From a virus: a DNA stretch of 64,000 bases. Numbering within the stretch: the first letter of the stretch is position 1; every line of letters starts with the position of its first letter. The position numbers and the translations under genes were made by a program. Positions 1 to 64,000 of the stretch are shown here, piece after piece. The stretch is taken from the IMG/VR virus record IMGVR_UViG_3300049491_000383, positions 72,080 through 136,079 of that record; one strand, written 5' to 3'. The notes under the pieces were generated by a model that saw only the letters and a list, made by a program, of their open reading frames with translations, was not told where the DNA came from and made no database searches.

Positions 1-913
1 TTGCATTCAGCAGTTCCAGCTTTGCTTTGATGCTGTTGATAGTCAGCGTGACGTAACTAAGTTGTTCTCTGGATGCAGCAAAGTCCAGATCGCCGATTCC
101 AAACTCCAAAACAAGGCCGCATTCGAGCAAGCTGGCAACACTACCAATGTTCTTGCTAGGATCCGGAATGTTGTTCAACGGATAGGCAATGTTGCCCATC
201 AGCGCCATGCTGGCGTCGTGGTTGTAACCGCTCTTGGTGCGATAATGCACACCAGGAACAATATCCTTTTCCACATATTCGATGTTGCGGTGGTTGAATG
301 ATTCCACACCAGTGATAATCGGCTTCTTGTCGAACCATGCAAATACGGTATGTGCTTCGTTACGGAAGGACTGATAATCGTTGCGATCGGTAACGCTGAA
401 CTTAACTTCGACTCCGTTACCTTCGGTGGTGTCCGAAACAGCCATTTCCGCGATAGACGGGACACCGGATTCGTTGATGAATGCACTATAAATGCGTTGC
501 TTGCCGTCCTTGATAGCAGTGACGGTAAAGTTTTCCGTGTAACTGAAGGGTGACTTGGAACCAAGGCCCAGGGCGCCAATAAACGCATTGGAGTCAGTCT
601 TGGTAGATTCAAAATAGGTGGTGTAAATGTTGACAACCTGATTGGCGTCAAGTCCCATACCAAAGTCCTTTACCGCAAACCACGGCTCAAGGATGGTGGG
701 AAGATGTACTTCAAAGGGAACATCAGCCTTACCTGCGCCAACGTGGCTGTCTACTGCATTGCAGGAAAGCTCACGAATAATAGCGCGGATTTTGTTGGAG
801 TAAAGTCCGTCCGAAAGGATCTTAAATGCCTTAGCGGAATTGCGGATCTTGAATTCACCGGTAGTGCCCACATTGGACAGAACTACCTCATTTACGTCAG
901 CTGCAAGCTTCAT
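1..913 (-). CDS. rIIA: rIIA-like protein with GHKL/Hsp90-type ATPase N-terminus; runs off the window edge
   Basis: Manual translation from ATG at 913: MKLAADVNEV...AFKILSDGLYSNKIRAIIRELSCNAVDSH...KDFGMGL...YTTYFESTKTDSNAFIGALGLGSKSPFSY, typical of T4 rIIA. Missing from the ORF track because it is truncated. Confidence 0.85.
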   Translation of the reverse strand, partial: MKLAADVNEVVLSNVGTTGEFKIRNSAKAFKILSDGLYSNKIRAIIRELSCNAVDSHVGAGKADVPFEVHLPTILEPWFAVKDFGMGLDANQVVNIYTTYFESTKTDSNAFIGALGLGSKSPFSYTENFTVTAIKDGKQRIYSAFINESGVPSIAEMAVSDTTEGNGVEVKFSVTDRNDYQSFRNEAHTVFAWFDKKPIITGVESFNHRNIEYVEKDIVPGVHYRTKSGYNHDASMALMGNIAYPLNNIPDPSKNIGSVASLLECGLVLEFGIGDLDFAASREQLSYVTLTINSIKAKLELLNA

Positions 914-948
914 TGTGTGTCATCTTTCTGTGTTAACAATGTCTCTCT

Positions 949-977
949 ATTATGTATGTGTTACAGATCTATGTCAA
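949..977 (-). promoter_or_regulatory. sigma70-type promoter upstream of rIIA
   Basis: TTGACA-17 nt-CATAAT on the minus strand. Confidence 0.65.
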
Positions 978-1039
978 CTGGATAAATAGTAGTCTATGCG
1001 GAAATAGTTCCACATATTAGAGTAAAGGAGAGGCCCATT

Positions 1040-1456
1040 ATGGGAAGACCTATTCAGAAAAAGTGGTTCGGTCCATCCGCTACAGCCGGTAACCAAATCG
1101 TCGTAAATGGTGTGCGTTGGGCAGACAACACAACATCAACAAGTGCCTACATTGTTAAGCAAACAGGTTTCAACGCCTATGTTGTAAGCAATGGTACAAA
1201 GAATGAAATCGTATTCATGGTAAATGCAAACGCAGTTGGAGCATTGCTTCCGGGCCAGTGTTTCATTACAGCAACACCGTTCGGTGGTGCAGCACTTCCA
1301 TGCTACAAGATTGCACAGTTCCGCGTTGATATCTTCAACGTAGCAAATGCAGTTCCACGTGAGACAGGAGCTCCAGTTCCTGATGGAACAACAAGCTATA
1401 GCTGGTCAACCCAGCCTGCTGTTGCACCTGGACAAGCAGATTTGAACTTGGCGTAA
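1040..1456 (+). CDS. hypothetical protein, probably a virion structural protein
   Basis: 138 aa, strong SD (AAGGAGAGG), GATAAATA late-type motif at 981 and its own terminator. Confidence 0.6.
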   Translation: MGRPIQKKWFGPSATAGNQIVVNGVRWADNTTSTSAYIVKQTGFNAYVVSNGTKNEIVFMVNANAVGALLPGQCFITATPFGGAALPCYKIAQFRVDIFNVANAVPRETGAPVPDGTTSYSWSTQPAVAPGQADLNLA

Positions 1457-1472
1457 TATCCACAGTCAAAAT

Positions 1473-1495
1473 AAAAGGGCCCTTGCGGCCCTTTT
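1473..1495. terminator. bidirectional rho-independent terminator
   Basis: AAAAGGGCC-loop-GGCCCTTTT between convergent genes. Confidence 0.75.
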
Positions 1496-1512
1496 CCTTT
1501 TGGAAGATTAAT

Positions 1513-1833
1513 CTACCGTTCTTTCATTACTTTACGAATAATGTATTCGTCGTTTGGACTGTATGTCTTCATCTTCTTTTCTAGACGATTCATAAAGTCA
1601 AAATCCGGAGCTATAAAATAATAGTCTCCGGATTCTTCTTTAGCTTTGCTCATGATTCCTGCTAGAACACAAATTAGATATTCTGCTTCATCTGTAAATG
1701 TAATTGTTGCTGTTGATGGTTGTCCATCAAATGACAATGATGAATTCTTAATGCCATGGCAACGCATCAACCAGCCGATGAGTTCTAGCTCTCTGGTCGG
1801 TACTTTGACTTTTCTTTCAAAAATTGTTTCCAT
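1513..1833 (-). CDS. hypothetical protein
   Basis: 106-aa ORF. Confidence 0.55.
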   Translation of the reverse strand: METIFERKVKVPTRELELIGWLMRCHGIKNSSLSFDGQPSTATITFTDEAEYLICVLAGIMSKAKEESGDYYFIAPDFDFMNRLEKKMKTYSPNDEYIIRKVMKER

Positions 1834-1841
1834 TGTAGTTT

Positions 1842-1916
1842 TGGTCCCGCTTGCAGGAATCGAACCTGCGTCTAAGGTTTAGGAAACCCCTATACTCTCC
1901 ACTGTACTAAAGCGAG
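1842..1916 (-). tRNA. tRNA-Arg(CCT)
   Basis: Cloverleaf, loop TT-CCT-AA, T-loop TTCGATT, 3' CCA. Confidence 0.9.
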
Positions 1917-1921
1917 TTATT

Positions 1922-2011
1922 TGGAGGAAGATAATGGAATCGAACCATCCCCTGTTCTTCACAAAGGGCCGAGTTTTCGAGGCTCGTTATCGCCCAGCGA
2001 TGCTATCTTCC
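1922..2011 (-). tRNA. tRNA-Ser(CGA), atypical (possible 8/4 fold)
   Basis: Acceptor GGAAGATA/TATCTTCC, D-stem ATCGC/GCGAT, loop CT-CGA-AA, long variable arm, CCA. Confidence 0.75.
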
Positions 2012-2131
2012 AGTTAACTATTTATCCCAATTCGAAGAGAATTTCCTGCAACAAGTGAAGCCATACAAATCCGTTGATTATCGCTAGTATAACTATCGCT
2101 GCAAGTAACGCAAACCATTCAAGACCCGACA

Positions 2132-2302
2132 TTATCTTCTCTCGTCGTAGTCATGGTCTCGATCGAACTGTTCTTCTCGGTCCCGCTGGTGTTTTCTTTC
2201 CGCAGGATCGTCTTTCTTAAATCTTCGAGGACCTCTTTTTGTATCCTCGTAATCGTCATCATCGTAATCGTAATCTTCGTCTGACGGTGATCTTCTTGGC
2301 AT
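2132..2302 (-). CDS. small, highly charged (D/E/R-rich) protein
   Basis: Manual ORF MPRRSPSDEDYDYDDDDYED..., 56 aa with SD. Confidence 0.5.
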   Translation of the reverse strand: MPRRSPSDEDYDYDDDDYEDTKRGPRRFKKDDPAERKHQRDREEQFDRDHDYDERR

Positions 2303-2311
2303 ATCCTCTAA

Positions 2312-2545
2312 TTAGTTTTTAGCTAATTCCTGTCTAAGTCCAGTAAATCCGCCAGGTACAAGTTGTCCATCTTTGAAAATTTGTGGAACAGAACGTACCT
2401 TGCTTCCAACCCTTTCTTCCAAACTTCTCATATTTGCAGTGTCGTCGATGTCGATATAATCGTATTCGATAGATTTCGATTCACAGAGTGAAACTGCCTG
2501 CTTACAAAAGGTGCACCATTCCGCACCATAAATCTCAATCTTCAT
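2312..2545 (-). CDS. glutaredoxin
   Basis: CTFC active site, SVPQIF and GGF motifs. Confidence 0.9.
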   Translation of the reverse strand: MKIEIYGAEWCTFCKQAVSLCESKSIEYDYIDIDDTANMRSLEERVGSKVRSVPQIFKDGQLVPGGFTGLRQELAKN

Positions 2546-2594
2546 AGTAATATCTCCTTGGAGTATTACTTATCTCATCATACGCCATGACAAA

Positions 2595-2623
2595 ACTATA
2601 CAGATATCGTTGTTGCTTGTCAA
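2595..2623 (-). promoter_or_regulatory. sigma70-type promoter
   Basis: TTGACA-17 nt-TATAGT. Confidence 0.6.
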
Positions 2624-2832
2624 TCAATGACAGACATGAACTCTAAAGTGCCATCCGGGTATTCAAAAATACCAATTGTCTCCACCTTTCTTCCCGGGAA
2701 TGGGTTTCTTGCTGGAAATTCCGCCACCTTCAAAACGATTACATTCTTGCGGTATGTTTCTGTAATTTTAATAATTGTGCCCTTAAAGCCGTTGAATGAG
2801 AGTCTTCCGCCCTCTCTGAAAAATGATGCCAT
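2620..2832 (-). CDS. hypothetical protein
   Basis: 70-aa ORF in operon. Confidence 0.5.
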   Translation of the reverse strand: MASFFREGGRLSFNGFKGTIIKITETYRKNVIVLKVAEFPARNPFPGRKVETIGIFEYPDGTLEFMSVID

Positions 2833-2833
2833 G

Positions 2834-3355
2834 TTATCTCGGATATAATGTTACTATGGGTGTCCACAATGTACGATTCTTCATCTCAGTTAAATCTTTG
2901 ATGTAGAGTGCCACTTCAGTTGGATCCATCTTAGTTGCGTTAATTTGTTGAACACGTGGAGTATCTATATACCCGGGCTTCACTAACATAACCTTACACG
3001 GTTGATATGCTTGCTGCAACTGGAGACAAGCATCTTGTAACGCTCTTTTCTGCACATTATATGGTCGTGCAAAATTTGGATTATAATCGGCTGCGTCAGA
3101 CCCGATATTTACTATTAACTTTTCTTTATCCTTCCACTGTTCCCATAATTCGTAAAGGAGTGTTGTCTGTTCCCAACCTAAATCAGCATTGTTGATGAAA
3201 ATATCACAATCCTGAATTGTCAGGAACATTCGTTGTCTATTAGCACGAAGACGTAGATCAAATCCATTAGTCCTTGAAAACCCAATTACATCTGTATACA
3301 GGTTGGATAACTCTTTTCCAATGCCACTTGTGTGGCCAGTTATTGCAATCCTCAT
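2834..3355 (-). CDS. short-chain dehydrogenase/reductase-like protein
   Basis: ITGHTSGIG, FINNA, YxxxK (YNVQK), PGYIDT. Confidence 0.85.
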   Translation of the reverse strand: MRIAITGHTSGIGKELSNLYTDVIGFSRTNGFDLRLRANRQRMFLTIQDCDIFINNADLGWEQTTLLYELWEQWKDKEKLIVNIGSDAADYNPNFARPYNVQKRALQDACLQLQQAYQPCKVMLVKPGYIDTPRVQQINATKMDPTEVALYIKDLTEMKNRTLWTPIVTLYPR

Positions 3356-3912
3356 ACTGGTTTCTTGAGTTCTAATAAGGAACTAAGATCGTCTAGAACT
3401 AAATGTATTCTACGATTCCTACTACCATTTACAAATGTATGTTTCTTTCGTGTATCCACAATATAAAGATTGCCATCACAGGGAATGTGATAGAAGGATG
3501 CATCTTTTGGAAACAAAAACAAACAATCGGGATTCGTATCTATCACATAATGATAGCGCATAGATAAATCACCGTGTATGGTATAGCACTTAGGACCATC
3601 CATGGTCATAATTCTAAATCGTCCAATATTAGGTATAGACTGATACATTTCAAATAAGGATGTCGATTTGAATGCTTCGTTGAAGATTGTAAAATCCCTT
3701 TCTTCAAACTTGAATTCTTTTGATTCGTAATCAAAAATAGACCCGGTACACTCTAGTACCTTTTCTTCCATCGATAGCTCAAGAGTCTTTGGAGAATGAG
3801 TTAACCCAATCTGCGGTAAATTAAACTCTTCGATAAGAGTTAATGTATCTTTCTTAATTCTTTCAAAGTCGAATTTATACTCGGGTAGTTTTGTTACTAT
3901 GCGAGGATTCAT
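3352..3912 (-). CDS. 2OG-Fe(II) oxygenase / Asp-Asn beta-hydroxylase-like protein
   Basis: HGD...H.FVN...RIHLV double-stranded beta-helix signature. Confidence 0.65.
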   Translation of the reverse strand: MNPRIVTKLPEYKFDFERIKKDTLTLIEEFNLPQIGLTHSPKTLELSMEEKVLECTGSIFDYESKEFKFEERDFTIFNEAFKSTSLFEMYQSIPNIGRFRIMTMDGPKCYTIHGDLSMRYHYVIDTNPDCLFLFPKDASFYHIPCDGNLYIVDTRKKHTFVNGSRNRRIHLVLDDLSSLLELKKPV

Positions 3913-3913
3913 C

Positions 3914-3988
3914 TGGTGCCCCTAGCAGGAATCGAACCTGCATCTAATATTTCGGAAATACTTATTCTATCCATTGAACTATAGGGAC
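3914..3988 (-). tRNA. tRNA-Arg(CCG)
   Basis: Cloverleaf, loop TT-CCG-AA, CCA. Confidence 0.9.
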
Positions 3989-4443
3989 GTTGTCTGCCTT
4001 GCGGATTCTAGATATATCTCATCATATTTCCTACGATAGGATCTAGTTCCTTTGCCCTTATTTCTCCCGGCAAATGTTGGAGTCTGTGAATGGCAGTTTG
4101 GACACAGGAGTGTTAAATTTTCTTCCTTACTGTTAAGTCCATTACCATCAATGTGTTCTAAGGTAAGTGATAATGGTAAGCCTCTCCAGTCGGAAATACC
4201 ACATCCAGTACATTTATTCTCAAATTTTTCTTCTATATATCGACGTATATGTCTACTTATTCCATAAATTACATCACCGGTAATCGATCCGGATTTCCAT
4301 TGCTCTATGAAAATCCTGTGTTCTTCATCCTTTTGACATTTCTTACTGCAATATAAATTTGCATTACCGTGCTTAAAGTAATTCTCTTCATTACAATACA
4401 AACATCTATATGTTTTCTTACTTCCCACTATTCCGGTTGGCAT
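3979..4443 (-). CDS. HNH homing endonuclease with N-terminal Zn finger
   Basis: CxxC/YCSxxC, LEHIDG...N..NL.LLCPNCH. Confidence 0.9.
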   Translation of the reverse strand: MPTGIVGSKKTYRCLYCNEENYFKHGNANLYCSKKCQKDEEHRIFIEQWKSGSITGDVIYGISRHIRRYIEEKFENKCTGCGISDWRGLPLSLTLEHIDGNGLNSKEENLTLLCPNCHSQTPTFAGRNKGKGTRSYRRKYDEIYLESARQTTSL

Positions 4444-4484
4444 AAGGTATTACTCCTACTACAAAGTAGTATTTATACCTTTAG

Positions 4485-4558
4485 TGGTGCTGGATGAGAG
4501 AATCGGACTCTCGTTCTTTCTTTACGAGGGAAATGTAATGCCACTATACTAATCCAGC
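4485..4558 (-). tRNA. tRNA-Thr(CGT)
   Basis: Loop CT-CGT-AA, variant T-loop TCCGATT, CCA. Confidence 0.85.
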
Positions 4559-4713
4559 TTATCTTCTTCGGTAACCTGTTCTACAAGTTGCTGCCACCAG
4601 TTCTCAATTGAACCGTATTTTAATTTCCATGCTGTGTGATCTTCCGAACCTTCAACCATATTTACCGATCGGTTGACAGACATGGCCCACTCGGGAATTT
4701 CTTCTTCTGGCAT

Positions 4714-4953
4714 TTATTTCTTACTTGCTGCTATCATTAATGCTGCAATTCTTGCTGCCTCATCTTCGGCATAAGTTCCGTTGCGCTTTTTCAATTCAAT
4801 TAATTGTTCCTTGACCCACAAAGGAAAGTGTGATCCGGATAAGTTATTTATATCCTCTTCGGAATAATTTTCTATGTTGTCGATTACTTCCTGCTGTGCA
4901 GGTTTCTTCTTCATTTTCTTGAAGAACTTGTCCGGATTATAGAAACTACGCAT
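4714..4953 (-). CDS. hypothetical protein
   Basis: 79-aa ORF. Confidence 0.5.
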   Translation of the reverse strand: MRSFYNPDKFFKKMKKKPAQQEVIDNIENYSEEDINNLSGSHFPLWVKEQLIELKKRNGTYAEDEAARIAALMIAASKK

Positions 4954-4979
4954 CTCTATATTTATGACATAAATATTGT

Positions 4980-5453
4980 ATGCTCTTCAAATATTTAAGT
5001 CTACCAAAAATCCCGGACGAATTACTTCTTCACAACGAAGAAGATTTTACCGAGATGGAAAACATCTTCAAAAATAAAGGTTCCAGATTCTATAAACAAC
5101 ACCTTGTTACCAATCCGGAACTAAAAAAATTCATTGAGGACATTTTTGGCTGTCCCTGTTTCTGCACTTATCAGGTAATCAAAAATGGCATACCAGTACA
5201 TAAAGATTCAGGAAGAACTGAATGTATCAATTACCTAATTACCACAGGTGGTCCCGATGCAGCACTGGACTTCTACAATAATAGATTCAAGGTAGAACAT
5301 TCAGAAAAATTACCTGCCCATGTATGGCATTGGCTTAATGTTTCCGGACTACACGGTGTGTCGGGCCTAACATCAACACGGATTTCAATATCTATCGAAT
5401 TACGCGGTGAAAGTAATGTACTTGCACAAACCAGTAACGATTCCATTCTCTAA
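4980..5453 (+). CDS. 2OG-Fe(II) oxygenase-like protein
   Basis: HKD...H.V...R signature. Confidence 0.6.
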   Translation: MLFKYLSLPKIPDELLLHNEEDFTEMENIFKNKGSRFYKQHLVTNPELKKFIEDIFGCPCFCTYQVIKNGIPVHKDSGRTECINYLITTGGPDAALDFYNNRFKVEHSEKLPAHVWHWLNVSGLHGVSGLTSTRISISIELRGESNVLAQTSNDSIL

Positions 5454-5976
5454 AATACTCATTGACTTAACGGAAGAATATCTTAAGGATATGAATTCTG
5501 AAATGCTCTATGTTAAGGTTATTCCATTACCTAATATAGTACGAGATGGGATTAATGAATACCTACGAAGTAAAAATGTAGGAGATATCTTATCAGCACT
5601 TGCATTCAAGAGAAAGAATGTAACTGCATCCTATGTCTACAGCCATATTGATTGGTCATCAAAATGGGGAATAATGAATTGTTCTGTTGTTATTCCCACC
5701 TCGGGCCTGGGTGGGCAAGTCTGGTATGACGGCGATTACGATTTCAAAGGTGAGCAGGTCGCGGGTGCAAACGGTCTTGTTGATTACGGGAAGATAACCT
5801 GGAATGGGGTTGGTAATCTTTTAGAATCAGCAGATATCGTTGATGGACCGGAACTTGTTAGGACCGATCTTCCACATAATGCGTATTGTGATGGAAACGG
5901 ATATCGCACAACCTGCACAATTCGTTTTCACGGAAACGAAGACTTTGATACCTTATATAGGAAACTTAGTACCTAA
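5407..5976 (+). CDS. 2OG-Fe(II) oxygenase-like protein
   Basis: HID...PHNA...R.TCTIRF. Confidence 0.55.
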   Translation: MKVMYLHKPVTIPFSKILIDLTEEYLKDMNSEMLYVKVIPLPNIVRDGINEYLRSKNVGDILSALAFKRKNVTASYVYSHIDWSSKWGIMNCSVVIPTSGLGGQVWYDGDYDFKGEQVAGANGLVDYGKITWNGVGNLLESADIVDGPELVRTDLPHNAYCDGNGYRTTCTIRFHGNEDFDTLYRKLST

Positions 5977-6442
5977 TCTTTGTTTCATCAAACTCAAAGT
6001 AATATACGTTTCCATACCCGTATGCATTACTCATGAATTTATTACCAATGCAATCTGTATCTTTGTAGAAATACATCTTACCTTCATACATAAAAATAAT
6101 CATTAGGTAATCTAATTGCTTGATTTGGACTATGCGCTTATAGTCTTCAAACTTCTTATCGACTGTAAAACACTGCTTACCCTTAAATGGATAGAGTGAT
6201 GATTTCACTTTTACATCAACTGCAAATCTACCTTTTGGAGAGCCGGGTTTATTGTAAACACAGAAATCCGGTTGTATAACCTTTCCTTCTGTGCCTATCA
6301 TACGAGGCCCATATCCGTCGCCGTGGACTTGGCTTCGCGTATCTTCAACCAGACCGAAGTTCTTTATCAGATATTCAAAAACTGCATCTTCACCGGCTAT
6401 GCCGATAGCAAGGCTTTCCTGAAATTTATCGTCCGTTGACAA
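5966..6442 (-). CDS. PD-(D/E)XK nuclease-like protein
   Basis: G..GE, PDF...DVKVK. Confidence 0.6.
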   Translation of the reverse strand: MSTDDKFQESLAIGIAGEDAVFEYLIKNFGLVEDTRSQVHGDGYGPRMIGTEGKVIQPDFCVYNKPGSPKGRFAVDVKVKSSLYPFKGKQCFTVDKKFEDYKRIVQIKQLDYLMIIFMYEGKMYFYKDTDCIGNKFMSNAYGYGNVYYFEFDETKIRY

Positions 6443-6908
6443 TTATTTCTCTCGCTTTCATAAGCACAACACCAAGAAGATTCTGTCCATCCCACTGTGT
6501 CGGATCAGTTGCACGTGGATCGTTCTGTGTCATACCAATTCCCCACACCTTGTCATAGGGACTGGCTTCAACAATGATAGAATCACCAGTATCAAGCATG
6601 CAATTCAAACTGTAGGTATCTTGTGTGAATTTTGAAACAAGTGCCGGGACCATGATTTCTTGGCACGCGGCCATCCAGACTTCTTGATCAAACCCACGAA
6701 CCTGACGACCGAGGAATTTCTGTTTGCGTGGATGAGCCTGTTCCATAATCATTTCAGCAACATCAATGTCTTTGAAGAGCATTGCCTTCTTGTACATCAT
6801 ATATTGTTCGGAACAATTGTATCTGTGTCCTTCGTGATCAAAGGACTGTGGATACCAGTTGGAGAATGGGCTGTCAGATTCCCAGAAGAATGTGAATTTT
6901 TGTGTCAT
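6426..6908 (-). CDS. NADAR family protein (YbiA-like)
   Basis: FSNWY, SEQYMM..KA..F.D, K.LGR, VEASPYD.VWGIG, G.NLLG..LM; likely start MTQKF at 6908. Confidence 0.92.
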   Translation of the reverse strand: MTQKFTFFWESDSPFSNWYPQSFDHEGHRYNCSEQYMMYKKAMLFKDIDVAEMIMEQAHPRKQKFLGRQVRGFDQEVWMAACQEIMVPALVSKFTQDTYSLNCMLDTGDSIIVEASPYDKVWGIGMTQNDPRATDPTQWDGQNLLGVVLMKAREIIVNGR

Positions 6909-7101
6909 AGTGCTGATGCAATAAACATGACAACTGAAATTACTGAAAGAACTGCGGTAGCAATTGCTCCCCAGATCATCATAAATCCCCAAACAGTTTC
7001 GTAGTTGCCGACTTTGTTAACCATGTATAGGCCGAAGAAGGCCACAACCAAGGCGATAACAATCAATATTGCTAATATCATGTGTGTCTTTCAAAGTGAA
7101 A

Positions 7102-7175
7102 TGGTCCCTCGTGAAGGAGTCGAACCCTCCGAACCTGGTTTAGAAGACCTGGTGCCAAAATCCGTTGGACGAGAG
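7102..7175 (-). tRNA. tRNA-Arg(TCT), atypical D-arm
   Basis: Loop CT-TCT-AA, T-arm and CCA; D-stem abuts the acceptor stem. Confidence 0.7.
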
Positions 7176-7182
7176 AAATGTA

Positions 7183-7257
7183 TGGTAGGACTTACAGGGT
7201 TCGAACCTGTGACCTTCACAATGTCAATGTGATATTCTACCGCTGAAATAAAGTCCT
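7183..7257 (-). tRNA. tRNA-Val(GAC)
   Basis: Cloverleaf, loop TT-GAC-AT, CCA. Confidence 0.9.
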
Positions 7258-7483
7258 ATATTCTATTTACCTGATACGTGTCTTTGATGTTGTTATGAAA
7301 GAAAAAGCCTTTCGACGGTGCTTTCAACCAACGCTCAAATATTGTACGACTAATACCAGGGATTGAATATGAAATGCCGTTTGACAATCTCATAGTCAAT
7401 ACCTTGTTGGGTCTATTATATGTTAGATCGGAAATCCAGGCCGACATCACCTGCTTTTCATTAATGACTTCCGATGCTCTCAT
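7256..7483 (-). CDS. KTSC domain protein
   Basis: SAWI..Y...L...Y....F...L.APSKG.FF...IK..Y. Confidence 0.75.
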   Translation of the reverse strand: MRASEVINEKQVMSAWISDLTYNRPNKVLTMRLSNGISYSIPGISRTIFERWLKAPSKGFFFHNNIKDTYQVNRI

Positions 7484-7943
7484 TTCTTAAATATTCAACA
7501 AACCTATAATTATAGTTTTCGTTGCTCCCTGCTAGTGTACTATTTATCTTCCACTTTGTCAAGTCGATGCCAGGGAAAAATACATCGGCTTCAAAGTCTT
7601 GGTCAATGTGTGTAATGACTAACTTAGTTGCCAAATCAATTGTCTGTCTATAAATCGATGCACCACCAATCACCACAAGCTCATTGTAACAATGCTCAAC
7701 AGACAATGCGGATTCAATATCTTTTGCAACTACCACACCCATCATTTCCTGATGTGTTACAACAATATTCTTACGTCCCGGGAGTGGTCTTCCAATGCTT
7801 ACAAAAGTATTGGAGCCCATAATAACTACCTTACCCATTGTGTAAGACTTAAAATGTTTCATATCCTCCGGAATTTTCCAAAGAAGCTGATTTTTGAGTC
7901 CTAACTCATTATTCCGCCCAATAGCGGCGATAAGGGTAATCAT
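7461..7943 (-). CDS. folA: dihydrofolate reductase
   Basis: LIAA, W.IPEDMKHFK, IMG..TF.SIGRPLPGRKNIV, VIGGA.IY, D.FFP. Confidence 0.95.
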   Translation of the reverse strand: MITLIAAIGRNNELGLKNQLLWKIPEDMKHFKSYTMGKVVIMGSNTFVSIGRPLPGRKNIVVTHQEMMGVVVAKDIESALSVEHCYNELVVIGGASIYRQTIDLATKLVITHIDQDFEADVFFPGIDLTKWKINSTLAGSNENYNYRFVEYLRNESIGSH

Positions 7944-8146
7944 AGCGGCCAGCGAACATCCTTGATGTCGTCGGACTTAAGATCCTTCAGAATCTGGCGT
8001 TTTACCGGACCTAAACTCTGAATTAGCTCACCGGGCTTTGCATGGTTGTTTGTCGAGCTCAATACGTGATGCATCATAGCACCCTCGGCTAATTTCTGCA
8101 TTACTTCCTTAGCTTGATTACGCTTTGTCTTCATTTGAATCCTCAA
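7940..8146 (-). CDS. hypothetical protein
   Basis: 68-aa ORF in operon. Confidence 0.45.
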   Translation of the reverse strand: MRIQMKTKRNQAKEVMQKLAEGAMMHHVLSSTNNHAKPGELIQSLGPVKRQILKDLKSDDIKDVRWPL

Positions 8147-8414
8147 CCATTTCCCTTAGCTCAGTAAGGTTTGCTCTAAGATGCTTTAGTTTTTCAACCA
8201 GAAGCTCTGTAATCTTAACTAATGCTTCCATGGGAGGATACATTTTACGAATAGTATCACATTCAAGTTGAATCATTCTCATAGCTGCACGATTTTGAAT
8301 TGGTGCAGCCATGATTGATGCATTCAAATATTCTGTGCGCCGCCTCTCGAACTCAGCAGGGTCGGTTTCGTAAAGCCTTGACCATTCATCAAAGTTGAAT
8401 TTATCCATAGACAT
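8118..8414 (-). CDS. DUF3135-like hypothetical protein
   Basis: FDEW..L...DP.EFE..R pattern. Confidence 0.5.
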   Translation of the reverse strand: MSMDKFNFDEWSRLYETDPAEFERRRTEYLNASIMAAPIQNRAAMRMIQLECDTIRKMYPPMEALVKITELLVEKLKHLRANLTELREMVEDSNEDKA

Positions 8415-8426
8415 AGTGTAATATAT

Positions 8427-8957
8427 TTAGCCTAGGAAGTCAATAATCTTACCGACTGCGTCTCTGCCAGTTTCGATAATATGATAAGGAACTCCTTGAC
8501 TATTTAACATATTCTTAACGTCAATATCAAGTTCCTTAGCTTCATCCTCTGTCTGGAAACGACCTTTAGGATTGTAGGGCTTATTACGTACTAGGAAAAT
8601 ATTCAAGTTGTCATATATGTTGTATGCTTCTCGAATAGCTGTGCGCAATGAAGGGATTGGAAAATCGTCGGGCATATAGATTAGCCCAAGGAATAAAGGA
8701 CAGTCGGTAACGATTACATCTACATCCTGAGCGCATCTACGCAGGCGGAAATGTTGCTTACCGAAAATATATTCCTGTGCTTGGAAAACTTTGGGGACAC
8801 CTAAATGGTTTGTTCCAAATTCCCATGCTTTATCTTTTGCGTACTCTTGAACGTATTCGCAGTTTACACCACGAAACTTTAGCTCAGCAAAAACCGCCGC
8901 AGCGGTTGTTGATTTGCCTGTACCCGGACCACCATACAGATTTATTACCTTAGTCAT
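8427..8957 (-). CDS. P-loop kinase/ATPase (NadR/AAA_28-like)
   Basis: GGPGTGKST, EYAKD, GRFQTEDEA. Confidence 0.8.
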   Translation of the reverse strand: MTKVINLYGGPGTGKSTTAAAVFAELKFRGVNCEYVQEYAKDKAWEFGTNHLGVPKVFQAQEYIFGKQHFRLRRCAQDVDVIVTDCPLFLGLIYMPDDFPIPSLRTAIREAYNIYDNLNIFLVRNKPYNPKGRFQTEDEAKELDIDVKNMLNSQGVPYHIIETGRDAVGKIIDFLG

Positions 8958-8973
8958 TACTGACCTTTCACAA

Positions 8974-9063
8974 TGGAGGAAGCAGTGAGATTCGAACTCA
9001 CGGACCCGATTAAGAGTCGCTAGTTTTCAAGACTAGAGCCATCAGCCGCTCGGCCATACTTCC
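8974..9063 (-). tRNA. tRNA-Ser(TGA)
   Basis: Type II cloverleaf, loop CT-TGA-AA. Confidence 0.92.
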
Positions 9064-9068
9064 ATTTT

Positions 9069-9167
9069 TGGTAGGAGAACTTGGAATCGAACCAAGGACG
9101 TGCCCCTATCTGGGGCCACGGAGTGCCGGTGTATAAGGCCGGTGTTTTACCACTAAACTATTCTCCC
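9069..9167 (-). tRNA. tRNA-Ile(TAT) with long variable arm
   Basis: Loop CT-TAT-AC, ~28-nt variable region with GCCC/GGGC hairpin, ACCA end. Confidence 0.8.
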
Positions 9168-9330
9168 GAATACTTTACTTCTTTGCTTTGAATGCTGCCC
9201 ACTTTGCTGCAATTGCATTCTGAACCATCTTTGCCCAGAACGGTTGTGGGAAGTTCCATCCAATAAATGCACCAAGTGCAATCCATACTAATGTCATGAT
9301 AAACTCCTAGCACAAAATTGTGCTTAGTAT

Positions 9331-9609
9331 TTATCCTTTTGCAATTTTCCTGGCTGCAGAAATCTCGTTTTGGAACTCTTCTCTATTTCTAGCAAACAGA
9401 TCCCTGACTTCATCTCCAGTTAGTTCCCTGAATCTTCCGTCGGTCCATTCACTGTATGGACGAATCCATGCTTCTCGATCAAATGGCCAAACATGATTAT
9501 ATACAGTCCAGAGACTTTTGTCAACGGTACTCTTTGCCTCTGGCACAAGAACTTCATAGACACCACCATACCGGTGTTGGTAATATTTGTATACTTGTGG
9601 TTTTGTCAT
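9331..9609 (-). CDS. DUF1653-like protein
   Basis: YQHRYGGVYEVL...WIRP..W.DGRF. Confidence 0.65.
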   Translation of the reverse strand: MTKPQVYKYYQHRYGGVYEVLVPEAKSTVDKSLWTVYNHVWPFDREAWIRPYSEWTDGRFRELTGDEVRDLFARNREEFQNEISAARKIAKG

Positions 9610-9806
9610 TTCTTGATCGGGGTTGCAGGTGTGATAGTAACCGCACTGGCTGCCTGTGCAGGAGCAATAGCCTTCTGTTCCTTAACTTCCGGTTTTGGAT
9701 AAACTTTGATTGTTGGAATCAATCCGAGATCCTTGATAGGAAGTGTTGGTTGTGTTTGGGCAAGGGAGCAAACAGGAATCAATGCAACAATTAGAAAATA
9801 TTTCAT
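9606..9806 (-). CDS. small secreted hypothetical protein
   Basis: Signal-peptide-like N-terminus. Confidence 0.45.
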   Translation of the reverse strand: MKYFLIVALIPVCSLAQTQPTLPIKDLGLIPTIKVYPKPEVKEQKAIAPAQAASAVTITPATPIKK

Positions 9807-10546
9807 TATTGATTAGGTACAACTGTTGTATCTCTCCTTGGTCCGGTTAATGGTGGTAAATCAGTACGTTTTCCATCCCAATTTACTCCGTTGCATAATT
9901 GGTATGTGGTGGAACCAATTCGTGCATTTGCACAAAGGTCTGCAAGCTGAGCTCTAATTTGAGCATTCCTTGCCTCGACTGCAATTTTTCTATCATTAGC
10001 AATATTGAATTGATCAAAATTGCTCTTCATAGTATCGGAAATTTGATTAATTCGATCTGTTTGGCGCTTGATAACATCACGAATTGGAGCAAGTCTTGAA
10101 CGATCTAAATCTGTTACCATACCACGGATGGTTGCATCCCCGGATGATTTCATGTTGTTGATTCTTGCAGTGTAGGTTGCATTCATTGACATACACCAAT
10201 CATATCGAGCCTGCGGCAATTGACCGGTGCAACCAAACCCGTTGTATTCTGCCACTACTGCATCAATGCCAGCTTGTAAGGCTGCCTTCTTATCGTCAAT
10301 TTCTTTCTGCGCTACCACTGTAGCAGAAGCAAGGTTCTTATTCTGTTGATCTCTATTATCAGCCAGTACCCTGTTTTCCTTCATCAGGCGTTCATTTTCA
10401 AGAGTAAATCCCGAAAGTGTTCCTTGTAATGAAGTTGATTCCTGCAGACCGGCGCTTAAATCCGACATAAGGCTCGGAACAGTTACCTGCGAATACGCGG
10501 CAACAGATACAAAGCAGAGTGCAATCAGGGACATTTTGAATTTCAT
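9806..10546 (-). CDS. secreted coiled-coil hypothetical protein
   Basis: Signal peptide and heptad-rich body. Confidence 0.55.
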   Translation of the reverse strand: MKFKMSLIALCFVSVAAYSQVTVPSLMSDLSAGLQESTSLQGTLSGFTLENERLMKENRVLADNRDQQNKNLASATVVAQKEIDDKKAALQAGIDAVVAEYNGFGCTGQLPQARYDWCMSMNATYTARINNMKSSGDATIRGMVTDLDRSRLAPIRDVIKRQTDRINQISDTMKSNFDQFNIANDRKIAVEARNAQIRAQLADLCANARIGSTTYQLCNGVNWDGKRTDLPPLTGPRRDTTVVPNQ

Positions 10547-10565
10547 AAGTTCACCTTTGTGTGTA

Positions 10566-10639
10566 TGGAGCGGGATAGGAGAATCGAACTCCTTTGACTA
10601 GCTTGGAAGGCTAGGACACAACCAATATGCCAATCCCGC
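10566..10639 (-). tRNA. tRNA-Gly(TCC)
   Basis: Loop CT-TCC-AA, U73, CCA. Confidence 0.92.
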
Positions 10640-10640
10640 G

Positions 10641-11801
10641 TTATTTAAGATATTCTTTTAGATACTCTTCTGTTCTCTCAGCTAATACTGGATCAAAAGT
10701 AACATTCTGTAAGAAGCTATTAAACTGCTCAATTGTATTTAGTTCTTTCTGATCCAACAATTTTTGCAATCGGTCGTTAATTTCAATTCGGGCCATTTGA
10801 TCAACTATACCCGATTTCATCGAAGTTACATCAGTCTCAGAAATCGGGTTGATGTCAAATGTTATACCCTTAAACCCTTCTTGTCTAAGCTTCAATACAT
10901 ATTCCATTATATCTCTAACATTCATATAATTCATAATATTCATTGTGAACTTTATGATAATATTAGTATTTGGGTATTGTTTTCTTCTTTCCTGTAAACC
11001 CGACACAATGATCTTAAAATTTCGATCCCAGAGATTCCAGTTTAAATATTTGCGTGTTGGATTTTCACCAATTGCATCAAGACTACACATTAATACGATG
11101 TTAGGATGCTTATCAACAATACCATTTAGGATACCAAGTACGGCAGATCCATAAGATAGATTTGTAATAATAGAAATATACCTATTAGAATCAAATGGCA
11201 GAGCCATCATAAAATCAATGCAATCTTGGTCAAGCATTGGTTCACCACCAGTTACTTGCACGTTTTTAAGCAAGTTTACATCAAGTATATCGTGTATTCT
11301 TCTTGCTTCTGCAGGTCTTACTGCAATGCCTTTGAATTTAGTAAATCTCGATTGCTGATCTTCCCACATCGATGATACAGTCGGGTAGCAATAAACGCAC
11401 ATCAATTGACACTTGTTTGAAAATGCAATTTCAGCATTTCTAACAGGTTGATATACATCCAGATTTTTCCAATCTAATGGTCTACTGTCGTGGTGTGAGT
11501 GGCGGCGCCTGTATGATGGACCACCATCGTCGTCAATTTTCCAGCAAGAAGTGCATTGCGCATTCCTCTTGTTATCCTTAATGTCCCGACGAAGTTCAAT
11601 AAACTTCTTATTCAGTACACCTGTAACAGGATCAATTGGACTTGAACGAACTTTACAACAGGGAGAAACACTGTTGTCATAGAGATGAATCTGAGGCAAT
11701 CCAGTAAATGGAATTGTGCAACGATTATCTTGTGTCATAAATGTGACCCCATTGCCTTGTTCCACACTTCCCGTAAGTAGGAGGCTAGAGGGGGCATTCA
11801 C
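10641..11801 (-). CDS. radical SAM protein with N-terminal twitch/SPASM-like Cys domain
   Basis: CQLMCVYC, VTGGEP, N-terminal C..PF, CC and C..CW. Confidence 0.85.
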   Translation of the reverse strand: MNAPSSLLLTGSVEQGNGVTFMTQDNRCTIPFTGLPQIHLYDNSVSPCCKVRSSPIDPVTGVLNKKFIELRRDIKDNKRNAQCTSCWKIDDDGGPSYRRRHSHHDSRPLDWKNLDVYQPVRNAEIAFSNKCQLMCVYCYPTVSSMWEDQQSRFTKFKGIAVRPAEARRIHDILDVNLLKNVQVTGGEPMLDQDCIDFMMALPFDSNRYISIITNLSYGSAVLGILNGIVDKHPNIVLMCSLDAIGENPTRKYLNWNLWDRNFKIIVSGLQERRKQYPNTNIIIKFTMNIMNYMNVRDIMEYVLKLRQEGFKGITFDINPISETDVTSMKSGIVDQMARIEINDRLQKLLDQKELNTIEQFNSFLQNVTFDPVLAERTEEYLKEYLK

Positions 11802-11850
11802 CTCTTAATGCAGATGCTTTTAGAAACGATGCGCATCCACAAAATGAATT

Positions 11851-12051
11851 CTATACTACCAGTATCTGGTCTTCTGTCAGACCAATATCAACGCCTGTGT
11901 CAAGTTCAATGAGTTTATTCAGTGATGGCACAATGTCTTTTCTTGCTTTTTCTTTGTCCTTACTTGCAACATAGAAACCAGGAAAATCATCACAGATATA
12001 TATATGCCATCCATCAGTTTCCTTATGTTGAACTAGGACGGGAAAGTTCAT
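11851..12051 (-). CDS. HicB-like small protein
   Basis: W...C.DFPGF......E.A pattern. Confidence 0.4.
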   Translation of the reverse strand: MNFPVLVQHKETDGWHIYICDDFPGFYVASKDKEKARKDIVPSLNKLIELDTGVDIGLTEDQILVV

Positions 12052-12287
12052 GCAACCGAATTCCTAATGTCTTGTGCTGTACGGATTTCGTCTGCTTGAC
12101 GGATTAGGAATCGACCAAGTTGCTCAACCTGAGTAGGTGTTAGAAACATTTCACTACATCCACGAATTTCTTCGGGAAGAACGTGACGATCAAACTTGAC
12201 ATAAACCGATTCGGAGTACTCGTCGCTTTCGCGAACAGTTACATCGATTGTGAATGTCGGATTTGCATTAATTCTGAGTTGTGCCAT
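12048..12287 (-). CDS. hypothetical protein
   Basis: 79-aa ORF. Confidence 0.5.
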   Translation of the reverse strand: MAQLRINANPTFTIDVTVRESDEYSESVYVKFDRHVLPEEIRGCSEMFLTPTQVEQLGRFLIRQADEIRTAQDIRNSVA

Positions 12288-12304
12288 TTTGATTCCAAGT
12301 TAAT

Positions 12305-12380
12305 TGGTGCCCCCGCCATGATTCGAACACGGGACCCCCGCATTACAAGTGCGGTGCTCTACCAGCTGAGCTACAAGGGC
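12305..12380 (-). tRNA. tRNA-Thr(TGT)
   Basis: Canonical cloverleaf, loop CT-TGT-AA. Confidence 0.93.
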
Positions 12381-12433
12381 ATATCCTTATTTAGTATCTT
12401 ATTTTACAGCATTGTTCTTATATGGTCAAGCAC

Positions 12434-13255
12434 TCAATTAATTGAGCAAACTGCGCTCTTGGCCTTGTTAGCGCTCTTGGTCCGCGAGGGCCAAATTGTA
12501 TCTGCAAATTTCGCCTGTTTTGGCATAGGAAACACAAGCTTAGAGTCCTTTTGTACCTGTGCCAAGCTCGTCACAAATTGGTTCAACGAACCTTTTCCAG
12601 TTTCGTGCTTAAATTCAAACACAATAACTTCGTTGGTTTCAAGATCGACCAAAATCTTGTAGAATCCGTTTGGAACAGTTACCATGCTAGTACCGATTGT
12701 CTTATCTTGAGCTCTATTATAGACTGGGCCAGCATAGATTAGAATCCTGTGATCGCGATTAACTGCCCACGCGCGTGTCTGGGCTTCAAGCTTACTCCAA
12801 ATTCCGCGATTGAATGCTGGCAACTGTGGAGTCATGTTTGAAAGGATAAAACTTTCACGAGCTACTTCTGGATCCCAACTCATGTCTGCCGAGTTAGCAA
12901 TGTGACCCATATCATATCCGGATTTACTGTAATCCTTAACTTCTGCACGTTTATCTGCTGGAAGTGATCGATCAGATTTGAATGCACTTAGGCGCTTTTC
13001 GCAACCGGTTGCATTTGCTGGAGTAAGGACATAGGCAACCCACTGTGGGATCTTTGCCTTGTTATCGTGCTCAAGGAAATACGCTTTTCTGCAAATTAGG
13101 GTTGTATCCTGTTTTGCACCTGTTGGTTGACCAAACGGAACCTGTGCAGCACATTGCTTCACATCCAATGGATCTGACTGTGATTGTGCATTGGCTGTTG
13201 AAGCGAACGCAACTAGAATGGTAAGGAGTATATTTTTGATCATAAAAAAGCCCAT
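12434..13255 (-). CDS. DNA/RNA non-specific endonuclease (NucA/EndA family), secreted
   Basis: Signal peptide, SGYDMGH, SNMTPQ...FNRGIW..LE. Confidence 0.9.
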   Translation of the reverse strand: MGFFMIKNILLTILVAFASTANAQSQSDPLDVKQCAAQVPFGQPTGAKQDTTLICRKAYFLEHDNKAKIPQWVAYVLTPANATGCEKRLSAFKSDRSLPADKRAEVKDYSKSGYDMGHIANSADMSWDPEVARESFILSNMTPQLPAFNRGIWSKLEAQTRAWAVNRDHRILIYAGPVYNRAQDKTIGTSMVTVPNGFYKILVDLETNEVIVFEFKHETGKGSLNQFVTSLAQVQKDSKLVFPMPKQAKFADTIWPSRTKSANKAKSAVCSIN

Positions 13256-13305
13256 GTGATAATATACGTATTTATCACAGGGGCTGTCTACCTGGAGCGG
13301 GCAAG

Positions 13306-13494
13306 TTATTTCTTAGCAGGTGCTGCTACTTTCTTTGCCTTTTTTGCCTTCTTGACTTTCTTCTTTGCTGGTGTTGCCTTCTTGGCAGCGACAGCAGATG
13401 CTGCCTTTGCTGGTGCGGGTGCTACTGGAGCAGCAGCTGATGCACCAAACGACACTGCTAGTAGAACTGCAAGTGCTAATAGTGATTTCTTCAT
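13306..13494 (-). CDS. small secreted Lys/Ala-rich protein (Asr-like)
   Basis: MKKSLLALAVLLAVSFGASA followed by an AKK-rich tail; the ORF-track start overlaps a tRNA. Confidence 0.6.
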   Translation of the reverse strand: MKKSLLALAVLLAVSFGASAAAPVAPAPAKAASAVAAKKATPAKKKVKKAKKAKKVAAPAKK

Positions 13495-13511
13495 ATAATT
13501 CCTTTTTGTTA

Positions 13512-13587
13512 TGGAGCGGGTAAGGAGGCTCGAACTCCTGACATCTTGCTTGGCAAGCAAGCTCTCTACCAACTGAGATACACCCGC
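13512..13587 (-). tRNA. tRNA-Gly(GCC)
   Basis: Loop TT-GCC-AA, U73. Confidence 0.92.
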
Positions 13588-13603
13588 GGCAATCTATATT
13601 TAT

Positions 13604-14002
13604 CTAGTATAACGGAAGTCCCAATGATTTGCGACCTCTACCCTTATTTGCCGCACCACGATGTGGTGATTGACTGTGACAGTTGGGGCAGATTAGGCGA
13701 ACATTAGATGGTTTATCATCTGCAGAATTTCCATCAATATGATCAACCTCAAGTGTGATAGATTTCCCTAACCAATCAGTTACTGTGCAACCTTCATTTT
13801 CACAATTATATCCACGGTCTTTTGTAAGATATTTTCGTATGGTGGGACGATCAATCTTCTTTTCTAATGTCCCCGAATACCAGGCCTCTTTGTGTAGCTT
13901 TGATTTGTGCAATCCTCTGCATGTATTTGAACAATACTTTCCAGAAAACTGATGTGGAGAATATTCAAAATCTTTTTGACAATTAAGACAAGTAGCTTCC
14001 AT
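13604..14002 (-). CDS. HNH homing endonuclease
   Basis: YCS..C, LEVDHIDGN...N.RLICPNCH. Confidence 0.9.
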   Translation of the reverse strand: MEATCLNCQKDFEYSPHQFSGKYCSNTCRGLHKSKLHKEAWYSGTLEKKIDRPTIRKYLTKDRGYNCENEGCTVTDWLGKSITLEVDHIDGNSADDKPSNVRLICPNCHSQSPHRGAANKGRGRKSLGLPLY

Positions 14003-14095
14003 GGTAGAGTCCTTTTGATTTATTTATCACTCTACCGCACTCACTCAGTCGAAAAGGAGAGTCTCCAGACTCTCCTGCTCTACGCTACCGACCTC

Positions 14096-15529
14096 TTAGA
14101 AGTCGTAACGCTGGACCATGACGGTCTTCAGCATGATGCTGATCGGTGTCATTTCTTCACCACCTAGCACTGACTTAACAATGCTTGGAGAGAAGCCAGA
14201 CACAAGAGCTGCACCAGCCTTGTTATAGGTCACCGGGCTGTTACCGGCGCGGCCGTTCAAGTTCCAGAATACAACCTGCGGTACCTTGTACCCTGCAGCC
14301 TGATATTCCTTCTCGATGAACTCCATCGCCGATACGCTAACCGGGCCGCCGCCTGTCGAGTAACGACCGCTCTTACCAGTACCACCCGAAGTGATGCACT
14401 GGTCGAATTCCATGTCCGACAAGATCAAGACCTTTGTCGGCATTTCCTTCTGCGGAACCTTACCCTTGATTGCGGCAGACAAGATTAACTTGAATACTGC
14501 ACCCAGGTCGGTGTTCATTCCCCAATCCGAACGTTCCATCTGGTTGAAACGCTGTTCCAAAGTACCAGACAACTTTACCATCTGTGGCGAACCAGAGAAA
14601 GTAACGAACTGATCCTTGAACACACCACCCATACGCTCGGAAGTGTACAGGCCAAGTGATACAGCTACGTCCAGCGCAGTTACGCTACCGGATACGGCCA
14701 CACCGCTCATCGAGCCCGAAACGTCAACAACCGGTAGGATGTTTTCGTCAGAACCTTCCAAGTAGTTAGGCAATGCCTTCCACTGTGCGTTTGCAACAGC
14801 CTTGTCACCGTTACGAAGCGAACGGATCACATCGTAAGGGTACGCAACCGAAGCGTTGATCTTGGCTTCACCAGATTCCAACTTCTCCTTGTACTTTGCG
14901 TAACCGGCCGGGTCGTGCTTCAAGAATGCCTTCTGGTAACGACCAGCAGCAACTGAAGGAACGTGTGGGTACACGATTCCAGTCCAGTCCTGAGCGCACA
15001 TCTTCTGTTCAACAGTGTTGGACAGACCGACCAAAAGCTTACGGTAAGCCTTAGGAGTCAACTTCATGTACGAACGGATCTTGTTGGCTTGTTCGCCCTG
15101 ACGCGGCATCCACTTCGCGCACAGACCGTCTTGCACGTCGTTCAACGCGAAAGCAATCATGCGCAGAGCATCACGCTCCAGCACAGTACCAAAAGTCATC
15201 AAGACGTCGTCCCAACGACCAAGTTCGGGAACCTTCACCAACAGGCGTTCTGCAAGCTTCGGCTCGGAACGGATTACGTAACCGAACAGCTTACGGAAAG
15301 TTTCACGCTCACCCGCACCACCACGTGCGTCACGAGCCCATTCAAGGACACGGATCGCAACTTCGGAGTCTTCCACCAAAGCACCTGCGAAAGTGCTTGT
15401 GATGTCCTTACCACGGCTTGCACCGGCCAAGAAGAAGAGGTCCACGTTCTTGTTCAAAGACGAGGAGTTTGTAACTGCGCCGTTGGAAGTTACTGCGGAT
15501 GCGTTTACGGCTTCAAATAGTGTTGTCAT
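14096..15529 (-). CDS. DUF2828-type Ro60/TROVE-like protein with C-terminal vWA domain
   Basis: T.NGA...SS...VDLFF, RD.RGG.GER, GRWDD, AKWMPR, MIDAS DVSGSM, TDL..VF, SDMEFD, VFWNL, VSGFS. Confidence 0.85.
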   Translation of the reverse strand: MTTLFEAVNASAVTSNGAVTNSSSLNKNVDLFFLAGASRGKDITSTFAGALVEDSEVAIRVLEWARDARGGAGERETFRKLFGYVIRSEPKLAERLLVKVPELGRWDDVLMTFGTVLERDALRMIAFALNDVQDGLCAKWMPRQGEQANKIRSYMKLTPKAYRKLLVGLSNTVEQKMCAQDWTGIVYPHVPSVAAGRYQKAFLKHDPAGYAKYKEKLESGEAKINASVAYPYDVIRSLRNGDKAVANAQWKALPNYLEGSDENILPVVDVSGSMSGVAVSGSVTALDVAVSLGLYTSERMGGVFKDQFVTFSGSPQMVKLSGTLEQRFNQMERSDWGMNTDLGAVFKLILSAAIKGKVPQKEMPTKVLILSDMEFDQCITSGGTGKSGRYSTGGGPVSVSAMEFIEKEYQAAGYKVPQVVFWNLNGRAGNSPVTYNKAGAALVSGFSPSIVKSVLGGEEMTPISIMLKTVMVQRYDF

Positions 15530-15546
15530 TTTGTTTTTCCTTTATC

Positions 15547-15666
15547 AGAATCAGTTTTACTTTGCCTGCTGCTCTACCAACTGAGCTACCTCACTATTTC
15601 TAGTGAAGGCGGGACTCGAACCCACGACCGTCTGGTTATATTAAGTTTTGTTGCGGAATTGATTCT
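15547..15666 (-). ncRNA. YrlA-like circularly permuted tRNA mimic closed by the CMGCAA helix (family member A)
   Basis: AGAATCA-ATTCCGCAAC...T-arm GTGGG-TTCGAGT-CCCGC, acceptor stem closed by GAAA, D-arm GCTC-AGTTGGTA-GAGC...TGATTCT. Confidence 0.8.
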
Positions 15667-15724
15667 TTATTATAGAGAGGTATTCGATACAACTCAGTGT
15701 TCGGATACATCCATAAATAAAATC

Positions 15725-15823
15725 AGATTAGCTTTTGGCGAGTTTTTGCTTTCCCCTCCGGAAAGGTTCTTTGACCCGAAGGCCAAATAGTTCATGGTTT
15801 TATTTTGTTGCTGTAACTAATCT
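15725..15823 (-). ncRNA. CAGCAA-helix RNA with two internal hairpins (member B)
   Basis: AGATTAG-TTACAGCAAC...TTTGGCC-TTCG-GGTCAAA, CTTTCC/GGAAAG...CTAATCT. Confidence 0.7.
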
Positions 15824-15845
15824 TTAGTGTTTGCAAGTGTCTACT

Positions 15846-16226
15846 TTATACTTCTTCCACAATCTCGTCAATGAATTCAGTTACGTATCCGGGGTTTGGG
15901 CAACTTACAGCCGGGTCAACAAGAATTGTTGCTCCAATTGTAATCTCTTCATCGTCGGAATCAACCAACTCATAAGAGATATAGTAACCACCGGTGCCTG
16001 TAAACGAATGCCATTCATCGGGGAGTTCAACCTTGAGTTGCTTCTCTTTGATGATTACCTTAGCATTATTCATTGCACCCCTTCGAATCATCTCCTGAAT
16101 GCTTTTCATTACATCAAAAACATTCTGGGGTTCCGAAGGCCATTTAGTAACGCTCGTATTCTTCTCCCAAATAAAGGCTGCGGCCTCGTGTAAGGCTGCG
16201 AGAGGATACGATACATTAACAATCAT
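15846..16226 (-). CDS. hypothetical protein embedded between family RNAs
   Basis: 126-aa ORF. Confidence 0.55.
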   Translation of the reverse strand: MIVNVSYPLAALHEAAAFIWEKNTSVTKWPSEPQNVFDVMKSIQEMIRRGAMNNAKVIIKEKQLKVELPDEWHSFTGTGGYYISYELVDSDDEEITIGATILVDPAVSCPNPGYVTEFIDEIVEEV

Positions 16227-16251
16227 TGTGCTTCTTTCTAAAGTAGAAAAC

Positions 16252-16511
16252 AGAGTGATGTCAGGGACAAACTTTTCATCCGGAGATTACTAACTTTGCT
16301 AAGAGAGCCTAACCCCTCGTTCGAACCTTTTACATCGTCCTAGGATGTTTGCTGTACGTAACATCTGGTTTCAACGCCATGCTTCTTGAGGCTATAGCTC
16401 CACCAGAATTACTAATGCACACCTTCAACGGGTTGCCCCTCCACTATGCATCTTTTAACCAGCGCCATGATACGGATTTTACGCCGTGAATTGGTTTGCT
16501 GTATTCACTCT
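16252..16511 (-). ncRNA. large CAGCAA-helix RNA with two nested motif copies (member C)
   Basis: Outer AGAGTGA-ATACAGCAAA...TCACTCT; inner GATGTTA-CGTACAGCAAA...TGACATC. Confidence 0.65.
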
Positions 16512-16529
16512 TTGTATATAACAAGTCTT

Positions 16530-16559
16530 ATTATATAGTGTGTTTACTTATCCCGTCAA
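16530..16559 (-). promoter_or_regulatory. sigma70-type promoter for the RNA/DUF2828 operon
   Basis: TTGACG-18 nt-TATAAT. Confidence 0.6.
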
Positions 16560-16597
16560 CCTAAAACCGTTGCGATAATAGGTCAAAAATGACGGTT

Positions 16598-17344
16598 TTA
16601 TTTTTGCGATTGGACGTGTTGTAACTCTTTGTCAATGAAATCTGCACCACGCTTCAAAAGCCGCTTATAATCCGGAGAATTATTTTTATCTCGGAACATG
16701 CCTGCTACGTCATGTACTTCTAATTCATACTTGAGCATTTTGTGTGCCTTGTTTCGTGCCTCAATCTGTGGCAGGGCTGCAAGACGTTTGATCTTTGGTA
16801 CAAGAGAATTTAGGACTTGGACAAATCTAGCATTTATTTCTGCAGGCTGCGCCAGATACTTCATATCTGGAGCATAAGGATCGTTCTTCGACTTTCTATA
16901 TTCTTTATCTTTAGGAGTTGAATATCGCTTACTTGCTGCTACTCTGTATTCAGATTTAACATCGTCCAACATGTGTCTAAGTTCATGAGCTATCGTAGAC
17001 TTCATGAAATCCGATGATAGATAATCAGAGTTAAATATCATTGATTTAGTATTTGCATCCCAGAGGCCGCCAGGTGCATCTTTAGTGCCCGGATTTTCTT
17101 TTCTGACACGATCCAATAATGCAGAGTCGGACATGATGACAATCTTTATGTCATCTATTCCCTCAAATGGTGTGTCGAGGATTTGCCCAATCTTCCCTAC
17201 ATACAATGTTTCAGTATTTTCGTCGTCCCAATCTAAATCCTGATCTGCATATTTTTGCAGGAAAGAATAAAGCGGGTCAGCTAGGGAGATTAGTGCCCTA
17301 TCTTCTTCTGTAGTTTCAACTAGGAATAATTCTTGCAGTCTCAT
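16598..17344 (-). CDS. zincin-like metallopeptidase-motif protein
   Basis: HELRH motif and Y...P.EINAR. Confidence 0.55.
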   Translation of the reverse strand: MRLQELFLVETTEEDRALISLADPLYSFLQKYADQDLDWDDENTETLYVGKIGQILDTPFEGIDDIKIVIMSDSALLDRVRKENPGTKDAPGGLWDANTKSMIFNSDYLSSDFMKSTIAHELRHMLDDVKSEYRVAASKRYSTPKDKEYRKSKNDPYAPDMKYLAQPAEINARFVQVLNSLVPKIKRLAALPQIEARNKAHKMLKYELEVHDVAGMFRDKNNSPDYKRLLKRGADFIDKELQHVQSQK

Positions 17345-17375
17345 AGCGTATCCTTGATACGCTATTTATCACAAA

Positions 17376-17762
17376 TCAGGTAACAGCAACACCACGAAGA
17401 ATGTCAAACTCGTTTGGACGAAGTTTGAGTTCAATCATGATATCGCGGCGCTCTTCGTCTGTCTTTTTGATCCAGGCAGTCATAGACTTTTCATCACCAC
17501 GCATATAGGATGGCATATTGCCATCAATCCATTTAGCAAGGTCCTTGAAACTCCTACCGCTCCATGAACTATCAGCTCGTAGTATGGCTGTCTGAAAGTT
17601 ATTCTTCAGCACTGCTTCCAGAAAGCTCCCTGGTGGCAATCCATAAGCCATGTAGTTCCACAATCCTTCCCGAATAGCATCTGGAACAGAATCAAAATAG
17701 GCAAATGTTGCCGTAAATTGCGGATGGATTGATCTGTAGTCCATAAGTGGCCTATATTCCAT
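17376..17762 (-). CDS. hypothetical protein
   Basis: 128-aa ORF (Y...G.PPGSFL.AVL.N). Confidence 0.55.
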   Translation of the reverse strand: MEYRPLMDYRSIHPQFTATFAYFDSVPDAIREGLWNYMAYGLPPGSFLEAVLKNNFQTAILRADSSWSGRSFKDLAKWIDGNMPSYMRGDEKSMTAWIKKTDEERRDIMIELKLRPNEFDILRGVAVT

Positions 17763-17939
17763 TAATGGATCTTGAATCCAGTAAGGTTAAGCAACCAGCC
17801 AAGAACGTAGAGCAGGGCCAACAATGGCCACGCAATTCCGAGCAGTAACGAGTCCTGTTTGGAGACAGAACTCTCGCGTGTGCGGTAAGCAACGATTCCA
17901 CCAATCAGAAAATAAATCAACAGTGCAGTTAAAATCATA

Positions 17940-19025
17940 TCAATCCTCTTCCTTTAATAGGAATTTGTTGCTGATGGTTTTGAAACTAAAACCACCATCC
18001 ATTCTCTTGTAAACAAGACCTTCACGAATCGCATGCTTGATGCTAGGACCTTCTGCAAATGCAAGCAACTTATCCACATCAAACAACCCGAATTCATACA
18101 ATGGAACATCCATATGCAGAACAGGGACATGATGTACCATCTCGCGATTTACACCTCGTGCCCAAAGCTCATCCAAAATCAGATGACGTTCTCTCGGAGG
18201 TACATAACCACCTGTGGTAATATTGAAGATGTCAAACACAAACAATTTATGCGAAGCAAATGCCTCACGATTCTTCTGTATACCCGGGCCCATGAGCTCA
18301 GCTTGTACAGCAAAATCTCTGTCAAAAGAGCGCATAATATCGTGTAGCCCGCTGTCTACAAACATGCGTACCAAACTATTGTGCTCGTTTTTAGGATCAT
18401 CCAACTTCAGTTCCCAATTACGACCGCAAACACCCGGAACACCATCCTTTACAAATGCAGTAAAGGAAGTACCATCGAACTTCATGCTGATTTCGTAACG
18501 TGCATCCGCGTTATCAACAAAGATATCGCGCTTCATGTTTTGGCAACGTTCCTGATCAGTCTTTCGAATGAATGCAGGGAAGTTACCCTTCACTTGACCA
18601 GCAAGTTCTGTAGGAATGGCAGCTTCATACTTCTGGATATCCAACAAGTCAGATACGTCGGTGCCGACCATAAAGAACTCTGAAAGTTCCTGTCCTTCAT
18701 CTTCGTCGGAATCAATAAAGTCGTTGAAGAACAAATTCACAGGTAATGCAAGGCCCTGGCTGAGCTGACCACGCAACTTAATAGTCTTGATACGGAAACC
18801 CTCACGCTCTCCCATTCTCTTGGAGGAGTTTCTGCGCAAGATTTCGAATTCGGGACGGACAGGCAAATGGCTGTCGATTTCAAAGTAGACACACAAATCG
18901 CCCACATTGAATTCAGACTTCTTTACCACGCATTGCCAGCCATCAATTTTTGCCAGCTGAACTAAGTCCGCACCTTCGATAGGTAGCAGATCATCAATCC
19001 TACGTATTGTTGCAAGCTTTCTCAT
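17940..19025 (-). CDS. ATP-dependent RNA ligase, DRB0094/Rnl5 family
   Basis: N-terminal OB fold (I.GAD..., YFEIDS, KLRGQLSQGL), KTDQER, motif I KFDG, EGLVYK, SFK.IS. Confidence 0.9.
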   Translation of the reverse strand: MRKLATIRRIDDLLPIEGADLVQLAKIDGWQCVVKKSEFNVGDLCVYFEIDSHLPVRPEFEILRRNSSKRMGEREGFRIKTIKLRGQLSQGLALPVNLFFNDFIDSDEDEGQELSEFFMVGTDVSDLLDIQKYEAAIPTELAGQVKGNFPAFIRKTDQERCQNMKRDIFVDNADARYEISMKFDGTSFTAFVKDGVPGVCGRNWELKLDDPKNEHNSLVRMFVDSGLHDIMRSFDRDFAVQAELMGPGIQKNREAFASHKLFVFDIFNITTGGYVPPRERHLILDELWARGVNREMVHHVPVLHMDVPLYEFGLFDVDKLLAFAEGPSIKHAIREGLVYKRMDGGFSFKTISNKFLLKEED

Positions 19026-19053
19026 AAGACACCTATTTTACATTAGTACAAAT

Positions 19054-19083
19054 GGAAATGCTACCTTCCCAGGTAGCATTTCC
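19054..19083. terminator. strong hairpin, possible terminator or processing signal
   Basis: GGAAATGCTACCT/AGGTAGCATTTCC inverted repeat. Confidence 0.5.
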
Positions 19084-19296
19084 GGCGAGTTAATTACTCG
19101 TCTTCATCGTCTCGGTAGTTGCGATAAGGACTTGCGTATCGAGCGTCTACCAATACTCCGGGCTGTCTTGGGTCTCTTACCCAAATCGCATTTTCACAGC
19201 TTGCGGACCATTTACATTTGTTGCAACCACTCCAGAAGTTGTCTTCCCACATGGTTGCTTCATCTGTATTCCCACACTTGGGGCAACGAACGCCCA

Positions 19297-20220
19297 TTAC
19301 TTCTTCTTGGTAGCGACAGCCGGGGTCGGCAGGTCGTAGTAGGCCCACTTACCCTTGTTGGCTGCATCCACTTGTGCCCAGGCCGGGTGAGCGCCATCAG
19401 CATCTTGGAAGACACCGATGTTGTCATACACACACTTGCGGAAGCTGGCCAACATGCCAAGCTTGTCCGGAGTGTTGTAGGTACGTGTCACCAGCAGAGC
19501 TTCAGTGGCAATCGTGCCAACTGCGGTCGGGCTCAGCTTCGGATACGACAGCTTGTCAGCCACATACACAGTCTTCAGCAGTTCCACAGTCTTCGGCTGG
19601 AAACCCACGAGCTTGAACTCGGCACCCAGCGCCTTGACGTTGCCCAGGGGTTGACCACCAACCATCATCACGCCTTGCACTTGACCAGCTTTCAACAGGG
19701 CGAGAGCTTCATCATTGTCCTTGGCAGGAACAACAGTGTAGTTCACCTGACCTTGCAGCTTCACCAGCTGGGCGGTAATCATGGAACCACCTGCGGCAGC
19801 AACCTTCATGTTGGCAAGGTCTTCCACAGTATTGAACACAACTTCCTTGCCGCCGAAGCCAGCAACGCCACCACTCTTCAGACCCGAAGCCGACAACACA
19901 ACAACGTGAGCCGCTTCACGGTTGAAAGCAACCAGCGTCTTGATGTTGCCCAGGTCGCGGCCTTGTGCCGAAGCGAACAGTGCATCGGTCTGCATGAATG
20001 CAGCGCCAACTTCCTTGCCGCTCAGCTTGTCGAGGTTTTCCAGCGAACCGCTCGAAGGAACTTCGATCATCGCCATTTGGTCACCGCACTTTTCAGCAAT
20101 GTTGGCGAACAGCGCGTGGTAAGTACCCTTCGGACCACCAGTTGCCACCTTCACTTGTTGAGCTTGTGCGGCCATTGCACATACAGCCAGCACGGCTGCA
20201 AAAATCATCTTTTGTTTCAT
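19297..20220 (-). CDS. TAXI-family TRAP transporter solute-binding protein
   Basis: Signal peptide, VATGGPKGTYH, S.GSLENL, MQTD. Confidence 0.8.
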   Translation of the reverse strand: MKQKMIFAAVLAVCAMAAQAQQVKVATGGPKGTYHALFANIAEKCGDQMAMIEVPSSGSLENLDKLSGKEVGAAFMQTDALFASAQGRDLGNIKTLVAFNREAAHVVVLSASGLKSGGVAGFGGKEVVFNTVEDLANMKVAAAGGSMITAQLVKLQGQVNYTVVPAKDNDEALALLKAGQVQGVMMVGGQPLGNVKALGAEFKLVGFQPKTVELLKTVYVADKLSYPKLSPTAVGTIATEALLVTRTYNTPDKLGMLASFRKCVYDNIGVFQDADGAHPAWAQVDAANKGKWAYYDLPTPAVATKKK

Positions 20221-20398
20221 GTTACTCTTTCTGTGTTGAATGTGTTTAGTTAATCTTCAGGCCTTGCAACGCACCAGCATTGGGATCAACCTGTTGCGTA
20301 TTGCTCGTTGGATGCGGTGCGCTGTCATCGTATGTCAAAACATACACCGCAACAAGAATTGCCAGAACAAACAATGTTCCAAAAATTCGTGCTTTCAT

Positions 20399-21214
20399 TT
20401 AGCGACTCACTTTCTGTGTTTCGCGAACTTGCGTTACAGGGATCTCCAGTACCACAGATTCACTATGACCTAATTGTGCTGCAGGTTGGGCAGGCTTGTC
20501 GACCGCATCTACATCCAGGGCCGCTGCAACTTCAAGTTGAGCGAATGCCATGTTCATGGATTCAAAGACCGCATCACATGCTGTATCAGCCTTCAACTTC
20601 TCGAATGCATCACCAGTGTCCATACCAGCGGCACGGTTGGCTTCAATCGCGTCCTTGGACATTTCGTAATATGCCTTCATTTCTTCCAGCTTGTTGTCGC
20701 CGTCTTCCAGTGAAGTCTGTGCTTCGGAAAGCGCCTTCTTCTTGCGTTCAACCAAATCAGTCATACGTGCAAGTTGGGTCTCGAATTCATGGGCGCGGGC
20801 AGGATACTTCAATTTGAACTTTTCAACCTTGTCCTTGAAATTGGAGCGTGCAGTGATAGCTTGAGTTACCGAAGCCTTGAAGACATTGTATGCCTGCTTC
20901 TTTGCGATAAGCAATGCTGTCAATGTTTCAATTGGGTTCTGTTCCGCTGCGGCAGTAACCTTTTGAATGTGCTCAACCTTCTCAGCATCGATAAGGCGAT
21001 ACTTCCAGTTTGCAACCTTGAGTGCAAACCACGGAGAAAGCTGGACGAGGACAAATGCAATTGCGGCGGCAACGCCAAGACCTACCAAGCCGCCAATTGC
21101 CATGAAGATGAACGGCGCCACGATTAGGCCGATAACACCCATGCCAGCAAGGGTGGCGATAAGCTTCAGACGGTTGTGTTTCTGTTCAATCAATGCGGGA
21201 GTTTGTGTTTCCAC
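20399..21214 (-). CDS. membrane-anchored coiled-coil protein (PspA-like)
   Basis: Two N-terminal TM segments and a long coiled coil. Confidence 0.5.
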   Translation of the reverse strand: METQTPALIEQKHNRLKLIATLAGMGVIGLIVAPFIFMAIGGLVGLGVAAAIAFVLVQLSPWFALKVANWKYRLIDAEKVEHIQKVTAAAEQNPIETLTALLIAKKQAYNVFKASVTQAITARSNFKDKVEKFKLKYPARAHEFETQLARMTDLVERKKKALSEAQTSLEDGDNKLEEMKAYYEMSKDAIEANRAAGMDTGDAFEKLKADTACDAVFESMNMAFAQLEVAAALDVDAVDKPAQPAAQLGHSESVVLEIPVTQVRETQKVSR

Positions 21215-21279
21215 TGTATGTCCTTTCTGTGTTAGACCATCATACTATATAAGTATGTCAATCTTGTGTCAATCAAACC

Positions 21280-21363
21280 TGGTACCCCAACCCGGACTCG
21301 AACCGGGACGCCTCTCAGCAGCAGATTTTGAGTCTGCCGTGTCTACCATTCCACCATCAGGGC
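21280..21363 (-). tRNA. tRNA-Leu(CAA)
   Basis: Type II cloverleaf, loop CT-CAA-AA. Confidence 0.93.
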
Positions 21364-21731
21364 ATTTTGAATAACGTCTTGTGTGCGTATTTATTCGTTT
21401 CTCTAACTTCGTTGTGCAATAAATGTTCCCACTCAATGCCCAATTCTTTCAACTTAGCAATTGCTTCATCTCGTGTGACTCTGATACGGAATCTCTTATC
21501 GGTTTCACTGTGTTCGTAAGGAGCAACATATCCTTCAGTATGACTACGTTCATACATAAGACCTTCTTTTGCAAGCAATGAAAGGCAACGATGAATATGT
21601 CCTCGATTTTCGCCTGGAAAATGAAAGCAAAACTGTGATAGTCCAAAGCCAGAGCCATAGGCTGGATTATTTTGAAGTGCCCTGATTAGCAGCACCTCTT
21701 CACGAACTTTATCGAGGAGTTTTGGATCCAC
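21357..21731 (-). CDS. hypothetical protein (possible winged HTH)
   Basis: 124-aa ORF. Confidence 0.45.
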   Translation of the reverse strand: MDPKLLDKVREEVLLIRALQNNPAYGSGFGLSQFCFHFPGENRGHIHRCLSLLAKEGLMYERSHTEGYVAPYEHSETDKRFRIRVTRDEAIAKLKELGIEWEHLLHNEVRETNKYAHKTLFKMP

Positions 21732-21960
21732 GTTGCTTCTCTTGTTGATAATTTACATAGCTAGTGCGAAATGCGTCAGAGAGAAATGCATACAAAATTG
21801 TGCCCCAGAAAGAAAGGGCTGCAATTGTAAGCACGACTCCAATAATGACATGGACTGCGTAAGAAGCTCCAACAACTAATACAGTTACCAGCATACACGG
21901 AAGTATCAATGCAGGATCCCTACCAAATGCACGCTTAATAAGCCAACGAATGTGATCCAT
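21709..21960 (-). CDS. small membrane protein
   Basis: Two TM segments. Confidence 0.5.
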   Translation of the reverse strand: MDHIRWLIKRAFGRDPALILPCMLVTVLVVGASYAVHVIIGVVLTIAALSFWGTILYAFLSDAFRTSYVNYQQEKQRGSKTPR

Positions 21961-21961
21961 A

Positions 21962-22360
21962 TTAGAAGAGTGGCAGATTGCCAGTTATAAGGTTGATTTT
22001 GGCGGCGTCATCGGGACCGACGCCTACAGCAGTAAGTGTAGGCACGCCATTAAATTCTGTCAAGCCTGCATCTGTAATCAATGCTGTAGCGATACCCGCC
22101 TTCTTTGCTTGATTGTAGATTTCGGCAAGTTGGTCATCTGTTTCTACATAACAGGTAATCTTTGTAAACCTACCAATGATCCATTCATAGACAAAGGGAT
22201 TTTCAAGATTGATAACGAAATTCTGGCACTCGGGATCCATCCGACCAAGTGATAACAGGGCACCAAGACTTGCATGGGCACCCTGTGCAACATATTTTCC
22301 TGTTCGTAGATTTTGCGATTTAGGAAACTTCTTCATTACCAATACTTGCTTACTCGCCAT
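21962..22360 (-). CDS. pth2: peptidyl-tRNA hydrolase, Pth2 family
   Basis: KQVLV, GK.VAQ..HAS, KI, DAGLTEF, T.AVGVGP, ITGNLPL. Confidence 0.9.
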   Translation of the reverse strand: MASKQVLVMKKFPKSQNLRTGKYVAQGAHASLGALLSLGRMDPECQNFVINLENPFVYEWIIGRFTKITCYVETDDQLAEIYNQAKKAGIATALITDAGLTEFNGVPTLTAVGVGPDDAAKINLITGNLPLF

Positions 22361-22607
22361 ACAATGTCCAGTATATTTTGAATGCGTTGAAATCGTCTTC
22401 AGTTTCAAATTCTAAAGCATCAACGTCTTCAGGATTATCATTATCAATAATCGAGCCGTGATATTTCTTAATAGCCTTATCGAGTTCAAAATTCATTAAG
22501 GCTTGTTTATGCGTAGGTATATCTTTTGTAGTACACAAGACAAAGTTTCTCCACCAGACAGGGCAGGCGGAGAAACATGTGAACATGGTGAAGTCGATCT
22601 TCACCAT
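22350..22607 (-). CDS. hypothetical protein
   Basis: 85-aa ORF. Confidence 0.45.
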   Translation of the reverse strand: MVKIDFTMFTCFSACPVWWRNFVLCTTKDIPTHKQALMNFELDKAIKKYHGSIIDNDNPEDVDALEFETEDDFNAFKIYWTLYGE

Positions 22608-22614
22608 GTTGGAC

Positions 22615-23232
22615 TTACTTCAGTGCAGCAACAGCCGAGTCGTACACCTTGTGGTACACGCCGCGGAAGAACTTGGTTACCAGCAGTTGGATACCGTTGA
22701 TCAGGTCGCCGACGATGTTTTCCACCATGGAGAACGGCCAAATCATGATCCACGCAGTGATGGTGCCAAGCATTGCCTTCGGATGAAGTTGTGCCAGAAC
22801 ACGTTCCTTGTTGGAGGCACTGGTGTCACGGTTGGCTTCAACCACCTTCTCGGCGTGACGCTTGTATCGCCAGAAGCTCCAGAACAGGCCGATTGCAATG
22901 TAAGCAACAGCACCAATTCCAAGCGCGATCAGGGAGACGTTGAAGAACAGGTATGCGACGCCCATCGAAACCAACGCAGCAAACACAGCCCAGCCACGTG
23001 CGCCGTTGTGTTCAAACAAAATGCCAAGCACGATCAGCGCAATCAGCGCCGGCCATGTAAGCAGGAAGCCTGCAGCGAAGGCAAAGAGAGAAGCGAAGAA
23101 GCCGACTTCAACGGCAGTAGTGACAGCACCAACAACTGGTGCAGATGCTGCAACAGCCGGAGCAACCGTACCAGCGAATGCAGCCGATGCGCCCAACATA
23201 GCGGTCAGAGCCGCCAGAGATTTCTTAAACAT
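22615..23232 (-). CDS. multi-pass membrane protein
   Basis: Signal peptide and several TM segments. Confidence 0.6.
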   Translation of the reverse strand: MFKKSLAALTAMLGASAAFAGTVAPAVAASAPVVGAVTTAVEVGFFASLFAFAAGFLLTWPALIALIVLGILFEHNGARGWAVFAALVSMGVAYLFFNVSLIALGIGAVAYIAIGLFWSFWRYKRHAEKVVEANRDTSASNKERVLAQLHPKAMLGTITAWIMIWPFSMVENIVGDLINGIQLLVTKFFRGVYHKVYDSAVAALK

Positions 23233-23315
23233 GTGTATCCTTTGTGTGTTAATAAGTGAGCGCACCTATTGCGCCCACTAACTATAAGTGCAGTCGACCT
23301 TAATGTCAACGTGGT

Positions 23316-23705
23316 TTAGAATGCACCAGCCTTGTAGGACATTGTGGCTGCGGTGAAACTACGCTTCCACGACCACTCGTCAAGAACAAGTTGGTTGAAC
23401 ACGTCTTCTTCAACTTCAATAACATCCTCTACCGACAATTCCAACATACGGATTGCACGCTTGTAATCATTCTCGTAGGACACGGGTGCGCCGGGCATGC
23501 TCTTCATCTTCTTGAAGTCTTCCAGATCAGCAGTCTTGGCAAGCTTTACATTGCCTTGTGCAATCTGCAGTACCAACTTCTTGTAATCCTCAACGGATTC
23601 AACAAATTGTGCAACGTGTGTAATCTTGTTGGCTTGCACAATGGCAAGCAACTCAAGACGATTCATTTTGATGGCGTTCATAACATTCCTCGATGGGTTT
23701 AGCAT
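23316..23705 (-). CDS. conserved phage hypothetical protein
   Basis: Y.RAIRMLELSV...F.QLVLDEW.W; likely start MLNPS. Confidence 0.6.
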   Translation of the reverse strand: MLNPSRNVMNAIKMNRLELLAIVQANKITHVAQFVESVEDYKKLVLQIAQGNVKLAKTADLEDFKKMKSMPGAPVSYENDYKRAIRMLELSVEDVIEVEEDVFNQLVLDEWSWKRSFTAATMSYKAGAF

Positions 23706-23721
23706 ATTTGATCTTTCTTGA

Positions 23722-23814
23722 TGGCGGATGGGTAGGGAATCGAACCCTCGGCAGTTTTCACCACTCCACTTACTTTCCAAGTAAGGCTTGTATCCCAGAC
23801 AAGATACCGCATCC
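23722..23814 (-). tRNA. tRNA-Ser(GGA), atypical (8/4-like)
   Basis: Loop TT-GGA-AA, long variable arm, G73, bulged 8-bp acceptor with 4-bp T-stem. Confidence 0.75.
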
Positions 23815-23856
23815 AGATATGAAAGTATACACGAACGTGATACTTATGTCAACCTT

Positions 23857-24105
23857 TTAGCCAAGCAATGCTGCTACCAAAAGATACTCTTCTACTAACT
23901 CTATGTCGTTATTTATTCTTATTAACAGGGCATCAGCACGATGTTTCTGCCCCTGTCTAACCAATACTTCTGCTCTCGAAAGTTCAGTAACTTGGTGCTG
24001 AATATTACCAATCATCTTCTTTACATCAGCACCGTGAACCAAAGAGGATGCCTTTCGAAGCAATGTTACTTCGATTGGCGGCCAATCAAGACTGTTCTGA
24101 ATCAT
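23857..24105 (-). CDS. hypothetical protein
   Basis: 82-aa ORF. Confidence 0.5.
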   Translation of the reverse strand: MIQNSLDWPPIEVTLLRKASSLVHGADVKKMIGNIQHQVTELSRAEVLVRQGQKHRADALLIRINNDIELVEEYLLVAALLG

Positions 24106-24758
24106 CTGTTATTGATATCATTTATCGTCTTGGATAGAAGAATCAAATCTAACTTCAAAACCTCAACTTCGTAATCAGTTAGTTTCTTTGTTACGTGAAC
24201 TACCATGTATCCGGGAATATTATTTCCAAACACCGGAGGAATCGGAACTCGGCAAGACATTGTTAGTTTAGTAGCAAGGTCCGGCCAGACGCGAGCCAAA
24301 CCACCACCGGTAAATGGATCACAATGTGTTTCCCCGGTTATCAATGCAATTACCTGTGCATTATTCGAAGAATCATTCTTAATGAACATTGGCAGTGCGC
24401 CATCGCCTCCGTTAAGTCTTTCGTAGATGATCTTCTTTAGTTCATCACTGTTGAAGGCACGGTATATTGGAAGGCGCGTGTTCTTTTCAAATTGGAAGGT
24501 TAGAACTGTGAGATAAACCACCTCTGTATGCTTTCGCATAAAGATACCTATGGTTTGTTCCGATTCCGGTGGAATATGAACAAACGGTTTATTTCCAGTT
24601 GATGATTCAGACGAAAATAAAAACTTCCCTAATGCCGGTGCCTGAGTATATCCTATATATCCTATTAGTCCAAACATGATTAGAAGTCCGACAGCTAATA
24701 CCCTTTTAAAGGTTGCCTTTTCTAATATTGGTACTATAGATGCAAAAAACTTTTCCAT
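24102..24758 (-). CDS. single-TM protein with GAF-like domain, possible T4 T-like holin
   Basis: N-terminal TM and C-terminal C..P..G.. GAF-like region; weak inference. Confidence 0.35.
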   Translation of the reverse strand: MEKFFASIVPILEKATFKRVLAVGLLIMFGLIGYIGYTQAPALGKFLFSSESSTGNKPFVHIPPESEQTIGIFMRKHTEVVYLTVLTFQFEKNTRLPIYRAFNSDELKKIIYERLNGGDGALPMFIKNDSSNNAQVIALITGETHCDPFTGGGLARVWPDLATKLTMSCRVPIPPVFGNNIPGYMVVHVTKKLTDYEVEVLKLDLILLSKTINDINNR

Positions 24759-24847
24759 GAATCTCCGATGCACTAAAATTGTGCAACTATGTGGGTTTAT
24801 GCACATATTTATCGGATGTACTTGGATATACTCTGTAGGGATTTATC

Positions 24848-24932
24848 TGGTGCGGATAAGAGGACTCGAACCTCCACGCCTTTCGGCACAAGCACCTCAA
24901 GCTTGCGTGACTACCAATTCCACCATATCCGC
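24848..24932 (-). tRNA. tRNA-Leu(GAG)
   Basis: Type II cloverleaf, loop TT-GAG-GT. Confidence 0.93.
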
Positions 24933-24938
24933 AGGTGT

Positions 24939-25382
24939 TTATTTCTTATCTAGATAGGTGAATTCTCGCCTAAAATAAATTAGACTCATTACCCATCCTA
25001 TATTAACTAGATAATTTAGGATTACGGGCCAGGCTACTATAGGATTTAGAATAGCTAGAACAATAAGGGATCCGTAAAGAACAAATGTTCCCGACATTAA
25101 AAGATAGGCAATCTTCGAAATCTTTTCTTCACATTCCTTCTTACCATATGTACCGTAAATCAATGTAAAGGTCATCCCGACAATACACAATACCCAGAGC
25201 GCTATAATATAAGGAGAAAACATGGCGCCTATACCTGTAAGTGCCAGGGCTCTTTGAGAGGTCTGAAAACCAACAGTGAGGAAGAAATCCCAGGTTAGTG
25301 TTATTGTGAAGAGAACACGTAACATGATTAGCATTTTGTATGCTAATTCTTTCCAGACAATTTGATCTTCTCGTAGGTCCAT
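24939..25382 (-). CDS. membrane protein
   Basis: About four TM segments. Confidence 0.55.
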   Translation of the reverse strand: MDLREDQIVWKELAYKMLIMLRVLFTITLTWDFFLTVGFQTSQRALALTGIGAMFSPYIIALWVLCIVGMTFTLIYGTYGKKECEEKISKIAYLLMSGTFVLYGSLIVLAILNPIVAWPVILNYLVNIGWVMSLIYFRREFTYLDKK

Positions 25383-25411
25383 GATATATTTATCATTATG
25401 GATCCAAAATA

Positions 25412-25491
25412 TGGTTGCAGTGCCTCGAGAGTCGAACCGAGCTTTTCCCTGGCTTATGAGACCTGGTGCGTCTGCCGGACGCCCGCCTGCT
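25412..25491 (-). tRNA. tRNA-Met/Ile2(CAT), atypical
   Basis: Loop CT-CAT-AA, bulged T-stem, ACCA end. Confidence 0.65.
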
Positions 25492-25780
25492 ATTGATCAT
25501 GGAGTTGGGTGTCGCAGCAAAACAAACTCCAAGTCTTGCATAAGAATCGCCGGGCTTCGATTCACGCGCCGTACCCATTACAGGATGGTTGCCACCATTT
25601 AACCAGCATATCAATTTTACGTGAAAAATGACAAATATGTCAAGTGATAGTCGGTATCATATATCAGAGGCTGATTCACAGCTTCAAGCATCGTTAGAAC
25701 CTATTGCATATCACTCAACAAAAATAGTAATTGGTAGAACATATACCAATGGTGCTATTAACACTATCATAAAATAATTC

Positions 25781-25854
25781 TGGTTGCGTGGCCTCGGAAT
25801 CGAACCGGCCCTTAAGGTTATGAGCCTCACGTGCTACCATCACACTCGCCCGCA
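25781..25854 (-). tRNA. tRNA-Met/Ile2(CAT), atypical
   Basis: Loop CT-CAT-AA, bulged T-stem, ACCA end. Confidence 0.7.
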
Positions 25855-25858
25855 ATTG

Positions 25859-26077
25859 TTATTTTTCTATTATACTTGCACTTAGGACACGAGTCAACAT
25901 GGTTGTGACTTCGAGTCTAATTATTTGACTTTTCTTTAGATCTTTGAAATTTATTCCCGGTGTATTCGGATGAAGATGATAAACATTTCCATTGGACACT
26001 TTTACGTAGGCGATATTGTACCCTGCCGAGACTTCGACAACTTGCCCCTCAATAAAGAATGGACGTTCACCTGACAT
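25859..26077 (-). CDS. hypothetical protein (OB-fold-like)
   Basis: 72-aa ORF. Confidence 0.45.
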   Translation of the reverse strand: MSGERPFFIEGQVVEVSAGYNIAYVKVSNGNVYHLHPNTPGINFKDLKKSQIIRLEVTTMLTRVLSASIIEK

Positions 26078-26084
26078 CCACTAT

Positions 26085-26315
26085 TTATACTTTTTCTGAA
26101 ATTTTATCTCCGAACCGAAGTATTAATGCTGTCTCTTGTTCTGGTGTAACAAGGCATTCTAATGTGTCTTGATTGCTTAAAACTCGGCAGCCAGTTGCCA
26201 TATCGTTCAAATAAAAACTGCCGTTGTCAACAATATCAAGTCCAACGACATTCTCTTCAAGTATTTCAAAATACTCAGATCCAACATCGGAAAATTTAAT
26301 GTATAGTTTCTTCAT
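26085..26315 (-). CDS. hypothetical protein
   Basis: 76-aa ORF. Confidence 0.45.
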   Translation of the reverse strand: MKKLYIKFSDVGSEYFEILEENVVGLDIVDNGSFYLNDMATGCRVLSNQDTLECLVTPEQETALILRFGDKISEKV

Positions 26316-26320
26316 GTGTT

Positions 26321-26394
26321 TGGTGCTCTTAGCAGTAATCGAAACTGCGATACTATCGTACCAAGATAGTGTTATGCCACTTAACTATAAGAGC
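26321..26394 (-). tRNA. tRNA-Thr(GGT)
   Basis: Loop TT-GGT-AC, CCA. Confidence 0.88.
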
Positions 26395-26638
26395 GAAAAT
26401 GTAGAGCAGTGTCCGAAGCCGTTACTGCCGAGGCTATGAAGTGCGTCAAGGGCTATCTTCACAACATACTTATCTCTAAAGGGATGATAGACCGCAACTA
26501 TAGCGTGATCAAGGATAACTTATCCTTCGACATATCAAACTCATCAGATAAAATGTGGTAGGATATAATTCAATTTAATATTATATCACTGGCTTACGAG
26601 TGTAATTTCAAATAACTCAGAAAGCATACCACTAAAAC

Positions 26639-26851
26639 TTATTCCGGTGCTACGGCACCACGTGATCTACTGGCTGCGCCCTTATCGTTGTCCTTTGACT
26701 TGAGTGCTGCACGACGCGCGGCTTCTTCATGAAGTTGGGCGTCAATCATCATCCTCTTGAATGCACCCTTTTCGTGTGCATCCTTAAACGTTCCGAGAGC
26801 CAATGCAGTCTTGGTAGAACGCAGCATACGGAAGTTCTTATCTGGTGTCAT
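26639..26851 (-). CDS. hypothetical protein
   Basis: 70-aa ORF. Confidence 0.5.
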   Translation of the reverse strand: MTPDKNFRMLRSTKTALALGTFKDAHEKGAFKRMMIDAQLHEEAARRAALKSKDNDKGAASRSRGAVAPE

Positions 26852-27201
26852 GTTGTATCTTTCGTTTTAGGTGTGTTTTGTCTAATGTGCTGTCTAATCG
26901 TTATCGCTTGTTCTCGAAGAGCCTTTGTTCTCTTCTCCTGCAAGTCCTGTCTCTTGTTGGTCTCTAATATAGCACGCTGCATCTCTTTAAGTCTATCTCC
27001 AAAACCATCTTCTAGGGTCTTGGCCTTCATTTGATTCTGCGTGACTTCAATTATAACTGCATTCTGCATCGGAACAAAAGTCCTGGATTTAACTCTCCAA
27101 TCTTCTTCATCCAATGTAATTGTATCACCTATCGTGGGGACATGGCTTCCTTCACTAAGGAACAAATCTTCACCATATTCGTCAACGTATAATACTTGCA
27201 T
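26848..27201 (-). CDS. hypothetical protein with C-terminal coiled coil
   Basis: 117-aa ORF. Confidence 0.5.
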   Translation of the reverse strand: MQVLYVDEYGEDLFLSEGSHVPTIGDTITLDEEDWRVKSRTFVPMQNAVIIEVTQNQMKAKTLEDGFGDRLKEMQRAILETNKRQDLQEKRTKALREQAITIRQHIRQNTPKTKDTT

Positions 27202-27209
27202 CTTTTCCT

Positions 27210-27285
27210 TGGCTCCCCGACGTGGGCTCGAACCACGGACCTACGGATTAACAGTCCGACGCTCTACCGACTGAGCTATCGGGGA
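27210..27285 (-). tRNA. tRNA-Asn(GTT)
   Basis: Canonical, loop CT-GTT-AA. Confidence 0.95.
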
Positions 27286-27293
27286 ATTGTCTT

Positions 27294-27369
27294 TGGTGGA
27301 GGTGACAGGACTCGAACCCGCTACCTACTGCTTGCAAAGCAGCCGCTCTCCCAGCTGAGCTACACCCCC
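27294..27369 (-). tRNA. tRNA-Ala(TGC)
   Basis: G3:U70, loop TT-TGC-AA. Confidence 0.95.
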
Positions 27370-27374
27370 AAATT

Positions 27375-27743
27375 CTACTCGATAAGAAAACAAAGTCCGT
27401 TTTGGAAAACTAATTCCTTTGCCTTATCTATCCGTTTTCCATCACACACAAAATATGCAGCGGAATAAGGATTATAACTTACACAACCCTCTCTGTCAAG
27501 TAGTCTACTATTCAGAATAGGATATTTTTTAACAGTATATTTATCCGCTACGACGAAAGCATGCACGTTCTTCTGATGCTCTTTAAGAACTTTCTGCCTA
27601 CCCTTTTCATTGACCTTGAATTCTACATCCTCAGCGGTAAATGTAAAAGGTCTGTCAATTACCCTCCCATTATAACGTACAGAAAATCCCTTTGTTCTAA
27701 GGTTTCTATAAATGTAGTATCGCGCTTTCATTCTATCTCGCAA
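27375..27743 (-). CDS. conserved phage hypothetical protein
   Basis: YRNL...FSV...F.VNE.GRQ.V....KNVHAFV...YNPY. Confidence 0.6.
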   Translation of the reverse strand: MRDRMKARYYIYRNLRTKGFSVRYNGRVIDRPFTFTAEDVEFKVNEKGRQKVLKEHQKNVHAFVVADKYTVKKYPILNSRLLDREGCVSYNPYSAAYFVCDGKRIDKAKELVFQNGLCFLIE

Positions 27744-28132
27744 TGCATTGATACGGTTGTCAATCCTACACCGTTTGCAAGAACACCATTTTGTAATAGG
27801 TATTCTTTCTGCACACCGTAAGCTTCTCTCTCAAGTTCAATGATGTGCTGGCAGGTACGATGTGGCTTACCATTCTTTTCTTGCAGATAATGCACATCTT
27901 CATGAACCACAATAGACGCAGCAATCTGGTTACCTTCCACATCAAGTTTATCCCAAATATAAACAGTGTCGCCACCACGGAACCAACCTACAACTTTGCA
28001 GTTCGGGCTACCGCCACATGCTTCTTTGACAAAGAATTCTTTAGGCTTGAACTCTACCTTTGGTGGTTCGGCATTTGGGTAGCCACTTAAAGTGACTGCC
28101 CAAGAAAACAAAATTGAATAAAGCTCAGTCAC
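27728..28132 (-). CDS. HExxH-motif hypothetical protein
   Basis: VHEDVHYLQ...E.EAY..Q. Confidence 0.55.
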   Translation of the reverse strand: MTELYSILFSWAVTLSGYPNAEPPKVEFKPKEFFVKEACGGSPNCKVVGWFRGGDTVYIWDKLDVEGNQIAASIVVHEDVHYLQEKNGKPHRTCQHIIELEREAYGVQKEYLLQNGVLANGVGLTTVSMHCEIE

Positions 28133-28886
28133 GTTCGCCGGTTGCCAAATTAATGTGTTCTTCTTTCATCAGTACAACCCAATCATGCCCTGGTTCCCAG
28201 CCATCCATACGAATGCACTTTTGCAATGGTAGTGACGGTAGTTCCCAATAACCAAACTTTTCTGTGATGGTTAGAATCTTCTCTGGAATCTTGGATAGGT
28301 CAACGTAACGAAGCTTCCACGACGTATCATCTCCCCAAACGCATCCGCACAAGAATCCAAAATTGCAATACTGAAGACTAACAAAATCATCGCTTTCGAT
28401 TTCTGATTTGAATTCTTCTGGTTCCGAGTCACAATCTACATAGTAGGAATCATATGTATCATCCTTACCCTGTATATTCATTGTGTGCTTAGAATGCACA
28501 TACTGTGGAATATAGATTTCTGTCGGGCAAAATCCGTGAGCAGATTCATTCTCTCCGCACCAATCCTCGATTCGATCATCGTGCAATTTCATCACACGGG
28601 TGGCTGTATAGCTGGCACTGTAGAGTGCATACCATTCATTGTTTACTTGAAACGGATAGAAGGTCTGTGATCCGAAACTTGAATAGTTCCGAAGATACTC
28701 TCCTGTGAGTTTGTCATCTCTAAAGATTGAAACTTTAGTGGAGTTCCATGTCCCTGGTCTATTTTGTACTTGTGACAAAACAACCGAAAATGGAGTATGT
28801 GCGTATTTTTTGATTATATCGAGTTGCATATTAAAAATTAGGTGAGTGTTTTGCTGACCGGTCACTAAGTTACCTGCATGGCTCAA
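28125..28886 (-). CDS. hypothetical protein (start may be downstream)
   Basis: 253-aa ORF with GCVWGDDTSWK. Confidence 0.55.
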   Translation of the reverse strand: MSHAGNLVTGQQNTHLIFNMQLDIIKKYAHTPFSVVLSQVQNRPGTWNSTKVSIFRDDKLTGEYLRNYSSFGSQTFYPFQVNNEWYALYSASYTATRVMKLHDDRIEDWCGENESAHGFCPTEIYIPQYVHSKHTMNIQGKDDTYDSYYVDCDSEPEEFKSEIESDDFVSLQYCNFGFLCGCVWGDDTSWKLRYVDLSKIPEKILTITEKFGYWELPSLPLQKCIRMDGWEPGHDWVVLMKEEHINLATGERD

Positions 28887-29109
28887 ACGGTTTTCAACAA
28901 GATAAATTAATATCCAGCTACTTTGCCAGACCTTGCCGCGCTTTCATCCTATAGTGAATGTCCTATAGTTCTTTTGCCCATTTTCCCAACACCCGGGAGG
29001 AGACCTATTAAGAAAAGATTATAGGCTGGAGATCACTTTATCATTATGGTCCAACATAATCACCGGCAAGTCTCTTTCTTGGCTGCCCTTTACCCAATAA
29101 CAGTGTATG

Positions 29110-29733
29110 CTATTTACGACCAAAGCGCAATGACAAACCAAGTTTCTGGCCTTTGAACTTACTTGTACAATGTACCAATCTGTTGTCAAAAACAATCATG
29201 CTTGTAGGCTGAAATAGAAATGCTTCTCCACTCAACCCAAAATAACAATCAATAGGGTAGTGAGATAGATATTTCTTATGGAATTTCTTATCAATTGGTT
29301 TGTATGTGTGGTTTACAAGTTGCCAATGATCGCATGGTCGTCCAGGAACGCCAGTGTTTACTTCAAAATGGATAATATCGTGTGTTAGGCACCAAGTAAC
29401 TGAATCTACATACCAGGCTTGGTCAAACACCACAAGACTTGCTTGTTGTCCGCTGTATTCTAACGGAATTACTACATTGATTTCATTGCCCTGGCTAACT
29501 CTGTAATCAGTATGCGGAAGATAGGGTTGCGTGTGTTTGTAGAAATTTCCACTCTTAAATTCGAGATCAGTACCTAATGCTTTTTCACAATAAGGTAGAA
29601 CTAAAGACAACGAAAGGCCGGGGTCGGCCTTATTCATTGTTGATGTTTGATAATCACTACGAGAATTGTAATCTTTAATAACTTCGTCGATTACAATTTG
29701 TGGAATTATGTTTTGATGATATTCTCGTAGCAT
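29110..29733 (-). CDS. 2OG-Fe(II) oxygenase-like protein
   Basis: HTD...FD...HCTS...K.GLS. Confidence 0.6.
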   Translation of the reverse strand: MLREYHQNIIPQIVIDEVIKDYNSRSDYQTSTMNKADPGLSLSLVLPYCEKALGTDLEFKSGNFYKHTQPYLPHTDYRVSQGNEINVVIPLEYSGQQASLVVFDQAWYVDSVTWCLTHDIIHFEVNTGVPGRPCDHWQLVNHTYKPIDKKFHKKYLSHYPIDCYFGLSGEAFLFQPTSMIVFDNRLVHCTSKFKGQKLGLSLRFGRK

Positions 29734-29964
29734 AGGAATTAGTGCTATGGATGGTTAATCCTTTTCACTATTCATTTTACACGATCCCAAATCGTGACCT
29801 ACTGACTGGCTCGAGCGTCCGAGGCACTAGAATAGCAACAGCCTAACACGAGGCTGGCATGAATACTCCATGCTGTAGTTTTTGCCCCGTAAATCCGGCA
29901 ACCCGATACCAGTTAGACTCCGGCGGAGTATTGAGGGACCTTTACGGTCAACCATCCTCAAGAT

Positions 29965-30042
29965 TGGTCGGAGTACAAGGATTCGAACCTTGGACCCTCT
30001 GCTCCCAAAGCAGATGCGCTAACCAGGCTGCGCTACACTCCG
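29965..30042 (-). tRNA. tRNA-Pro(TGG)
   Basis: Canonical, loop TT-TGG-GA. Confidence 0.95.
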
Positions 30043-30236
30043 AATAAGGTATTTATGTTTCGCCGCGGTGTTTTCGAAGTACCAAAGCTAACGTTTCAAC
30101 TCACGTATCAATAGTGTTTTAAGATGCCATGATAAGGACACTCAAGATGTATAGACCTACGCCTATTACCGAGATTTAAGAGTGCTGCAATGTTACTCTG
30201 ACAGAAATTTTAACGTCCCCTGCCTGACGCGAAATC

Positions 30237-30312
30237 TGGTGGGCGATGAGAGATTCGAACTCCCGACCCGCTCCATGTAAAAGAGCTATTCTAACCGCTG
30301 AAATAATCGCCC
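30237..30312 (-). tRNA. tRNA-Val(TAC)
   Basis: Loop TT-TAC-AT. Confidence 0.9.
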
Positions 30313-30335
30313 AAATCTCTTAACTTACTTCTATT

Positions 30336-30596
30336 TTAACTTCTAAGTATCAGGACTGTCAAGTCTGGATCATCTAATGTTCCGGTCAATAAACGAACAG
30401 AACAGACAGTCTCCCTTCTTTCTTGTATTTCCCAGGTGCAATTTTTCCATAAAAATTCACCAACCGATTCATCAACAAATGTAGAACACTCTCCCCAAAC
30501 AACTCTATCCTCTACTACAGCGTCTGCTATAGCTGGTAGAATTTTTTGGTTAAATCCGTAACACTTAATGAATCTTAAATCTTGTGGCCAGGACAT
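30336..30596 (-). CDS. hypothetical protein
   Basis: 86-aa ORF. Confidence 0.4.
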   Translation of the reverse strand: MSWPQDLRFIKCYGFNQKILPAIADAVVEDRVVWGECSTFVDESVGEFLWKNCTWEIQERRETVCSVRLLTGTLDDPDLTVLILRS

Positions 30597-30898
30597 ATTA
30601 TGAATGTTGTAGTGTCGAAATCTTCAGAATGTGTGGGCTCATCGACTAAGCTAAGGGACTTGCACCCTATCCGATATACTATTTCTAGTAGTGACCATTG
30701 CTTCTGCTAGACATTTTCTACAACGAAATTTTTACTCAATAGCCGAAAGTTGATCAAGGGTGATCTTGTATCCGTTATACACAAAATAGGGGCCTGTATC
30801 ATCCACTCTGTGAGCGTCAACCTTCTCTGCTTCCGTCAATTTCTTAAATTCTTTTACGTCTTCTAACGATGCTTGTTCCATTTTTTTATCCTTATATC

Positions 30899-30951
30899 AG
30901 AATGCTTATTTTCAAATTACAAGTTTGATTTTTAGTTGCTGAACGCATTCT
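30899..30951 (-). ncRNA. CAGCAA-helix RNA with Thr(UGU) anticodon stem-loop mimic (member D)
   Basis: AGAATGC-GTTCAGCAAC...TCAAA-CTTGTAA-TTTGA...GCATTCT. Confidence 0.75.
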
Positions 30952-31255
30952 TCAAGACTTCGTAACTGCGTCGTCTGTATTTATCACATTTCTACGGTTA
31001 AATTAGAATGACTTAAACCGCTTTTTCACCAATTCTACAATGTACAAGGACTCTTAGAAATTCCAGATGTGCGCCGGATATTCGCCTGCACTCAATGGGC
31101 CAATTATTCCCACATACCAACCGCCAACTTATTACACAATTTAGATCAGCGCGATGGGCACTTCGATATAATCACCTCGGTCGATAACCGATACTAATTA
31201 GGGTGAAAGATTTATATCAAAACGTTTTGGTATCGGTCGGGCCGTACCGGTCACT

Positions 31256-31564
31256 CTAAACCTTTCTATCTATCCATTCTTCCCACTCTTTACAACCGGT
31301 GGGTGGACCATCAATTAAATCATCATCAAATGGGCCTTGATTTTCTGCTAACGCAATCGGCCCAAATGGAGGATCCTCAATGAACTCGACGTTACCATCG
31401 AAATCATCATCAAATTCAAAACCTGTTTCACCTACGTGATTCTTACCAACCCAATCCGACATTATAATAATCGGACCTGCAACTACCAGAAGGTAAACAG
31501 ACATCAATGCTGCACCAATGGGTGTAATACCACTGGATCTTAACATCCTGTAGTCATCGAACAT
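31256..31564 (-). CDS. hypothetical membrane protein with acidic tail
   Basis: 102-aa ORF with one TM segment. Confidence 0.45.
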   Translation of the reverse strand: MFDDYRMLRSSGITPIGAALMSVYLLVVAGPIIIMSDWVGKNHVGETGFEFDDDFDGNVEFIEDPPFGPIALAENQGPFDDDLIDGPPTGCKEWEEWIDRKV

Positions 31565-31830
31565 TAAAGCTTTACCTTGGTGTCGTGAACAATCAGTTCA
31601 ATCTTTTCACGGATGACAGGGACTTCAAAATTCTCAAACATTGCAACGGTCGAACGAAGTCTTTCCCACATGTCCTTATAGTCTTTAGAGTGCGATGTGA
31701 GGTAGAAAAAGTTCTTATCACCGAGCACTGGATCGCGAGCAATCTCGGATGTCTTCCAATGACAAAGTTTTGCAATGTTGGTGGCTGTTGCTGCGTCGTC
31801 TGTGGATACAGTAATGTGGCATTCAAACAT
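31564..31830 (-). CDS. hypothetical protein
   Basis: FECHITV...REKIE. Confidence 0.5.
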   Translation of the reverse strand: MFECHITVSTDDAATATNIAKLCHWKTSEIARDPVLGDKNFFYLTSHSKDYKDMWERLRSTVAMFENFEVPVIREKIELIVHDTKVKL

Positions 31831-32020
31831 TTTAGTCTTTCAGGTAGATTGTGGATTCATCTCTTGCAGTCTTAACAAGAAGTTCTCTCAGCACAGCAAG
31901 GTGACCAGAATCGCGAGTGTACTTCAATTCTTCTCTTTCAAATTTTTGACGTGTCTGGATGGCCTCGTACAACATCATTTGAAACGTGCTTCTATAGACT
32001 TCCATATGTTTCTTTCTGTG

Positions 32021-32104
32021 TGGTGCCCAAGGTGAGATTCGAACTCACAATCCTCGCGGCGCTGGCTTCTAAGACCAGAGTGTATCCCGTTCCACCACTT
32101 GGGC
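32021..32104 (-). tRNA. tRNA-Leu(TAG)
   Basis: Type II cloverleaf, loop CT-TAG-AA. Confidence 0.92.
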
Positions 32105-32514
32105 AATATTATGTCAAATCCCGAACTGAAACTTCTGTATCTGCCGTGACAAGTTCAATAGTGGGTTCAACCACATAGAACTGCCCATGTCCGTCCCGCC
32201 TGATATTTCCCATAATCTGCTGCGTAAGTACATCAACAGTTTCGGAAGCTCTCAAAGGAGCGGTTGCAGTTGTCAAGTTGTTCATTATAGATTCTATTCC
32301 TTATTTATGCAAGTTCACCAGCCGTGCTTGCGTTCTTCCTCTTCTTCCATTTCTGAAAGCATTTTTCGCCAGTTGTACCTGTTTCTTTCGTCACATTCTA
32401 CATCACCGCAAAGGGCAACGCTTGTATCGCCAAACCAAAATGCTGCTGGCTTTTTTCTGCACATGTCGCAAAGACCCTTCGGACCTGACCAACCTTTTGT
32501 TTGAATTGTTTCAC

Positions 32515-32709
32515 TCATAGTCCAGACCTTTCTACTTCAGAACGAATTTTTTCTGTTAGATTCGTAATGATAATAGCACCTTCTCTAATCTCAAACTCAA
32601 GTTCATCGCCTTCTATCCAACCATTCTTTTCAATGAGTTCTGGAGGAAATGGGAGAATCAATTCACCGTGCTCATCTTCCTCGATTGTCACTTCCCAAGA
32701 ATTGTTCAT
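32515..32709 (-). CDS. AbrB/MazE-like small DNA-binding protein
   Basis: G.LILPFP.EL....GW.EGD.LEF. Confidence 0.6.
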   Translation of the reverse strand: MNNSWEVTIEEDEHGELILPFPPELIEKNGWIEGDELEFEIREGAIIITNLTEKIRSEVERSGL

Positions 32710-33053
32710 TTTAGACCTGCTAGTTTTTCTATGTATGCTTTCGAAACCATTGGAGATATTCCCGACATTGCCATTGCCGAAGTAACATTCATCTCGGCTT
32801 GTTCGCCGCGACCCTGTTTCTCTTGATTTCTTAACTTCTCGACTACCAAGTCGGATTCATCGTATTCAAGTACAACTGTACCGGCAGGATTCTTTGAGTT
32901 TCGTTCTGTAGCATCCCTGACGAAGGTTAAGGCTTCGTGATACCTCTTGCACTTGGTTACTTTTCGCCAAATGGAAAAGAAAGATTTTTCATTCTTCCTC
33001 TGAATCTTATATGGAAGCAAATCATTATTGGTAGCAACAATTCTGTATTTCAT
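32706..33053 (-). CDS. hypothetical protein
   Basis: 115-aa ORF. Confidence 0.45.
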   Translation of the reverse strand: MKYRIVATNNDLLPYKIQRKNEKSFFSIWRKVTKCKRYHEALTFVRDATERNSKNPAGTVVLEYDESDLVVEKLRNQEKQGRGEQAEMNVTSAMAMSGISPMVSKAYIEKLAGLK

Positions 33054-33445
33054 CGCTCTAATATCCTGCGTGGCTTATTTGTTTTTCTAGAATAACGAAT
33101 AGTGGCCCACGTACCACTTCTTAATACTTCATTATCTGTTTTTGGAGAACCAATAAGAAAATCAGTCTCATCAACTATTTTATGATCACGGGCCAAATAG
33201 GGCAAGGGATCGCGATATTCATCACATTTCTTGAATGCTCTTTTCCCGTCTGATTGCGGGAGGTGACCTACAATCTTCACTTCAGGGAAGAATAGCCTGA
33301 CAATGTCGTGCGCATCGGCGTCTGCACCAATACAATCTCCGTGGTGAAATTCAGTCACACCAAGTTCTTCCAACTTTAGAACAAACTGTTCTTTCTGGTG
33401 TTGGCTCATTCCTGCTTGTGTACCTGTAAATCCTACCTTAGACAT
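33050..33445 (-). CDS. SLOG/DprA-like nucleotide-binding protein
   Basis: VGFTG, HGDCIGAD, RD..IVD, SGTWATIRY. Confidence 0.7.
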   Translation of the reverse strand: MSKVGFTGTQAGMSQHQKEQFVLKLEELGVTEFHHGDCIGADADAHDIVRLFFPEVKIVGHLPQSDGKRAFKKCDEYRDPLPYLARDHKIVDETDFLIGSPKTDNEVLRSGTWATIRYSRKTNKPRRILER

Positions 33446-33622
33446 ATCCGTGTATGCCTGCCAATTTCATTACTAAATAATCACCTTCTTCAAACTGACC
33501 AGCACCTTCACAATATTTGCACTCAACGTGAACTTCCGAGTATCCCCACGGGCGTTGATGTGCTTCCATTTGTTCACCGGATCCATCGCAGTCCGGACAT
33601 ACAACGTATTTGAGTTCTTCAG

Positions 33623-33877
33623 TCATCCGAATGTTATTTTGAATGCTGTGGCATCGTCTTCATTCCTGAAGGCATATTGAAGATACGTGAAATTATCTTT
33701 ACCCTTTCGGTATTGATAATTACCATCACCGGCGCGAGTCTTTAGCCAATAACGAACGCCAGGATTCCAGTCCTGGCGTTTCATCTTTACCTTGTACGGA
33801 AATTCAGACAAGGTCACGAAGTTCCAAATACATCTTGTGGTACTTTTCGATTCGCTTGACGTCTTTTTCGGTAACAC
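33623..33877 (-). CDS. hypothetical protein
   Basis: YAFRNEDDATAFKITFG, a C-terminal motif common in jumbo-phage proteins. Confidence 0.4.
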   Translation of the reverse strand: MLPKKTSSESKSTTRCIWNFVTLSEFPYKVKMKRQDWNPGVRYWLKTRAGDGNYQYRKGKDNFTYLQYAFRNEDDATAFKITFG

Positions 33878-34241
33878 CCTTCAAACGACGAATATCACTA
33901 TTATGACGCAAATCGGCAAGCTTCACACGGATAGCATCCGGATTGGCCTTAATCTTTGCCAAGTATTCGTCATTGGTTTCTCCGGGCACTTTTGTCATTG
34001 AGCGAATGCCTTCAATGACACGCTCGGAAAATCCCATCTCACGAAGCAGAGCATACGTAATGTTCTTGCGATCTTCAATCAGGTCATGACCTACAGCAAT
34101 TTGCTGAAGCTCGTCATCATCCGACTTCAGATAATGCATAACCTTCAGACAATGAAGCACGTAAGGAACACCACCCTTGTCATAGATGCCATCGAATTCG
34201 GTTGTAACCAAAACGATCATTTTGTTCAGGTTATGCTTCAT
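33804..34241 (-). CDS. RelA/SpoT-type HD hydrolase (small alarmone hydrolase-like)
   Basis: G.PY..H, HDLIED, VKLADLRHN. Confidence 0.8.
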   Translation of the reverse strand: MKHNLNKMIVLVTTEFDGIYDKGGVPYVLHCLKVMHYLKSDDDELQQIAVGHDLIEDRKNITYALLREMGFSERVIEGIRSMTKVPGETNDEYLAKIKANPDAIRVKLADLRHNSDIRRLKGVTEKDVKRIEKYHKMYLELRDLV

Positions 34242-34264
34242 AGAGTTCTCCTAGTGCTTACAGT

Positions 34265-34744
34265 TTAGCACTCAGAGTTCAATGTGTCAACAAGAACTTG
34301 GAAGGTGTATCTATCCGAGAAGAAACTAGGTGGCTTGATTTCGCCGTAATGTCGATACCAATCCGGACGTTGATTTAATCGTTCGATAATCCGATTAACA
34401 TTTACCTTGATTTCATCGGGCGTGGGAAACCAATCATTACCAATATGTTCATCCGGCATCTCATGTAAGAAGGCTTCGAACGCATTGAAATCTGATATGT
34501 TGAAGTTTCTCTTCTTTAATTCTCGAGTAAGATTTTGATGGCGAATATACAACCAGCCCATCTTATTGTAGAAGAATTTGACATGCCCGGTTGAAAGTGT
34601 GTACTTTGCAGGTATGTCAGCCATTGAAACTGCTTTGGCTAGATTCTTTCTAACCTTTGCCGGAATCATCTTGAGCTCGCGCCATTCGGCAAATAAATGC
34701 TGATCGGCTAAATCTTCGGGCGGAACTAAATTTACTCTTGTCAT
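34265..34744 (-). CDS. denV: pyrimidine-dimer DNA glycosylase / endonuclease V
   Basis: MTRVNLV...L.DQHL.AEWRE, GHVKFFYNK, RP.WYRH. Confidence 0.95.
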   Translation of the reverse strand: MTRVNLVPPEDLADQHLFAEWRELKMIPAKVRKNLAKAVSMADIPAKYTLSTGHVKFFYNKMGWLYIRHQNLTRELKKRNFNISDFNAFEAFLHEMPDEHIGNDWFPTPDEIKVNVNRIIERLNQRPDWYRHYGEIKPPSFFSDRYTFQVLVDTLNSEC

Positions 34745-34814
34745 ATGTTGGAACGAGGACTCGAACCTCGACTATTATAAAATAGGGACCGTGCTACCTT
34801 TACACTATTCCAAA
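34745..34814 (-). pseudogene. degenerate tRNA-like element without CCA
   Basis: D-arm and T-arm (CGAGG-TTCGAGT-CCTCG) intact, irregular anticodon arm. Confidence 0.5.
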
Positions 34815-34902
34815 CTAAAAAGTTACTGCGTAGAGACTCGAACTCTATATACCATCCTTACATGCACGAGTGCAGTGGAGGAGCATCCAAGGCAGTAATA
34901 AT

Positions 34903-34978
34903 TGGCGCGTTGTCGGGGGATCGAACCCCGTCACCTTCAGATTTAGAATCCGCCGCTCTCCCACTGAGCTAACAACGC
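34903..34978 (-). tRNA. amber suppressor tRNA (anticodon CTA)
   Basis: Full cloverleaf, anticodon arm GCGGA-TT-CTA-AA-TCTGA, G73, CCA. Confidence 0.85.
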
Positions 34979-35011
34979 ATGAGCCCATTTTACAGGCTCT
35001 TTCTCTTACTG

Positions 35012-35338
35012 TCAATAGGTGTGGCGATACAAATCCCATTTACGGAAAAATGCTCGTTCACGATCATTTATAACAGGTCGGGTACAGATTGCACTGTAAC
35101 CCATACCATTATCGGGTTCATAGAACATATAATGGTCGATTCCAGCACAATCAATCTTTCGTGAAATCATCTTCAAATCATCCTCATCTCTTGCGGAGAG
35201 AAGGATGAGACTTGAGACATCTTTATACTCCGAATGCGGAAGCATTTTGCCTGCTTCATGACAGGCATGTCCAAGTTGCACAATCTTCTGTTCAGGAGAA
35301 AGATCTTCCCGAATAAAAGTGTAGATGTATGAATTCAT
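35012..35338 (-). CDS. Pth2-like protein (PTRHD1-type)
   Basis: Y.FIR.DL...VQ..HA...FYEPD....SAI. Confidence 0.7.
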   Translation of the reverse strand: MNSYIYTFIREDLSPEQKIVQLGHACHEAGKMLPHSEYKDVSSLILLSARDEDDLKMISRKIDCAGIDHYMFYEPDNGMGYSAICTRPVINDRERAFFRKWDLYRHTY

Positions 35339-35724
35339 TTGATTCCCGCATTCTTTGTTGTCTTTGCTGCTTCGAGCAACTGCTTCATTTCGTCTTCATC
35401 CAACCACTTTGCAAAGTTAGAATACTTAATAGAATTCAATGCCGTCTCCAGTGCTCCGTAAGGGTATGCACCGTTCTCGAGCTTTACTTTGTTTGTGATG
35501 GGCTTGAAGGATCTATGCAGACGCGACTTTGCACCTTCGGGCACCTGTTCCTTACGGAGAGCTCGATAGACGCACAATGCGGCAATATCTTCTTTGGTTA
35601 CTTCGCGGGAGGCAGCAAGTGCTTTCCACTGTGGACGAATGTCCTTGATTGGCTTTGCAGCCTCCGGAGCTTGGGTTGTTGCTTCGGTCTTGGCCTCATC
35701 GGCCTTCTTCAAAAAGTTAAACAT
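35335..35724 (-). CDS. hypothetical protein
   Basis: 129-aa ORF with F.PITN..KL.NG. Confidence 0.55.
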   Translation of the reverse strand: MFNFLKKADEAKTEATTQAPEAAKPIKDIRPQWKALAASREVTKEDIAALCVYRALRKEQVPEGAKSRLHRSFKPITNKVKLENGAYPYGALETALNSIKYSNFAKWLDEDEMKQLLEAAKTTKNAGIK

Positions 35725-36152
35725 GATTTATTCCTTAAAAATTAGTTTGATTAGATAACAAAATTGCAATGCATACGATCAAACGTTTTTAGGAACTATC
35801 TTCAAAAACCTACATCATGGTAGTATTCTCCGTTGGTTAATAGATTACAGTGTAGTAGAACTTTTCGGGTATAAACCGACTGTGCAAGAGGCTTTCACCA
35901 TACACTCCTATACTACAACTGTATTTATGTCTTGAGTAAATTCTCCCGGTTCAAAGACGGGCGGGCAAGCCAGTGCTAATGCACTCCCCTAGCATACTCA
36001 AGACATAAACACAGATTATCACTTTTAATGATAACATAGATCCTATCCGGTATCGCGCTTGCCGGCCTCCTGTTTCCAGGCGAACACTTGTTCTAAAGGA
36101 TATGTGTTTATGAGCCACTACTTTAACAATAGTGGCTCTACCTGTCAACTGG

Positions 36153-37094
36153 TTAGACTATTTCCAAACCAGTACCGCATTCACTGCAAAATTTAGCATT
36201 CGCCTTATTCACGTGTCCGCATGTTGTGCATTTTTGCTTGGCTCTCGCAACCACTGGTGCAACAATATTGATTGCCCCGGCGCGGCCGGCCAAACGAAGA
36301 ATGATAACGTGGGATTGTGCTTCAGACTTGAATCCATAGACTGTGTGGAACTTTTGTTCAACCTTTGAACCTGGTACAGTAATACCGACATCATTGGTAA
36401 CAGTTACTTCTGCAGGTGCAGCAGTTTCTGTTGAGTCAAGTGTTGAGAAACTATCCATTGTTGCAGAGTTGTATGCTGCGTTTGATCCACTTACTGCATT
36501 TGCAGAAAATGTGGCATTCATTGCCTGGGCCATTCCGCCACCATCATCGACGGCACCACGAATATTTGCAGACTTTACCGAAGCTGATCCAAGTTTCACA
36601 TTGGACAGATTACCAGAGGTGCTCGATACAGAACCATAGTACGGACCGTTGAATGGTGGTGACCAGAACGACCTTCTATAGGTTGGATAATACCAATCAT
36701 CGTAATGATGATGAACTGTAGTGGTAACAACTGGTTCTTCTTGTTCGAACCAAAACTCAACACGGACAACGCCGTCATCCATCTTGATACCACGTGGGCC
36801 ATCTTCGATCTTTTGTGTGCGTTCAATGAACTTAAAGGCGTTGCCTTCGTCCATATTTCCGTTGCGGATAAAACGCTTCATTTCAACTTCAGCGTTTGCA
36901 TTCACAATAATATTTTCACCATCAAGGACATCTTGTCCATCGATGTGTAATGTGAACTTTGCTCTACGGGAGTTGAGGTTTTTAACTAGAACGCTGAATT
37001 CACTTCCAAACGGTAAGTGAACTAGGTCTTTTGCTTCTTTGAGAATTTTGCCGTTGGCCTTGATAGCCACGACGAATTTTGAATCGTACATCAT
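36153..37094 (-). CDS. hypothetical protein with C-terminal zinc ribbon
   Basis: LPFGSEF...IDG.DV; C-terminal CTTCG...FCSECG. Confidence 0.65.
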   Translation of the reverse strand: MMYDSKFVVAIKANGKILKEAKDLVHLPFGSEFSVLVKNLNSRRAKFTLHIDGQDVLDGENIIVNANAEVEMKRFIRNGNMDEGNAFKFIERTQKIEDGPRGIKMDDGVVRVEFWFEQEEPVVTTTVHHHYDDWYYPTYRRSFWSPPFNGPYYGSVSSTSGNLSNVKLGSASVKSANIRGAVDDGGGMAQAMNATFSANAVSGSNAAYNSATMDSFSTLDSTETAAPAEVTVTNDVGITVPGSKVEQKFHTVYGFKSEAQSHVIILRLAGRAGAINIVAPVVARAKQKCTTCGHVNKANAKFCSECGTGLEIV

Positions 37095-37200
37095 GTTTTC
37101 CTTTCTTACAGCACACTGAGTAAGTGCTCAATAGTTTAAAACTCAGTTAGGTACCCACTGTGGGCAAAACTATTTATCACCGGCACAAAATTATGCCAAA

Positions 37201-37222
37201 GAAAATGGGGCCGAAGCCCCAT
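37201..37222 (-). terminator. terminator after tmRNA
   Basis: ATGGGGC-TTCG-GCCCCAT followed by TTT. Confidence 0.75.
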
Positions 37223-37610
37223 GGTATTTTGGTTTACAAGGTATAACCTACCCCGGAGTCTAGTGTTTCTTAGGCAGCTAGGAGCATCATGTCGCTATCA
37301 GCCAAGGCTGAAAGGTCAAGAGCTGTCTCAGTTGTAATTGCGTTTGCTTTTACGGTTTGTGCTTGATTTACGGTCATCGCCTACCGTGTTGTCCACTCTC
37401 GTACTCTTTACCCCGTCGAATACCTGGTCCGCCCCATTATTAAACATACCGTGAAAAATTCGAATTCTCTTTCCTGCCCATACAACAGGTGACCGTCTTT
37501 AAGCTGGAGTCGAACCAGCAATAACCCATTCGATATGTTTAATGGTGGAGCGGGCGGGAATCGAACCCGCGTCCGGAACACTTTTCTGTTCGCTTCATAC
37601 AACAATAACT
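37222..37610 (-). ncRNA. ssrA: circularly permuted (two-piece) tmRNA
   Basis: The T-arm and ...CGCTCCACCA end (37543) lie upstream of the 5' end GGGGCGGACCAGGTATTCGAC (37435). G3:U70 is present. The tag ORF at 37347-37270 reads ANAITTETALDLSALADSDMMLLAA*. Confidence 0.9.
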
Positions 37611-37639
37611 AACTACTTTATAGCATTCTATTTATCTTG

Positions 37640-38149
37640 TCAACCATCCTGAAAGCAGATCTTATCCACTTTTACGTTGAATTCTAACTGTGCATGTGAA
37701 CGCACAACAAAGAAATGTATGCGATCGTTACTGATAGGATTTTCTGGATTTATTACCATATCACCTTTTCTCATACCTGCTTGATATGCGGGATAAAATT
37801 CAGGAATATGTGTTATCACATTTGTTTGCGGATTCCAAATAAATCCAACACCCTTATATGACTTATCCTTACCGTCACATACTCGTTCGTCTGTTTTATA
37901 GGTCGGCTTTGGAATTGGCAAATCACTCTTTAATGGAAGAAGATTATCAATAACGGGTTGCGGTTTTTCTTTTGGTAGTAACCTAACCTCTATACGCTTC
38001 TCTTCTTTTTTTGGAACTGTTGCTTCCGGAACAGGCGGAGTTGAAGTCACAACATACTTCTTTGGAAAATGTATTAGGTGATAAAACATTATCGTCGCAT
38101 GGATAGCGATTGATAAACTCAACCACGGAAGAATAGACTTTTTCTCCAA
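37640..38149 (-). CDS. membrane-anchored Pro-rich protein with PDZ-like domain
   Basis: TM S..IH, Pro-rich linker, Y.GVG...PA.QAGM..GD. Confidence 0.55.
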   Translation of the reverse strand: MEKKSILPWLSLSIAIHATIMFYHLIHFPKKYVVTSTPPVPEATVPKKEEKRIEVRLLPKEKPQPVIDNLLPLKSDLPIPKPTYKTDERVCDGKDKSYKGVGFIWNPQTNVITHIPEFYPAYQAGMRKGDMVINPENPISNDRIHFFVVRSHAQLEFNVKVDKICFQDG

Positions 38150-38159
38150 CTCGTTCCCC

Positions 38160-38828
38160 TTACCACATTAAATCGAAGTAACCTCTCATTACCTTACTAA
38201 CTGTAGCACTTGCACCAGTGTTGTGATCTTTTACACTATCATCCTGAAAACGATATGTACGGATCTTATCACCACGCATGCCAGATCCGACCTGTTGTTT
38301 ACGATCACTATCTAGGTTCTGTTTGAACTCTCTGCGTGCTTGTGAACTAAGTGTCTCTAGCAGTGCTTGTTTCGCCGATTCTAGGCTATTTTGCCTAGAA
38401 CGACATTGTGCTGTGGCAGTCTGGCCTGTAGGCAAATACGTCATACGACACGAATTTTGATGTTTATTTCTGTGTTGGCCGCCTGCACCTGTGCCGCTAT
38501 ACCATTCAATTCTAAAATCAGATTCCTTGTATTCTTCTACACGCAATTCGGGATCAGTGATCGCAACTGTTACGGTGCTGGTATGAACTCTGCCTTTGCG
38601 CTCTGTTGGAGGTACTCGTTGAATACGGTGACCACCTGCCTCATTCTGTAACTTAGATAAATCTGTGCCAACTACTTCTAAAAAGATTTCGCCCGGCACT
38701 TCCTTAACTATGCGATTGATTCAGCCGACTCTATCGCAGTGTCGTTGGTATGCTTGAGCAAGATCCATTGCGAATAGCTTGCTATCTTCTCCGCCTTCGG
38801 CGGCACGTATTTCAATAACTCTCTTCAT
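38160..38828 (-). CDS. prfA: RF1-like class I peptide chain release factor lacking domain 1, with in-frame TGA at codon 36
   Basis: SD GGAGG and ATG at 38828; EIRAAEGGEDSKLF...VG*INR; HRIQRVPPTE (PxT), GAGGQH, RSRQ.S, KIRTY.F. Confidence 0.85.
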
Positions 38829-38846
38829 ATTGCCTCCATAAAAACT

Positions 38847-38924
38847 TGGCGGGGCGTACGGGATTCGAACCCGTGGTCTCTGACGTGACAGGCCAGCGCA
38901 TTAGGCCAACTATGCTAACGCCCC
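38847..38924 (-). tRNA. tRNA-Asp(GTC)
   Basis: Canonical, loop CT-GTC-AC, G73. Confidence 0.93.
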
Positions 38925-38927
38925 AAA

Positions 38928-39266
38928 TTTGATTACCCTATAGCCGGGGTTCTGTGCCTCTTTCGAGCGACAATCATTCATCTACGGTATTTAGCCGTCC
39001 TCCCCAGGTTTCAATCTGGATCATAGGTGCCACAACCCGAACCCTCGGCGAACAGCGTCAACGAGTTCTGTTTGTGTTACTGCGGGATCGTTGTGGTACA
39101 AGCGTGTTATGAACGTATAGTGCAGGGTCTCATCGACCTGGGGCCACTCTATCCATTTCCTTATGGGCGTTCTATAGCGTATAACACTTCCACAGAGCGA
39201 TGAACCCTGTTCTATGCAGGCCCGAACTTCCTCTACCTTTCAGCAGCGATTGTCCAGGTAATCAAA
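38928..39266 (-). ncRNA. rnpB: RNase P RNA
   Basis: P1 TTTGATTACC/GGTAATCAAA, GACAATCGC...GAGGAAGTTCGGGC (CR-I), AGATGAATGATTGTC (CR-IV), ACAGAACCCCGGCTATA (CR-V). Confidence 0.88.
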
Positions 39267-39579
39267 TATTGTAATAATCAAACTTCTCTAGTCTTCTAAG
39301 TAACTCGTCTCTCAGAGCATCCAGTGCGTATGGGGCACGTGGTGGGGTCTGAACAGGGTCGTAATGATGAATTTTAACTTCATCCTCATACCATTCGAGA
39401 AGCTTTTTGCTTGTTTCATTTTCTATTGTCATGATTATTTGTTCGGTTGAGATACCACCGGGCGTCGACTAACGCCCTGCTGTATATTCACTCTCGGAAT
39501 GCAGTCCTAAAGCATGGAATCGCTACCAACCTAAAATGTAGTCTTAGCGGTACCTCAGGACTAAGTGTAGCTGTAATCG

Positions 39580-39849
39580 CTACTTGATGCAAGAATTCAG
39601 TGCAGCCAAAAGCTCTTCCTCGTATCCGAGATGTAACTTTCTATCTGCAAGTGTTGCCTTTGTCTTTTCAAAAACATCCTGATCTTCGGATAATTTGTCA
39701 AAACTAAACTCTGGCTTTGTTGGAACGGTAGCCTTGCAAGGCATTGCTACCGGAACTTCAACGCGCTGAATTACTGTGTTGATAAGTGGTGCATCTGTTG
39801 CACAACCTGCAAGAAACAATGCTGCTACCAATACGAGTTTATTTTGCAT
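39580..39849 (-). CDS. o-spanin lipoprotein (Rz1-like)
   Basis: Lipobox LAGC, Pro-rich, overlaps the i-spanin end. Confidence 0.75.
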   Translation of the reverse strand: MQNKLVLVAALFLAGCATDAPLINTVIQRVEVPVAMPCKATVPTKPEFSFDKLSEDQDVFEKTKATLADRKLHLGYEEELLAALNSCIK

Positions 39850-40225
39850 TTTTAATCTCCTCGTTAATTAGTTGATTAGCTGCATCGCATTTTGACACAT
39901 TCTGTGGGGAGACTCTTTTTAGAAGTGCATCTGCCTGTTTCTTAAAACTGTCAGCTTTGACTTTTGCCTTTGCGACTTCAGCAGCACCAGCTTTCTCGCG
40001 TGCGTCAGAATCGGCCTTTAGTTTATCAATCGCAGCATTTTGTTCTGTGATTGCACCTTGCAGACTCTTAACAGATGCCTGAGAAATAGCAAGCTCAGCA
40101 ACAAGATTTTTCTTCTCGGTTTCACAGTGTTTAAGCTCGGTTTTTATAAAAGCAATGTATATACCCAGGGCAACAACTATCACCCCGATGATAACATACT
40201 TATTTGTTAGCAATGATAACCACAT
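39839..40225 (-). CDS. i-spanin (Rz-like)
   Basis: N-terminal TM, coiled coil and C-terminal Cys. Confidence 0.75.
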   Translation of the reverse strand: MWLSLLTNKYVIIGVIVVALGIYIAFIKTELKHCETEKKNLVAELAISQASVKSLQGAITEQNAAIDKLKADSDAREKAGAAEVAKAKVKADSFKKQADALLKRVSPQNVSKCDAANQLINEEIKNAK

Positions 40226-40246
40226 AATAGAACCTCTTCGTTTCTA

Positions 40247-41017
40247 TTATTTATCAGATCCTAGACGTAATAGTGGGATGAAGATACGGCAGGGATCATA
40301 TTCCCACCATTTAGATCCGAAATCAAACTTAGCTGGGTATTTGTGATGATTATTGTGCCAGCCCTGTCCCCAACCTAAATACCCAAGTGGTACAAAGTTA
40401 GAACTGATATCATCTGTGTCAAAGTTTCTGTATCCAAGACTTGGCCAATGTCCAAAGACATTTACTGAAAAATCTTGAAGCATTGATATTGTTGCTGCAA
40501 TGCAGTATCCAAATAGAAGTGCTTTCCAACTTACAAGTCCAAGAAGGATAACAAATATCCATACAAGTTTGAAGTAATGTTTATGTGCAAATACGTGATT
40601 GGGTTTACGCAGTAGTTTCACAGCATATTTGTGATTCACAGATTGTGCTGTAACATGAAATATCCAACCAATAAATGCATACCATTTTCCCTTGTTAGGT
40701 GTATGTGGATCTTTTTCGGTATCGGCATGTGGGTGGTGATAACCCATATGTGTTGCTACCCAGGTGATTGAACTACTCTGGCAGGCAAGTGTTCCACATG
40801 TAAGAATAACATTATCAAGCCAAGGTTTCAATATATAACAACGGTGACTATATACTCTGTGAAATCCGGTAGCAATACCGAGCCCACTGAGTAATACCCA
40901 GAAGATAAAAGTAAGCAGGAGCCACGCATATGCCCCCGTTATTATCATTGTTGTAAGACCGATAATGCCCAATAGTGTTATCGGTAATACAATTAACCCG
41001 AAGTACCTAAAATTCAT
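40247..41017 (-). CDS. membrane fatty-acid desaturase (delta-9 type)
   Basis: His boxes HRVYSH, HMGYHH, WHNNHH; DPH.P. Confidence 0.92.
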   Translation of the reverse strand: MNFRYFGLIVLPITLLGIIGLTTMIITGAYAWLLLTFIFWVLLSGLGIATGFHRVYSHRCYILKPWLDNVILTCGTLACQSSSITWVATHMGYHHPHADTEKDPHTPNKGKWYAFIGWIFHVTAQSVNHKYAVKLLRKPNHVFAHKHYFKLVWIFVILLGLVSWKALLFGYCIAATISMLQDFSVNVFGHWPSLGYRNFDTDDISSNFVPLGYLGWGQGWHNNHHKYPAKFDFGSKWWEYDPCRIFIPLLRLGSDK

Positions 41018-41637
41018 AAAAATCCTGCTATTGGCAACTCCGTTGGTCTATGTTCAGACTTCAAAAACGCGCATCGTACAAGTGAATCAACCGGCATAAG
41101 TGTCCTGTTGAACAATATTTGCCAAGGAACAAGATAGATGCACTTTGTCTTGGCTGGTACAACAAACTCATTAACAAAATCGTATCTTTCTCTATTGTAT
41201 TTACTAAATGCAAGACGTCGGTATGTTGCCTCATACTTAAGATTAAACATAGAGAAGAATTTATATCTTCCATTATCTTCGTTATATTTGATTGCTGCAT
41301 CTAGGGCATATTTGATATGAGATTGATTCTTACTTCTAACTTGTGTCCAAAACCAATCCGGTGTTTCTACAGACTCATAAAAAGAAACGTAAGATGTAAT
41401 AATACCATCCTCGTCAAATGTTCCGAATGCTTTAAAGTTTTGAAGATTGGTAAGGTACGTATCGCAGAATACCGAATAGGCCATATATAGGAAATCCGGA
41501 TCTGATTTACTAAATGATCCGCTGGCATCGGGAGTTTCTTCCGATAACTTTACTCCCATATATTTGTTCCTGTAGAACAGATGAGCTATGGATTCCCGAT
41601 GTGTTTTATTTAATAGTTCAACTCTCATATTCACCAT
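41014..41637 (-). CDS. GNAT-like hypothetical protein
   Basis: FGTFDEDG..SY pattern; cluster context. Confidence 0.4.
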   Translation of the reverse strand: MVNMRVELLNKTHRESIAHLFYRNKYMGVKLSEETPDASGSFSKSDPDFLYMAYSVFCDTYLTNLQNFKAFGTFDEDGIITSYVSFYESVETPDWFWTQVRSKNQSHIKYALDAAIKYNEDNGRYKFFSMFNLKYEATYRRLAFSKYNRERYDFVNEFVVPAKTKCIYLVPWQILFNRTLMPVDSLVRCAFLKSEHRPTELPIAGFL

Positions 41638-42544
41638 TCAACATTTTAATTACAGTCTTTAATGAAATCCCGTCTAGGCTAGGTTCAAACCTCTTTGTTT
41701 GATCTAGCGAAATTCCCTTATATGCTTCATAATTGAATCCCAGAAGCCTTTCAAACCCGTGTGTCTTTTTCTTTACTCTTAGGCCAGGGTACAATCTACG
41801 AAGAACATTATTCTTTGTTGAGACTGAGCTTAGTTTATAATTGTACCTCTCGCTGAACAAATTTTGCATTGTTTCGTCTTCAAGGTAATACATAAGCAAT
41901 TCAGGAGTATAGGAAAACCACTCATTTACTAAAGGTATATTATACTTTTCTGAAAATCTCATTGCTGATGCGTCTTCATTTTCTCTAAATGTGTAGTACC
42001 AGTCAGTACCGAGTTTACTAACACCACGAGTAAATAGGGCTTCGCCGCCCATTACAGATGGCATACCTAATTTTAGAATGTGGTAATAAACAAGCAGGTA
42101 TGTTACCTGTGTGCATTGTATAGTTTTTCCAAACTCGGCGGCGGCGCCCGAATAATAAAAATCCTTAACATCGAAATCTAAGATTTCGAGATCAATACTA
42201 AGGTCTTTAGCAATTTCAATCGCTTCAAGAATATCGGGCGCATTGTAATCATCCTTAAATCTAACCGCTGCACATTTTGGCTTAATTCCAATATCAAGAA
42301 AATTTCTTAGTACAATCTCACTGTCAGTACCACCGGACAGGAAGATAACTAAGTCTTTCCCAAATTCATTATAGACAGAATCAGCGGTACGCCTTAATTC
42401 AGAACAATAATTACTTCGTTGATAATGATCAAAATCAATGGTGCCAAGCTGAACTGAAAACTTCTCAGATGCGTTCTCTCTATATCCGAACTCTCTTCCG
42501 CCAATAGAATAGCGTAAGTGATTATTCAGAGTATAATTGGTCAT
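41618..42544 (-). CDS. PP-loop (adenine nucleotide alpha-hydrolase-like) ATPase
   Basis: FLSGGTDSE motif. Confidence 0.7.
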   Translation of the reverse strand: MTNYTLNNHLRYSIGGREFGYRENASEKFSVQLGTIDFDHYQRSNYCSELRRTADSVYNEFGKDLVIFLSGGTDSEIVLRNFLDIGIKPKCAAVRFKDDYNAPDILEAIEIAKDLSIDLEILDFDVKDFYYSGAAAEFGKTIQCTQVTYLLVYYHILKLGMPSVMGGEALFTRGVSKLGTDWYYTFRENEDASAMRFSEKYNIPLVNEWFSYTPELLMYYLEDETMQNLFSERYNYKLSSVSTKNNVLRRLYPGLRVKKKTHGFERLLGFNYEAYKGISLDQTKRFEPSLDGISLKTVIKMLNGEYES

Positions 42545-42765
42545 TTCATTAACTGTAATAGATCACCAACTGTAAGTATTGGTGTGTCTGGATCGTCAAT
42601 TGTCACATTCATTTCGTCTTCGTAGGCCATCTGCAATTCAACAATATCAAGTGAGTCCAAATTTAGGTCACTTAGAAGTGTATCTTCAGTGAAGTTGGGA
42701 ACATCACCTCCCTGCATTTCAGCAATGGTCTTTTGTAGAAAACTTTTCTTTGAATCAAGGTTCAT
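42541..42765 (-). CDS. acpP: acyl carrier protein
   Basis: DLNLDSLDIVEL.M..ED, TVGDL; acidic, 74 aa. Confidence 0.9.
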   Translation of the reverse strand: MNLDSKKSFLQKTIAEMQGGDVPNFTEDTLLSDLNLDSLDIVELQMAYEDEMNVTIDDPDTPILTVGDLLQLMK

Positions 42766-42766
42766 T

Positions 42767-43294
42767 TTATTTCCTTAGCTGAACTACATATTGTTCAGTG
42801 TTGTAAACGGATTTTATACCGATGGGTTGAAATTGTCTGTAGATATCCGGCCAGTTGTTGAACAGTGCAGGTCTCTTTCCTTTTTCTGCCAAACAAAACC
42901 AGTCGTATATTGTCTTGTTATATTTATTGCAGGTTATCCACACTTTGTCAAAGTCTGAACAGGCTTCGAGCATTTTGGGTAAACACGTTTCTGCAAAAAT
43001 GTATTTTGCACGATGTGATTTTGAAATGAATGCTCTTGTTAAGACTAGAGCTGTAGAGTCATCATATTGATTCCATCCTGCACTTGCAAGATACTCTCCG
43101 TTCTCTTCCATAACGTAATACATTCCATTCTTGTATCTTCCATCTTTAAGTACATAAAATAGATTTGAATTTACTTCCGAGAATGTAGGGGAGTAATTTT
43201 CTATAATTCTCTCATCATCAATATTACTAAGTCCTTGCTTAAGGATATTGATCACATGCTCATTCGAAAGATCTTGAATTTCGTGTATGTTCAT
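42767..43294 (-). CDS. GNAT-family acyltransferase
   Basis: YY.ME.GEYLASAG, TRAFIS..HR.K. Confidence 0.6.
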   Translation of the reverse strand: MNIHEIQDLSNEHVINILKQGLSNIDDERIIENYSPTFSEVNSNLFYVLKDGRYKNGMYYVMEENGEYLASAGWNQYDDSTALVLTRAFISKSHRAKYIFAETCLPKMLEACSDFDKVWITCNKYNKTIYDWFCLAEKGKRPALFNNWPDIYRQFQPIGIKSVYNTEQYVVQLRK

Positions 43295-43324
43295 AGCCCA
43301 TATTTATACCCGGTAAATAACGAC

Positions 43325-44218
43325 ATGACTAACATTGAAACAAAGTTTGCACATAGGGCTAGAAAAATACTCAACTTCAAAAAGGCCTATCTTCAACTTC
43401 CAAACACACCCATAATGATGTTGGGAAAAATTGATGTTGCCAAGTTAACAGAATTTTTACAAAAGTTGCCTATGATGAAAGCATTCCCGAGTAGGTCAAC
43501 AGGATTCGCAAACATGTCCGAGTATCTAACAAAGAATGATTTAGATCCGGATTCACTCTATACAAGCGATGTTGCTCGCCAGTTGGACAATCTAATAGAT
43601 CCAATCTCCGACGAAGTCCGCAGATGCATCTCCCGTACACTTGATCACACCGTAATGATTGTTAGGGGAGTAATTGATACTATTGACGAGAACTCCTGCA
43701 TTATTCCGCACAGTGACGGATTTGTTTTTCACAAACTATCATTTCGCGTGCATATCCCGTTGTTTGTTACAGAAAAATCTATAGGTGTAAATTTTAATCC
43801 GTGGACCTGTAAACCCTATAGTTGGAAGATGGAAACTGTGGGCGGCATCTATCTTTTCAATAATTTTGAGCCACATACTGTTTCTGTACTTGACACCGGC
43901 ACTAGGGCACACCTAATATTTGATGTATCAGTTGGTGATTTAATTAGTGATTGTGATTCCGAAGGCGGGTATATTGAGGCAAAAAGAGTATTAGCAAGCA
44001 GGGGAGATTTGACTACAGATTCCTATAGCCCCAACACAATTACTCATACAGTTTCTAACTTTACAATTAGAAACAAATTGAGTTCTATCTATGCAGGATT
44101 AGAGCCAAAGAAAAGCCTGCTTGAGCAGGCTTCAATTGAATCGGTTGCAGAATCTCGTCTGTGGATTAAGCAACTTTTAAATTTTGAATTAGATAACGGA
44201 AACGTCAGGCATATCTGA
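43325..44218 (+). CDS. Asp/Asn beta-hydroxylase-like 2OG-Fe(II) oxygenase
   Basis: IIPHSD, RVHIPL, FNN..PHTV, R.HLIFD. Confidence 0.75.
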   Translation: MTNIETKFAHRARKILNFKKAYLQLPNTPIMMLGKIDVAKLTEFLQKLPMMKAFPSRSTGFANMSEYLTKNDLDPDSLYTSDVARQLDNLIDPISDEVRRCISRTLDHTVMIVRGVIDTIDENSCIIPHSDGFVFHKLSFRVHIPLFVTEKSIGVNFNPWTCKPYSWKMETVGGIYLFNNFEPHTVSVLDTGTRAHLIFDVSVGDLISDCDSEGGYIEAKRVLASRGDLTTDSYSPNTITHTVSNFTIRNKLSSIYAGLEPKKSLLEQASIESVAESRLWIKQLLNFELDNGNVRHI

Positions 44219-44779
44219 TTTAAAGGCTTTCTTTAAGGCCACATCATAGGGCTTTACTTTACCTGCAATCCATTGGTCGAGACCGTTAGTTGGAATTTCT
44301 CCTGCCTTAACAATCGCGTAGGTATGAATAGTATATTGCTTCCAAATCCTGGAAGTTTTCTTTGTCTTCTCCTGGGTCTGCGCCCATTCTAGCGGAAGCG
44401 ACCATCTAATAATTGTTCTTCCCTTTTCTTCGGCAAGTTTGATTGCTGCTTCCCATGCTTCGTCAAGCCCATTCTTTGAATAGTTCCATGGATATCTTGA
44501 TTTCGGGTTTACGGTCAGATAAGACATCAGCCAATCGCGCTCGCATGGTGTTGCAAATGTCTGCACCAAAACTGCGGAAAGTAGATTGCCATCAAAAGAA
44601 CCCCAGACAAAGTTCTTACCGTCTGGAGTTGTGACTAATAACGAAAGCTTAACAAAGGTTTCTCTAGCGTCTTCTAGCGAGATAGGATGAACTCCCATAC
44701 GTTTGCGGGAGAGTACAATTTCCTCAAGCTGCGGTAGTGAATCAACTTCAAGCAATCTTACTTGAAATTGATTTACCAT
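44189..44779 (-). CDS. GNAT-like hypothetical protein
   Basis: VWGSFDG..., AI.LAEEKG pattern. Confidence 0.45.
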   Translation of the reverse strand: MVNQFQVRLLEVDSLPQLEEIVLSRKRMGVHPISLEDARETFVKLSLLVTTPDGKNFVWGSFDGNLLSAVLVQTFATPCERDWLMSYLTVNPKSRYPWNYSKNGLDEAWEAAIKLAEEKGRTIIRWSLPLEWAQTQEKTKKTSRIWKQYTIHTYAIVKAGEIPTNGLDQWIAGKVKPYDVALKKAFKSDMPDVSVI

Positions 44780-45078
44780 TATACCTGTTGTCTAGTAATG
44801 CTGATGCTATTAGCCGAGCAGTATGCATCTCTATCAGCGAAGAATGTCGGAAGAGCTGCGTCTAGATCAGCCAAGAAGCCGTCGAGTTCCGTTTGATTTC
44901 CGTATTCTGCAACAGATGTGCAAGTAAGCATATCTCCGGAATATTCGTAAGAATATACAGGTGAATGCGAACTGTCAATCATAACTTGCTGAAATGCTGC
45001 TGCAACTGTTGGTGCCGAATCAAGATAAAACTTTACTTCGACTGCTGGACGAACATAAGTTGTGGTTACTGTGATCAT
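44779..45078 (-). CDS. hypothetical protein
   Basis: 99-aa ORF in cluster. Confidence 0.5.
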   Translation of the reverse strand: MITVTTTYVRPAVEVKFYLDSAPTVAAAFQQVMIDSSHSPVYSYEYSGDMLTCTSVAEYGNQTELDGFLADLDAALPTFFADRDAYCSANSISITRQQV

Positions 45079-45087
45079 TTTATTTCC

Positions 45088-45897
45088 TTAAATCAATTTT
45101 GCTGTTTTTACATTGGTAGCAAGACCAATTTTCTCTAACAGAGTGATAACAATAAAGCTAATGTCTACCTCTTTAGTAGATAATCCGAAACGTGCGCTGC
45201 CGGGATACTTGTGATGGTTATTGTGCCATCCTTCTCCAAAAATAGCTAATCCAAGAATTGGATTATTTTGACTCTTATCTGGCACTTCTTCAAAGTTTCT
45301 GTAACTCACAGAACTCTTTGAATGGCCAAACCAATTCAAGATATTACTTGCCAAAATTGACATGACTACTGGGATTACGAATACGTAGAAAAACATTGTA
45401 TAGCTAATGAGTGCAAGTACCAATCCAATTGATCCAAGAATCCCAAAATAGTATCTGTGCCAGAATCTAAAATATGGATCCCTGGCAATATCCTTAATAC
45501 CTTGTGCGCTAACTCTCGGGTATGCACCAAACAATGTTTTCCACACACTTGTTGGTGGATGTGGATCTAAATTCTTATCAGAATATCTGTGATGCTGACG
45601 GTGAGTCATAACCCACATAATTGGGCTGCCGGTACCAGCCATACACGCAAAGGTAGCAAATACTTTTTGGACTACCGGATGAAGCTTAACTGCCTTGTGA
45701 GTTAGTGTTCTGTGGTACGTAATACTTACGCCTAAACAGATAAAACAGAAATACAATACTAAAGAAGCGGCTATACCAATCCAACTAAATGCTACAGTAA
45801 ACGGAGATAGCAAAACTAAGATGAAAAGAAAAATATTGAAGGTAAGGAGAGTAGCAGGGTTGTTACCCTTAATGATTCCCTTAATTGTGTTGATCAT
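45088..45897 (-). CDS. second membrane fatty-acid desaturase (delta-9 type)
   Basis: HRTLTH, HRQHH, DPH.P, GEGWHNNHH. Confidence 0.92.
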   Translation of the reverse strand: MINTIKGIIKGNNPATLLTFNIFLFILVLLSPFTVAFSWIGIAASLVLYFCFICLGVSITYHRTLTHKAVKLHPVVQKVFATFACMAGTGSPIMWVMTHRQHHRYSDKNLDPHPPTSVWKTLFGAYPRVSAQGIKDIARDPYFRFWHRYYFGILGSIGLVLALISYTMFFYVFVIPVVMSILASNILNWFGHSKSSVSYRNFEEVPDKSQNNPILGLAIFGEGWHNNHHKYPGSARFGLSTKEVDISFIVITLLEKIGLATNVKTAKLI

Positions 45898-46715
45898 TCA
45901 GTTCTCCTTGTAGCATAATGCTCTTCAAGTCCTGTTTTTTGTAAAAATTCTGGTGAAAATTTGCCATCAACTCTAATAGAGAAAGTTGATGTATCTACAA
46001 TATCCGAACCGTGCCATGTGCCGTTATCAAACGTATTTATCACTCCGTTGGTATATTGTTTTTCAAAGTTCTCATCTAATACAAACATTTTCTTAATTTT
46101 CTTGGGTATGATTAATAAGAACTGGTCTTTTCTACTTTGTAAATCAGCGTAATCACAATGAACTTCGGTACACGTTCTACGCTCAGTAATAAAAAGCATC
46201 ACTCTGCCAATCTCACTAAAGGCTCCGCTATCTTCAATCCATTTACGGAGTTCCGGAAATAGCTCATACGCCTCTGTATCGTGATTCATTGCTGCGATAT
46301 GTTTTGCAGCAAACATTCCAACATAATTTTTGTAGGTTCTAAGTAAGAGCTTCTTGCCAAGCCCAATTGTGGGATATGCAAACTTTGTATATTCATAAAT
46401 TTCTCTATCGTTCAACCCTTCATTCTTTAGCTGATCAATCATACCAGACTCTTTCATTGCTCCCTGCTGATATACTGTGACCTCTGGTACTGTTTGATTA
46501 TAGAGAGCATATTTAGATCCAATAATAACTGGTTCCCAATACTTTTCTGCCTTCACCACTGATTTAATCAAATCGTGATGAATATTCTCAAGTCCTGCGA
46601 CATCAAGATATTCATCAAAATTTACTGTCCACTGCCCCTTAATCTTAAACGGCAGGGCTCGGCGATTAGCCAAGACTTGCTTGGTAGATAAGTCTGAGTG
46701 CATCTTCGTCCCCAT
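45894..46715 (-). CDS. 2OG-Fe(II) oxygenase-like protein
   Basis: IGRVMLF...HCD...WHG...SIRVDG.F. Confidence 0.55.
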   Translation of the reverse strand: MGTKMHSDLSTKQVLANRRALPFKIKGQWTVNFDEYLDVAGLENIHHDLIKSVVKAEKYWEPVIIGSKYALYNQTVPEVTVYQQGAMKESGMIDQLKNEGLNDREIYEYTKFAYPTIGLGKKLLLRTYKNYVGMFAAKHIAAMNHDTEAYELFPELRKWIEDSGAFSEIGRVMLFITERRTCTEVHCDYADLQSRKDQFLLIIPKKIKKMFVLDENFEKQYTNGVINTFDNGTWHGSDIVDTSTFSIRVDGKFSPEFLQKTGLEEHYATRRTE

Positions 46716-47376
46716 ATTTTTCAGTGATTTTATTTACATGGTACTTGTATTGATCCATAATTCTTGTCGGTGTATGATTCGTATCTTTTTTCCATAGTTC
46801 TGCATGTTTTTCTACATGCTCGTTTGCCATAATATCAAGTATGATATGTAGTCTATCATCTGTTCCATAATTAAATGCAGCGTGCGGAACAATATTATCT
46901 AAGTCAAAAAGATATCCCTGACGCATGTGATAATAGACAATTTCATAATCCTTGTCTGGAATAAAGTGAAAATTTCTACATCTGTTATTTGTCTTAAGGA
47001 CGCAATGTACTCTATGTGAAAGTTCATGATACAGGCGAGGATCTAAGTGTGGCAAGACCTGTGCGTTGACTGGTGAGAGTAAAACCTGCGATCTAAAAAT
47101 TGTGTGATTGTTGAAATGTGTATTAATCAACCAATCATACAAAGGGGAAAGTTGATACTTAAGTCTATCAACTGGTGGTATTAGACTTCCAAAATAATTT
47201 GCTGGCGTAAAGAAATCTGTTGTGGCATCATACCTAAACACCGCATTAAAGAATGCGTGTTCTTGTGTTTTGGAACTTTCGTCGTGCAAATCAAGTGTAT
47301 CTGCAACACCAATACAATACTGAATAAGATCTTCGGGAATCTTCCCCATTTCTATTGTCAGTTCAGGTAATCTCAT
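46666..47376 (-). CDS. Asp/Asn beta-hydroxylase-like oxygenase
   Basis: VLPHLD, RVH..L.TN, PHAAFN.G..DRLHIILD. Confidence 0.78.
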   Translation of the reverse strand: MRLPELTIEMGKIPEDLIQYCIGVADTLDLHDESSKTQEHAFFNAVFRYDATTDFFTPANYFGSLIPPVDRLKYQLSPLYDWLINTHFNNHTIFRSQVLLSPVNAQVLPHLDPRLYHELSHRVHCVLKTNNRCRNFHFIPDKDYEIVYYHMRQGYLFDLDNIVPHAAFNYGTDDRLHIILDIMANEHVEKHAELWKKDTNHTPTRIMDQYKYHVNKITEKYGDEDALRLIYQASLG

Positions 47377-47453
47377 GTTTCGCCATAATAGTATCTTATA
47401 TTTATCAAGCCAAAAACTTTGGTCCGATAAATACACAACCAGGAGGACAAGGC

Positions 47454-48764
47454 ATGTTTTGTAACACAGTTTGGAATGGTTTATACATTCTTCCCTACGG
47501 AGATATTAGACTCTGCTCAATCGGAAATAACCAAGATCCGACATTAGAAATGAATGCTGCAAGGGACAGAGATGGTAATATCATGAACATTCTGACTCAT
47601 GATATTAAAGAGATTATGAACTCGGATAAACATCGAGAAGTTCGTAGAGTCAACATGGCTGATCCAACTGCCTGGAGTCCACATTGCTCATGTTGTGAAA
47701 ATAGAGAGATTGTTACAAACTTCAATCGTGAACATAAAAATAAGAGTAGACGCATCTATCTTATGCAGGTAGACACAAATGGCGTTGCCTCTGAAAATGA
47801 TTTTCAAAACAAGGCCACAGAAGATGGTTCTGTAGATTGGTATCCACGAAGCCTGGACATTCGCTTTGGTAATTTATGTAATCAGAAATGTGTTATGTGC
47901 AGTCCAGAATTTAGTCACTTGTGGTATGATGATCAGAATGCATGGAATGAAAAGAAAGGCGTTAAGAAAATAGAATTTCATAATGGCCAACCGATGACAT
48001 TATTGAAGAATAAACATGATAAATGGATTCAGCCTACAGAAATGCAATGGTATGATGATCCGCGTTGGTGGCCAAAATTTGAAGAAATGATGCCACACCT
48101 ACGTCACATCTATATCACCGGTGGTGAACCAATGATTACACCGGGCCACGACACTATGCTTGATAAGCTTATTGAATCTGGTAATGCCAAGAATATTTTG
48201 TTAGAATACGATACAAATTGCAGTGTGGTAAATGACAAGATTGCTGGCCGTTGGGTCCACTTTAAGAAAGTTGACCTGCGTGGTAGTATGGATGCTATTG
48301 GTGCAGAGTATGAACTCATCCGTTCGGGCGGTAAGTGGGACCGCTTTGTTACAAATGTCAAGAAACTTAAAGAATACGAAAAAGATTCAAATAAGAAAAT
48401 TACACTGAGTGCGCTTACCTCTTGTGTTCAAACTAGCACAGCCTACAGCATTGTTGAGTCCGAAGAATGGTGTAAGTCTATCGGCATTGGTTATCATATT
48501 CGTTTCCTTGAAGGACCTCCACGTCATAGTGCAACAAATCTTCCAAGAGAGGCAAAGCTTGAACTCATCGAATACTATAGAAGTAAGGACACTGACAAAT
48601 CAAAATTGGTTGTTGCGTTTCTAAAGAAACAACTAGAATTGGGCGACACAAAACATATGAAGAGCTATATTGAATTTATGGACTTCCTCGATGTTCGAAG
48701 GAAGACAAATTGGAGAGAAACTCTTCCTAAGATTAGTGACTTGTTAGAAAGAACAATGAAATGA
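47454..48764 (+). CDS. radical SAM protein with N-terminal twitch domain
   Basis: GNLCNQKCVMC, YITGGEP; SD AGGAGG. Confidence 0.88.
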   Translation: MFCNTVWNGLYILPYGDIRLCSIGNNQDPTLEMNAARDRDGNIMNILTHDIKEIMNSDKHREVRRVNMADPTAWSPHCSCCENREIVTNFNREHKNKSRRIYLMQVDTNGVASENDFQNKATEDGSVDWYPRSLDIRFGNLCNQKCVMCSPEFSHLWYDDQNAWNEKKGVKKIEFHNGQPMTLLKNKHDKWIQPTEMQWYDDPRWWPKFEEMMPHLRHIYITGGEPMITPGHDTMLDKLIESGNAKNILLEYDTNCSVVNDKIAGRWVHFKKVDLRGSMDAIGAEYELIRSGGKWDRFVTNVKKLKEYEKDSNKKITLSALTSCVQTSTAYSIVESEEWCKSIGIGYHIRFLEGPPRHSATNLPREAKLELIEYYRSKDTDKSKLVVAFLKKQLELGDTKHMKSYIEFMDFLDVRRKTNWRETLPKISDLLERTMK

Positions 48765-49273
48765 CAAATCTGATTAGGCGTGTGGAAAAAGAGGATGCTG
48801 CAAAGATGCTCTCCGAAATTTCTACTATAGAAGATCTATTTGGTAATCATTATCGTGGAAACACCGCATACAAAGGCAGTGCTCTCGATGATGGGAAGTC
48901 CGTATGGATACACGAAGGAAAGCTCGATGATATTTTCCTTCTTGATGATAAGCTTCCCTTTGTATCTTCATACATTCGTGACACTCTAAATCTATTAGAT
49001 TCAAAGAAGGTGGGTCGTGCCTATGTCTACAATTTGGGTCCAGGACTCGAAATATTTGAACACGTAGATAGGCAACAATACTATCACATTACAAAAAGAT
49101 ACCATATCTACTTTGATGTCACAGATATTGAAATTAGACATAGTGGTCCTCCTGTTGAGTCGAATACCGTTATCTTTTTCAATCCTCTAGAACCACACGC
49201 ATACAAGAACAATTCAGACAAACCGCTAATCTTTATAGTATTCGATACTTACAATGAAACAAGAAATATTTAA
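48761..49273 (+). CDS. beta-hydroxylase-like oxygenase
   Basis: HVD..Y...RYH, PHAY.N...IFIVFD. Confidence 0.65.
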   Translation: MTNLIRRVEKEDAAKMLSEISTIEDLFGNHYRGNTAYKGSALDDGKSVWIHEGKLDDIFLLDDKLPFVSSYIRDTLNLLDSKKVGRAYVYNLGPGLEIFEHVDRQQYYHITKRYHIYFDVTDIEIRHSGPPVESNTVIFFNPLEPHAYKNNSDKPLIFIVFDTYNETRNI

Positions 49274-50150
49274 GGTACAAGAGCTGTATCCAAAAGAGGG
49301 AATGCTTGTCATTTGGTCATTGGGCAATTTCTGCCCATACAAGTGTACCTATTGCAGTCCGCACTATAATGATGGACGAGATCCATATCACTCTTTAGAA
49401 AATATTAATTCTACATTGGCTCTGATTCCAAAGCAGTCTAGGATTATATTTTCGGGTGGTGAGCCAACCTATCATCCTAACTTTGAAGAAATATTAGATA
49501 ACAAACCCGACCATTTTACATATGGTGTAATCAGTAATGGCGCAAGACCGTATGCGTTTTGGGAAAGGGTATTATCAAAACTATCACCAATCATTCTTAC
49601 ATTCCATTCCGAATTTGCAACACTAGATCGATTTCTAGAAACTGCAATGCTTTGCAAGCCCAGACTTCAGAGAATTAATCTAACAATGATTCCATGGATG
49701 TGGGAAGAGAGTGTGAATGCATATGAGACATTTACAAAATTCGGATTACCTGTATCTCCAAAACCACTTGTGAAAGATTTTGGATTTAAATCAAGTTCTC
49801 TAATTGATCAATACCTACCCGAACAGGTAGAGTGGATTAAGAGCAAGAACAACGACGGTGAATTAAAGTACATCGGGCTGTATAATTCAAAAGGCGATCT
49901 TCTAAAGAAGACTAATCCATCTGAGATGTTATCCTCTGGAGAGACAAACTTCCTCGGGTGGCAATGCCATACCCCATCAAAAACTTTGTACATAAACACC
50001 GACGGGAAAATCTATGACACCTCGTGCAAGCAGAGACGCCTTTTAGGCACAGTATCCACCGGTTTTACGCTACAAACAGACCCTGTCACCTGCCAGCAAG
50101 ACTTCTGCTGGTGTCACCCAGACATAGCTCCACTAAAAATCAAGCCATAA
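49254..50150 (+). CDS. radical SAM protein
   Basis: CPYKCTYC, FSGGEPT, C-terminal Cys cluster. Confidence 0.88.
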   Translation: MKQEIFKVQELYPKEGMLVIWSLGNFCPYKCTYCSPHYNDGRDPYHSLENINSTLALIPKQSRIIFSGGEPTYHPNFEEILDNKPDHFTYGVISNGARPYAFWERVLSKLSPIILTFHSEFATLDRFLETAMLCKPRLQRINLTMIPWMWEESVNAYETFTKFGLPVSPKPLVKDFGFKSSSLIDQYLPEQVEWIKSKNNDGELKYIGLYNSKGDLLKKTNPSEMLSSGETNFLGWQCHTPSKTLYINTDGKIYDTSCKQRRLLGTVSTGFTLQTDPVTCQQDFCWCHPDIAPLKIKP

Positions 50151-50180
50151 AAAAAGCTCGTTACCTTTCGATAACGAGCT
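50149..50180 (-). terminator. terminator for the minus-strand tRNA transcript
   Basis: AGCTCGTTA/TAACGAGCT hairpin followed by T7 on the minus strand. Confidence 0.65.
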
Positions 50181-50184
50181 AGAA

Positions 50185-50260
50185 TGGCACCCCGCTAGGG
50201 ATTCGAACCCCAACCGCGCAGCTTTGGAGGCCGGCATGCTGCCAATAACACTTGCGAGAT
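50185..50260 (-). tRNA. tRNA-Trp(CCA)
   Basis: Loop CT-CCA-AA, G73. Confidence 0.85.
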
Positions 50261-50265
50261 ATATG

Positions 50266-50340
50266 TGGAGCCGCCAAGAGGAATCGAACCCCTATTTGAA
50301 CGTTCGTAGCGTTCTGTCCTATCCGTTGAACGATGGCGAC
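50266..50340 (-). tRNA. tRNA-Arg(ACG)
   Basis: Loop CT-ACG-AA. Confidence 0.9.
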
Positions 50341-50358
50341 ATGTAATTATTTATGATT

Positions 50359-50433
50359 TGGCAGGGGAGGAAGGGATCGAACCTTCTAACCTGGTTTCAA
50401 AGACCAGTATGCATACCATTGCATATCACCCCA
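50359..50433 (-). tRNA. tRNA-Gln(TTG)
   Basis: Loop CT-TTG-AA, G73. Confidence 0.88.
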
Positions 50434-50444
50434 ACTGTATAGAC

Positions 50445-50501
50445 AGAATACGTTTTATTTTCAATTAAAAGTTGATTTTTTGAAATTGCTGAATGTATTC
50501 T
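50445..50501 (-). ncRNA. CAGCAA-helix RNA with Lys(UUU) anticodon stem-loop mimic (member E)
   Basis: AGAATAC-ATTCAGCAAT...TCAA-CTTTTAA-TTGA...GTATTCT. Confidence 0.75.
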
Positions 50502-50511
50502 TTAGAAAACT

Positions 50512-50748
50512 TTACTTTACGAAGTTGGGTTGACCTTCTCGGGCTTTCCACTTCAAATGGATCCATCCTTTTGGTACATAATGACTAATTCCAGTCTCGT
50601 CAAACAGACGATGACCTCCTGCACTAACCGATAACTTCGATGGCTTTGAAATTGTTACAACTTCTCCGCCAGGAAATGTGTATGAGCGGTAATCTTCGCT
50701 CGAAATATCTGAAAAGATATTGCTTGATTCATTAACAAATGGTGTCAT
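50512..50748 (-). CDS. conserved phage hypothetical protein
   Basis: Likely start MTPFVNES after SD AGGAGG; the longer ORF-track version overlaps a tRNA. Confidence 0.55.
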   Translation of the reverse strand: MTPFVNESSNIFSDISSEDYRSYTFPGGEVVTISKPSKLSVSAGGHRLFDETGISHYVPKGWIHLKWKAREGQPNFVK

Positions 50749-50831
50749 AAGACCTCCTAATTGATTAAAACACTTACTTGCCTTGGAAATCAAGGACGAA
50801 GTGTATTGAATCATATTTATCTGATTTCTAT

Positions 50832-50908
50832 TGGTACCCCTAGTTGGATTCGAACCTACAACCAACAGATTTTAAGTCTGTCCGCACTACCGATTAGCGT
50901 ATAGGGGC
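50832..50908 (-). tRNA. tRNA-Leu(TAA) with short variable loop
   Basis: Loop CT-TAA-AA, 4-5 nt variable loop, A73. Confidence 0.85.
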
Positions 50909-51093
50909 ATAAAAGATCAGTATGAGTTCGAATTTTGCTGTGAACCTGCAGCCGGTTATTCCACAGTTGAGGGCTATGCCTTGCCACAGATGCACCCCGG
51001 CTCGACAATATTCGACCAACCTTCCAGGAGCTTGCTCACAATGTCCTGGATAAAGCCCGGTGTGACTGTGTCTCCCCATACTGAAGGGCAAAA

Positions 51094-51185
51094 TGGAGGC
51101 CAGGGTTGGATTCGAACCAACGATGTATACCTGGGTAGTTTCCCGCTTTGCAGACGGGTGCGTTCGGCCGCTTTGCTACCTGGCC
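51094..51185 (-). tRNA. tRNA-Cys(GCA) with extended variable region
   Basis: Loop CT-GCA-AA, U73, ~20-nt variable region. Confidence 0.82.
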
Positions 51186-51335
51186 ATATTCTGACTGCTA
51201 ATGTATTAGACCGTTGCAGTACATATGCAACAGTATACCACCTGCATTGCAAGTGAGCAAGATCAATCTAATAACGTAGTAACTTCGTTTATAATCCGAC
51301 GTATACCACCGCTGTAGCACATACAGGTCGGCTTC

Positions 51336-51713
51336 TTAGGTTGCGTCTGCGCCCAATTCTTCCTGAAGCTTCTTGAACATTTTGATCTTGGATGCCTTAT
51401 CCTTTAGTTCCTTCTTGAACTTACGCTCAAGTGCAGCTTCTTCTCTCTTCTTTTTTTCCTCTTCGGCCTTCTTGGCTTCAGCGTTAGCAATTGCTAAGTA
51501 ATCCTTGAGGGTTCTTGCAACGAATGCCTTTGTATCTAACGGCTGTTCAAGAATTTGAAATCCCATTCTTGGTGCTGCGAATTGCAGAGCCTTAAACTCT
51601 TCATCAGTAACTGATTCCCATTCAGTAATGCTAGTTACAATCTTGTTGTAATCTTCACCATCATATCCAGAATAGAATTCACGTGATGTGATAATTGCAA
51701 TCTTGTGTGTCAT
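51336..51713 (-). CDS. hypothetical protein with C-terminal coiled coil
   Basis: Likely start MTHKIAII. Confidence 0.5.
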   Translation of the reverse strand: MTHKIAIITSREFYSGYDGEDYNKIVTSITEWESVTDEEFKALQFAAPRMGFQILEQPLDTKAFVARTLKDYLAIANAEAKKAEEEKKKREEAALERKFKKELKDKASKIKMFKKLQEELGADAT

Positions 51714-51801
51714 AGTTTTCCTTATATAGTCAGAGTGCGCTTTCTTTTCAAGATAATGGTTTGAAATTGTTTTAGGTTTGCGGTAAACACTCTTTAGAAA
51801 G

Positions 51802-51885
51802 TGGTGGGGCGTCCAGGTAACGATCCTGGCGGGCCGAAGCAACGGATTTACAGTCCGCTCCATCTCCTTAGTGGTCTACCACCCC
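51802..51885 (-). tRNA. tRNA-Tyr(GTA), atypical T-loop
   Basis: Loop CT-GTA-AA, variable arm, T-loop ATCGTTA. Confidence 0.8.
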
Positions 51886-51956
51886 GTATTGGTCAGCAGA
51901 ACGTTGCCAGCGTGGAGAAACATTGTCTATGAGAACAAGCGGTTCTACTCCAATAT

Positions 51957-52247
51957 CTATACACCATCTGCTTCAGCTATTGCTGCCATCAGGCATAATG
52001 CAAGAACTCTTCGCTTTTGGTTTGTTGGTTCCTTCGGTGAACCAAACGTTCCTCTATACAATGTATTATTGTATTTTTCATTTTGAAACAAGTAACACAT
52101 CGCCATAGCTTCCGGAATGTTGTAGTTGAAGAATTCCATTGACATGGGCTTCTTATATTTCACCATGTAGATAGCTGTGCAACAAAACAAAGCCTTTCCA
52201 GACTCCACTAGCTTTGCTGCTTCAAGGTATAGTGTACTTGTCTTCAT
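51957..52247 (-). CDS. hypothetical protein
   Basis: 96-aa ORF. Confidence 0.45.
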   Translation of the reverse strand: MKTSTLYLEAAKLVESGKALFCCTAIYMVKYKKPMSMEFFNYNIPEAMAMCYLFQNEKYNNTLYRGTFGSPKEPTNQKRRVLALCLMAAIAEADGV

Positions 52248-52421
52248 TTATCAATCTCAATGTCTTCGCCACGAAGTTTTGCAACTGTCGCAGCTTCTTT
52301 ACACTTCTTTGATTTACAAAAGTAAGTCCTTCCTATGCCCTTGCGATCATTTGGCTGCAAGGAAAACATATACTTTCTGCAATTATCACAGTGAACATCA
52401 ATTGTTCTGCTTGTCATATTA

Positions 52422-52497
52422 TGGTAGGCCCTGACAGCATCGAACTGTCATCACTCCGCTTAAAAGGCGGGTCTCTAGCCATTTGAGTTAAGGACCC
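52422..52497 (-). tRNA. tRNA-Lys(TTT)
   Basis: Loop CT-TTT-AA. Confidence 0.9.
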
Positions 52498-52506
52498 ATT
52501 GTATTG

Positions 52507-52581
52507 TGGTAGGACCGGGGAATTTCGAAATCCCGACCAACGGATTAAAAGTCCGCTGCTCTTCCTCTGAGCTACGATCCC
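52507..52581 (-). tRNA. tRNA-Lys(TTT), second copy
   Basis: Loop CT-TTT-AA. Confidence 0.88.
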
Positions 52582-52586
52582 TCAGA

Positions 52587-52883
52587 TTATTTCGATGGTT
52601 TAGTTAGGACTTCGTGTCCATCTCCTTGTTGTCCCGGTGTTGCCATTGTAGTTCCTTGTGACGCGATGCGCCTGTTAAGTAATTCTCTTAAATCTTTCAT
52701 GTTGCCTGCCTGTGCTCCGGTCATCCAATGATTAAGACTGGGTGAAAGATAATATGCAAGCTTTCTATATAGGTCGCTATCGCCTTCTGTCTCCTCAACA
52801 TGCTTCTGAAGAAGCAATGCATTAGACAGGGCAATACTGAGACTGTTCTCAATGTGATCGATATAATTCTTCACAACGTCCAT
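52587..52883 (-). CDS. hypothetical protein
   Basis: Likely start MDVVKNY. Confidence 0.45.
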   Translation of the reverse strand: MDVVKNYIDHIENSLSIALSNALLLQKHVEETEGDSDLYRKLAYYLSPSLNHWMTGAQAGNMKDLRELLNRRIASQGTTMATPGQQGDGHEVLTKPSK

Positions 52884-52895
52884 TGTAATCCTTAG

Positions 52896-52984
52896 TGGCG
52901 GATGATAGAGGATTTGAACCTCTGGACCGTTTATAGGTCGACGGTTTAGCAAACCGTTGCAATAAGCCTCTCTGCCAATCATCC
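52896..52984 (-). tRNA. tRNA-Ser(GCT)
   Basis: Type II, loop TT-GCT-AA, G73. Confidence 0.9.
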
Positions 52985-53135
52985 AAATTTTAAATCCTTG
53001 TAGGGAGTCGAACCCTGAGAGTATCAGTCTCTAGACCTTAGCCGTGTACCTACTAGATTTCGGGTTGCCTTTCTCTGATACATACTCGGCATGCGGTCCT
53101 ACTTCTCGTTCGGCGATCTAACAAGGACAAGTCTA

Positions 53136-53378
53136 TTATAGAGTCGTTGCTTTCTCAGAAGCAATCGACTCCAGATGCTTGCGAATGTAACGCATGAATA
53201 GCATCGCTTTATCTTCTCTTAGAAATACACCGTCTCCCACATCCTCAATAGGAACAGGGAACTCAAAACCATCAACTTCTTTGTCAAATGCCTCAACGCG
53301 GTAGAATAATTCTCCCTTGCGGTACATTACAAATTGAACACGGTTACCAGAGGCAACGTATGATTTTAAAGTTGGCAT
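53136..53378 (-). CDS. conserved phage hypothetical protein
   Basis: YRKGEL.Y...FEFPVP..D.GDG.F...DKA..FMRYIRK. Confidence 0.65.
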   Translation of the reverse strand: MPTLKSYVASGNRVQFVMYRKGELFYRVEAFDKEVDGFEFPVPIEDVGDGVFLREDKAMLFMRYIRKHLESIASEKATTL

Positions 53379-53500
53379 ATCTTTCCTTTATTATTGAATT
53401 CACAGCGCCAGGAATCGAACCTAGAGTACCAATATGAACGGAATCGAACCGTCTCTTCGGGCTGCGCGCGGTTCCCGGGCACCAAGCCTCACTGTGAAAC

Positions 53501-53577
53501 TGGCAAGGGATCTCGGACTCGAACCGAGGCTTTCATGGCTCAGAACCACGCTACTCTTCCCGTTAAGCTACTCCCCA
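53501..53577 (-). tRNA. tRNA-Gln(CTG)
   Basis: Loop TT-CTG-AG, G73. Confidence 0.82.
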
Positions 53578-53662
53578 ATTGTCTTTGGTGCCCCCGGGCT
53601 TACACCTACTACCTCATGTGGCCTACATGAGCGTTCTTCCATTCCAGGATGAGAGCATTATT

Positions 53663-53738
53663 TGGCATGCCTACGGGGAATCGAACCCCGCTTTACACCG
53701 TGAAAGGGTGTCGTCCTAAACCGATAGACGATAGGCAC
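53663..53738 (-). tRNA. tRNA-Glu(TTC)
   Basis: Loop CT-TTC-AC. Confidence 0.92.
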
Positions 53739-53744
53739 AATGTA

Positions 53745-53816
53745 TGGCAAGGGCGATGAGAATCGAACTCATTCCAACCAGGTTCAAAGCCTAGTGTCTC
53801 TCCAAGAGTCGCCCCA
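53745..53816 (-). tRNA. tRNA-Gln(TTG), compact D-arm
   Basis: Loop CT-TTG-AA; D-arm CTCT-TGG-AGAG. Confidence 0.75.
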
Positions 53817-53822
53817 ATTGTA

Positions 53823-53899
53823 TGGCATCCCCATTGGGATTCGAACCCAACTTTCCACCTTGAGAGGGTAGCGTCCTGAAACCACTAGACGATGGAGAT
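53823..53899 (-). tRNA. tRNA-Glu(CTC)
   Basis: Loop CT-CTC-AA. Confidence 0.9.
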
Positions 53900-53910
53900 A
53901 TAAATATATC

Positions 53911-54360
53911 GTGTTAAAACAAATAGATACAGATCCATTCATTGAATATCCAGAACTGCTCGACATCTGGCCACATAGGCGAGTCGAAATACTCCGTGAT
54001 GTACAGGATTGTTTGGAACATCCAGAACTTGAGCGAATGTTTCTAATAATTTACAACAACAAACCGGTAGGTATCACAGGTTATTACCAATATGATAACC
54101 AAGTCGGTCTAAACTGGCACGGTATTCTTAAAGAATACAGCGGGTATGGATACGGACTAGCAGCACTTAAGGAATTACTTCCTCTTGCCATTGCCCATTA
54201 TCCCAATGCTACATATCTAATTGAAGAATTACCTGCAATCTCTGAAAAAGAACTTAGTAGTTTCTTTCTAAAGGCCGGCTTTATGAAAACAAACATACTT
54301 GTTGATAAACCGTGGATCACAGACGATACCGATTGGATCGAATATCGTCTAAAACTCTAA
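53911..54360 (+). CDS. GNAT-family acetyltransferase
   Basis: PVGITG, WHGIL.EYSG.GYG, FFLKAGF. Confidence 0.75.
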   Translation: MLKQIDTDPFIEYPELLDIWPHRRVEILRDVQDCLEHPELERMFLIIYNNKPVGITGYYQYDNQVGLNWHGILKEYSGYGYGLAALKELLPLAIAHYPNATYLIEELPAISEKELSSFFLKAGFMKTNILVDKPWITDDTDWIEYRLKL

Positions 54361-54550
54361 TCCCAACCAAGCGTTACCTCTGTAACATACAGATGGCACA
54401 TGACGCTCTTATAATTCAGCCTAATTAGGAGGTTGGCACCATTTTTATAAGTGATGACTCCACGATTATATCGTTTATGTATGGCCATCCACGTGGGGAC
54501 CCGTACCTTGTCACCTACTTGAAATATGTGCCGTGCCATTGTTATCCTTA

Positions 54551-54621
54551 TGGACCCACCGGAGGGATTCGAACCCCCTACATGACGTTCGTAGCGTCTT
54601 GGCTATTCCAATAGCGGTGAG
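54551..54621 (-). tRNA. tRNA-Arg(ACG), compact D-arm
   Basis: Loop CT-ACG-AA; D-arm CTATT-GG-AATAG. Confidence 0.7.
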
Positions 54622-54893
54622 ATTAATAATATTTATCAAATACAGTCAGTTGACGTCTTTGCTTACTATAGTATTCTCTCTCAAGTCTGTCAACATCGGC
54701 TGCGTCTTGCGGATGGCCGGCTGTGATGTAAGCTTCCAGGTTGTGATGGTAGCTAGGCTCTGCGAAAATTTCTTTGATGTAAGCGATAAAGTTTGAAAAC
54801 ATAATGTGCTCCTTAGTATTGATAACTATTTACCAATATTTGCTGCATTGCAGCATTTATATCAGTATAAACACTAAGAACCACAAAAGTCAA

Positions 54894-54969
54894 TGGTCGC
54901 GTATGGTGGATTCGAACCACCGTATTCATTCTTATGAGGAATGCGCTCTAGCCTCTCTGCCAATACGCG
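54894..54969 (-). tRNA. tRNA-Met/Ile2(CAT)
   Basis: Loop CT-CAT-AA. Confidence 0.85.
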
Positions 54970-54980
54970 ATAAAATAATC

Positions 54981-55036
54981 AGGATACCTTTTTGCTTTTT
55001 TACAGAAAAGTTGATTTGGGTTGCGGAATGTATCCT
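54981..55036 (-). ncRNA. CCGCAA-helix RNA with Tyr(GUA)-like loop (member F)
   Basis: AGGATAC-ATTCCGCAAC...CTTTT-CTGTAAA-AAAG...GTATCCT. Confidence 0.7.
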
Positions 55037-55099
55037 TTAGAAACAGTGACCGGCTTTATCATTATATCAGATAGTGATTATAAAGCTCTCGGCCGAAAA

Positions 55100-55194
55100 T
55101 GGCGGATGGTGATGGATTTGAACCACAACCCTTTGGAAAGGGTCAAATATGATTCCAGTGATTTGCGTGCTTGCCTATCGCACTTCAACCATCC
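55100..55194 (-). tRNA. tRNA-Ser(GGA)-like, irregular anticodon stem
   Basis: GGATGGT/ACCATCC-G-CCA, variable arm ACCCTTT/AAAGGGT, CT-GGA-AT. Confidence 0.6.
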
Positions 55195-55197
55195 AGA

Positions 55198-55698
55198 TTA
55201 AAGACTATTACTTACGAAATAATCCCTTATGGTATTGTAGGTATGGGGCAATTTAAACCCTAACCCAAGAACATACCGTGTTTCACCTAAATTTAATACT
55301 GAATGAGTAGATTGAGTATTTAGCAGATACATTCCGCCGGGCTCATATACCAATTCTTCTATATTTTTCTTATTACTATGCTCTGCGTCTTCTCCATACA
55401 CCGTATGTGAGTGACCAGACCATATTTCAATGTTTAGTGCTGCTGTTCTATCTGCATCCACATGCCATTTATACCAATAATTAGCAGGTGTACGGAAAAT
55501 GTTTGATTTTACACCAAACTCTTTCATTATTTTGTCTACAACAGGATCAATTATAACACCCTGCGATATGTTAAGTACATCAAAACCATAACCAATGTTG
55601 TTCCAGGTATGATCTTTTGAGAAAATGTATTCCCTAACTTCGTTTAAAGATTGAAACTGTGAGTTGAGCTTGATGAAATTGTTATTCATATCTAACAT
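55198..55698 (-). CDS. 2OG-Fe(II) oxygenase-like protein
   Basis: WHVD..R.AALN, LLNT...HSV.N...RY. Confidence 0.6.
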   Translation of the reverse strand: MLDMNNNFIKLNSQFQSLNEVREYIFSKDHTWNNIGYGFDVLNISQGVIIDPVVDKIMKEFGVKSNIFRTPANYWYKWHVDADRTAALNIEIWSGHSHTVYGEDAEHSNKKNIEELVYEPGGMYLLNTQSTHSVLNLGETRYVLGLGFKLPHTYNTIRDYFVSNSL

Positions 55699-56242
55699 AC
55701 TTACTAAAAATTTCTAAACTCTCTGTAAGCGTTACCCAATTGTTATTCTTCTTAAAGAAAACACTTACACTCCATCGTTTCTCGTTGCTTGTGTTAAACA
55801 CTGCATGTGGAGTACCGGCATCTATCAGGCACCATCCAGATAATGCTTGTTCTTCTAGCTGAACACTATCTGCGAAATCAAAAGGTACATACACGGTACC
55901 GATAGCCGAATTCTTTGACACTTTATCTGCCCGGCAACGAGCATTGATGTCATACCAGCGCATTGTGCTACCAGTACCACCAATGACATAGTTAAGTTTG
56001 CTTCTACTTTCCCATTTATCTGGTAGTAGTGTGCCATCTATGTGACAACTTCTACTATTTGTATTAGGTTGCATATGAAATATCTCCATATGTCCTATAG
56101 TGAGTCCCAGATTCTGGAATAGTTTATGGATATCGGGGTGTATCTGTGTGTCAGTATCTAACCTAGTATGATATTGATCCTTTGGTAAATCTGCATTTAC
56201 AAAGGGAAACATATCTAGATTGATGTTGACACTATACTTCAT
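55682..56242 (-). CDS. 2OG-Fe(II) oxygenase-like protein
   Basis: HIDG, PHAV.N...RWSVS. Confidence 0.6.
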   Translation of the reverse strand: MKYSVNINLDMFPFVNADLPKDQYHTRLDTDTQIHPDIHKLFQNLGLTIGHMEIFHMQPNTNSRSCHIDGTLLPDKWESRSKLNYVIGGTGSTMRWYDINARCRADKVSKNSAIGTVYVPFDFADSVQLEEQALSGWCLIDAGTPHAVFNTSNEKRWSVSVFFKKNNNWVTLTESLEIFSKYVRYE

Positions 56243-57057
56243 TTATAAATCTTTGCGTGATCGAATGCAATTCTATGCAGAACACGCTCTTCCATATTCT
56301 CAAAATACCAACGCTTGTGAATACTTAACCATTGTTCAGAGATAACAATATCGCCATCTTGCCAATTATGATGGTACATGTATTTTTCTTGCAGTACATG
56401 TGCCTTAAGTTTCTCAAGTATAGTACGAAACTTAGTTTCTTCACAGTCCTTGAAGCCAAAGATTTGTAAGAATGGCAAAAATAACCCTGTCTCACCCTCT
56501 TCGTTAGTTTGAACTAGCTTAATTGGATTGTTTAGGTTGACGTGATCTTTGAAATATTCGGAAGTTGAGTATTGACCGTTCTTGTATCCACAATAGATTT
56601 CAATATCCTTAATCTGTTCTTTTAGCAATGGATGCAAATCACGATAACTCATGATGTTGTTTATCCAGCTTGTTCTAGAGCCGACAGTACCCTGTTCAGC
56701 ATAAAGCCAAATTAGGGGATTTCTTACAGGATTAGATGGTTGATTAGCGTGCCAATCAAGATCTTCTTTATGGCCAAACAGTCCTTCTTGGCCGTCAGCA
56801 TTCTTTTTACCTGTAACTCTAATGACATTGTCAGAGAGTGCTATGTGCTTTGCTCTCTCCATGTTGTTCTGTTGGACATTACCTGCAATTTTGCAGAATC
56901 TAACCTCATCATCTAGCGTTAGCGTCTGCTGCGGGAATACAACTACCATGTTCTTTACGGTTAGGCGGATAACCTCTCTTACTTCGTCTTCTGACAAAGT
57001 TCGAATGTCATCTCTAATGATTATTGTCCAACCATTCTCGTGTAGCTCAATCTTCAT
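56239..57057 (-). CDS. TauD/TfdA-family dioxygenase
   Basis: LDWHAN, H.WQDGDIVI, IHKR, R.LHR. Confidence 0.85.
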   Translation of the reverse strand: MKIELHENGWTIIIRDDIRTLSEDEVREVIRLTVKNMVVVFPQQTLTLDDEVRFCKIAGNVQQNNMERAKHIALSDNVIRVTGKKNADGQEGLFGHKEDLDWHANQPSNPVRNPLIWLYAEQGTVGSRTSWINNIMSYRDLHPLLKEQIKDIEIYCGYKNGQYSTSEYFKDHVNLNNPIKLVQTNEEGETGLFLPFLQIFGFKDCEETKFRTILEKLKAHVLQEKYMYHHNWQDGDIVISEQWLSIHKRWYFENMEERVLHRIAFDHAKIYK

Positions 57058-57259
57058 TCTTCATTCCCCATTTAATCTTAAGCCATACTCTTTCGTGTAT
57101 ATAATAATCAAGGCTTAGGAGAACATGAAGTGCGGTAGCAAAGCCTGCTGAGGCCATAATGCTTCCTGTAAATAAAAATGTCCAGAAGATAGTGAATAGC
57201 CAGGCAGTAAGCCTATAACTTATCATACGAGCAATTGTTCTCTTATGTGTTTCAATCAT
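57047..57259 (-). CDS. DUF2061-like small membrane protein
   Basis: ETHKRT.ARMISYR...YYIHERVW..I.WG. Confidence 0.75.
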   Translation of the reverse strand: MIETHKRTIARMISYRLTAWLFTIFWTFLFTGSIMASAGFATALHVLLSLDYYIHERVWLKIKWGMKNED

Positions 57260-57310
57260 AATATGCCTAAACAAATATTTATATGATGTGTTAACACGCG
57301 ATTTTGTTTC

Positions 57311-57384
57311 TGGTGCGGGCGGCGGGAATCGAACCCGCGAATGAACATTGGCAATGTTCGAGTATACCACTTACTTACACACGC
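57311..57384 (-). tRNA. tRNA-Gly(GCC) with A73
   Basis: Loop TT-GCC-AA; discriminator A instead of U. Confidence 0.82.
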
Positions 57385-57389
57385 ATATA

Positions 57390-57481
57390 TGGCGGAAGAA
57401 GGACGTGTCGATCGCCTACCGGCTCGTCACCGATACACCTGTTTTCAAGGCAGAGACTGAGGCCGCTCAGTGTCATCTTCC
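57390..57481 (-). tRNA. selC-like (8/4) tRNA-Ser(TGA)
   Basis: GGAAGATG/CTTCTTCC-G-CCA, 6-bp D-stem ACTGAG-CGGC-CTCAGT, CT-TGA-AA, long variable arm, T-loop ATCGACA. Confidence 0.72.
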
Positions 57482-57485
57482 ATAT

Positions 57486-57561
57486 TGGTACCTGGTGTAG
57501 GACTCGAACCTACATAAGTCATCTTGTAAGGATGGCGGTTAACCTCTCACACCAACCAGGC
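57486..57561 (-). tRNA. tRNA-Val(TAC)
   Basis: Loop CT-TAC-AA. Confidence 0.85.
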
Positions 57562-57569
57562 ATTGTTTG

Positions 57570-57642
57570 TCTACGTCATACGGGCTCCGATCCCGTGACC
57601 CCCGCCCTTGCCGGCGGTGCTCTCCCTCTGAGCTAATGGCGT
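57570..57642 (-). pseudogene. tRNA-like element with 6-nt anticodon loop and no CCA
   Basis: D-arm GCTC/GAGC, CCGCC-GGCAAG-GGCGG, T-loop ATCGGAG. Confidence 0.5.
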
Positions 57643-57675
57643 CTCTGTATAACTCTTCAACGAAGAGATAGTGAA

Positions 57676-57751
57676 TGGTGCCGCGGACTGGAATCGAACC
57701 AGTGACACATAACTTTTCAGGCTACTGCTCTACCAACTGAGCTACCACGGC
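57676..57751 (-). tRNA. tRNA-Phe(GAA)
   Basis: Canonical, loop CT-GAA-AA. Confidence 0.93.
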
Positions 57752-58020
57752 ATAAATTTTGGTGGACCTAAAGGTGTATAGGATAGTGACTTCTATGGGC
57801 CCATTGACTTGGTGGATAGTGCAGGAATCGAACCTAGCGAGCGCCCGTCGGCTTTCACAGTACCATACTAAATGGGAATCGAACCCAAATACTCTCCATT
57901 TACTACCCATAACTGACGGAATCTACGGGATTCGAACCCGCCACTCCCTATGTTGGAAGCTACTCCAAGACTTGTTCAGCATAGTGCGCCTAGGGCCGAA
58001 CTTATCACAGATCTCATAAC

Positions 58021-58097
58021 TGGTACCCCCGGTTGGATTCGAACCTACAACCATCAACTTTTGAGGCTGACCGCGCTACCAATTAGCGTACGGGGGC
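58021..58097 (-). tRNA. tRNA-Leu(CAA) with short variable loop
   Basis: Loop CT-CAA-AA; paralog of the tRNA at 50832. Confidence 0.85.
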
Positions 58098-58106
58098 ATT
58101 GAAATT

Positions 58107-58182
58107 TGGAGTGTACGATAGGAGTCGAACCTACATAAAACAGGGTTGCAATCTGTTCCCTAGCCTTTCGGGTCACGCACAC
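58107..58182 (-). tRNA. tRNA-Cys(GCA)
   Basis: Loop TT-GCA-AC, U73. Confidence 0.85.
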
Positions 58183-58302
58183 ATTGTAAGGCACCCGCCG
58201 GAGGGAATCTAACCCTCGATATATCCCAGCATCTAGGGACCTTGTTCATTTACAGCCGGAAGAGTTTGCTCCGGGCAATGACGACAGCATTGAAAACTAT
58301 TA

Positions 58303-58375
58303 GGGGTGACTAACGGGGTTCAAACCCGTACAAAGATCTTCACAGGATCTGATGCTTTCATTACATCATAGTCAC
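58303..58375 (-). tRNA. tRNA-His(GTG), no encoded CCA
   Basis: Loop CT-GTG-AA, C73. Confidence 0.7.
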
Positions 58376-58396
58376 ACCTAATAGCTCTTAGGTGTT

Positions 58397-58470
58397 TGGG
58401 GTGTCTTGGGGAATCGAACCCTCGCCTGCTGATTCACAGTCAGCTTTGCTACCACTACACTAAAGGCACC
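58397..58470 (-). tRNA. tRNA-His(GTG)
   Basis: G-1:C73, loop CT-GTG-AA. Confidence 0.88.
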
Positions 58471-58482
58471 ATTGAATAAAAC

Positions 58483-58598
58483 AGGTTCGCATTATACGTG
58501 CTACCACTACACTAAAGCGACGACCAACCTCGCTCCCAGGACTCGAACCTGGCCCTTCCATTTTCAAGATGAATAATTTTTGTTGCTGAAACGAACCT
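58483..58598 (-). ncRNA. circularly permuted tRNA(UGA) closed by the CAGCAA helix (member G)
   Basis: AGGTTCG-TTTCAGCAAC, TTCAT-CTTGAAA-ATGGA, T-arm CCAGG/CCTGG, looped acceptor GAGCGA/TCGCTT, D-arm, CGAACCT. Confidence 0.8.
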
Positions 58599-58615
58599 AA
58601 CGGTCGAAATAAATC

Positions 58616-58717
58616 AGGATGTTTGGCTTTGGACCAGGAGTCGAACCCTATTGCCATGCCCCCTCTGGGCTGGTCCGCTGAGTTTTGGTAGCGATTTTAG
58701 ATTGCTGAAACCATCCT
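58616..58717 (-). ncRNA. CAGCAA-helix RNA with T-loop domain (member H)
   Basis: AGGATG-GTTTCAGCAAT...GG-TTCGACT-CC...CATCCT. Confidence 0.7.
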
Positions 58718-58724
58718 TTAAACT

Positions 58725-58800
58725 TGGTACCCCAGAGGAGATTCGAACTCCCACACTTAGTTTCTAAGACTAATACGACTGCCAATTACGTCACCGGGGC
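58725..58800 (-). tRNA. tRNA-Leu(TAG) with short variable loop
   Basis: Loop CT-TAG-AA, variable loop GTGT. Confidence 0.85.
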
Positions 58801-58807
58801 ATATATA

Positions 58808-58884
58808 TGGTGCGGTAGGTGGGACTCGAACCCACAAGATTTAGTTTCTAAGACTAACACGTATACCAATTCCGTCACAACCGC
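58808..58884 (-). tRNA. tRNA-Leu(TAG) with short variable loop
   Basis: Loop CT-TAG-AA, variable loop ATCT. Confidence 0.87.
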
Positions 58885-58976
58885 ATAAAATTTTCGGAGT
58901 AGTGGCAGGGCATCCCCACTTGGAATCCCACATAATCCTGTTGGTCTGTTGTGTGGCCACACATCATTCCACGTCC

Positions 58977-59054
58977 TGGCTCCAGGAACTGGAATCGAAC
59001 CAGTCTAATCTTGGTTAACAGCCAAGCGGTTGACACCATGTCGCCTCTCCCGGA
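58977..59054 (-). tRNA. tRNA-Asn(GTT)
   Basis: Loop CT-GTT-AA, G73. Confidence 0.82.
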
Positions 59055-59128
59055 ATTGTATTTTCAAAGTAGGTACCCGTCTACCAGCCCACAGTGGACC
59101 CAATAGAACATCCTCGTATACTTCAATC

Positions 59129-59204
59129 TGGCCCGTTCTGCAGGATTCGAACCTACTTCATGTGCTCTTCAGGCACCTGCTATGACCACATCAGCTAAGA
59201 ACGG
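59129..59204 (-). tRNA. tRNA-Phe(GAA)
   Basis: Loop CT-GAA-GA; unusual C1:G72 and G73. Confidence 0.82.
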
Positions 59205-59209
59205 ATATA

Positions 59210-59286
59210 TGGCGGGCCGTGAGCGATTCGAACGCCCAACACGCAGTTTTGGAGACTGCTGTTCTGCCAATTGGAACTAACGACCC
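59210..59286 (-). tRNA. tRNA-Trp(CCA)
   Basis: Loop CT-CCA-AA, G73. Confidence 0.9.
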
Positions 59287-59365
59287 ATAATTTAGATTGG
59301 GCTTCACACCCACAATTGTCTGTTGCCTAGCGCATTGTTCAGGCTTACAGCTAACCCATCGATTT

Positions 59366-59441
59366 TGGCTCCGTGAGAACGATTCGAACGCTCCTCTTCC
59401 GGTTAACAGCCGGAGGTACTCACCGAGAATACGATCACGGA
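59366..59441 (-). tRNA. tRNA-Asn(GTT)
   Basis: Loop CT-GTT-AA, G73. Confidence 0.85.
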
Positions 59442-59442
59442 A

Positions 59443-59832
59443 TTATCTTATTACAAATTCATCATACTTCAAACTTTTTCCAAATGTGATACTATGTTTT
59501 ACCAGTATCTTATTTTTTGGAACTAATGCTTTTAGCTCTGTCTGGATATGATACAAAAATATCATATCCCAGTCTTGCATTGATGCATCCTTACATGTAG
59601 TGTTGGTACCATTGTTACCACCCTTTACATTTATTTCAAATCTTTCAGCGCCGGCATCAAATTGGCTACTTGTCTTTACTTGTACCTTAAATAATTTACT
59701 ATCTTTAGATACAACCAGATCCCAATCTTCGCTATCAGTTAACGGTATACATACGCCATAACCAGCTTTGGTAAAATATGCAATTGCCTGGCCGAGACCA
59801 GCGTTACCTTGCTTTAAACTATTTTGGAACAT
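59443..59832 (-). CDS. PD-(D/E)XK homing-endonuclease-like protein
   Basis: G..G...AI.YF...GY.V..P..D...WDLVV...KVQVKT. Confidence 0.8.
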   Translation of the reverse strand: MFQNSLKQGNAGLGQAIAYFTKAGYGVCIPLTDSEDWDLVVSKDSKLFKVQVKTSSQFDAGAERFEINVKGGNNGTNTTCKDASMQDWDMIFLYHIQTELKALVPKNKILVKHSITFGKSLKYDEFVIR

Positions 59833-60003
59833 ATAACTCCTGACTATAAGTCAGTTATTTATCACCGTTTGCATTGGAGCCCAATGGTCGTGTATACCGA
59901 TAGCGACGCGATTGTCGGGCATTGATTTGTCTGACATATATAGGAATTGAACCTAGTAGATCCTCTAGTCGGGGACCGGCCGCCATGCAATATGTCAATA
60001 CTC

Positions 60004-60074
60004 TGGCAGTGTATATAGGATTCTAACCTAGTCACCCTTCCGAAACAGGGCAGGTGTCCGCACGGAGATACACT
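60004..60074 (-). tRNA. atypical tRNA-like gene with 8-nt anticodon loop; identity unclear
   Basis: AGTGTAT/ATACACT-G-CCA, T-loop TTAGAAT, GCCCT-GTTTCGGA-AGGGT. Confidence 0.5.
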
Positions 60075-60082
60075 ATTGTTTC

Positions 60083-60156
60083 TGGTAGGTCCTAAAGGAT
60101 TCGAACCTTTGTGAATCGCCTATCAAGCAATCATTCTACCATTGAATTAAGGACCC
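60083..60156 (-). tRNA. tRNA-Ile(GAT)
   Basis: Loop TT-GAT-AG. Confidence 0.88.
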
Positions 60157-60161
60157 ATTAT

Positions 60162-60233
60162 TGGAGCGGGCGACAGGATTCGAACCTGCATCTTTCAGCT
60201 TGGAAGGCTAAACGTATTCCCTAAACCGCACGC
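60162..60233 (-). tRNA. tRNA-Gly(TCC), reduced D-arm
   Basis: Loop CT-TCC-AA, U73. Confidence 0.75.
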
Positions 60234-60359
60234 ATATACGTGCCAGGTGATTTATAACGCGATTCACTGACTCCCGCGACTTACGGATGGGTTCACATGT
60301 ACAAGGTTAACCCACCTATCTTATGTTCTTACCTAGCACCGAAGTGCCAGGATTTTGTC

Positions 60360-61388
60360 TTACGCTGGGACGTTAACCCAGATCATCAGGCCCATTCCCT
60401 TGGTCAACTTACGGTTAACCGACGTGGATTGCACGTAGATTTCGTAGTTGGCATGGTTGCCCGGAGCAAGCTTGACATCGCCGGAGTGCGGGAGGCCGAG
60501 CAGGTCGCGTGCATTGAAGCCACTGTAGACAGCACCGGACGTCTTGTCACGGATGGCAATCTGTTTGTAGCCCTGGACGGTTTCAGTCTTCTTCAACTCG
60601 TAGAACGCACAGCCCTTTGTAAAGGTAATGCCCTGGTCGTTGACGAAATCACGAATCTGTGCGCCATCATTGGCAGCATCCACTTCGTAGACTTCAACTT
60701 GCTTGGAGATGTCAACCAACTCGGTCTTCACTTCCTTCAGGGTCACATTGCTCAGGTCCGCGTAGAACTTGTCGGTTGCATTGATACCGCGTGCCTTGGC
60801 AGCATAAAAACCCTTGAAAGCACTCTTGGTCATCACAGTCGACGCAGCAATACCACGTTCCGATTGTTCCCATTCCTGGATGTTGCCTTCCGGAATACCG
60901 TATTGGGTAAGCTGATGCTTATAGCCCGCAGGTACTCGGAACACAAATGTCCAACGATCGGTCATTTGCAGCTTCTTGATCAGCTTCGCAATTGCCGGAC
61001 CGGTGTACTTGCGACTTGCATTTTCGCCACCGTCAGTTGTGGTGAACACCACAAAGGATACGCTGGGATCATCCGCATCGGGCACTGCCTGGAGTTGTTC
61101 AACCAATTCACCCACTGCATCAAACAGCGGAGTACCACGTCCACGAGCACTGTAGCTAGACTCCAGCAACGGCTTCAGTGCCGAAACAGAGGAGTTACTA
61201 ACGACAGTACGCACTTCATCAGTGCTGCCGTATCCAAGTTCGACCACAGTCACAACGGTATCAATACCGTGGGTGGCTGCTTCTTCCTTGATGGATTCAA
61301 TGTTTTCGTTGTAATCACGTGCGGCGTGGCGTGCAATGTTAGCCATCGAGCCGGAGTGATCTCGTGCAAGTCCTTGGTATACTTTCAT
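60360..61388 (-). CDS. vWA-domain protein
   Basis: MIDAS DHSGSM, TPLFDAV, TTDGGENAS; C-terminal VQSTSVNRKL. Confidence 0.85.
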   Translation of the reverse strand: MKVYQGLARDHSGSMANIARHAARDYNENIESIKEEAATHGIDTVVTVVELGYGSTDEVRTVVSNSSVSALKPLLESSYSARGRGTPLFDAVGELVEQLQAVPDADDPSVSFVVFTTTDGGENASRKYTGPAIAKLIKKLQMTDRWTFVFRVPAGYKHQLTQYGIPEGNIQEWEQSERGIAASTVMTKSAFKGFYAAKARGINATDKFYADLSNVTLKEVKTELVDISKQVEVYEVDAANDGAQIRDFVNDQGITFTKGCAFYELKKTETVQGYKQIAIRDKTSGAVYSGFNARDLLGLPHSGDVKLAPGNHANYEIYVQSTSVNRKLTKGMGLMIWVNVPA

Positions 61389-61455
61389 GTGTGCCTTTCT
61401 GTTTGATGTAGTGAATCTACCTCTACACTATAATACAGTTGGCTCTTTGTGTCAA

Positions 61456-61572
61456 TGGTGCCGCCGCCGGGAATCGAACACCGGATCTACTCCTTGTAAT
61501 GGAATTTAGATTGCTGTATGTATCCTTGACAGGATCACCTTTTTAGTTGTGTTGCCTTTACACTACAGCGAC
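61456..61572 (-). ncRNA. CCA-ending tRNA(UAC)-like RNA with the CAGCAA helix inserted between the D and anticodon arms (member I)
   Basis: GTCGCTG/CGGCGGC-A-CCA, D-arm, insert ATCCT-GTCA-AGGAT-ACATACAGCAAT, TTCC-ATTACAA-GGAG, T-arm. Confidence 0.78.
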
Positions 61573-61723
61573 ATTGATTGGAGTCCGTTTATACGCATTA
61601 TATGCAATACAGTGATAGGGAAAACGGATAAAAATTGGCCCCACGATGACATGATTACAGTGGTCAACAACAGGGATTGATTCAATCATCCTAATATGAT
61701 ACAGTGATCAGGGAAGACGATTT

Positions 61724-61799
61724 TGGTGGGTTCGCCCGGCATCGAACCGGGATCTCGCTGCTTAAGAGGCAGGACTCTAGCCATTTGAGTTACAAACCC
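61724..61799 (-). tRNA. tRNA-Lys(CTT)
   Basis: Loop CT-CTT-AA. Confidence 0.9.
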
Positions 61800-61813
61800 G
61801 TAACTAAGAAACT

Positions 61814-61904
61814 TGGCGGGCGCGTCACGGAGTCGAACCGGACTTTAGCGTATTTGGAGAACGCCTCATCAGACCATAAGCCTAATATAAAGCCTTAGTC
61901 GCCC
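61814..61904 (-). tRNA. tRNA-Trp(CCA)-like with expanded D region
   Basis: GCGT-T-CTCCAAA-T-ACGC, T-loop TTCGACT, G73 CCA; long D-region hairpin. Confidence 0.55.
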
Positions 61905-61909
61905 ATAAC

Positions 61910-61984
61910 TGGCATCCTGTACGAGAATCGAACTCGCCTGAATAGGTTGAAAGCCTACGGACCTCACCAGAAGTCAAACAGGAT
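61910..61984 (-). tRNA. tRNA-Glu(TTC)
   Basis: Loop CT-TTC-AA, G73. Confidence 0.82.
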
Positions 61985-62268
61985 ATAAATTTTGAAGTTG
62001 TTATCCAAACACACGAGGAGAATCGAACTCCCACACACGCCTTGCTGACGCCGCACTGCCATTATGCTACATGCTCATTTCTAAAGACCTACGTCAACAG
62101 TTACAGAAGAAACGTGGATACAACTATTAAAGTCAGTTGACGCTGACTATAATTCTTTGAATGCTATTTGCAGGGGAGTCGAACACGCCACCTTAATGTA
62201 TCTAGATTGGTAAACACACTAATGTACCGACCAGAGATCCAATCACCTCTATGCACGGTTGCAAAATC

Positions 62269-62343
62269 TGGTGGCTCAACTAGGAATCGGACCTAGGACC
62301 TACGCCTTATCAAGACGGTGCTCTGCCATTGAGCTACTGAGCC
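62269..62343 (-). tRNA. tRNA-Ile(GAT)
   Basis: Loop TT-GAT-AA; T-loop TCCGATT. Confidence 0.88.
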
Positions 62344-62469
62344 AAATTAATGTAAGTTTCGTTTGTGGTGTTGAATAGGCATTACGGCCTTGATACAAAT
62401 CTGCGCTCTCTGTGTCCGCGCATAAGCAACCCTTACGTTACCAACGTATCGAATAGTTGTATCATTGAT

Positions 62470-62543
62470 TGGTCAGGATACTCAGAATCGAACTGAGGCT
62501 TCCACGCTCCGAAGGTGGGATGATACCATTTCATCATATCCTG
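62470..62543 (-). tRNA. tRNA-Pro(CGG)
   Basis: C1:G72, loop TT-CGG-AG. Confidence 0.82.
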
Positions 62544-62810
62544 TTAAAACTTAGAAATCTTCTGAGACAGGTCCTTTGCTTCTTCTAGGATTCCCATTGC
62601 CTTAGGATCTTCTTTCTTTGGTTCTTCTTTCTTTACTTCTTCCTTCTTTGCTTGACCGCAGCAACCACACTTTTCAGTATGTTGAAGTGCTCTGGTATAA
62701 ATTTTCCAGAACGCAAATAGATTGCCTAAGACAACCATAAGAAGAGTAAAAATAGTAAACAATCCAAACATTAACGGTACGTACATAAGATATCTCCAAC
62801 TGGATATCAT
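62544..62810 (-). CDS. small membrane protein
   Basis: Likely start MISSWRYL; TM segment and charged tail. Confidence 0.45.
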   Translation of the reverse strand: MISSWRYLMYVPLMFGLFTIFTLLMVVLGNLFAFWKIYTRALQHTEKCGCCGQAKKEEVKKEEPKKEDPKAMGILEEAKDLSQKISKF

Positions 62811-62850
62811 ATTTATGTGTAAGCCGTTCCAGCTTAAAATTGTAGTTAAT

Positions 62851-62928
62851 TGGTCTGCGTGGCTGGGTTCGAACCAGCGGCCTCCGAGTTCCAAGCCCGG
62901 CCGTCTACCTGACTGACAATACACGCAG
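62851..62928 (-). tRNA. tRNA-Pro(TGG)
   Basis: Loop CT-TGG-AA. Confidence 0.88.
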
Positions 62929-63078
62929 TTATAAAATTCAGTAGATCCGTATCATTAGCGTTCGTGCTACGTGCCCAGTTACTTCCCTATCGTTTCAGGG
63001 TTCACTTATACTGAAATACATTTGTTTAGAAGCGTAGGGGGCGTCAAAAGCTGATTATACATTCTTCTAAACTAAAAT

Positions 63079-63153
63079 TGGTGCTCCGTGGAGGATTCGA
63101 ACCCCCCTCTCTAGACTACAAAACTAGCATTCTACCGAATGAACTAACAGAGC
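63079..63153 (-). tRNA. tRNA-Thr(TGT)
   Basis: Loop TT-TGT-AG. Confidence 0.85.
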
Positions 63154-63154
63154 A

Positions 63155-63562
63155 TTAATAACTTTTACCCTTGGCATATAGTTGGCGGCGATAATGTCGT
63201 CCATTACCATAGTTTTTCGCCTTATATGTAGGGGTCTTGCTATGGCAATTCGGACACAGAAGTTCTATGTTATCTTCCATATCATTCTGACTATTGCCAT
63301 CTTTATGTTCGAGTTCAAGTGTTATAGGTTCACCCAACCATGTATCATTATGACACATATTGCATTCACCAGCTTGTTTCTCAAACAAATATCTTTTCAA
63401 CCATCCGGGCGAGCCTGCTACACGAGTAGATTTTCCCGTAAGTTTCCATTCAGCTACACGAAGTTCGTATATAGCATCCTGTTGACATTTATGATTACAG
63501 TATTTTCCATTTGACCAGTTTGGTTTATGGACATCTTTCTTACATTGTTGGCAAATAAACAT
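63155..63562 (-). CDS. HNH homing endonuclease
   Basis: YCN..C, LELEHKDGN...N..LLCPNCH. Confidence 0.9.
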   Translation of the reverse strand: MFICQQCKKDVHKPNWSNGKYCNHKCQQDAIYELRVAEWKLTGKSTRVAGSPGWLKRYLFEKQAGECNMCHNDTWLGEPITLELEHKDGNSQNDMEDNIELLCPNCHSKTPTYKAKNYGNGRHYRRQLYAKGKSY

Positions 63563-63594
63563 GTCTTGCTAATATAATTGGCTAAGCTAAGCCA

Positions 63595-63623
63595 ATTATA
63601 TTACGTAGATCTTCTTTTGTCAA
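63595..63623 (-). promoter_or_regulatory. consensus sigma70 promoter overlapped by a 14-bp inverted repeat
   Basis: TTGACA-17 nt-TATAAT; TAATATAATTGGCT/AGCCAATTATATTA. Confidence 0.7.
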
Positions 63624-63629
63624 CCAAAT

Positions 63630-63704
63630 TGGCGCCGTAGACGAGAATCGAACTCGCTTGCATCCGCTAGACAGGCGGCGACCCTTCCAAAGAGCTACTA
63701 CGGC
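63630..63704 (-). tRNA. tRNA-Asp(GTC)
   Basis: Loop CT-GTC-TA, G73. Confidence 0.8.
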
Positions 63705-63749
63705 AAATATGTTGAGTATTTATATAGACGCTCTCCAGCGCCATTGTTA

Positions 63750-63820
63750 TGGTGGACCTGTGGGGAGTTGAACCCCAAGCGTCGCATTGCAAGTGCAATT
63801 CCTGACCCGTCAGCAAGCCC
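63750..63820 (-). tRNA. tRNA-Ala(TGC), compact D-arm
   Basis: G3:U70, A73, loop CT-TGC-AA; D-arm CTGAC-GG-GTCAG. Confidence 0.78.
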
Positions 63821-63967
63821 ATATTAAATTCCTAAGACTACCTGCAGGTAGTTGTCGTCTCGAGAGGGCGAGTTTTAACAAACCATACTTCACGTTAAAA
63901 CCAATGCCTGGCTTTCGCCGGCGGGCGCTACTTGGGACTCAAGCCCTTCGTCTATCTTAGGAAAGAT

Positions 63968-64000
63968 TGGTGGGTGCTATAGGATTCGAACCTATTCAGG
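63968..64000 (-). tRNA. 3' part of a tRNA, truncated by the window edge
   Basis: T-arm ATAGG-TTCGAAT-CCTAT and ...CACCCACCA. Confidence 0.75.

What the first reader, a model, noticed from the sequence alone, without database searches (positions are those of the whole stretch)
30899..30951. 53-nt RNA presenting a bare tRNA-Thr(UGU) anticodon stem-loop
Inside the motif helix the only structure is TCAAA-CTTGTAA-TTTGA, a 5-bp stem with a 7-nt loop identical to the loop of this phage's tRNA-Thr at 12305 (C32 U33 UGU A37 A38). Inference: a minimal anticodon decoy or bait.
Basis: partly seen in the sequence, partly recalled or inferred. Interest (0 to 1): 0.8.

Follow-up and report, generated by a model that had tools for sequence, protein, structure and literature searches.

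The report
Phage RNA displaying bare anticodon arm
A giant freshwater phage carries a 53-base RNA gene whose only variable part copies the codon-reading hairpin of threonine tRNA, mounted on a conserved "handle" shared with RNAs that travel with a Ro60-like ring protein; it is probably a protein-held bait for enzymes that recognise tRNA anticodons, a design I could not find in print.

Summary
On the minus strand, 30951-30899 is a 7-bp closing helix, then GUU-CAGCAA, an A-rich linker, a 5-bp stem with loop CUUGUAA, a second linker and the 3' arm. The loop and its closing A-U pair equal those of the phage's tRNA-Thr(UGU) at 12305.

Alone it is weak: the fold is no better than shuffles. Comparison rescues it. 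A covariance model built only from relatives' copies hits it at 55.8 bits, E 1e-10. Of 40 distinct small copies, 21 carry a stem of at least 4 bp with a 7-nt Y-U-NNN-A-N loop. On the 38 then known this was 19, against 2.0 +/- 1.2 in shuffles. Eight anticodons occur, mostly Lys UUU, Thr UGU, Tyr GUA and Asn GUU.

The handle also precedes a DUF2828/DUF7788 gene whose model folds like Ro60. It resembles Dictyostelium Class I RNAs but scores below Rfam's threshold.

Conservation is partial: the syntenic copy in one relative has a non-canonical loop. Expression, protein binding and the decoy role are untested.

This scan noted the same design before on other DNA (e1-5641495, e1-5707208). My literature searches found no description.

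The parts
30899..30951 (-). The element: closing helix, CAGCAA handle and anticodon-arm look-alike (53 nt)
   Evidence: Sequence. Model R1, built from relatives only, scores 30895-30955 at 55.8 bits, E 1e-10.
30945..30951 (-). 5' arm of the 7-bp closing helix
   Evidence: Pairs with 30899-30905. Outer pair probabilities are 0.72-1.0. In 21 relatives' copies 5 of 7 pairs covary, but pairing was demanded when those copies were collected.
30936..30944 (-). Handle motif: GUU followed by CAGCAA, directly 3' of the 5' arm
   Evidence: C, G, C, A, A of the motif are invariant in alignment A1. It aligns to the ACAGCAA core of the Rfam RF01414 consensus.
30912..30928 (-). Anticodon-stem-loop look-alike: 5-bp A/U stem and 7-nt loop C32 U33 U34 G35 U36 A37 A38 (Thr UGU)
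   Evidence: The loop and the A31-U39 pair are identical to tRNA-Thr at 12305. The same 17 nt occur in L078:1501-1572.
30899..30905 (-). 3' arm of the closing helix; followed by GAU
   Evidence: C, U and the following G are invariant in A1.
30732..30881 (-). 49-aa ORF whose ATG lies 17 nt after the 3' arm, with AAGGA between them; whether it is a real gene is uncertain
   Evidence: No Pfam hit above cut-off, no PHROG, no tblastn match in relatives.
50445..50501 (-). Sister small member with loop CTTTTAA (Lys UUU); tRNA-Gln starts 11 nt downstream
   Evidence: R1 65.9 bits; RF01414 34.8 bits.
54981..55036 (-). Sister small member; Tyr-type loop CTGTAAA in one register, or a 6-nt loop in another; tRNA-Met starts 11 nt downstream
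   Evidence: R1 54.5 bits.
51732..51793 (-). Sister small member with a 9-nt loop that is not anticodon-like; lies 18 nt before the ATG of a 125-aa gene
   Evidence: R1 46.5 bits.
15547..15666 (-). Large member: handle around a T arm, a capped acceptor stem and a D arm (YrlA-like); ends 17 nt before the DUF2828 gene's ATG
   Evidence: RF02553 YrlA 35.8 bits, under its gathering score of 69..
58483..58598 (-). Large member: handle, then a Ser-UGA-type anticodon arm, T arm, capped acceptor stem and D arm (a permuted whole-tRNA look-alike)
   Evidence: arms read by eye from the sequence.
14096..15529 (-). Presumed protein partner: 477-aa DUF2828 + DUF7788 protein with a Ro60-like predicted fold
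   Evidence: Pfam E 1e-26 and 3.8e-51. AF2 mean pLDDT 78.3. All 12 listed PDB rows with E <= 0.001 are Ro60/TROVE proteins.
17940..19025 (-). RNA ligase gene near the Ro60-like gene
   Evidence: Pfam PHA02142 OB-fold 1.5e-39 and RNA_ligase 3.6e-16.
12305..12380 (-). Phage tRNA-Thr(UGU) whose anticodon loop the element copies

Best explanation
The element is a minimal member of a family of small 'handle' RNAs in the tRNA island of a group of ~360-385-kb freshwater phages. The handle is a 7-bp helix joining the two ends, followed by N-U-W-CMGCAA and an A-rich linker, with CUG after the 3' arm. I infer it is the binding site of the phage's Ro60-like DUF2828/DUF7788 ring protein, as the closing helix of a Y RNA binds Ro60. 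The variable module held by the handle is here nothing but a look-alike of the anticodon arm of tRNA-Thr(UGU). I infer that the RNA is transcribed with the island, bound by the ring protein through its handle, and presents the anticodon arm as bait for a protein that recognises anticodon loops. The most likely such protein is a host anticodon nuclease of the kind that attacks tRNA-Lys, Thr, Asn and Tyr, which the RNA would occupy or divert. Shown: family membership, the anticodon-type loop and its enrichment, and the Ro60-like fold. Inferred: transcription as a discrete RNA, protein binding, and the decoy action. My odds: family member 0.9; anticodon-arm mimicry under selection 0.7; Ro60-like protein as partner 0.55; decoy for anticodon nucleases 0.3.
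For: (1) Family. Model R1, built from 21 relatives' copies only, finds four small members in the window: 30895-30955 at 55.8 bits (E 1e-10), plus 50441-50505, 54977-55040 and 51728-51797. It has matches in 30 of 37 related phage records at E <= 0.001. It has none in 31 of 32 unrelated viral stretches (287 kb) that fit a loose text pattern by chance.
(2) Mimicry. 21 of 40 distinct small members have a 7-nt Y-U-NNN-A-N loop on a stem of 4-6 bp, 5 bp in 12 of them. On 38 members the count was 19, against 1.96 +/- 1.23 in 1000 shuffles. Position 34 is never A although A makes up 50% of the inserts. The 31-39 pair is A-U in 18 of 21. The loops equal those of this phage's own cognate tRNAs.
(3) Modularity. 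The same inner hairpin sits in other outer helices (L078, L053). The same outer helix holds Lys instead of Thr (L058, L094). Large members carry whole or partial tRNA look-alikes in the same slot.
(4) Partner. The DUF2828 protein's model matches Ro60 structures over its full length; the best is Thermus phage phiLo Ro60, 9KOP, E 7.4e-11. Handles without any insert lie 11-16 nt before this gene's ATG in 5 relatives, and the window's 15547 member lies 17 nt before it. An RNA ligase gene lies 2.4 kb away. Ro60 with tRNA-like Y RNAs is an established pairing (PMC4201824, passages; PMC12135203, passages).
(5) Discrete RNA. 14 of 40 small members have a tRNA gene 5-11 nt downstream and 8 of 40 have one 6-10 nt upstream, so they sit in tRNA slots.
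(6) Decoy. 17 of the 21 mimic Lys UUU (6), Thr UGU (5), Tyr GUA (4) or Asn GUU (2). PARIS AriB cleaves tRNA-Lys(UUU), Thr(UGU) and Asn(GUU), which share U36-A-A-U39 (PMC12409363: abstract; section 22). 12 of 21 mimics, this one included, keep that motif, while phage tRNA copies Lys 52422 and Asn 58977 and 59366 have G or C at 39. Retron-Eco7 degrades tRNA-Tyr (PMC12673091, abstract start in the listing).
Against: There are no expression data: no RNA run is on record.
The inner hairpin is all A-U and marginal, with pair probability 0.2 at 37 C and 0.57 at 15 C. The whole element folds no better than shuffles.
The syntenic copy in G001 has lost the canonical loop. Two Tyr-type copies lack U33. 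19 of 40 small members display other conserved loops (ATTGG-type, a 9-nt ACCATTATC-type) that no anticodon reading explains.
The 21 mimics come from about a dozen related phages and many are orthologs, so the counts are not independent events.
The enrichment of A/U-rich anticodons fits the A/U-rich inserts as well as it fits nuclease targets.
AriB also needs D-loop contacts that a bare arm lacks (PMC12409363, section 23).
The element lies 15.4 kb from the DUF2828 gene. The handle-protein link rests on records chosen for having that gene, with no negative control. Binding was not tested. The host is unknown.
Confidence: 0.45

Rival explanations
1. Same particle, different job. The handle-bound Ro60-like ring uses the anticodon arm as an adaptor, not as a decoy. 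It would bring tRNA-handling enzymes (the nearby RNA ligase, modification enzymes, an exonuclease such as PNPase) to the ring for repair or quality control of damaged tRNAs, as Y RNA tethers Ro60 to PNPase.
For: The fold is Ro60-like. An RNA ligase gene is nearby. Jumbo-phage TROVE proteins are described as RNA-repair platforms with a tRNA-like partner (PMC7824862, passage). phiLo Ro60, its Yrl RNAs and host PNPase form a complex (PMC12135203, passages). Large members carry T, D and acceptor modules like YrlA.
Against: A bare anticodon arm has no known role in recruiting ligase or PNPase. The anticodon spectrum, focused on known nuclease targets, is not predicted by this reading. Nothing was tested.
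Confidence: 0.2
2. Cis-acting operator. The handle in a 5' leader is a binding site through which the Ro60-like protein controls translation of the next ORF. The inner hairpin is incidental.
For: The 3' arm ends 17 nt before the ATG of ORF 30732-30881, with AAGGA between them. The same 11-18-nt spacing is seen at the DUF2828 gene itself (5 of 5 insert-less handles and 4 of 19 large members) and at the 125-aa gene after 51732. In all, 6 of 40 small members have this arrangement.
Against: The 49-aa ORF has no homolog in relatives and no family. 14 of 40 small members are followed by a tRNA, not an ORF, including the copy with the identical inner hairpin (L078, tRNA-Phe 10 nt downstream). This reading does not explain the anticodon-type loops. 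It can coexist with the trans-acting reading.
Confidence: 0.12
3. Decayed remnant. The small members are deletion derivatives of larger members that carry whole tRNA look-alikes. The anticodon arm is inherited baggage with no function of its own.
For: Large members have an anticodon arm in the same position after CAGCAA (58483, 61456). The G001 syntenic copy has a degraded loop. The hairpin is weak.
Against: The loop frame C-U-NNN-A-A is kept in 16 of 38 members, against 0.33 expected, while the anticodon, the stem and the outer helix all change. Stems show full arm swaps (TCAAA/TTTGA versus TTTGA/TCAAA). Identical 17-nt hairpins persist in phages whose DUF2828 proteins are 84% identical (L078). 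Neutral decay in such A/U-rich DNA should erase a 7-nt frame.
Confidence: 0.12
4. Chance hairpin in an intergenic spacer, with no RNA gene.
For: The outer arms and the fold energy alone are within chance.
Against: R1 gives E 1e-10 with a model that never saw this window. This stretch is among the few parts of the region that match relatives at the DNA level. The sequence is identical in contigs of a second freshwater study.
Confidence: 0.02

Closest known systems
Ro60 (Rsr/TROVE + vWA) with Y RNAs, especially bacterial and phage YrlA (Rfam RF02553; Chen et al. 2014, PMC4201824; Thermus phage phiLo Ro60 with Yrl1/Yrl2, PMC12135203)
   Same: A small RNA whose two ends form a protein-binding helix with a short conserved motif beside it, carrying a tRNA look-alike. 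Its genes lie on the same strand as a ring protein with a Ro60 fold, and an RNA ligase gene is in the neighbourhood. The window's 15547 member gives a partial YrlA match (35.8 bits).
   Different: The motif is CMGCAA, not GNCGAA/CGAA. The protein matches Pfam DUF2828/DUF7788, and no TROVE family was reported at E <= 0.01. YrlA mimics the T, D and acceptor arms and puts the Ro60 helix where the anticodon arm would be. This element has only the anticodon arm. It has no RF02553 match and lies 15.4 kb from the gene, outside the 4 kb used by Chen et al.
Class I RNAs of dictyostelid amoebae (Rfam RF01414; Kjellin et al. 2021, PMC7919456)
   Same: About 55-60 nt; the RNA begins AAG; a short terminal stem whose sequence varies while pairing is kept; the ACAGCAA-type motif directly after the 5' arm; an A-rich stretch; CUG at the 3' end; a variable remainder (passages). 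RF01414 aligns end to end to this element, to 50444-50500, to five copies in relatives and to the G001 copy.
   Different: All scores (25.6-34.8 bits) are under the gathering score of 41.5. Class I RNAs are eukaryotic, have a DUSE promoter, bind the RRM protein Rnp1A, and were reported as found only in Dictyostelia. No anticodon-type display is described for them. I could not test whether amoebae have a DUF2828 protein.
Phage-encoded tRNAs that defeat tRNA-cleaving defences (T5 tRNA-Lys/Thr/Asn against PARIS AriB, PMC12409363; phage tRNA-Tyr against retron Eco7, PMC11555353)
   Same: The same set of tRNA identities (Lys UUU, Thr UGU, Asn GUU, Tyr GUA). The genes sit in a phage tRNA island.
   Different: Those are whole, functional tRNAs that replace cleaved host tRNAs and have lost the nuclease's recognition letters. 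This is a bare arm that cannot be charged, and it keeps U36-A-A-U39.
Anticodon-arm mimicry in mRNA leaders (the thrS operator bound by threonyl-tRNA synthetase; recalled, no call)
   Same: A hairpin with a tRNA-Thr-type anticodon loop just upstream of a ribosome-binding site.
   Different: The downstream ORF is a 49-aa unknown, not a synthetase. The hairpin is part of a repeated handle family that mostly precedes tRNAs.

Membership tests
Handle-RNA family of this phage group (model R1) | Significant score to a covariance model built without the candidate | tested here: met
   55.8 bits, E 1e-10, full model 1-67.
Handle-RNA family of this phage group (model R1) | 7-bp helix joining the 5' and 3' ends, beginning A-G and ending C-U | tested here: met
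   In relatives 5 of 7 pairs covary, but pairing was required when they were collected.
Handle-RNA family of this phage group (model R1) | CMGCAA three nt after the 5' arm; G after the 3' arm | tested here: met
Handle-RNA family of this phage group (model R1) | CTAA before the 5' arm (typical of close relatives) | tested here: not met
   The window has TTGA. Compared with the G001 copy, 9 nt are missing just upstream.
Handle-RNA family of this phage group (model R1) | Same strand and same tRNA island as a DUF2828/DUF7788 gene | tested here: met
   The gene is at 14096-15529 (-), 15.4 kb away.
tRNA anticodon stem-loop (as a look-alike) | 5-bp stem, 7-nt loop, Y32, U33, purine 37 | tested here: met
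   Stem TCAAA/TTTGA with loop C-U-UGU-A-A.
tRNA anticodon stem-loop (as a look-alike) | Loop equal to that of a real cognate tRNA | tested here: met
   Identical to tRNA-Thr(tgt) at 12305, including A31-U39; the rest of the stem differs.
tRNA anticodon stem-loop (as a look-alike) | Loop frame kept in homologs while the anticodon varies | tested here: inconclusive
   21 of 40 keep it with 8 anticodons, far above shuffles. The G001 syntenic copy and two Tyr-type copies break it.
tRNA anticodon stem-loop (as a look-alike) | U-turn fold and modification such as t6A37 | not testable with these tools
   Needs RNA from infected cells.
tRNA gene | Cloverleaf found by ARAGORN or Rfam RF00005 | tested here: not met
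   No call at 30899-30951.
Y RNA / YrlA (RF02553) | Rfam gathering score; GNCGAA motif; T, D and acceptor-like domain | tested here: not met
   No RF02553 match in 30700-31300 at E <= 10. The motif is absent and there is no T or D arm.
Y RNA / YrlA (RF02553) | Bound by a Ro60 protein | not testable with these tools
   Needs a binding assay.
Dictyostelium Class I RNA (RF01414) | Rfam gathering score of 41.5 bits | tested here: not met
   25.6 bits, E 0.0037 on 131 nt, end-to-end alignment.
Dictyostelium Class I RNA (RF01414) | Short terminal stem, motif beside the 5' arm, AAG start, CUG(U) end, ~60 nt | tested here: met
   One search compared with passages of PMC7919456.
Dictyostelium Class I RNA (RF01414) | DUSE promoter; dictyostelid genome | tested here: not met
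   This is a phage contig.
Ro60/TROVE protein (presumed partner, 14096-15529) | Ring of helical repeats plus a vWA domain | tested here: met
   All 12 listed PDB rows with E <= 0.001 are Ro60 proteins, TM 0.44-0.57. Model pLDDT 78.3, pTM 0.73.
Ro60/TROVE protein (presumed partner, 14096-15529) | Pfam TROVE domain match | tested here: not met
   Only DUF2828 and DUF7788 were reported at E <= 0.01.

The most novel reading that the evidence does not exclude
A Ro60-like ring protein of giant phages is armed with interchangeable RNA baits. The smallest baits are bare anticodon arms of exactly the tRNAs that bacterial defence nucleases cut (Lys, Thr, Asn, Tyr), and they keep the nucleases' recognition letters. 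The particle would be a programmable sponge, or a sensor, for anticodon nucleases. Its handle would be the same device as the unexplained Class I RNAs of Dictyostelium, making this one ancient ribonucleoprotein class spread from phages to amoebae.
Probability: 0.2. Interest if true: 0.9.

Novelty: new variant of a known kind. Interest (0 to 1): 0.72.

Why it matters
Phages are known to answer tRNA-cutting defences by bringing replacement tRNAs or repair enzymes. A protein-mounted RNA copy of only the targeted hairpin would be a third strategy, a decoy. It would give Ro60-type proteins, whose substrates in bacteria and phages are still poorly defined, a concrete role in the fight over tRNAs. 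The anticodon shown by each bait would then report which tRNA the host's defences attack, readable from sequence alone. The likeness of the handle to Dictyostelium Class I RNAs also gives a testable lead, a DUF2828-type partner, for an abundant RNA class whose function has been open since 2004. The experiments are simple: a gel shift of a 53-nt transcript, and cleavage competition with purified nucleases.

Tried and rejected
Phage GenBank collection: blastn of 30300-32000 found no match.

My first handle pattern had one N too many and found only a chance site. I then used a script scanner. Its chance rate is 0-7 hits (mean about 2.7) per 136 kb over both strands in 20 block shuffles, against 12 minus-strand and 4 plus-strand hits in the real record.

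Two scanner hits were dropped before all counts as chance matches lacking the flanking signature: L007:11850-11902 and L049:9352-9404.

One small member known (L025:11457-11527, not anticodon-like) was not among the matches. With it the tally would be 21 of 41.

One search covered 50 of the 96 sources then held. The others overlap these or are the same records.

One search covered 32 of the 35 stretches. The other three lie in G001 and G004, already searched. 31 of the 32 had no R1 match, so that text pattern mostly caught chance sites. Only L107 gave two new copies.

The record behind L107 is a 26%-complete fragment and shows no DUF2828 gene. This is uninformative.

RNA evidence: no RNA holder listed. 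The three DNA runs laid are contigs. They show the stretch unchanged in a second study and nothing about transcripts.

Protein atlas: only DUF2828 clusters of viruses and bacteria were listed, with nothing on amoebae.

Promoter and terminator scan of 30200-31700: counts as in shuffles, no terminator.

Literature searches that found no description of this RNA-protein pairing or of bare anticodon-arm RNAs in phages:
- 'DUF2828' (5 papers; judging from titles and abstract starts, all that I saw, none deals with the family's function);
- Y RNA / Ro60 / bacteriophage / tRNA-like;
- anticodon stem-loop / decoy / phage / anticodon nuclease;
- TROVE / phage / tRNA mimic / noncoding RNA / Ro60;
- Class I RNA searches;
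- tRNATyr / retron.
Supplements are closed. The supplementary tables of Chen et al. 2014, which list 22 phages with YrlA, could bear on prior listing, and I did not see them.

Considered and set aside:
- A permuted-tRNA precursor spliced at the handle: the small members lack acceptor, T and D arms.
- An RNase III site: 7 bp is too short.
- A reading on the plus strand: there the loop would be U-U-ACA-A-G, and the loose loop rule cannot tell strands (18 of 38 pass as reverse complements). The strict rule gives 0 of 38, and the handle and all genes are on the minus strand.
- Complex prediction was not used, because it does not take RNA.
Full report
CONTEXT. The window is the last 64 kb of a 136-kb viral contig estimated to be 35% complete. 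ARAGORN lists 56 RNA genes, tRNAs plus one permuted tmRNA, all on the minus strand. Complete relatives are 360-385 kb with terminal repeats. The DNA occurs in freshwater and sediment metagenomes. Contigs of a second study cover 30652-31090 without a difference. The GenBank phage collection has no DNA match.

THE OBSERVATION. Read on the minus strand, 30951-30899 is laid out as follows:
- a 7-nt arm;
- GUU and then CAGCAA;
- seven mostly-A letters;
- the stem TCAAA/TTTGA around the loop CTTGTAA;
- six A/U letters;
- the complementary 7-nt arm, followed by GAU.
No ORF of 30 aa or more overlaps it. Seventeen nt further on, an ATG preceded by AAGGA opens a 49-aa ORF.

The loop is the same seven letters as in the phage's tRNA-Thr(UGU) at 12305, and so is the A31-U39 pair that closes it. 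The rest of the stem differs: it is G/C-rich in the tRNA and all A/U here.

By itself the element is unimpressive:
- The arm pair is expected 0.16 times, and 14 of 100 shuffles have one.
- The MFE is -6.1 kcal/mol with z -0.55, and the wider 129 nt give z +0.61.
- The inner hairpin is worth -0.7 kcal/mol.
- Its pair probability is about 0.2 at 37 C, rising to 0.57 at 15 C, where it is part of the MFE. The outer helix is essentially always formed.

IT BELONGS TO A FAMILY. I checked them.

Ten minus-strand loci in the window share this plan: AAAG, arm, N-T-W, CMGCAA, an A-rich stretch, an insert, the complementary arm, then CTG. A permissive scanner gives 12 minus-strand and 4 plus-strand hits in the 136-kb record, against 0-7 over both strands in shuffles.

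The DUF2828 protein led to 37 related loci. I also fetched the tRNA islands of four complete relatives.

From 21 small copies in relatives I built alignment A1 and model R1, with none from this window. Two chance-like scanner hits had been dropped. In A1 the 7 helix pairs are all formed and 5 of them covary. That pairing was a condition of collection, so it is not independent evidence.

R1 then finds four small members in the window with filters off:
- 50441-50505, 65.9 bits;
- 30895-30955, 55.8 bits, E 1e-10;
- 54977-55040, 54.5 bits;
- 51728-51797, 46.5 bits.
The next match has E 0.057.

R1 has matches in 30 of 37 related records at E <= 0.001. It has matches in 1 of 32 unrelated viral stretches that fit a loose text pattern. 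The element is therefore a true family member.

IS THE INNER HAIRPIN AN ANTICODON-ARM LOOK-ALIKE? I collected all R1 matches with E <= 0.01 in 50 of the 96 sources then held, plus two from L107. They make 64 distinct sequences: 5 handles of about 40 nt with no insert, 40 small members (47-80 nt) and 19 large ones.

Of the 40 small members, 21 contain a stem of at least 4 bp around a 7-nt loop with Y32, U33 and A37:
- Stems are 5 bp in 12, 4 bp in 8 and 6 bp in 1.
- There are 13 distinct stems, 9 distinct loops and 17 distinct outer helices.
- Position 32 is C in 19 and position 38 is A in 18.
- The anticodon letters are UUU (6), UGU (5), GUA (4), GUU (2), and GAA, GAU, UAU and UCC once each.

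On the 38 members known the count was 19, against 1.96 +/- 1.23 (maximum 6) in 1000 dinucleotide shuffles of the inserts. The strict C-U-NNN-A-A form gave 16, against 0.33 +/- 0.56 (maximum 4). Reversed inserts gave 0. Reverse complements pass the loose rule (18) but never the strict one (0), so the strand rests on the handle.

On the first 25 members the figures were 15, against 1.23 +/- 1.06.

Further tRNA-like traits:
- Position 34 is never A, although A is half of all insert letters.
- The closing pair is A31-U39 in 18 of 21.
- The loops for Lys, Tyr, Asn, Gly(UCC), Phe and Thr equal the loops of this phage's own tRNAs.

THE MODULES SWAP.
- The identical 17-nt hairpin sits in G010 (L078:1501-1572) inside a helix whose first pair is G-C instead of A-U.
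- It also sits, one pair shorter by my scanner's register, in G004 (L053:7960-8020) inside an unrelated helix.
- The very helix of this element holds a Lys UUU loop in G002 (L058:4108-4170) and G018 (L094:2737-2799).
- Two copies have the stem arms exchanged.
- In large members the slot after CAGCAA holds partial or whole tRNA look-alikes. 58483 has a Ser-type anticodon arm, T arm, capped acceptor stem and D arm. 15547 has a T arm, capped acceptor stem and D arm, with a partial YrlA match of 35.8 bits.

RESULTS AGAINST. The syntenic copy in G001 is L047:17769-17832. It shares the upstream flank, the outer helix and a downstream homolog of the window's 86-aa ORF. Its loop is 9 nt, or 7 nt with C33 and an A.A closing pair. 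Two Tyr-type copies have C33 or A33 (L080, L093).

Nineteen of the 40 small members carry other inserts, some of them conserved. An ACCATTATC-type 9-nt loop occurs in window 51728, L058:15448 and L093:13130, with a variant in L095. ATTGG-type loops occur in L029, L038, L053:7596 and L058:13759, with a variant in L024. I cannot explain these.

The 21 positives come from about a dozen related phages, so they are not 21 independent events.

THE LIKELY PARTNER. The 477-aa protein at 14096-15529 matches Pfam DUF2828 and DUF7788. Its AF2 model was made from 18 aligned sequences and has pLDDT 78.3 and pTM 0.73. Its 12 listed PDB matches with E <= 0.001 are all Ro60 proteins aligned over the full length, led by Thermus phage phiLo Ro60 (9KOP, E 7.4e-11).

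Handles lie directly before this gene. Five insert-less ones lie 11-16 nt before the ATG in relatives. The window's 15547 member lies 17 nt before it, and so do three large members in relatives. This suggests that the protein binds the handle and may regulate itself.

That link is an inference. The records were chosen for having the gene, I have no negative control, and binding was not tested. An RNA ligase gene lies at 17940-19025.

Published background:
- Ro60 with tRNA-like YrlA RNAs in bacteria and 22 phages (PMC4201824, passages).
- TROVE proteins of jumbo phages as RNA-repair platforms (PMC7824862, passage).
- phiLo Ro60 with two Yrl RNAs and host PNPase (PMC12135203, passages).

DISCRETE RNA OR LEADER? 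14 of 40 small members have a tRNA gene 5-11 nt downstream and 8 of 40 have one 6-10 nt upstream. They occupy tRNA slots and would be freed by tRNA processing (inference). This element does not: the nearest tRNAs are 586 and 1069 nt away. It stands 17 nt before an ORF that has no homolog in relatives and no family. Six of 40 small members have such an arrangement with a ribosome-binding site and a start codon. A cis role for the handle is therefore a live rival here. It could coexist with a trans role.

THE DECOY READING. 17 of the 21 look-alikes are Lys UUU, Thr UGU, Tyr GUA or Asn GUU.

PARIS AriB cleaves tRNA-Lys(UUU), Thr(UGU) and Asn(GUU), which share U36-A-A-U39 next to the cut. A change at position 39 abolishes cleavage (PMC12409363: abstract; section 22). 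Retron-Eco7 degrades tRNA-Tyr, and Septu cuts tRNA-Tyr (abstract starts in the listing). PrrC cuts tRNA-Lys (abstract start).

Twelve of the 21 look-alikes, this one included, keep U36-A-A-U39. Among the phage's real tRNAs, Lys 52422 has G39, Asn 58977 and 59366 have C39, and Thr 63079 has G38. This is the pattern expected if the real tRNAs escape and the baits attract.

It is circumstantial. A/U-rich anticodons also fit the composition of the inserts. AriB additionally reads the D loop (section 23). The host is unknown.

CLOSEST KNOWN RNA. Rfam has no match at gathering thresholds. With permissive settings the only family that aligns end to end is RF01414, the Class I RNA of Dictyostelium:
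- 25.6 bits here;
- 34.8 bits at 50444-50500;
- 30.4-34.4 bits for five copies in relatives;
- 32.5 bits for the G001 copy.
All are under the gathering score of 41.5.

The published description matches the handle point by point: about 60 nt, AAG start, a 6-bp covarying terminal stem, a conserved motif right after the 5' arm, CUGU end and a variable rest. It reports these RNAs as found only in Dictyostelia, with function unknown (PMC7919456, passages). I found this match before reading earlier scan notes that say the same.

VERDICT. The element is a bona fide minimal member of a handle-RNA family, and the anticodon-arm likeness is a family trait well beyond chance, though not universal. The partner and the decoy function are inferred.

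It is a new variant of the Ro60/Y-RNA kind. I found no description in print with the searches; supplements were closed. The scan has met the same design before on other DNA (e1-5641495 and e1-5707208 for lone anticodon arms; many notes on the handle with DUF2828).

Noticed in passing
L047:17640-17760 (-), with matching stretches upstream of L051:15168 and L055:11051: A ~110-nt GC-richer stretch is conserved between G001, G003 and G004, between the handle RNA (or a tRNA) and the homolog of the window's 86-aa ORF. It looks like a structured RNA. No Rfam match at E <= 1 in L047:17560-17900 other than the handle. It is absent at the matching place in the window.
   Followed up: partly
window 51728-51797 (-); L058:15448-15517; L093:13130-13199; L095:816-886: Small handle RNAs whose insert is a 6-7-bp stem with a conserved 9-nt loop (ACCATTATC type). 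The loop is kept across phages while the outer helix changes. It is not anticodon-like and I cannot explain it.
   Followed up: no
L029:11631-11693; L038:9787-9851; L053:7596-7657; L058:13759-13823; L024:9823-9884: Another recurrent insert: a 5-bp stem with an ATTGG-type pentaloop (ATTGA in L024). Meaning unknown.
   Followed up: no
L017:9950-9989; L018:1760-1799; L019:9638-9678; L012:2855-2894; L060:11251-11291: Handles with no insert at all (helix, CAGCAA, about 9 nt) lie 11-16 nt before the start codon of the DUF2828 gene. This suggests the protein regulates its own translation.
   Followed up: partly
window 52422-52497, 58977-59054, 59366-59441, 63079-63153 (-): Duplicate phage tRNAs for Lys, Asn and Thr differ from their sister copies at positions 38-39 (G39, C39, C39, G38). 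These are the letters PARIS AriB reads in E. coli tRNAs, so they may be escape variants.
   Followed up: partly
window 61380-61545 (-): A handle 5' half is followed by a Val-type anticodon arm (loop ATTACAA), a T arm and an acceptor 3' strand ending in ACCA. I could not find a matching 3' handle arm. ARAGORN does not call it. It may be a split or half tRNA look-alike.
   Followed up: no
window 7102, 15586, 23710, 54550, 55098, 57810, 57906, 60004, 61902 (minus strand): T-arm-like repeats that ARAGORN does not call as tRNAs. Permissive Rfam adds tRNA-like matches at 34746-34814, 25785-25853 and 63753-63808, and tRNA-Sec-like matches at 61913-61985 and 23726-23814. The island holds more tRNA-derived RNAs than the 56 genes listed.
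   Followed up: no
window 38925-39265 (-): Bacterial RNase P RNA class A match at 68.5 bits, under the gathering score of 100, next to tRNA-Asp. A phage-encoded RNase P RNA candidate.
   Followed up: no
window 31097-31255 (-): The first 159 nt of the 374-nt spacer upstream of the element are 70% identical to a stretch in G004 (L051:15947-16104) and hold inverted repeats. No ORF of note. Possibly another RNA or a decayed gene.
   Followed up: no
window 30952-30975 (-) compared with L047:17833-17865: The flank just upstream of the element is shared with G001, but the window lacks 9 nt there, so the usual CTAA before the handle reads TTGA.
   Followed up: yes

What the first reader, a model, noticed from the sequence alone, without database searches (positions are those of the whole stretch)
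38928..39266. Phage-encoded RNase P RNA
The ~340-nt region has the universal RNase P conserved regions and a 10-bp P1. The P4 strands are variant (GAGGAAGTTCGGG / AGAACCCCGGCT). A viral RNase P ribozyme is uncommon. It may be specialised for the many non-canonical tRNAs and the permuted tmRNA here. No RnpA protein is evident in the window.
Basis: partly seen in the sequence, partly recalled or inferred. Interest (0 to 1): 0.72.

Follow-up and report, generated by a model that had tools for sequence, protein, structure and literature searches.

The report
Phage-encoded divergent RNase P RNA
A giant uncultured phage carries, inside its block of 55 tRNA genes, its own gene for RNase P RNA (the ribozyme that trims new tRNAs), with a rewritten but still base-paired catalytic helix and a remodelled substrate-reading half; I found no paper describing such phage genes.

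Summary
Window 38925-39265 (minus strand) matches bacterial class A RNase P RNA (Rfam RF00010) end to end: 68.5 bits, E 1.3e-20, below the curated 100-bit cut-off. The record is a real tailed phage.

The "variant P4" is the canonical helix with three base pairs swapped and the bulged U kept.
- The two variant strands occur together in 39 of 77 viral stretches picked by the 3' strand alone.
- Only 2 of 32 cellular-genome motif hits have both strands, and both look like phage DNA.
- 30 of 30 cellular rnpB loci read are canonical.

On a structure-blind alignment of 11 relatives, 93.6% of pair cells pair (32-47% when slid), and 32 of 72 pairs change on both sides. The catalytic half is complete. 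The specificity half lacks P8/P9 and diverges.

No RnpA was found in 5 of 5 records searched. Of 55 tRNA genes, 52 encode CCA and 43 have U at -1.

Best reading: an active ribozyme that borrows host RnpA to mature phage pre-tRNAs. Activity is untested.

This scan has reported phage RNase P RNAs before on other DNA. Six literature searches found no paper.

The parts
38925..39265 (-). RNase P RNA gene, 341 nt (RNA position i = window 39266 - i)
   Evidence: RF00010 model 1-367 of 367, 68.5 bits, E 1.3e-20; E 5.2e-22 on the whole record
39256..39265 (-). P1 5' strand (RNA 1-10)
   Evidence: 10 of 10 standard pairs with RNA 328-337; 7 of 10 pairs change on both sides among 11 relatives
38929..38938 (-). 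P1 3' strand (RNA 328-337). It is followed by a 4-nt tail (38925-38928), and tRNA-Asp then starts at 38924
39220..39233 (-). CR-I and the P4 5' strand (RNA 33-46, GAGGAAGUUCGGGC), with one bulged U (U40 or U41)
   Evidence: invariant in 11 of 11 relatives, though the search pattern selected most of them for it
38940..38955 (-). J2/4 and the P4 3' strand (RNA 311-326, ACAGAACCCCGGCUAU)
   Evidence: 8 standard pairs with the 5' strand: A38-U324, G39-C323, U40.G322, C42-G321, G43-C320, G44-C319, G45-C318. Together with the 5' strand in 39 of 77 viral stretches
39209..39212 (-). P6 pseudoknot 5' strand (RNA 54-57, GAAC)
   Evidence: pairs with RNA 213-216 (GUUC) in the P17 loop. 100% of cells paired, and 2 of 4 pairs compensatory (GAAC/GUUC, GAGC/GCUC, GAGU/ACUC)
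39050..39053 (-). P6 pseudoknot 3' strand (RNA 213-216)
39084..39207 (-). Remodelled specificity domain (RNA 59-182). It has a two-part P7, then 4 nt, then P10 (GUGG/CCAC), a long P11-like stem and short hairpins. There is no room for P8/P9
   Evidence: The Rfam model skipped it. P7b, P10 and the first four pairs of the long stem pair in at least 4 of 5 close relatives, with compensatory changes at 65/179, 66/178, 80/161 and 81/160
39031..39076 (-). P15-P16-P17 arm (RNA 190-235), with the L15 loop GGGU at 39035-39038
   Evidence: P15, P16 and P17 are 100% paired, with 2, 3 and 1 pairs changed on both sides. CGGGUUG is invariant in 11 of 11, and it was not used to select them
38984..39019 (-). 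Two hairpins in the place of P18 (RNA 247-262 and 268-282), with loops of 8 and 7 nt rather than a GNRA tetraloop
   Evidence: 4 of 4 and 2 of 4 pairs change on both sides; sequence
38956..38968 (-). P19-like GAAA hairpin between P2 and J2/4 (RNA 298-310). It is present only in the closest relatives
   Evidence: helix 15, 75% of cells paired, many gaps
38847..38924 (-). tRNA-Asp(GUC) with encoded CCA, abutting the RNase P RNA. It is the likely first substrate, and its 5' cleavage would make the ribozyme's 3' end
   Evidence: the same RNase P RNA-to-tRNA-Asp junction occurs in L114

Best explanation
This is a functional RNase P RNA gene belonging to a phage-borne lineage of class-A-type RNase P RNAs.

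Shown:
- It is a full-length homolog of bacterial class A RNase P RNA.
- Its catalytic-domain helices (P1-P6, P15-P17 and a P18 region) are maintained by compensatory change.
- Its P4 helix is the canonical one with three pairs swapped and the bulged U kept.
- The loop that binds the tRNA 3'-CCA is intact.
- It sits on the tRNA strand of a 55-tRNA array, 4 nt upstream of tRNA-Asp.

Inferred:
- It is transcribed with the tRNA array.
- RNase P cleavage at the 5' end of tRNA-Asp releases its 3' end.
- It assembles with the host's RnpA protein, because the phage has none.
- The resulting enzyme removes 5' leaders from the phage's many pre-tRNAs and from the tmRNA. This would add processing capacity when a burst of phage tRNA transcripts would otherwise depend on host RNase P.
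- The remodelled specificity domain (no P8/P9, no GNRA loop in P18) probably changes or relaxes how the tRNA elbow is read.
For: Homology: RF00010 matches 1-367 of 367 at 68.5 bits, E 1.3e-20. Class A is the best family of its clan.

It is phage DNA. The same 136 kb record encodes a tail sheath (E 1.7e-231), a large terminase (E 2.7e-126), RNR and helicases. All 57 tRNA/tmRNA genes of the record lie in the window, on the same strand. An independent DNA run holds identical contigs on both sides.

Selection on structure. On MAFFT alignment A2 (11 sequences, not fitted to any structure), 93.6% of 736 pair cells are standard pairs, against 32.4-47.1% with partners slid. 32 of 72 pairs change on both sides, against 6-10 when slid. 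0 of 500 shuffles reach the covariation score. P5, P6, P15, P16 and P17 are 98-100% paired.

Catalytic and substrate-binding blocks that were not used to select the sequences are invariant in 11 of 11: the J5/15 AA, L15 CGGGUUG, and the UAG and AUG of J18/2.

P4: there are 8 standard pairs plus a bulged U. Against the canonical strands read in 30 of 30 cellular rnpB loci, the differences are three pair swaps.

Lineage:
- 9 of 10 viral records found by the 5' motif hold a full-length RF00010 match. 3 are over the cut-off at 165-168 bits, one of them in a 360 kb record that is 91% complete.
- 39 of 77 viral stretches picked by the 3' strand alone have the variant 5' strand 98-342 nt upstream.

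Context: 23 of 27 related loci carry tRNA genes. L114 has the same junction with tRNA-Asp, and L034 and L062 abut tRNAs.

Substrates fit a class A enzyme: 52 of 55 tRNA genes encode CCA and 43 of 55 have U at -1.

Weak hint of expression of relatives. Contigs from RNA libraries of three studies cover only the conserved 3' half at 90-99% identity. Two of them (two studies) end at 38935-38941, inside the P1 3' strand, with no loose end, where the DNA run continues.

Recalled, not tested here: isolated catalytic domains, and the archaeal forms that lack the specificity domain, can still cleave pre-tRNA. The review passage states that Pyrobaculum RNase P RNAs contain only the catalytic domain.
Against: - The score is below Rfam's curated cut-off (68.5 against 100). 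Cellular rnpB genes of one sampled class score 199-338 bits.
- The specificity domain lacks P8/P9, and the consensus J11/12 and J12/13 blocks are missing. Elbow recognition as known from bacteria cannot be assumed.
- The pair that would extend P4 at its inner end is C opposite C in this RNA.
- The single-sequence fold is not unusually stable: z = -1.26, and 8 of 100 shuffles fold as well.
- No promoter-like or terminator-like site above chance lies near the gene: 7 found against 6.4 expected.
- There is no RNA evidence for this phage itself. The RNA-library contigs come from relatives, and such libraries can contain DNA.
- No cofactor protein was found: RnpA in 0 of 5 records. Use of the host protein is an assumption, and the host is unknown.
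- Catalysis was not and cannot be tested here.
Confidence: 0.62

Rival explanations
1. Retargeted ribozyme. The RNA is catalytically active, but its remodelled specificity domain redirects it away from ordinary pre-tRNAs. Its targets would be special phage substrates: odd tRNAs, tRNA-mimic or Y-RNA-like RNAs, the two-piece tmRNA, or spacers in the long polycistronic transcript.
For: - The specificity domain is the part that diverges.
- P8/P9 and a GNRA-type L18 are absent together.
- 10 of 55 ARAGORN tRNA calls miss the Rfam tRNA cut-off.
- A permuted tmRNA lies 1.3 kb downstream.
- Earlier unchecked notes describe tRNA-mimic RNAs in this window.
- Within the same P4 lineage the specificity domain ranges from canonical (168 bits) to nearly none, with 98 nt between the P4 strands.
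Against: - Most substrates look canonical: CCA in 52 of 55, U at -1 in 43 of 55, and 45 of 55 pass the Rfam tRNA model.
- The CCA-binding loop is invariant.
- The gene abuts an ordinary tRNA-Asp.
- Nothing links any particular odd RNA to the ribozyme.
Confidence: 0.15
2. Decoy or hijacker. The RNA mainly binds and sequesters host RnpA, or competes for pre-tRNAs. This would shift or shut down host tRNA maturation, and its own catalysis would be of little importance.
For: - No phage RnpA was found (0 of 5 records), so any protein partner must be the host's.
- The one viral precedent I found in print is an inactive RNase P-like RNA of camelpox virus, discussed as a possible decoy (passage in PMC3001073).
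Against: The elements that matter for chemistry and substrate docking, rather than only for protein binding, are the most conserved. These are the P4 geometry with its bulged U, J2/4 ACAGAA, the J5/15 AA and the L15 GGU loop. A decoy would not need a CCA-binding loop or the P6 pseudoknot kept by compensatory change. A phage with 55 tRNA genes needs more processing, not less.
Confidence: 0.1
3. Not a working phage gene: a piece of host rnpB picked up by chance, an assembly chimera, or a decaying pseudogene.
For: - The score is below the cut-off.
- IMG/VR records can include host DNA, and one relative is classed as a provirus.
Against: - The gene lies in the middle of a 64 kb phage tRNA block, on the same strand.
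- An independent run holds identical flanks.
- The variant P4 was seen in 0 of 30 cellular rnpB loci read.
- Only 2 of 32 cellular motif hits have both P4 strands. One of these sits beside a normal rnpB of 277.6 bits in the same MAG, and the other is in an archaeal MAG.
- The compensatory changes across 11 relatives show purifying selection on structure.
Confidence: 0.03

Closest known systems
Bacterial class A RNase P RNA (Rfam RF00010; rnpB / M1 RNA type)
   Same: The catalytic domain has the same architecture: P1-P5, the P4 and P6 pseudoknots, P15-P17 with a GGU-containing L15 loop, J18/2 and J2/4 blocks. The match to the model is end to end.
   Different: - It is carried by a phage.
- It scores 68.5 bits, against the cut-off of 100 and against 199-338 bits for 60 cellular genes.
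- P4 has three swapped base pairs.
- There is no P8/P9.
- The consensus J11/12 and J12/13 blocks are not recognisable.
- Two non-GNRA hairpins stand in the place of P18.
- No RnpA gene accompanies it.
Phage RNase P RNAs with the same P4 but a canonical specificity domain (G004/L013, G010/L021, G007/L016)
   Same: They have identical variant P4 strands, lie on large phage contigs and have tRNA genes nearby.
   Different: They keep P8, P9, P12-P14 and a GNRA L18, and pass the Rfam cut-off at 165-168 bits. The window RNA belongs to a subfamily with its own specificity-domain motifs (CGCUCUnUGG and ACCACAACG).
Miniature phage RNase P RNAs (G003, G006, G008 at 250 nt here; earlier scan findings e1-371790, e1-5790475, e1-5972170, e1-5991847)
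   Same: The same P4 lineage and a phage tRNA context.
   Different: They have lost most of the specificity domain, with 98-199 nt between the P4 strands. The window RNA keeps a 124-nt remodelled one, with 278 nt between the strands.
Pyrobaculum-type archaeal RNase P RNA lacking the specificity domain
   Same: A natural precedent for an RNase P RNA whose specificity domain is reduced (review passage, PMC4919922).
   Different: It is archaeal, works with archaeal proteins and lacks nearly the whole domain. Here the domain is remodelled, not deleted, and the core is bacterial class A.
[quoted passage not shown]
   Same: A virus-encoded RNA with resemblance to RNase P RNA (passage in PMC3001073).
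   Different: That RNA showed no pre-tRNA processing in vitro and has only loose structural similarity. It comes from a eukaryotic virus without a tRNA array. Here all catalytic-core blocks are conserved.

Membership tests
Bacterial RNase P class A (RF00010) | Score at or above Rfam's gathering cut-off (100 bits) | tested here: not met
   68.5 bits, E 1.3e-20, full model length. The deficit lies in the specificity domain, which the model skipped.
Bacterial RNase P class A (RF00010) | P4 long-range helix with a bulged U, formed by CR-I and the J2/4-proximal strand | tested here: met
   8 standard pairs plus a bulged U. Three pairs are swapped relative to the strands in 30 of 30 cellular loci. 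The helix is invariant in 11 of 11 relatives, so there is no covariation within the set.
Bacterial RNase P class A (RF00010) | Class A catalytic-domain helices: P1-P3, P5, the P15-P16-P17 arm and the P6 pseudoknot | tested here: met
   All pairs are valid in the window RNA. 93.6% of cells are paired against 32-47% when slid, and 32 of 72 pairs change on both sides. P6 is 100% paired with 2 of 4 pairs compensatory.
Bacterial RNase P class A (RF00010) | L15 loop with the GGU motif that pairs with the tRNA 3'-CCA (role recalled from the literature) | tested here: met
   CGGGUUG at RNA 227-233 is invariant in 11 of 11. 52 of 55 phage tRNA genes encode CCA.
Bacterial RNase P class A (RF00010) | Specificity domain with the P7-P8-P9-P10 junction, P11-P14 and the consensus J11/12 and J12/13 blocks | tested here: not met
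   Only 4 nt lie between P7 and P10, so P8/P9 cannot exist. The consensus blocks printed are not found. P7, P10 and a P11-like stem are kept, with covariation in 5 close relatives.
Bacterial RNase P class A (RF00010) | Pre-tRNA 5'-leader cleavage activity | not testable with these tools
There are only contigs of relatives in RNA libraries.
Bacterial RNase P holoenzyme | An RnpA (C5) protein partner encoded in the same genome | tested here: not met
   PF00825 was found in 0 of 5 phage records, including one that is 91% complete. The control found it in 10 of 14 genomes. This record is only about 35% complete.
Phage lineage of RNase P RNAs with swapped-pair P4 (defined here) | GAGGAAGUUCGGG paired with ACAGAAnCCCGGCUAU, on viral DNA | tested here: met
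   The window has both strands. 39 of 77 viral stretches picked by the 3' strand have the 5' strand, and 9 of 10 records found by the 5' motif give RF00010 matches.

The most novel reading that the evidence does not exclude
Phage RNase P RNAs are an old lineage confined to phages and marked by a triple pair-swap in P4. Within it the ribozyme has been re-engineered step by step, from forms with a full bacterial specificity domain, through the new specificity-domain fold seen in this window, down to catalytic-domain-only miniatures. The window's form uses its new fold, together with captured host RnpA, to favour the phage's own tRNA and tRNA-like transcripts over the host's. The phage thereby takes over tRNA maturation rather than merely supplementing it.
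Probability: 0.3. Interest if true: 0.85.

Novelty: new variant of a known kind. Interest (0 to 1): 0.72.

Why it matters
RNase P is regarded as a universal cellular housekeeping ribozyme, and phages with tRNA genes are assumed to rely on the host enzyme. The reviews I searched mention only host RNase P acting on phage precursors.

A conserved phage lineage of RNase P RNAs would add a ribozyme to the list of translation-related functions that large phages carry.

It would also give a natural series of specificity-domain reductions on one catalytic core. That series could be used to study how much of the domain is needed and how substrates are chosen.

Finally, it raises a testable question: does a viral RNA take over a host protein subunit?

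The swapped-pair P4 is also a simple sequence marker for phage-derived copies in metagenome bins. Two MAGs here appear to contain such contigs.

Tried and rejected
Single-sequence folding is uninformative for a pseudoknotted RNA: z = -1.26.

An exact 29-mer of the window RNA found nothing in viral contigs.

blastn against 50,697 deposited phage records found nothing for the window RNA, L013 or L054. blastn is weak for structured RNAs, so this does not show absence.

Chance matches:
- L003 and L122 are chance motif matches without an RNase P gene.
- L006 has no 3' strand and its record is not held.
- About half of the 77 hits to the 3' strand (38 of 77) have no recognisable 5' strand. A 15-base pattern is expected to hit a collection of that size by chance. 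That expectation is my estimate, not a tool figure.
- L035, L037 and L022 were checked with the covariance models and gave nothing.

XacN1 lead: this phage has 56 tRNAs in a 66 kb repeat (abstract seen in the listing). Two window proteins find only hits below 60% identity in deposited phages, and XacN1 is not among the records listed. I did not test XacN1 itself.

Genome-wide TGA recoding: no tRNA(UCA) is present. A crude stop-to-stop ORF count rises when any one stop is removed (36,152 aa under code 11; 58,708 with TGA, 51,460 with TAA and 46,835 with TAG read as sense). This is not decisive, and I dropped it.

The promoter/terminator scan found nothing above chance.

The 56-aa ORF at 39262-39432, which overlaps the start of P1, has no Pfam or PHROG hit and no tblastn match in related loci. 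It is probably not a cofactor.

Sequencing runs:
- X2 has no contig over 38996-39111. That gap proves nothing.
- Runs with small shares that I did not lay (X4-X18, X21, X23, X24) are not used for habitat or expression.

I did not build a covariance model or a tree. The deep placement of the lineage among bacteria therefore remains open.

Tables of non-coding RNAs in huge-phage papers (for example PMC7162821, of which I saw only the listing and abstract, with 0 occurrences of 'RNase P RNA' in the text) could list such genes without my seeing them.
Full report
WHAT IS THERE

The default Rfam scan of the whole window lists 47 tRNAs and a permuted tmRNA but no RNase P. Searched alone with permissive filters, window 38925-39265 (minus strand) matches bacterial class A RNase P RNA (RF00010). 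The match runs from model position 1 to 367, at 68.5 bits and E 1.3e-20. The curated cut-off is 100 bits. The same match is the only one in the whole 136 kb record, at E 5.2e-22. ARAGORN finds 55 tRNA genes and a two-piece tmRNA, all on the minus strand. tRNA-Asp(GUC) starts at 38924, directly after the match.

The record is an IMG/VR virus entry that CheckV estimates at 35% complete. Upstream of the window it encodes a tail sheath (E 1.7e-231), a large terminase (E 2.7e-126), ribonucleotide reductase, helicases and virion proteins. It is therefore a fragment of a large tailed phage. All 57 tRNA/tmRNA genes of the record lie within the window. An independent freshwater DNA run holds identical contigs over 38700-38995 and 39112-39500.

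ANATOMY (RNA position i = window 39266 - i)

I wrote out a helix model and checked that every pair is a standard pair:
- P2: 12-18 with 291-297.
- P3: 20-24 with 29-33, with a GAAA loop.
- P5: 47-50 with 183-186.
- P6 pseudoknot: 54-57 with 213-216.
- P7: in two parts, 59-61 with 180-182 and 65-68 with 176-179.
- P10: 73-76 with 170-173.
- P15: 190-193 with 232-235.
- P16: 198-203 with 222-227.
- P17: 209-211 with 217-220.
- Two hairpins where P18 stands: 247-262 and 268-282.
- A P19-like GAAA hairpin: 298-310.

The J16/15 loop reads GGGU (228-231). J18/2 reads UAGAUGAAUG and J2/4 reads ACAGAA. All three are as in the Rfam consensus printed.

THE 'VARIANT P4'

In the ungapped register that the covariance model itself used, the strands GAGGAAGUUCGGG and ACAGAACCCCGGCUAU form these pairs: A38-U324, G39-C323, U40.G322, a bulged U41, C42-G321, G43-C320, G44-C319 and G45-C318. 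C46 lies opposite C317.

The canonical strands are GAGGAAAGUCCGG and ACAGAAnCCGGCUUA. I read them in 30 of 30 cellular rnpB loci (the unpublished locus was left out). Position by position, the phage helix differs by three swapped pairs: A-U to G-C, G-C to U.G, and C-G to G-C. In E. coli numbering, which I recall rather than took from a tool, these are pairs 67-363, 68-362 and 71-360. The bulged U, the flanking GAGGAA and ACAGAA, and the helix length are all kept. The helix is thus rewritten but conserved, which argues for a working catalytic core rather than decay.

A PHAGE LINEAGE

Starting from the 5' motif:
- The 5' motif plus CAUAG occurs in 11 other viral stretches.
- Of the 10 whose records could be searched, 9 give a full-length RF00010 match at that place.
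- 3 are over the cut-off at 165-168 bits, one of them in a 360 kb record that is 91% complete.
- 5 score 62-67 bits, three of which are only 250 nt long, and 1 scores 22 bits.

Starting from the 3' strand:
- Picking stretches by the 3' strand alone gives 77 viral stretches.
- 35 of them have exactly GAGGAAGUUCGGG 98-342 nt upstream. 3 have a C in place of the first U, which turns the U.G pair into C-G. 1 has another single change.

In cellular genomes:
- In one genome each of 185,579 species, the 5' motif hits 32 places. I estimate that is about the chance level for 18 fixed bases in 596 billion bases.
- Only 2 of these have the 3' strand downstream. Three doubtful ones gave no RNase P match.
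- One of the two sits in a tRNA array on a contig of an alphaproteobacterial MAG. That MAG also has a normal rnpB of 277.6 bits on another contig.
- The other is the only RNase P match in an archaeal MAG, on a 12.7 kb contig. Both look like phage DNA that was binned with cells.
- In a sample of that bacterial class, 60 of 61 genomes have a match to the model, with best scores of 199-338 bits. Only that MAG has a second full-length copy. One of the 61 genomes is unpublished; without it the figure is 59 of 60.
- The motif search required CAUAG. A cellular gene with the same P4 but a different J5/7 would have been missed.

COVARIATION

Eleven sequences share the window's specificity-domain motifs (CGCUCUnUGG and ACCACAACG). 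I aligned them with MAFFT without reference to structure (A2). I then projected my catalytic-domain model, plus P7 and P10, onto that alignment.
- 93.6% of 736 pair cells are standard pairs, against 32.4-47.1% with partners slid by 1-3 columns.
- 32 of 72 pairs change on both sides, against 6-10 when slid.
- No shuffle out of 500 reaches the observed covariation score.
- P6 is 100% paired and occurs in three versions: GAAC/GUUC, GAGC/GCUC and GAGU/ACUC.
- P5, P15, P16, P17 and both P18-region hairpins all show compensatory changes.
- P4 never varies in this set. That is partly because the sequences were found through it.
- Blocks that played no part in finding the sequences are invariant in 11 of 11: the J5/15 AA, L15 CGGGUUG, and parts of J18/2.

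THE SPECIFICITY DOMAIN

The Rfam model could not align RNA 62-179. The high-scoring phage relative L013 has the same P4 and aligns through P8, P9, P10-P14 and a GNRA-looped P18. The window's form is therefore derived within the lineage.

In the window only 4 nt (CUCU) separate P7 from P10, and 2 nt (AA) separate them on the return strand. P8 and P9 cannot exist.

In the five closest sequences the following hold:
- P7b, P10 and the first four pairs of a long P11-like stem pair in at least 4 of 5.
- There are compensatory changes at 65/179, 66/178, 80/161 and 81/160.
- An inner hairpin (128-131 with 137-140) is partly supported.
- The remaining helices depend on the alignment, and I do not rely on them.

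The P18 region has loops of 8 and 7 nt instead of a GNRA tetraloop. In bacterial enzymes L18 docks on P8; I recall this and did not test it. The two partners would thus have gone together.

CONTEXT AND SUBSTRATES

- 23 of 27 related loci hold tRNA genes, often large same-strand arrays. L114 has the same RNase P RNA-to-tRNA-Asp junction, and L034 and L062 abut tRNAs within about 20 nt.
- Genes on both sides are syntenic in relatives. A release-factor-like gene lies downstream in L007, L098, L108 and L114. Two small ORFs lie upstream in L114 and L104.
- No promoter-like or terminator-like site above chance lies near the gene. Co-transcription with the array is likely but not shown.
- 52 of 55 tRNA genes encode 3'-CCA and 43 of 55 have U at -1. 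This fits an enzyme with an intact GGU loop.
- RnpA (PF00825) was found in none of 5 phage records.

EXPRESSION

Six RNA libraries hold small shares of the stretch. I laid three, from three studies. Their contigs cover only 38925/38938 to 39098/39106, the conserved 3' catalytic half, at 90-99% identity. They run on unlike the window exactly where the specificity domain begins, so they come from relatives. Two of them end at 38935-38941, inside the P1 3' strand, where the DNA run continues. This is a weak hint that family members are present as RNAs of about that extent. It is not proof, and it says nothing direct about this phage.

LITERATURE

Six full-text searches found no paper describing a phage-encoded RNase P RNA. 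I read passages, not whole papers.
- Reviews from 2016 and 2024 mention phage RNAs only as substrates of host RNase P. The 2016 review notes Pyrobaculum RNAs that lack the specificity domain (PMC4919922; PMC11143913).
- PMC8172020 mentions huge phages only in its reference list.

The scan's own notes report phage RNase P RNAs on other DNA at least five times, with the same failure to find a paper. I treated these as leads. The 250-nt forms were already visible in my.

VERDICT

It fails two membership tests for RF00010 as curated: the score and the specificity-domain architecture. I therefore call it a new variant of a known kind rather than a plain member.

The most likely mechanism is an active ribozyme that uses host RnpA to mature the phage's pre-tRNAs, with its own 3' end made by cleavage at tRNA-Asp. 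I put this at about 0.62. Retargeted specificity, a decoy role, and a non-functional remnant follow at about 0.15, 0.10 and 0.03.

Noticed in passing
window 38160-38828 (minus strand): This is a release-factor-like gene lacking domain 1. It has PCRF and RF-1 domains with GGQ. Its best NCBIfam match is prfA at 186 bits, far under the cut-off, and it has a PPT tripeptide where I recall RF1 has PxT. It carries an in-frame TGA after ...DRVG. The same TGA at the same codon, with conservation on both sides, occurs in 5 of 5 homologs next to related RNase P RNAs (window, L007, L114, L098, L108). No tRNA(UCA) is in the record. Possible explanations are programmed read-through, local recoding or autoregulation.
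   Followed up: partly
window 34903-34978 (minus strand): A tRNA with anticodon CUA (an amber suppressor, which ARAGORN labels Pyl) coexists with the RF1-like factor above. L008, a related locus, also has a tRNA(CUA).
   Followed up: no
window 37270-37604 (minus strand): A permuted (two-piece) tmRNA: RF04321 at 115.4 bits, with the ARAGORN tag ANAITTETALDLSALADSDMMLLAA. It is followed by the only terminator-like hairpin of the region, at 37205-37222. Related loci L076 and L072 also carry tmRNAs.
   Followed up: no
L014, L018, L019 (250 nt); L117 (98 nt between the P4 strands): These RNase P RNAs have the same swapped-pair P4 but little or no specificity domain. The distance between the P4 strands ranges from 98 to 342 nt in 41 loci, which makes a natural reduction series.
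   Followed up: partly
L034/L125 (G011 contig C27) and L051/L124 (G012 contig C389): Two MAGs, one alphaproteobacterial and one labelled Nitrososphaerales, contain contigs with the phage-type RNase P RNA. G011 also has a normal rnpB elsewhere. These are probably phage contigs binned with cellular genomes.
   Followed up: partly
window, tRNA calls at 1922, 51802, 52422, 53745, 57572, 58303, 58977, 59366, 61724, 62470: Ten of 55 ARAGORN tRNA calls do not reach the Rfam tRNA cut-off. One has a two-base 'anticodon'. Conversely, Rfam finds two that ARAGORN lacks (9072-9167 and 62008-62076).
   Followed up: no
window 14096-15529 and 17940-19025 (minus strand): A DUF2828/DUF7788 'RNA-binding protein' (phrog_850, E 6e-150) and an RNA ligase (phrog_968, E 1.6e-89) lie in the tRNA block. 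Earlier notes of the scan describe Ro60-like/Y-RNA-like elements here.
   Followed up: no
window 40247-41017 (minus strand): A fatty-acid desaturase-like ORF (PF00487, E 2.3e-15) lies 1 kb upstream of the RNase P RNA. L002 has a weak homolog.
   Followed up: no

Follow-up and report, generated by a model that had tools for sequence, protein, structure and literature searches.

The window analysed here is a stretch of 64,000 nucleotides (positions 72,080 to 136,079 of IMG/VR record IMGVR_UViG_3300049491_000383). This record, a phage contig, carries tRNAs, a tmRNA and Shine-Dalgarno sites. The jumbo-phage tRNA island of this window includes at least eight copies, all on the same strand, of an arrangement referred to below as a handle RNA, namely a covarying 7-bp terminal stem, the motif U(U/A)C(A/C)GCAA and a variable middle. 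One of these copies, c1, occupies the position singled out in the original prediction. c1 and its surroundings are as follows.

50445..50501, minus strand: c1, predicted 57-nt handle RNA (67.8 bits with model R1)
50495-50501 and 50445-50451, minus strand: c1 5' arm AGAAUAC and 3' arm GUAUUCU
50486-50493, minus strand: c1 motif UUCAGCAA
50461-50475, minus strand: c1 inner hairpin UCAA-CUUUUAA-UUGA, with the loop CUUUUAA at 50465-50471
50512..50748, minus strand: 78-aa ORF that belongs to no known family and has AGGAGG as its Shine-Dalgarno sequence, its stop 10 nt ahead of c1
50359..50433, minus strand: tRNA-Gln(UUG), beginning 11 nt past the c1 3' arm
52422-52497 and 52507-52581, minus strand: two genuine tRNA-Lys(UUU) genes, with the loop CUUUUAA and G+C-rich anticodon stems

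From 5' to 3', c1 consists of AGAAUAC, A, UUCAGCAA, an A-rich linker, the hairpin, AAAUAAAAC and GUAUUCU, the 4-bp hairpin being enclosed by the 7-bp end arms. The fold energy is -5.7 kcal/mol (z -2.4; 4 of 200 shuffles were as stable), and z is -0.72 when c1 is folded with its flanks. The inner stem, four A-U/G-C pairs of marginal energy, represents four of the five pairs of the family, and in the minimum-energy fold it is UUUCAA and UUGAAA, not UCAA and UUGA, that are paired. Inner hairpins of this kind are A-U rich, and single-sequence folding does not favour them in c1, in c2 and in two relatives (L155 and L175). When up to 2 mismatches were allowed, 37 of 100 shuffles contained a match to the 15-mer of c1. 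Under a Markov control, 0.08 hairpins with 4 bp and a CTTTTAA loop are expected per window, and two were seen besides those of the two tRNA-Lys genes, namely c1 and one on the plus strand at approximately 36016-36034.

No cloverleaf was found at 50445-50501 using ARAGORN or the Rfam tRNA model. An armless tRNA, with a 7-bp acceptor-like stem and an anticodon arm, was considered and rejected because CCA and a T arm are missing and the "anticodon" differs between close orthologues. The promoter and terminator scan returned no site at 50434-50511, the nearest terminator being at 50155-50180, and a likeness to the PeSL promoter/stem-loop cassettes of T4-type phages was dropped as there was no promoter in the scan and the spacing fails.

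An exact 30-mer of c1 had no match in viral contigs, and BLASTN of 49000-53000 against phage records gave only matches of tRNA size. Six loci homologous to the 78-aa ORF were found in viral contigs (63-67% identity), in which the DNA downstream does not align and contains no such hairpin; this comparison indicates that the c1 slot is not syntenic, and nothing further. c1 is present in DNA contigs of four further runs, identical except for a 1-nt A-run deletion at 50476, but this identity adds little since these contigs are from near-identical strains. The deletion is outside the hairpin and in a single low-depth contig.

The other copies in the window, including two that are tentative, are listed here.

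30899..30951, minus strand: c2, 53 nt, arms AGAAUGC/GCAUUCU, inner hairpin UCAAA-CUUGUAA-UUUGA
51732..51793, minus strand: c3, 62 nt, arms AGAGUGU/GCACUCU, inner hairpin UUUCAA-(9-nt loop)-UUGAAA
54981..55036, minus strand: c4, 56 nt, arms AGGAUAC/GUAUCCU (72.6 bits with model R1)
15725..15823, minus strand: c5, 99 nt, cargo of two hairpins on a handle with UUACAGCAA, orthologue in the related contig G005
15547..15666, minus strand: c6, 120 nt, handle AGAAUCA/UGAUUCU with UUCCGCAA around a YrlA-like tRNA mimic
58483..58598, minus strand: c7, 116 nt, handle AGGUUCGU/GCGAACCU
58611..58717, minus strand: c8, about 107 nt, handle AGGAUG/CAUCCU, in tandem with c7
16252..16511, minus strand: c9, tentative, 260 nt, arms AGAGUGA/UCACUCU, motif AUACAGCAA
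61432..61525, minus strand: c10, tentative, AUACAGCAA motif, shifted 6-bp stem

The terminal helix begins A-G and closes C-U-G, the unpaired motif starts one base later, and A-rich linkers flank the variable middle module. Across the eight window copies the terminal helix is 98.2% paired, with both sides changed in 4 of the 7 pairs, compared with 30-43% paired in a control in which the partners were slid. The letters C6, C9, A10 and A11 are invariant in all eight. That the element is a scaffold with a variable cargo is supported: the handle is shared, and the middle module varies among copies and relatives. The loop of c2 is that of tRNA-Thr(UGU) (tRNA at 12305-12380), and in its G005 orthologue the hairpin is retained and the terminal stem shows a compensatory change. 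c4 has AAUCAACUUUU in common with c1 and lacks the UUGA arm. Several copies lie next to tRNAs: c3 begins 8 nt past tRNA-Tyr, c8 begins a few nt past tRNA-Leu, and tRNA-Met starts 11 nt downstream of c4. c7 and c8 had no Rfam match at E <= 1. Judged by eye, both have tRNA-like parts, which in the cargo of c7 are T-arm-like and D-arm-like. c9 and c10 are considered tentative because model R1, when run on the contig itself, returns only its eight training copies; the syntenic counterpart of c9 in G005 scores 25.9 bits with this model, and the cargo of c10 contains a tRNA 3' half with CCA.

Further members were found in other phages. In a related contig model R1 identified seven copies, some of them orthologues whose changes are compensatory, and a strict pattern recovered 41 loci in viral contigs, corresponding to 35 distinct elements with perfect arms. 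A looser first pattern had given 116 loci, mostly chance matches with only 10 having matching arms, and these were kept out of the later tallies. Among the 35 elements, 25 have a tRNA on the same strand ending 3-8 nt upstream and 22 have a tRNA starting 5-24 nt downstream. Of the 35, 25 have a 7-nt loop closed by a hairpin stem of 5 bp or more, compared with 1.55 in shuffles (the maximum over 300 being 5), and the inner helix was left unconstrained by the search pattern. In 10 aligned elements, this helix is 98% paired, with both sides changed in 3 of the 5 pairs. However, a single sequence pattern yielded most of the short elements and, as these also share descent, the element counts do not represent independent events. 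From these sequence comparisons, c1 probably belongs to a widespread, uncatalogued family of phage small-RNA genes.

The original prediction that c1 carries the loop of tRNA-Lys(UUU) was confirmed, as CUUUUAA is letter for letter the loop of both tRNA-Lys(UUU) genes in the window. The same loop on the same scaffold occurs in four other phage contigs, where three different sequences form the 5-bp stems, compared with 4 bp in c1. The commonest inner loops among 54 short relatives are CUUUUAA, CUUGUAA and CUGUUAA, which are the Lys(UUU), Thr(UGU) and Asn(GUU) anticodon loops of the phage's own tRNAs. Of 22 loop types, 6 (accounting for 16 of 33 elements) are identical to a genuine anticodon loop of the window phage, against 0.11 types when the loop letters were permuted (largest 2 in 2000). 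The remaining 16 types match no tRNA loop of the window phage, and the loops of the CUG-type group drift (CUGUCAA, CUGUAAA, CUGAAAA and CUGGAAA). The A31-U39 pair is unvarying in all 10 aligned elements.

PrrC is an anti-phage nuclease specific for tRNA-Lys(UUU). The original prediction had also named tRNA-Lys(UUU) as a target of the PARIS nuclease AriB, and this agrees with the AriB set reported in PMC12409363, which consists of the Lys(UUU), Thr(UGU) and Asn(GUU) tRNAs; the sister RNAs carry the Thr(UGU) and Asn(GUU) loops. According to the same source, UAAU at positions 36-39 is common to AriB targets and U39>A blocks AriB, base modification is unnecessary for cleavage in vitro, and AriB requires contacts outside the anticodon arm. 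The C40 and A41 letters of the AriB cleavage site (C40|A41) are absent from the anticodon-arm mimics.

The presumed partner of the handle is a Ro60-like protein encoded elsewhere in the window, near an RNA ligase gene.

14096..15529, minus strand: Ro60-like protein, 477 aa, DUF2828 (PF11443) and DUF7788 (PF25043, vWA-like)
17940..19025, minus strand: RNA ligase (PHA02142 OB-fold and RNA_ligase), 2.4 kb upstream of the Ro60-like gene

The protein is not a Pfam TROVE member and has no match to Ro60 at the sequence level. However, in an AF2 model of it (pLDDT 90.9), all 13 PDB matches at E <= 1e-3 were to Ro60/TROVE structures (TM 0.36-0.63). The neighbouring RNA ligase gives an RNA-repair context to this locus. 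At E <= 0.001 the window protein matches 6177 clusters (50% identity); in the ESM Atlas only viral and bacterial DUF2828 clusters were matched, a result that is uninformative on eukaryotes. Judged by title and abstract, none of the five papers found in a full-text literature search for DUF2828 concerns RNA or phages.

The link to this protein claimed in the original prediction holds at the level of the family, through the fold match and the presence of model R1 matches in 31 of 37 phage DUF2828 loci, several of which are near-duplicates with the same coordinates and scores, but not by proximity for c1 itself, which is approximately 35 kb from the DUF2828 gene. The matches reach loci whose proteins are 47% identical, all 55 are on the strand of the gene, and in 22 of the 37 loci a match ends within about 150 nt of it. 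The other six loci had no model R1 match. DUF2828 is encoded in 13 of 16 contigs with a short element, and one contig rated complete has an element without DUF2828. In two complete relatives with no DUF2828 gene, model R1 found no match. In the window, c5, c6 and c9 adjoin the gene, with the end of c6 only 17 nt ahead of the start codon.

Handle RNAs resemble the Y RNAs YrlA, YrlB and Yrn1, as these are described in PMC4201824 and PMC7824862. Both are modular with the ends paired into a stem (in the handle RNAs a 7-bp stem that is 98-100% paired, with compensatory changes), both have a variable second module able to mimic tRNA, several different RNAs are found per genome, the genes adjoin, at the level of the family, that for a ring-and-vWA protein of the Ro60 fold, and an RNA ligase is nearby. 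Among the differences, the partner of Y RNAs is Ro60/Rsr, whereas the presumed partner in the window phage is a DUF2828 family member and not Pfam TROVE. The handle motif CAGCAA differs from the known Ro60-binding helix of Y RNAs, and the handle is not that helix, since the Rfam family RF02553 (gathering score 69 bits) matches only the tRNA-like core of c6 (35.8 bits, model positions 27-81 only); c1 has no RF02553 match at E <= 10. A tRNA-like domain with T and D arms is present in c6 and absent from c1, which has only the 4-bp hairpin. Unlike YrlA, many handle RNAs are only 50-62 nt, with no T or D arm and with an anticodon-arm look-alike. Unlike Y RNA genes, handle copies are dispersed along the tRNA array, as far as 35 kb from the gene for the protein.

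On balance, we consider that c1 has a somewhat better than even chance of being a Y-RNA-like small-RNA gene, with a handle for the Ro60-like protein and a module that mimics an anticodon arm, most likely for a factor recognizing such arms. The closest competing explanation, which we consider unlikely, is the decoy of the original prediction in a free-standing form, in which c1 titrates PrrC or PARIS AriB on its own, with the stem merely stabilizing the RNA and the Ro60-like protein uninvolved. The identity of the loop to that of tRNA-Lys(UUU), its retention while the stem covaries, the match of the sister loops to other AriB targets, the distance of c1 from the DUF2828 gene and the complete contig with an element and no DUF2828 are all compatible with such a free-standing decoy. 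However, with a stem that only stabilizes, the unpaired CAGCAA motif, found without variation in all 8 window copies, would be superfluous, and both the tight linkage of handles to DUF2828 and the YrlA-like module on the same handle would be left unexplained. The requirement of AriB for further contacts, as given in PMC12409363, also speaks against it. A slightly less probable suggestion is that the element acts in cis on the processing or stability of the tRNA polycistron, as a spacer hairpin that would guide RNase P or RNase E or shield ends, and has no task once excised. Location in tRNA slots with tRNA-like spacing and an A/U-rich composition with low folding energy would fit this, but most tRNA junctions in the window lack such an element, the unpaired motif and particular loops are conserved across distant phages, and the element is tied to one protein gene even where there is no adjacent tRNA, for example in L202, L210 and L211.

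An element acting as DNA is very improbable, whether as promoter of the tRNA that follows or, with its 7-bp inverted ends, as a mobile or recombination cassette. TTGAAA-17-TATACA can be read overlapping the 3' half of c1 and TTGAAA-17-TATATA in c3, and there are many copies with inverted terminal repeats. However, the consensus scan places no promoter at c1, the putative -10 ends 2 nt ahead of the tRNA, c2 and c7 do not keep the spacing, and most relatives lack TTGAAA. Moreover, all copies are co-oriented with the tRNAs and the DUF2828 gene (55/55 matches), and the compensatory changes keep pairing rather than sequence. It is scarcely credible that c1 is a hairpin formed by chance within an A+T-rich spacer, or a functionless decayed remnant of a tRNA-Lys. 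The z-score with flanks, the frequency of matches to the 15-mer in shuffles and the lack of conservation of the DNA following the six homologues of the upstream gene would fit either of these, but the covariation, loop and gene-linkage evidence from the family speaks against it.

If c1 is such a Y-RNA-like gene, its position in tRNA slots suggests that it would be transcribed with the tRNA array and freed by processing of the neighbouring tRNAs, with RNase P cleavage at tRNA-Gln(UUG) predicted to define its 3' trailer. Gene linkage and the fold of the protein suggest that the handle would dock on the phage Ro60-like protein much as Y RNAs do on Ro60. In the middle module, the 7-nt loop and the first base of the 3' stem (UAAU) would copy the anticodon arm of tRNA-Lys(UUU), and the sister RNAs would copy those of Thr(UGU) and Asn(GUU). 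The most likely target of this module is a factor that recognizes anticodon arms, for which a host tRNA-cutting defence nuclease of the PARIS AriB type would be the foremost candidate. The handle RNA might then soak up the nuclease, or recruit the Ro60-like particle together with RNA-repair enzymes to the nuclease. From the sequences, a role for handle RNAs as decoys against tRNA-cutting enzymes is plausible, and look-alikes of tRNA anticodon arms may help the phage to resist the tRNA-cutting enzymes of bacteria.

Replacement tRNAs and RNA repair are the known phage answers to tRNA-cutting immunity, and an RNA decoy or nuclease tether would, if real, be a third route. An RNA partner would then also be in place for DUF2828, whose family is very large, and the Ro60/Y-RNA system would widen to 50-60-nt RNAs showing anticodon arms in place of the T, D and acceptor parts for which YrlA is known. 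A close comparison is with the phage tRNA variants that counter tRNA-cutting defences, such as T5 tRNA-Lys/Thr/Asn against PARIS AriB, described in PMC12409363. These have the same three anticodon identities as the handle RNAs, are likewise within a phage tRNA island and are likewise changed at the nuclease cleavage site. However, the T5-type variants are complete tRNAs that decode and take the place of the host tRNA that was cut, whereas handle RNAs have no cloverleaf and could act only by binding. In the literature compared, including PMC12409363, no decoy RNA of the handle kind is described.

For c1 and the relatives scanned, the only non-tRNA Rfam family matched was RF01414, the Dictyostelium Class I RNAs. 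c1 scores 34.8 bits and 16 of 20 loci of relatives score 31.1-40.4 bits, all under the gathering threshold of 41.5, and these scores are inflated by the A/U-rich composition of both handle and Class I RNAs. In PMC7919456, Class I RNAs are 42-65 nt with a 6-bp stem joining the ends, much as in the short handle members; structure is kept over sequence in this stem, and the end letters are conserved and the middle variable, as in handle RNAs. As described there, Class I RNAs come from eukaryotic genes with DUSE promoters and are reported to be confined to dictyostelids; the RRM protein Rnp1A/CIBP is the only binder proven for them. c1, in contrast, is on a phage contig, and a protein ORF ends 10 nt upstream of it, where a dictyostelid gene would have a DUSE approximately 60 nt upstream. 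Position T3 of the Class I motif is not conserved in handle RNAs. If the favoured reading of c1 holds, this near-threshold likeness would be a concrete lead on the mechanism of Class I RNAs. It is improbable, taken jointly, that the handle (terminal stem and unpaired (U)UACAGCAA) is an ancient DUF2828 dock common to jumbo phages and dictyostelids, that Class I RNAs are relatives of Y RNAs, and that the phage set is an uncleavable Lys/Thr/Asn panel of anti-PARIS decoys on a Ro60-like ring. In shape c1, with its 7-bp end stem and its length of 57 nt, resembles a Class I RNA, and 8 of 11 motif letters match in the cmscan alignment. The universal Class I letters C6, C9, A10 and A11 beside the 5' arm, as given in 10.1101/2020.04.05.026054, are those found to be invariant in the handle, and the Class I motif UUACAGCAA is exact in handle copies such as c5.

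Taken by itself, the c1 site is unimpressive. This 57-nt candidate small RNA (50501..50445, minus strand) is flanked by the end of a 78-aa ORF (stop codon at 50512) and by tRNA-Gln(UUG) (50433-50359), and reads 5' to 3' AGAAUAC (5' arm), A, UUCAGCAA, an A-rich linker, UCAA-CUUUUAA-UUGA, AAAUAAAAC and GUAUUCU (3' arm). Its loop was originally predicted to be that of tRNA-Lys(UUU), and it does match, base for base, the anticodon loop that the window's two tRNA-Lys(UUU) genes have in common. The fold energy is -5.7 kcal/mol (z -2.4), the z-score drops to -0.72 for c1 with its flanks, and the minimum-energy structure pairs UUUCAA with UUGAAA, not the 4-bp stem. A lower energy (-12.4 kcal/mol) was obtained for the opposite strand, along which no gene lies at this site. 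No Rfam family reached its threshold at the c1 site, and no promoter or terminator was called. Of 13 CTTTTAA sites in the contig, four are flanked by a stem of 4 bp or more (0.08 such hairpins are expected per window in a Markov control), namely the two genuine tRNA-Lys genes, c1 and a plus-strand 6-bp hairpin. The last of these (TTATCA-CTTTTAA-TGATAA, near 36016-36034), which is opposite to the tRNA strand and, apart from c1, is the contig's sole CTTTTAA hairpin outside a tRNA, is in a 400-nt gap lacking a convincing ORF (35745-36153); the gap also includes a long inverted repeat (approximately 35924-35940 with 35995-36012) and gave no credible Rfam match.

When 101 bases at c1 were scanned against Rfam with permissive settings, Dictyostelium Class I RNA (RF01414) came unexpectedly close, with an end-to-end alignment of 34.8 bits (threshold 41.5). 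Over the contig this model gave six matches at E <= 10, five of them on the minus strand, and the matched places have a common anatomy: (C)UAA, an A-G start, the 5' arm, one base, U(U/A)C(A/C)GCAA, an A-rich linker, a variable middle (the cargo), and a 3' arm with a C-U end followed by G. We refer to the 7-bp terminal stem and unpaired motif as the handle. Eight window copies (c1-c8) align cleanly, and their terminal helix is 98.2 % paired with both-sided changes in four of seven pairs, compared with 30-43 % of cells paired in a slid-partner control; the 3' arms were picked by complementarity, and the letters flanking them are conserved independently. R1, a covariance model of the handle, recovered only those eight copies from the contig. 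Copies c1, c3 and c4 occupy slots in the tRNA array. Two further copies, neither matched by R1 in the contig, are tentative:

16511..16252, minus strand: candidate c9, 260 nt
61525..61432, minus strand: candidate c10

The c9 candidate has a large cargo with a second ACAGCAA motif at 16356; the cargo had no match in Rfam, and the candidate is conserved in synteny in a related phage contig, G005.

Among five relatives searched with R1, only G005 had matches, and three of the four matchless contigs are rated complete. This 43-kb fragment has seven matches, including orthologues of c2, c5, c6, c7, c8 and c9; in the c2 orthologue UCAAA-CUUGUAA-UUUGA is kept exactly while a terminal-stem pair changes from A-U to G-C. 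A strict pattern that combined the arms of the handle with its motif found 41 loci in viral contigs, reducing to 35 distinct elements with perfect arms. As a same-strand tRNA ends 3-8 nt upstream of 25 of the 35 and one starts 5-24 nt downstream of 22, the element fills a slot in tRNA arrays.

The inner helix, which was absent from every search pattern used, is 98 % paired in 10 aligned CUU-type elements, with three of five pairs changed on both sides and the loop-adjacent 3'-side pair (A31-U39 in tRNA numbering) invariant. At least 5 bp with a 7-nt loop can be formed in 25 of the 35 elements (1.55 in shuffles), and in 33 of 54 distinct short elements from a wider harvest, although these A-U hairpins are not the preferred structures when sequences are folded singly. 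The commonest loops were CUUGUAA, CUGUUAA and CUUUUAA, each in four elements (CUUUUAA also in the 4-bp window copy), and these equal, letter for letter, the loops of phage tRNA-Thr(UGU) (one of two genes), tRNA-Asn(GUU) (three of three) and tRNA-Lys(UUU) (two of two), respectively. The stems around CUUUUAA are TTCAA/TTGAA, TTGAA/TTCAA and TTACA/TGTAA. Overall, genuine anticodon loops of the window are reproduced by six of the 22 loop types, which account for 16 of 33 elements, compared with 0.11 types on average, and a maximum of two in 2000 trials, when loop letters were permuted. The other 16 types match no anticodon loop of the window, and loops of the CUG group drift among close relatives.

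The handle is also associated with a protein gene of the window:

14096-15529: DUF2828 and DUF7788 protein, 477 aa

No sequence link to Ro60 was found for this protein. The predicted AlphaFold model (60 sequences, pLDDT 90.9) bears out its proposed Ro60-like nature, in that every one of the 13 PDB structures matched at E <= 1e-3 is a Ro60/TROVE protein, including a Thermus phage Ro60 (TM-scores 0.36-0.63 over about 510-580 aligned columns). The c6 handle (15666..15547), with another handle RNA directly upstream, ends 17 nt ahead of the DUF2828 start codon and wraps a YrlA-like tRNA mimic (RF02553, 35.8 bits, model positions 27-81); YrlA RNAs beside Ro60 genes typify the Y RNAs of bacteria and phages (PMC4201824). 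R1 matches (E <= 0.01) were present in 31 of 37 DUF2828 loci in viral contigs (41-87 % identity), of which several are near-duplicates so that the independent number is smaller. All 55 matches are on the gene strand, and in 22 loci, including some whose protein is only 47-51 % identical, a match ends no more than about 150 nt from the gene. DUF2828 is encoded by 13 of 16 short-element contigs (three of the four rated at least 90 % complete), and neither of two complete relatives without DUF2828 has an R1 match. In a distant, complete 317-kb phage, G004, two weaker handle RNAs immediately precede the DUF2828 gene, and no YrlA-like RNA was detectable at this locus:

L178 1745-1939, minus strand: the two handle RNAs, both short, with UUACAGCAA and AACAGCAA as motifs

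An RNA ligase gene, encoded on the strand of the DUF2828 gene and 2.4 kb upstream of it, recalls the rsr-yrlBA-rtcBA RNA-repair operon (PMC7790460) and the jumbo-phage Ro/TROVE platforms (PMC7824862). Of five papers that mention DUF2828 in their full text, none deals with RNA or phages, as judged by title and abstract.

The handle element is not a feature of c1 alone: it is repeated, strand-specific and covarying, is linked to a Ro60-fold protein, and shows anticodon-loop identity. In the proposed reading, the handle RNA would be transcribed and then cut out together with tRNAs, the handle would dock on the DUF2828 protein, and the middle module would engage a reader of anticodon arms, much as a Y RNA works. 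We lean slightly towards this package as a whole (covarying Ro60-linked element, excision, docking and reader); a nuclease-decoy or tether role specifically would take up roughly a third of it. Unlike YrlA, c1 lacks the tRNA-like T/D domain and fails the YrlA model. RF01414 was the only non-tRNA Rfam family matched by handle relatives. The handle resembles Dictyostelium Class I RNA, with 16 of 20 relatives scoring 31.1-40.4 bits, all below the 41.5 threshold, and the invariant letters C6, C9, A10 and A11 also invariant in the handle. Class I RNAs are reported as dictyostelid-only (PMC7919456), whereas handle RNAs have a phage setting. Class I RNA pull-downs described in a preprint (10.1101/2020.04.05.026054) yielded GuaB, NdkC, CIBP/Rnp1A and the uncharacterised DDB_G0281243.

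The PARIS tRNA-cutting nuclease AriB, one of the two anticodon nucleases named originally (with PrrC), does have tRNA-Lys(UUU) in its target set, and the three commonest handle-RNA loops (Lys, Thr and Asn) are exactly that set, according to PMC12409363. The same paper states that AriB cleaves between positions 40 and 41, does not require base modifications in vitro, and has targets with UAAU in common at positions 36-39; cleavage is abolished by U39>A and reduced by A41>C. A transplanted site was insufficient for cleavage, and AriB therefore reads parts outside the anticodon arm too. An isolated arm may not bind. The three loops retain U36-A-A-U39 and differ from AriB targets at 40/41, which would fit a binder that escapes cutting; the parallel comes from a single paper (PMC12409363). 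The phage tRNA-Lys(UUU) genes (52422-52581, minus strand) have UAAGCG and UAAUCC at positions 36-41, differing at 39 or 41, where T5 tRNA-Lys escapes AriB (PMC12409363).

The window makes up the final 64 kb of a virus contig that is 136 kb long and rated 35 % complete, and the source is therefore a jumbo phage; freshwater and sediment runs contain its DNA. The minus strand carries all 55 tRNA genes as well as a permuted tmRNA, and neighbouring genes encode an RNA ligase, a PTH2 peptidyl-tRNA hydrolase and a release-factor-like protein. Further features are:

37179-37635, minus strand: phage-encoded permuted tmRNA (RF04321, 115.4 bits), tag peptide ANAITTETALDLSALADSDMMLLAA
7102-7127, 23710-23750, 54550-54576, 55098-55128, 57810-57835, 57906-57960, 60004-60029, 61902-61938 and 63968-63993, minus strand: T-arm-like repeats (GGNTTCGAANCC, TGG end)

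None of the nine repeats was called as a tRNA by ARAGORN, and they may be more tRNA mimics, unusual tRNAs or remnants. A tRNA call with anticodon CUA (amber suppressor; ARAGORN label tRNA-Pyl; 34903-34978, minus strand), a 179-aa protein with PCRF and RF-1 domains (38160-38699, minus strand) and a UUA-anticodon tRNA adjoining a handle RNA in a related contig (L145) may reflect stop-codon reassignment in some phage genes. At 57572-57642, ARAGORN gives a tRNA whose anticodon has two bases. The tRNA island includes a cluster of fatty-acid desaturase-like, Asp/Arg-hydroxylase-like, radical SAM/SPASM and TauD-like genes (40247-47436; 56239-57057) that resemble genes for auxiliary metabolism or peptide modification.
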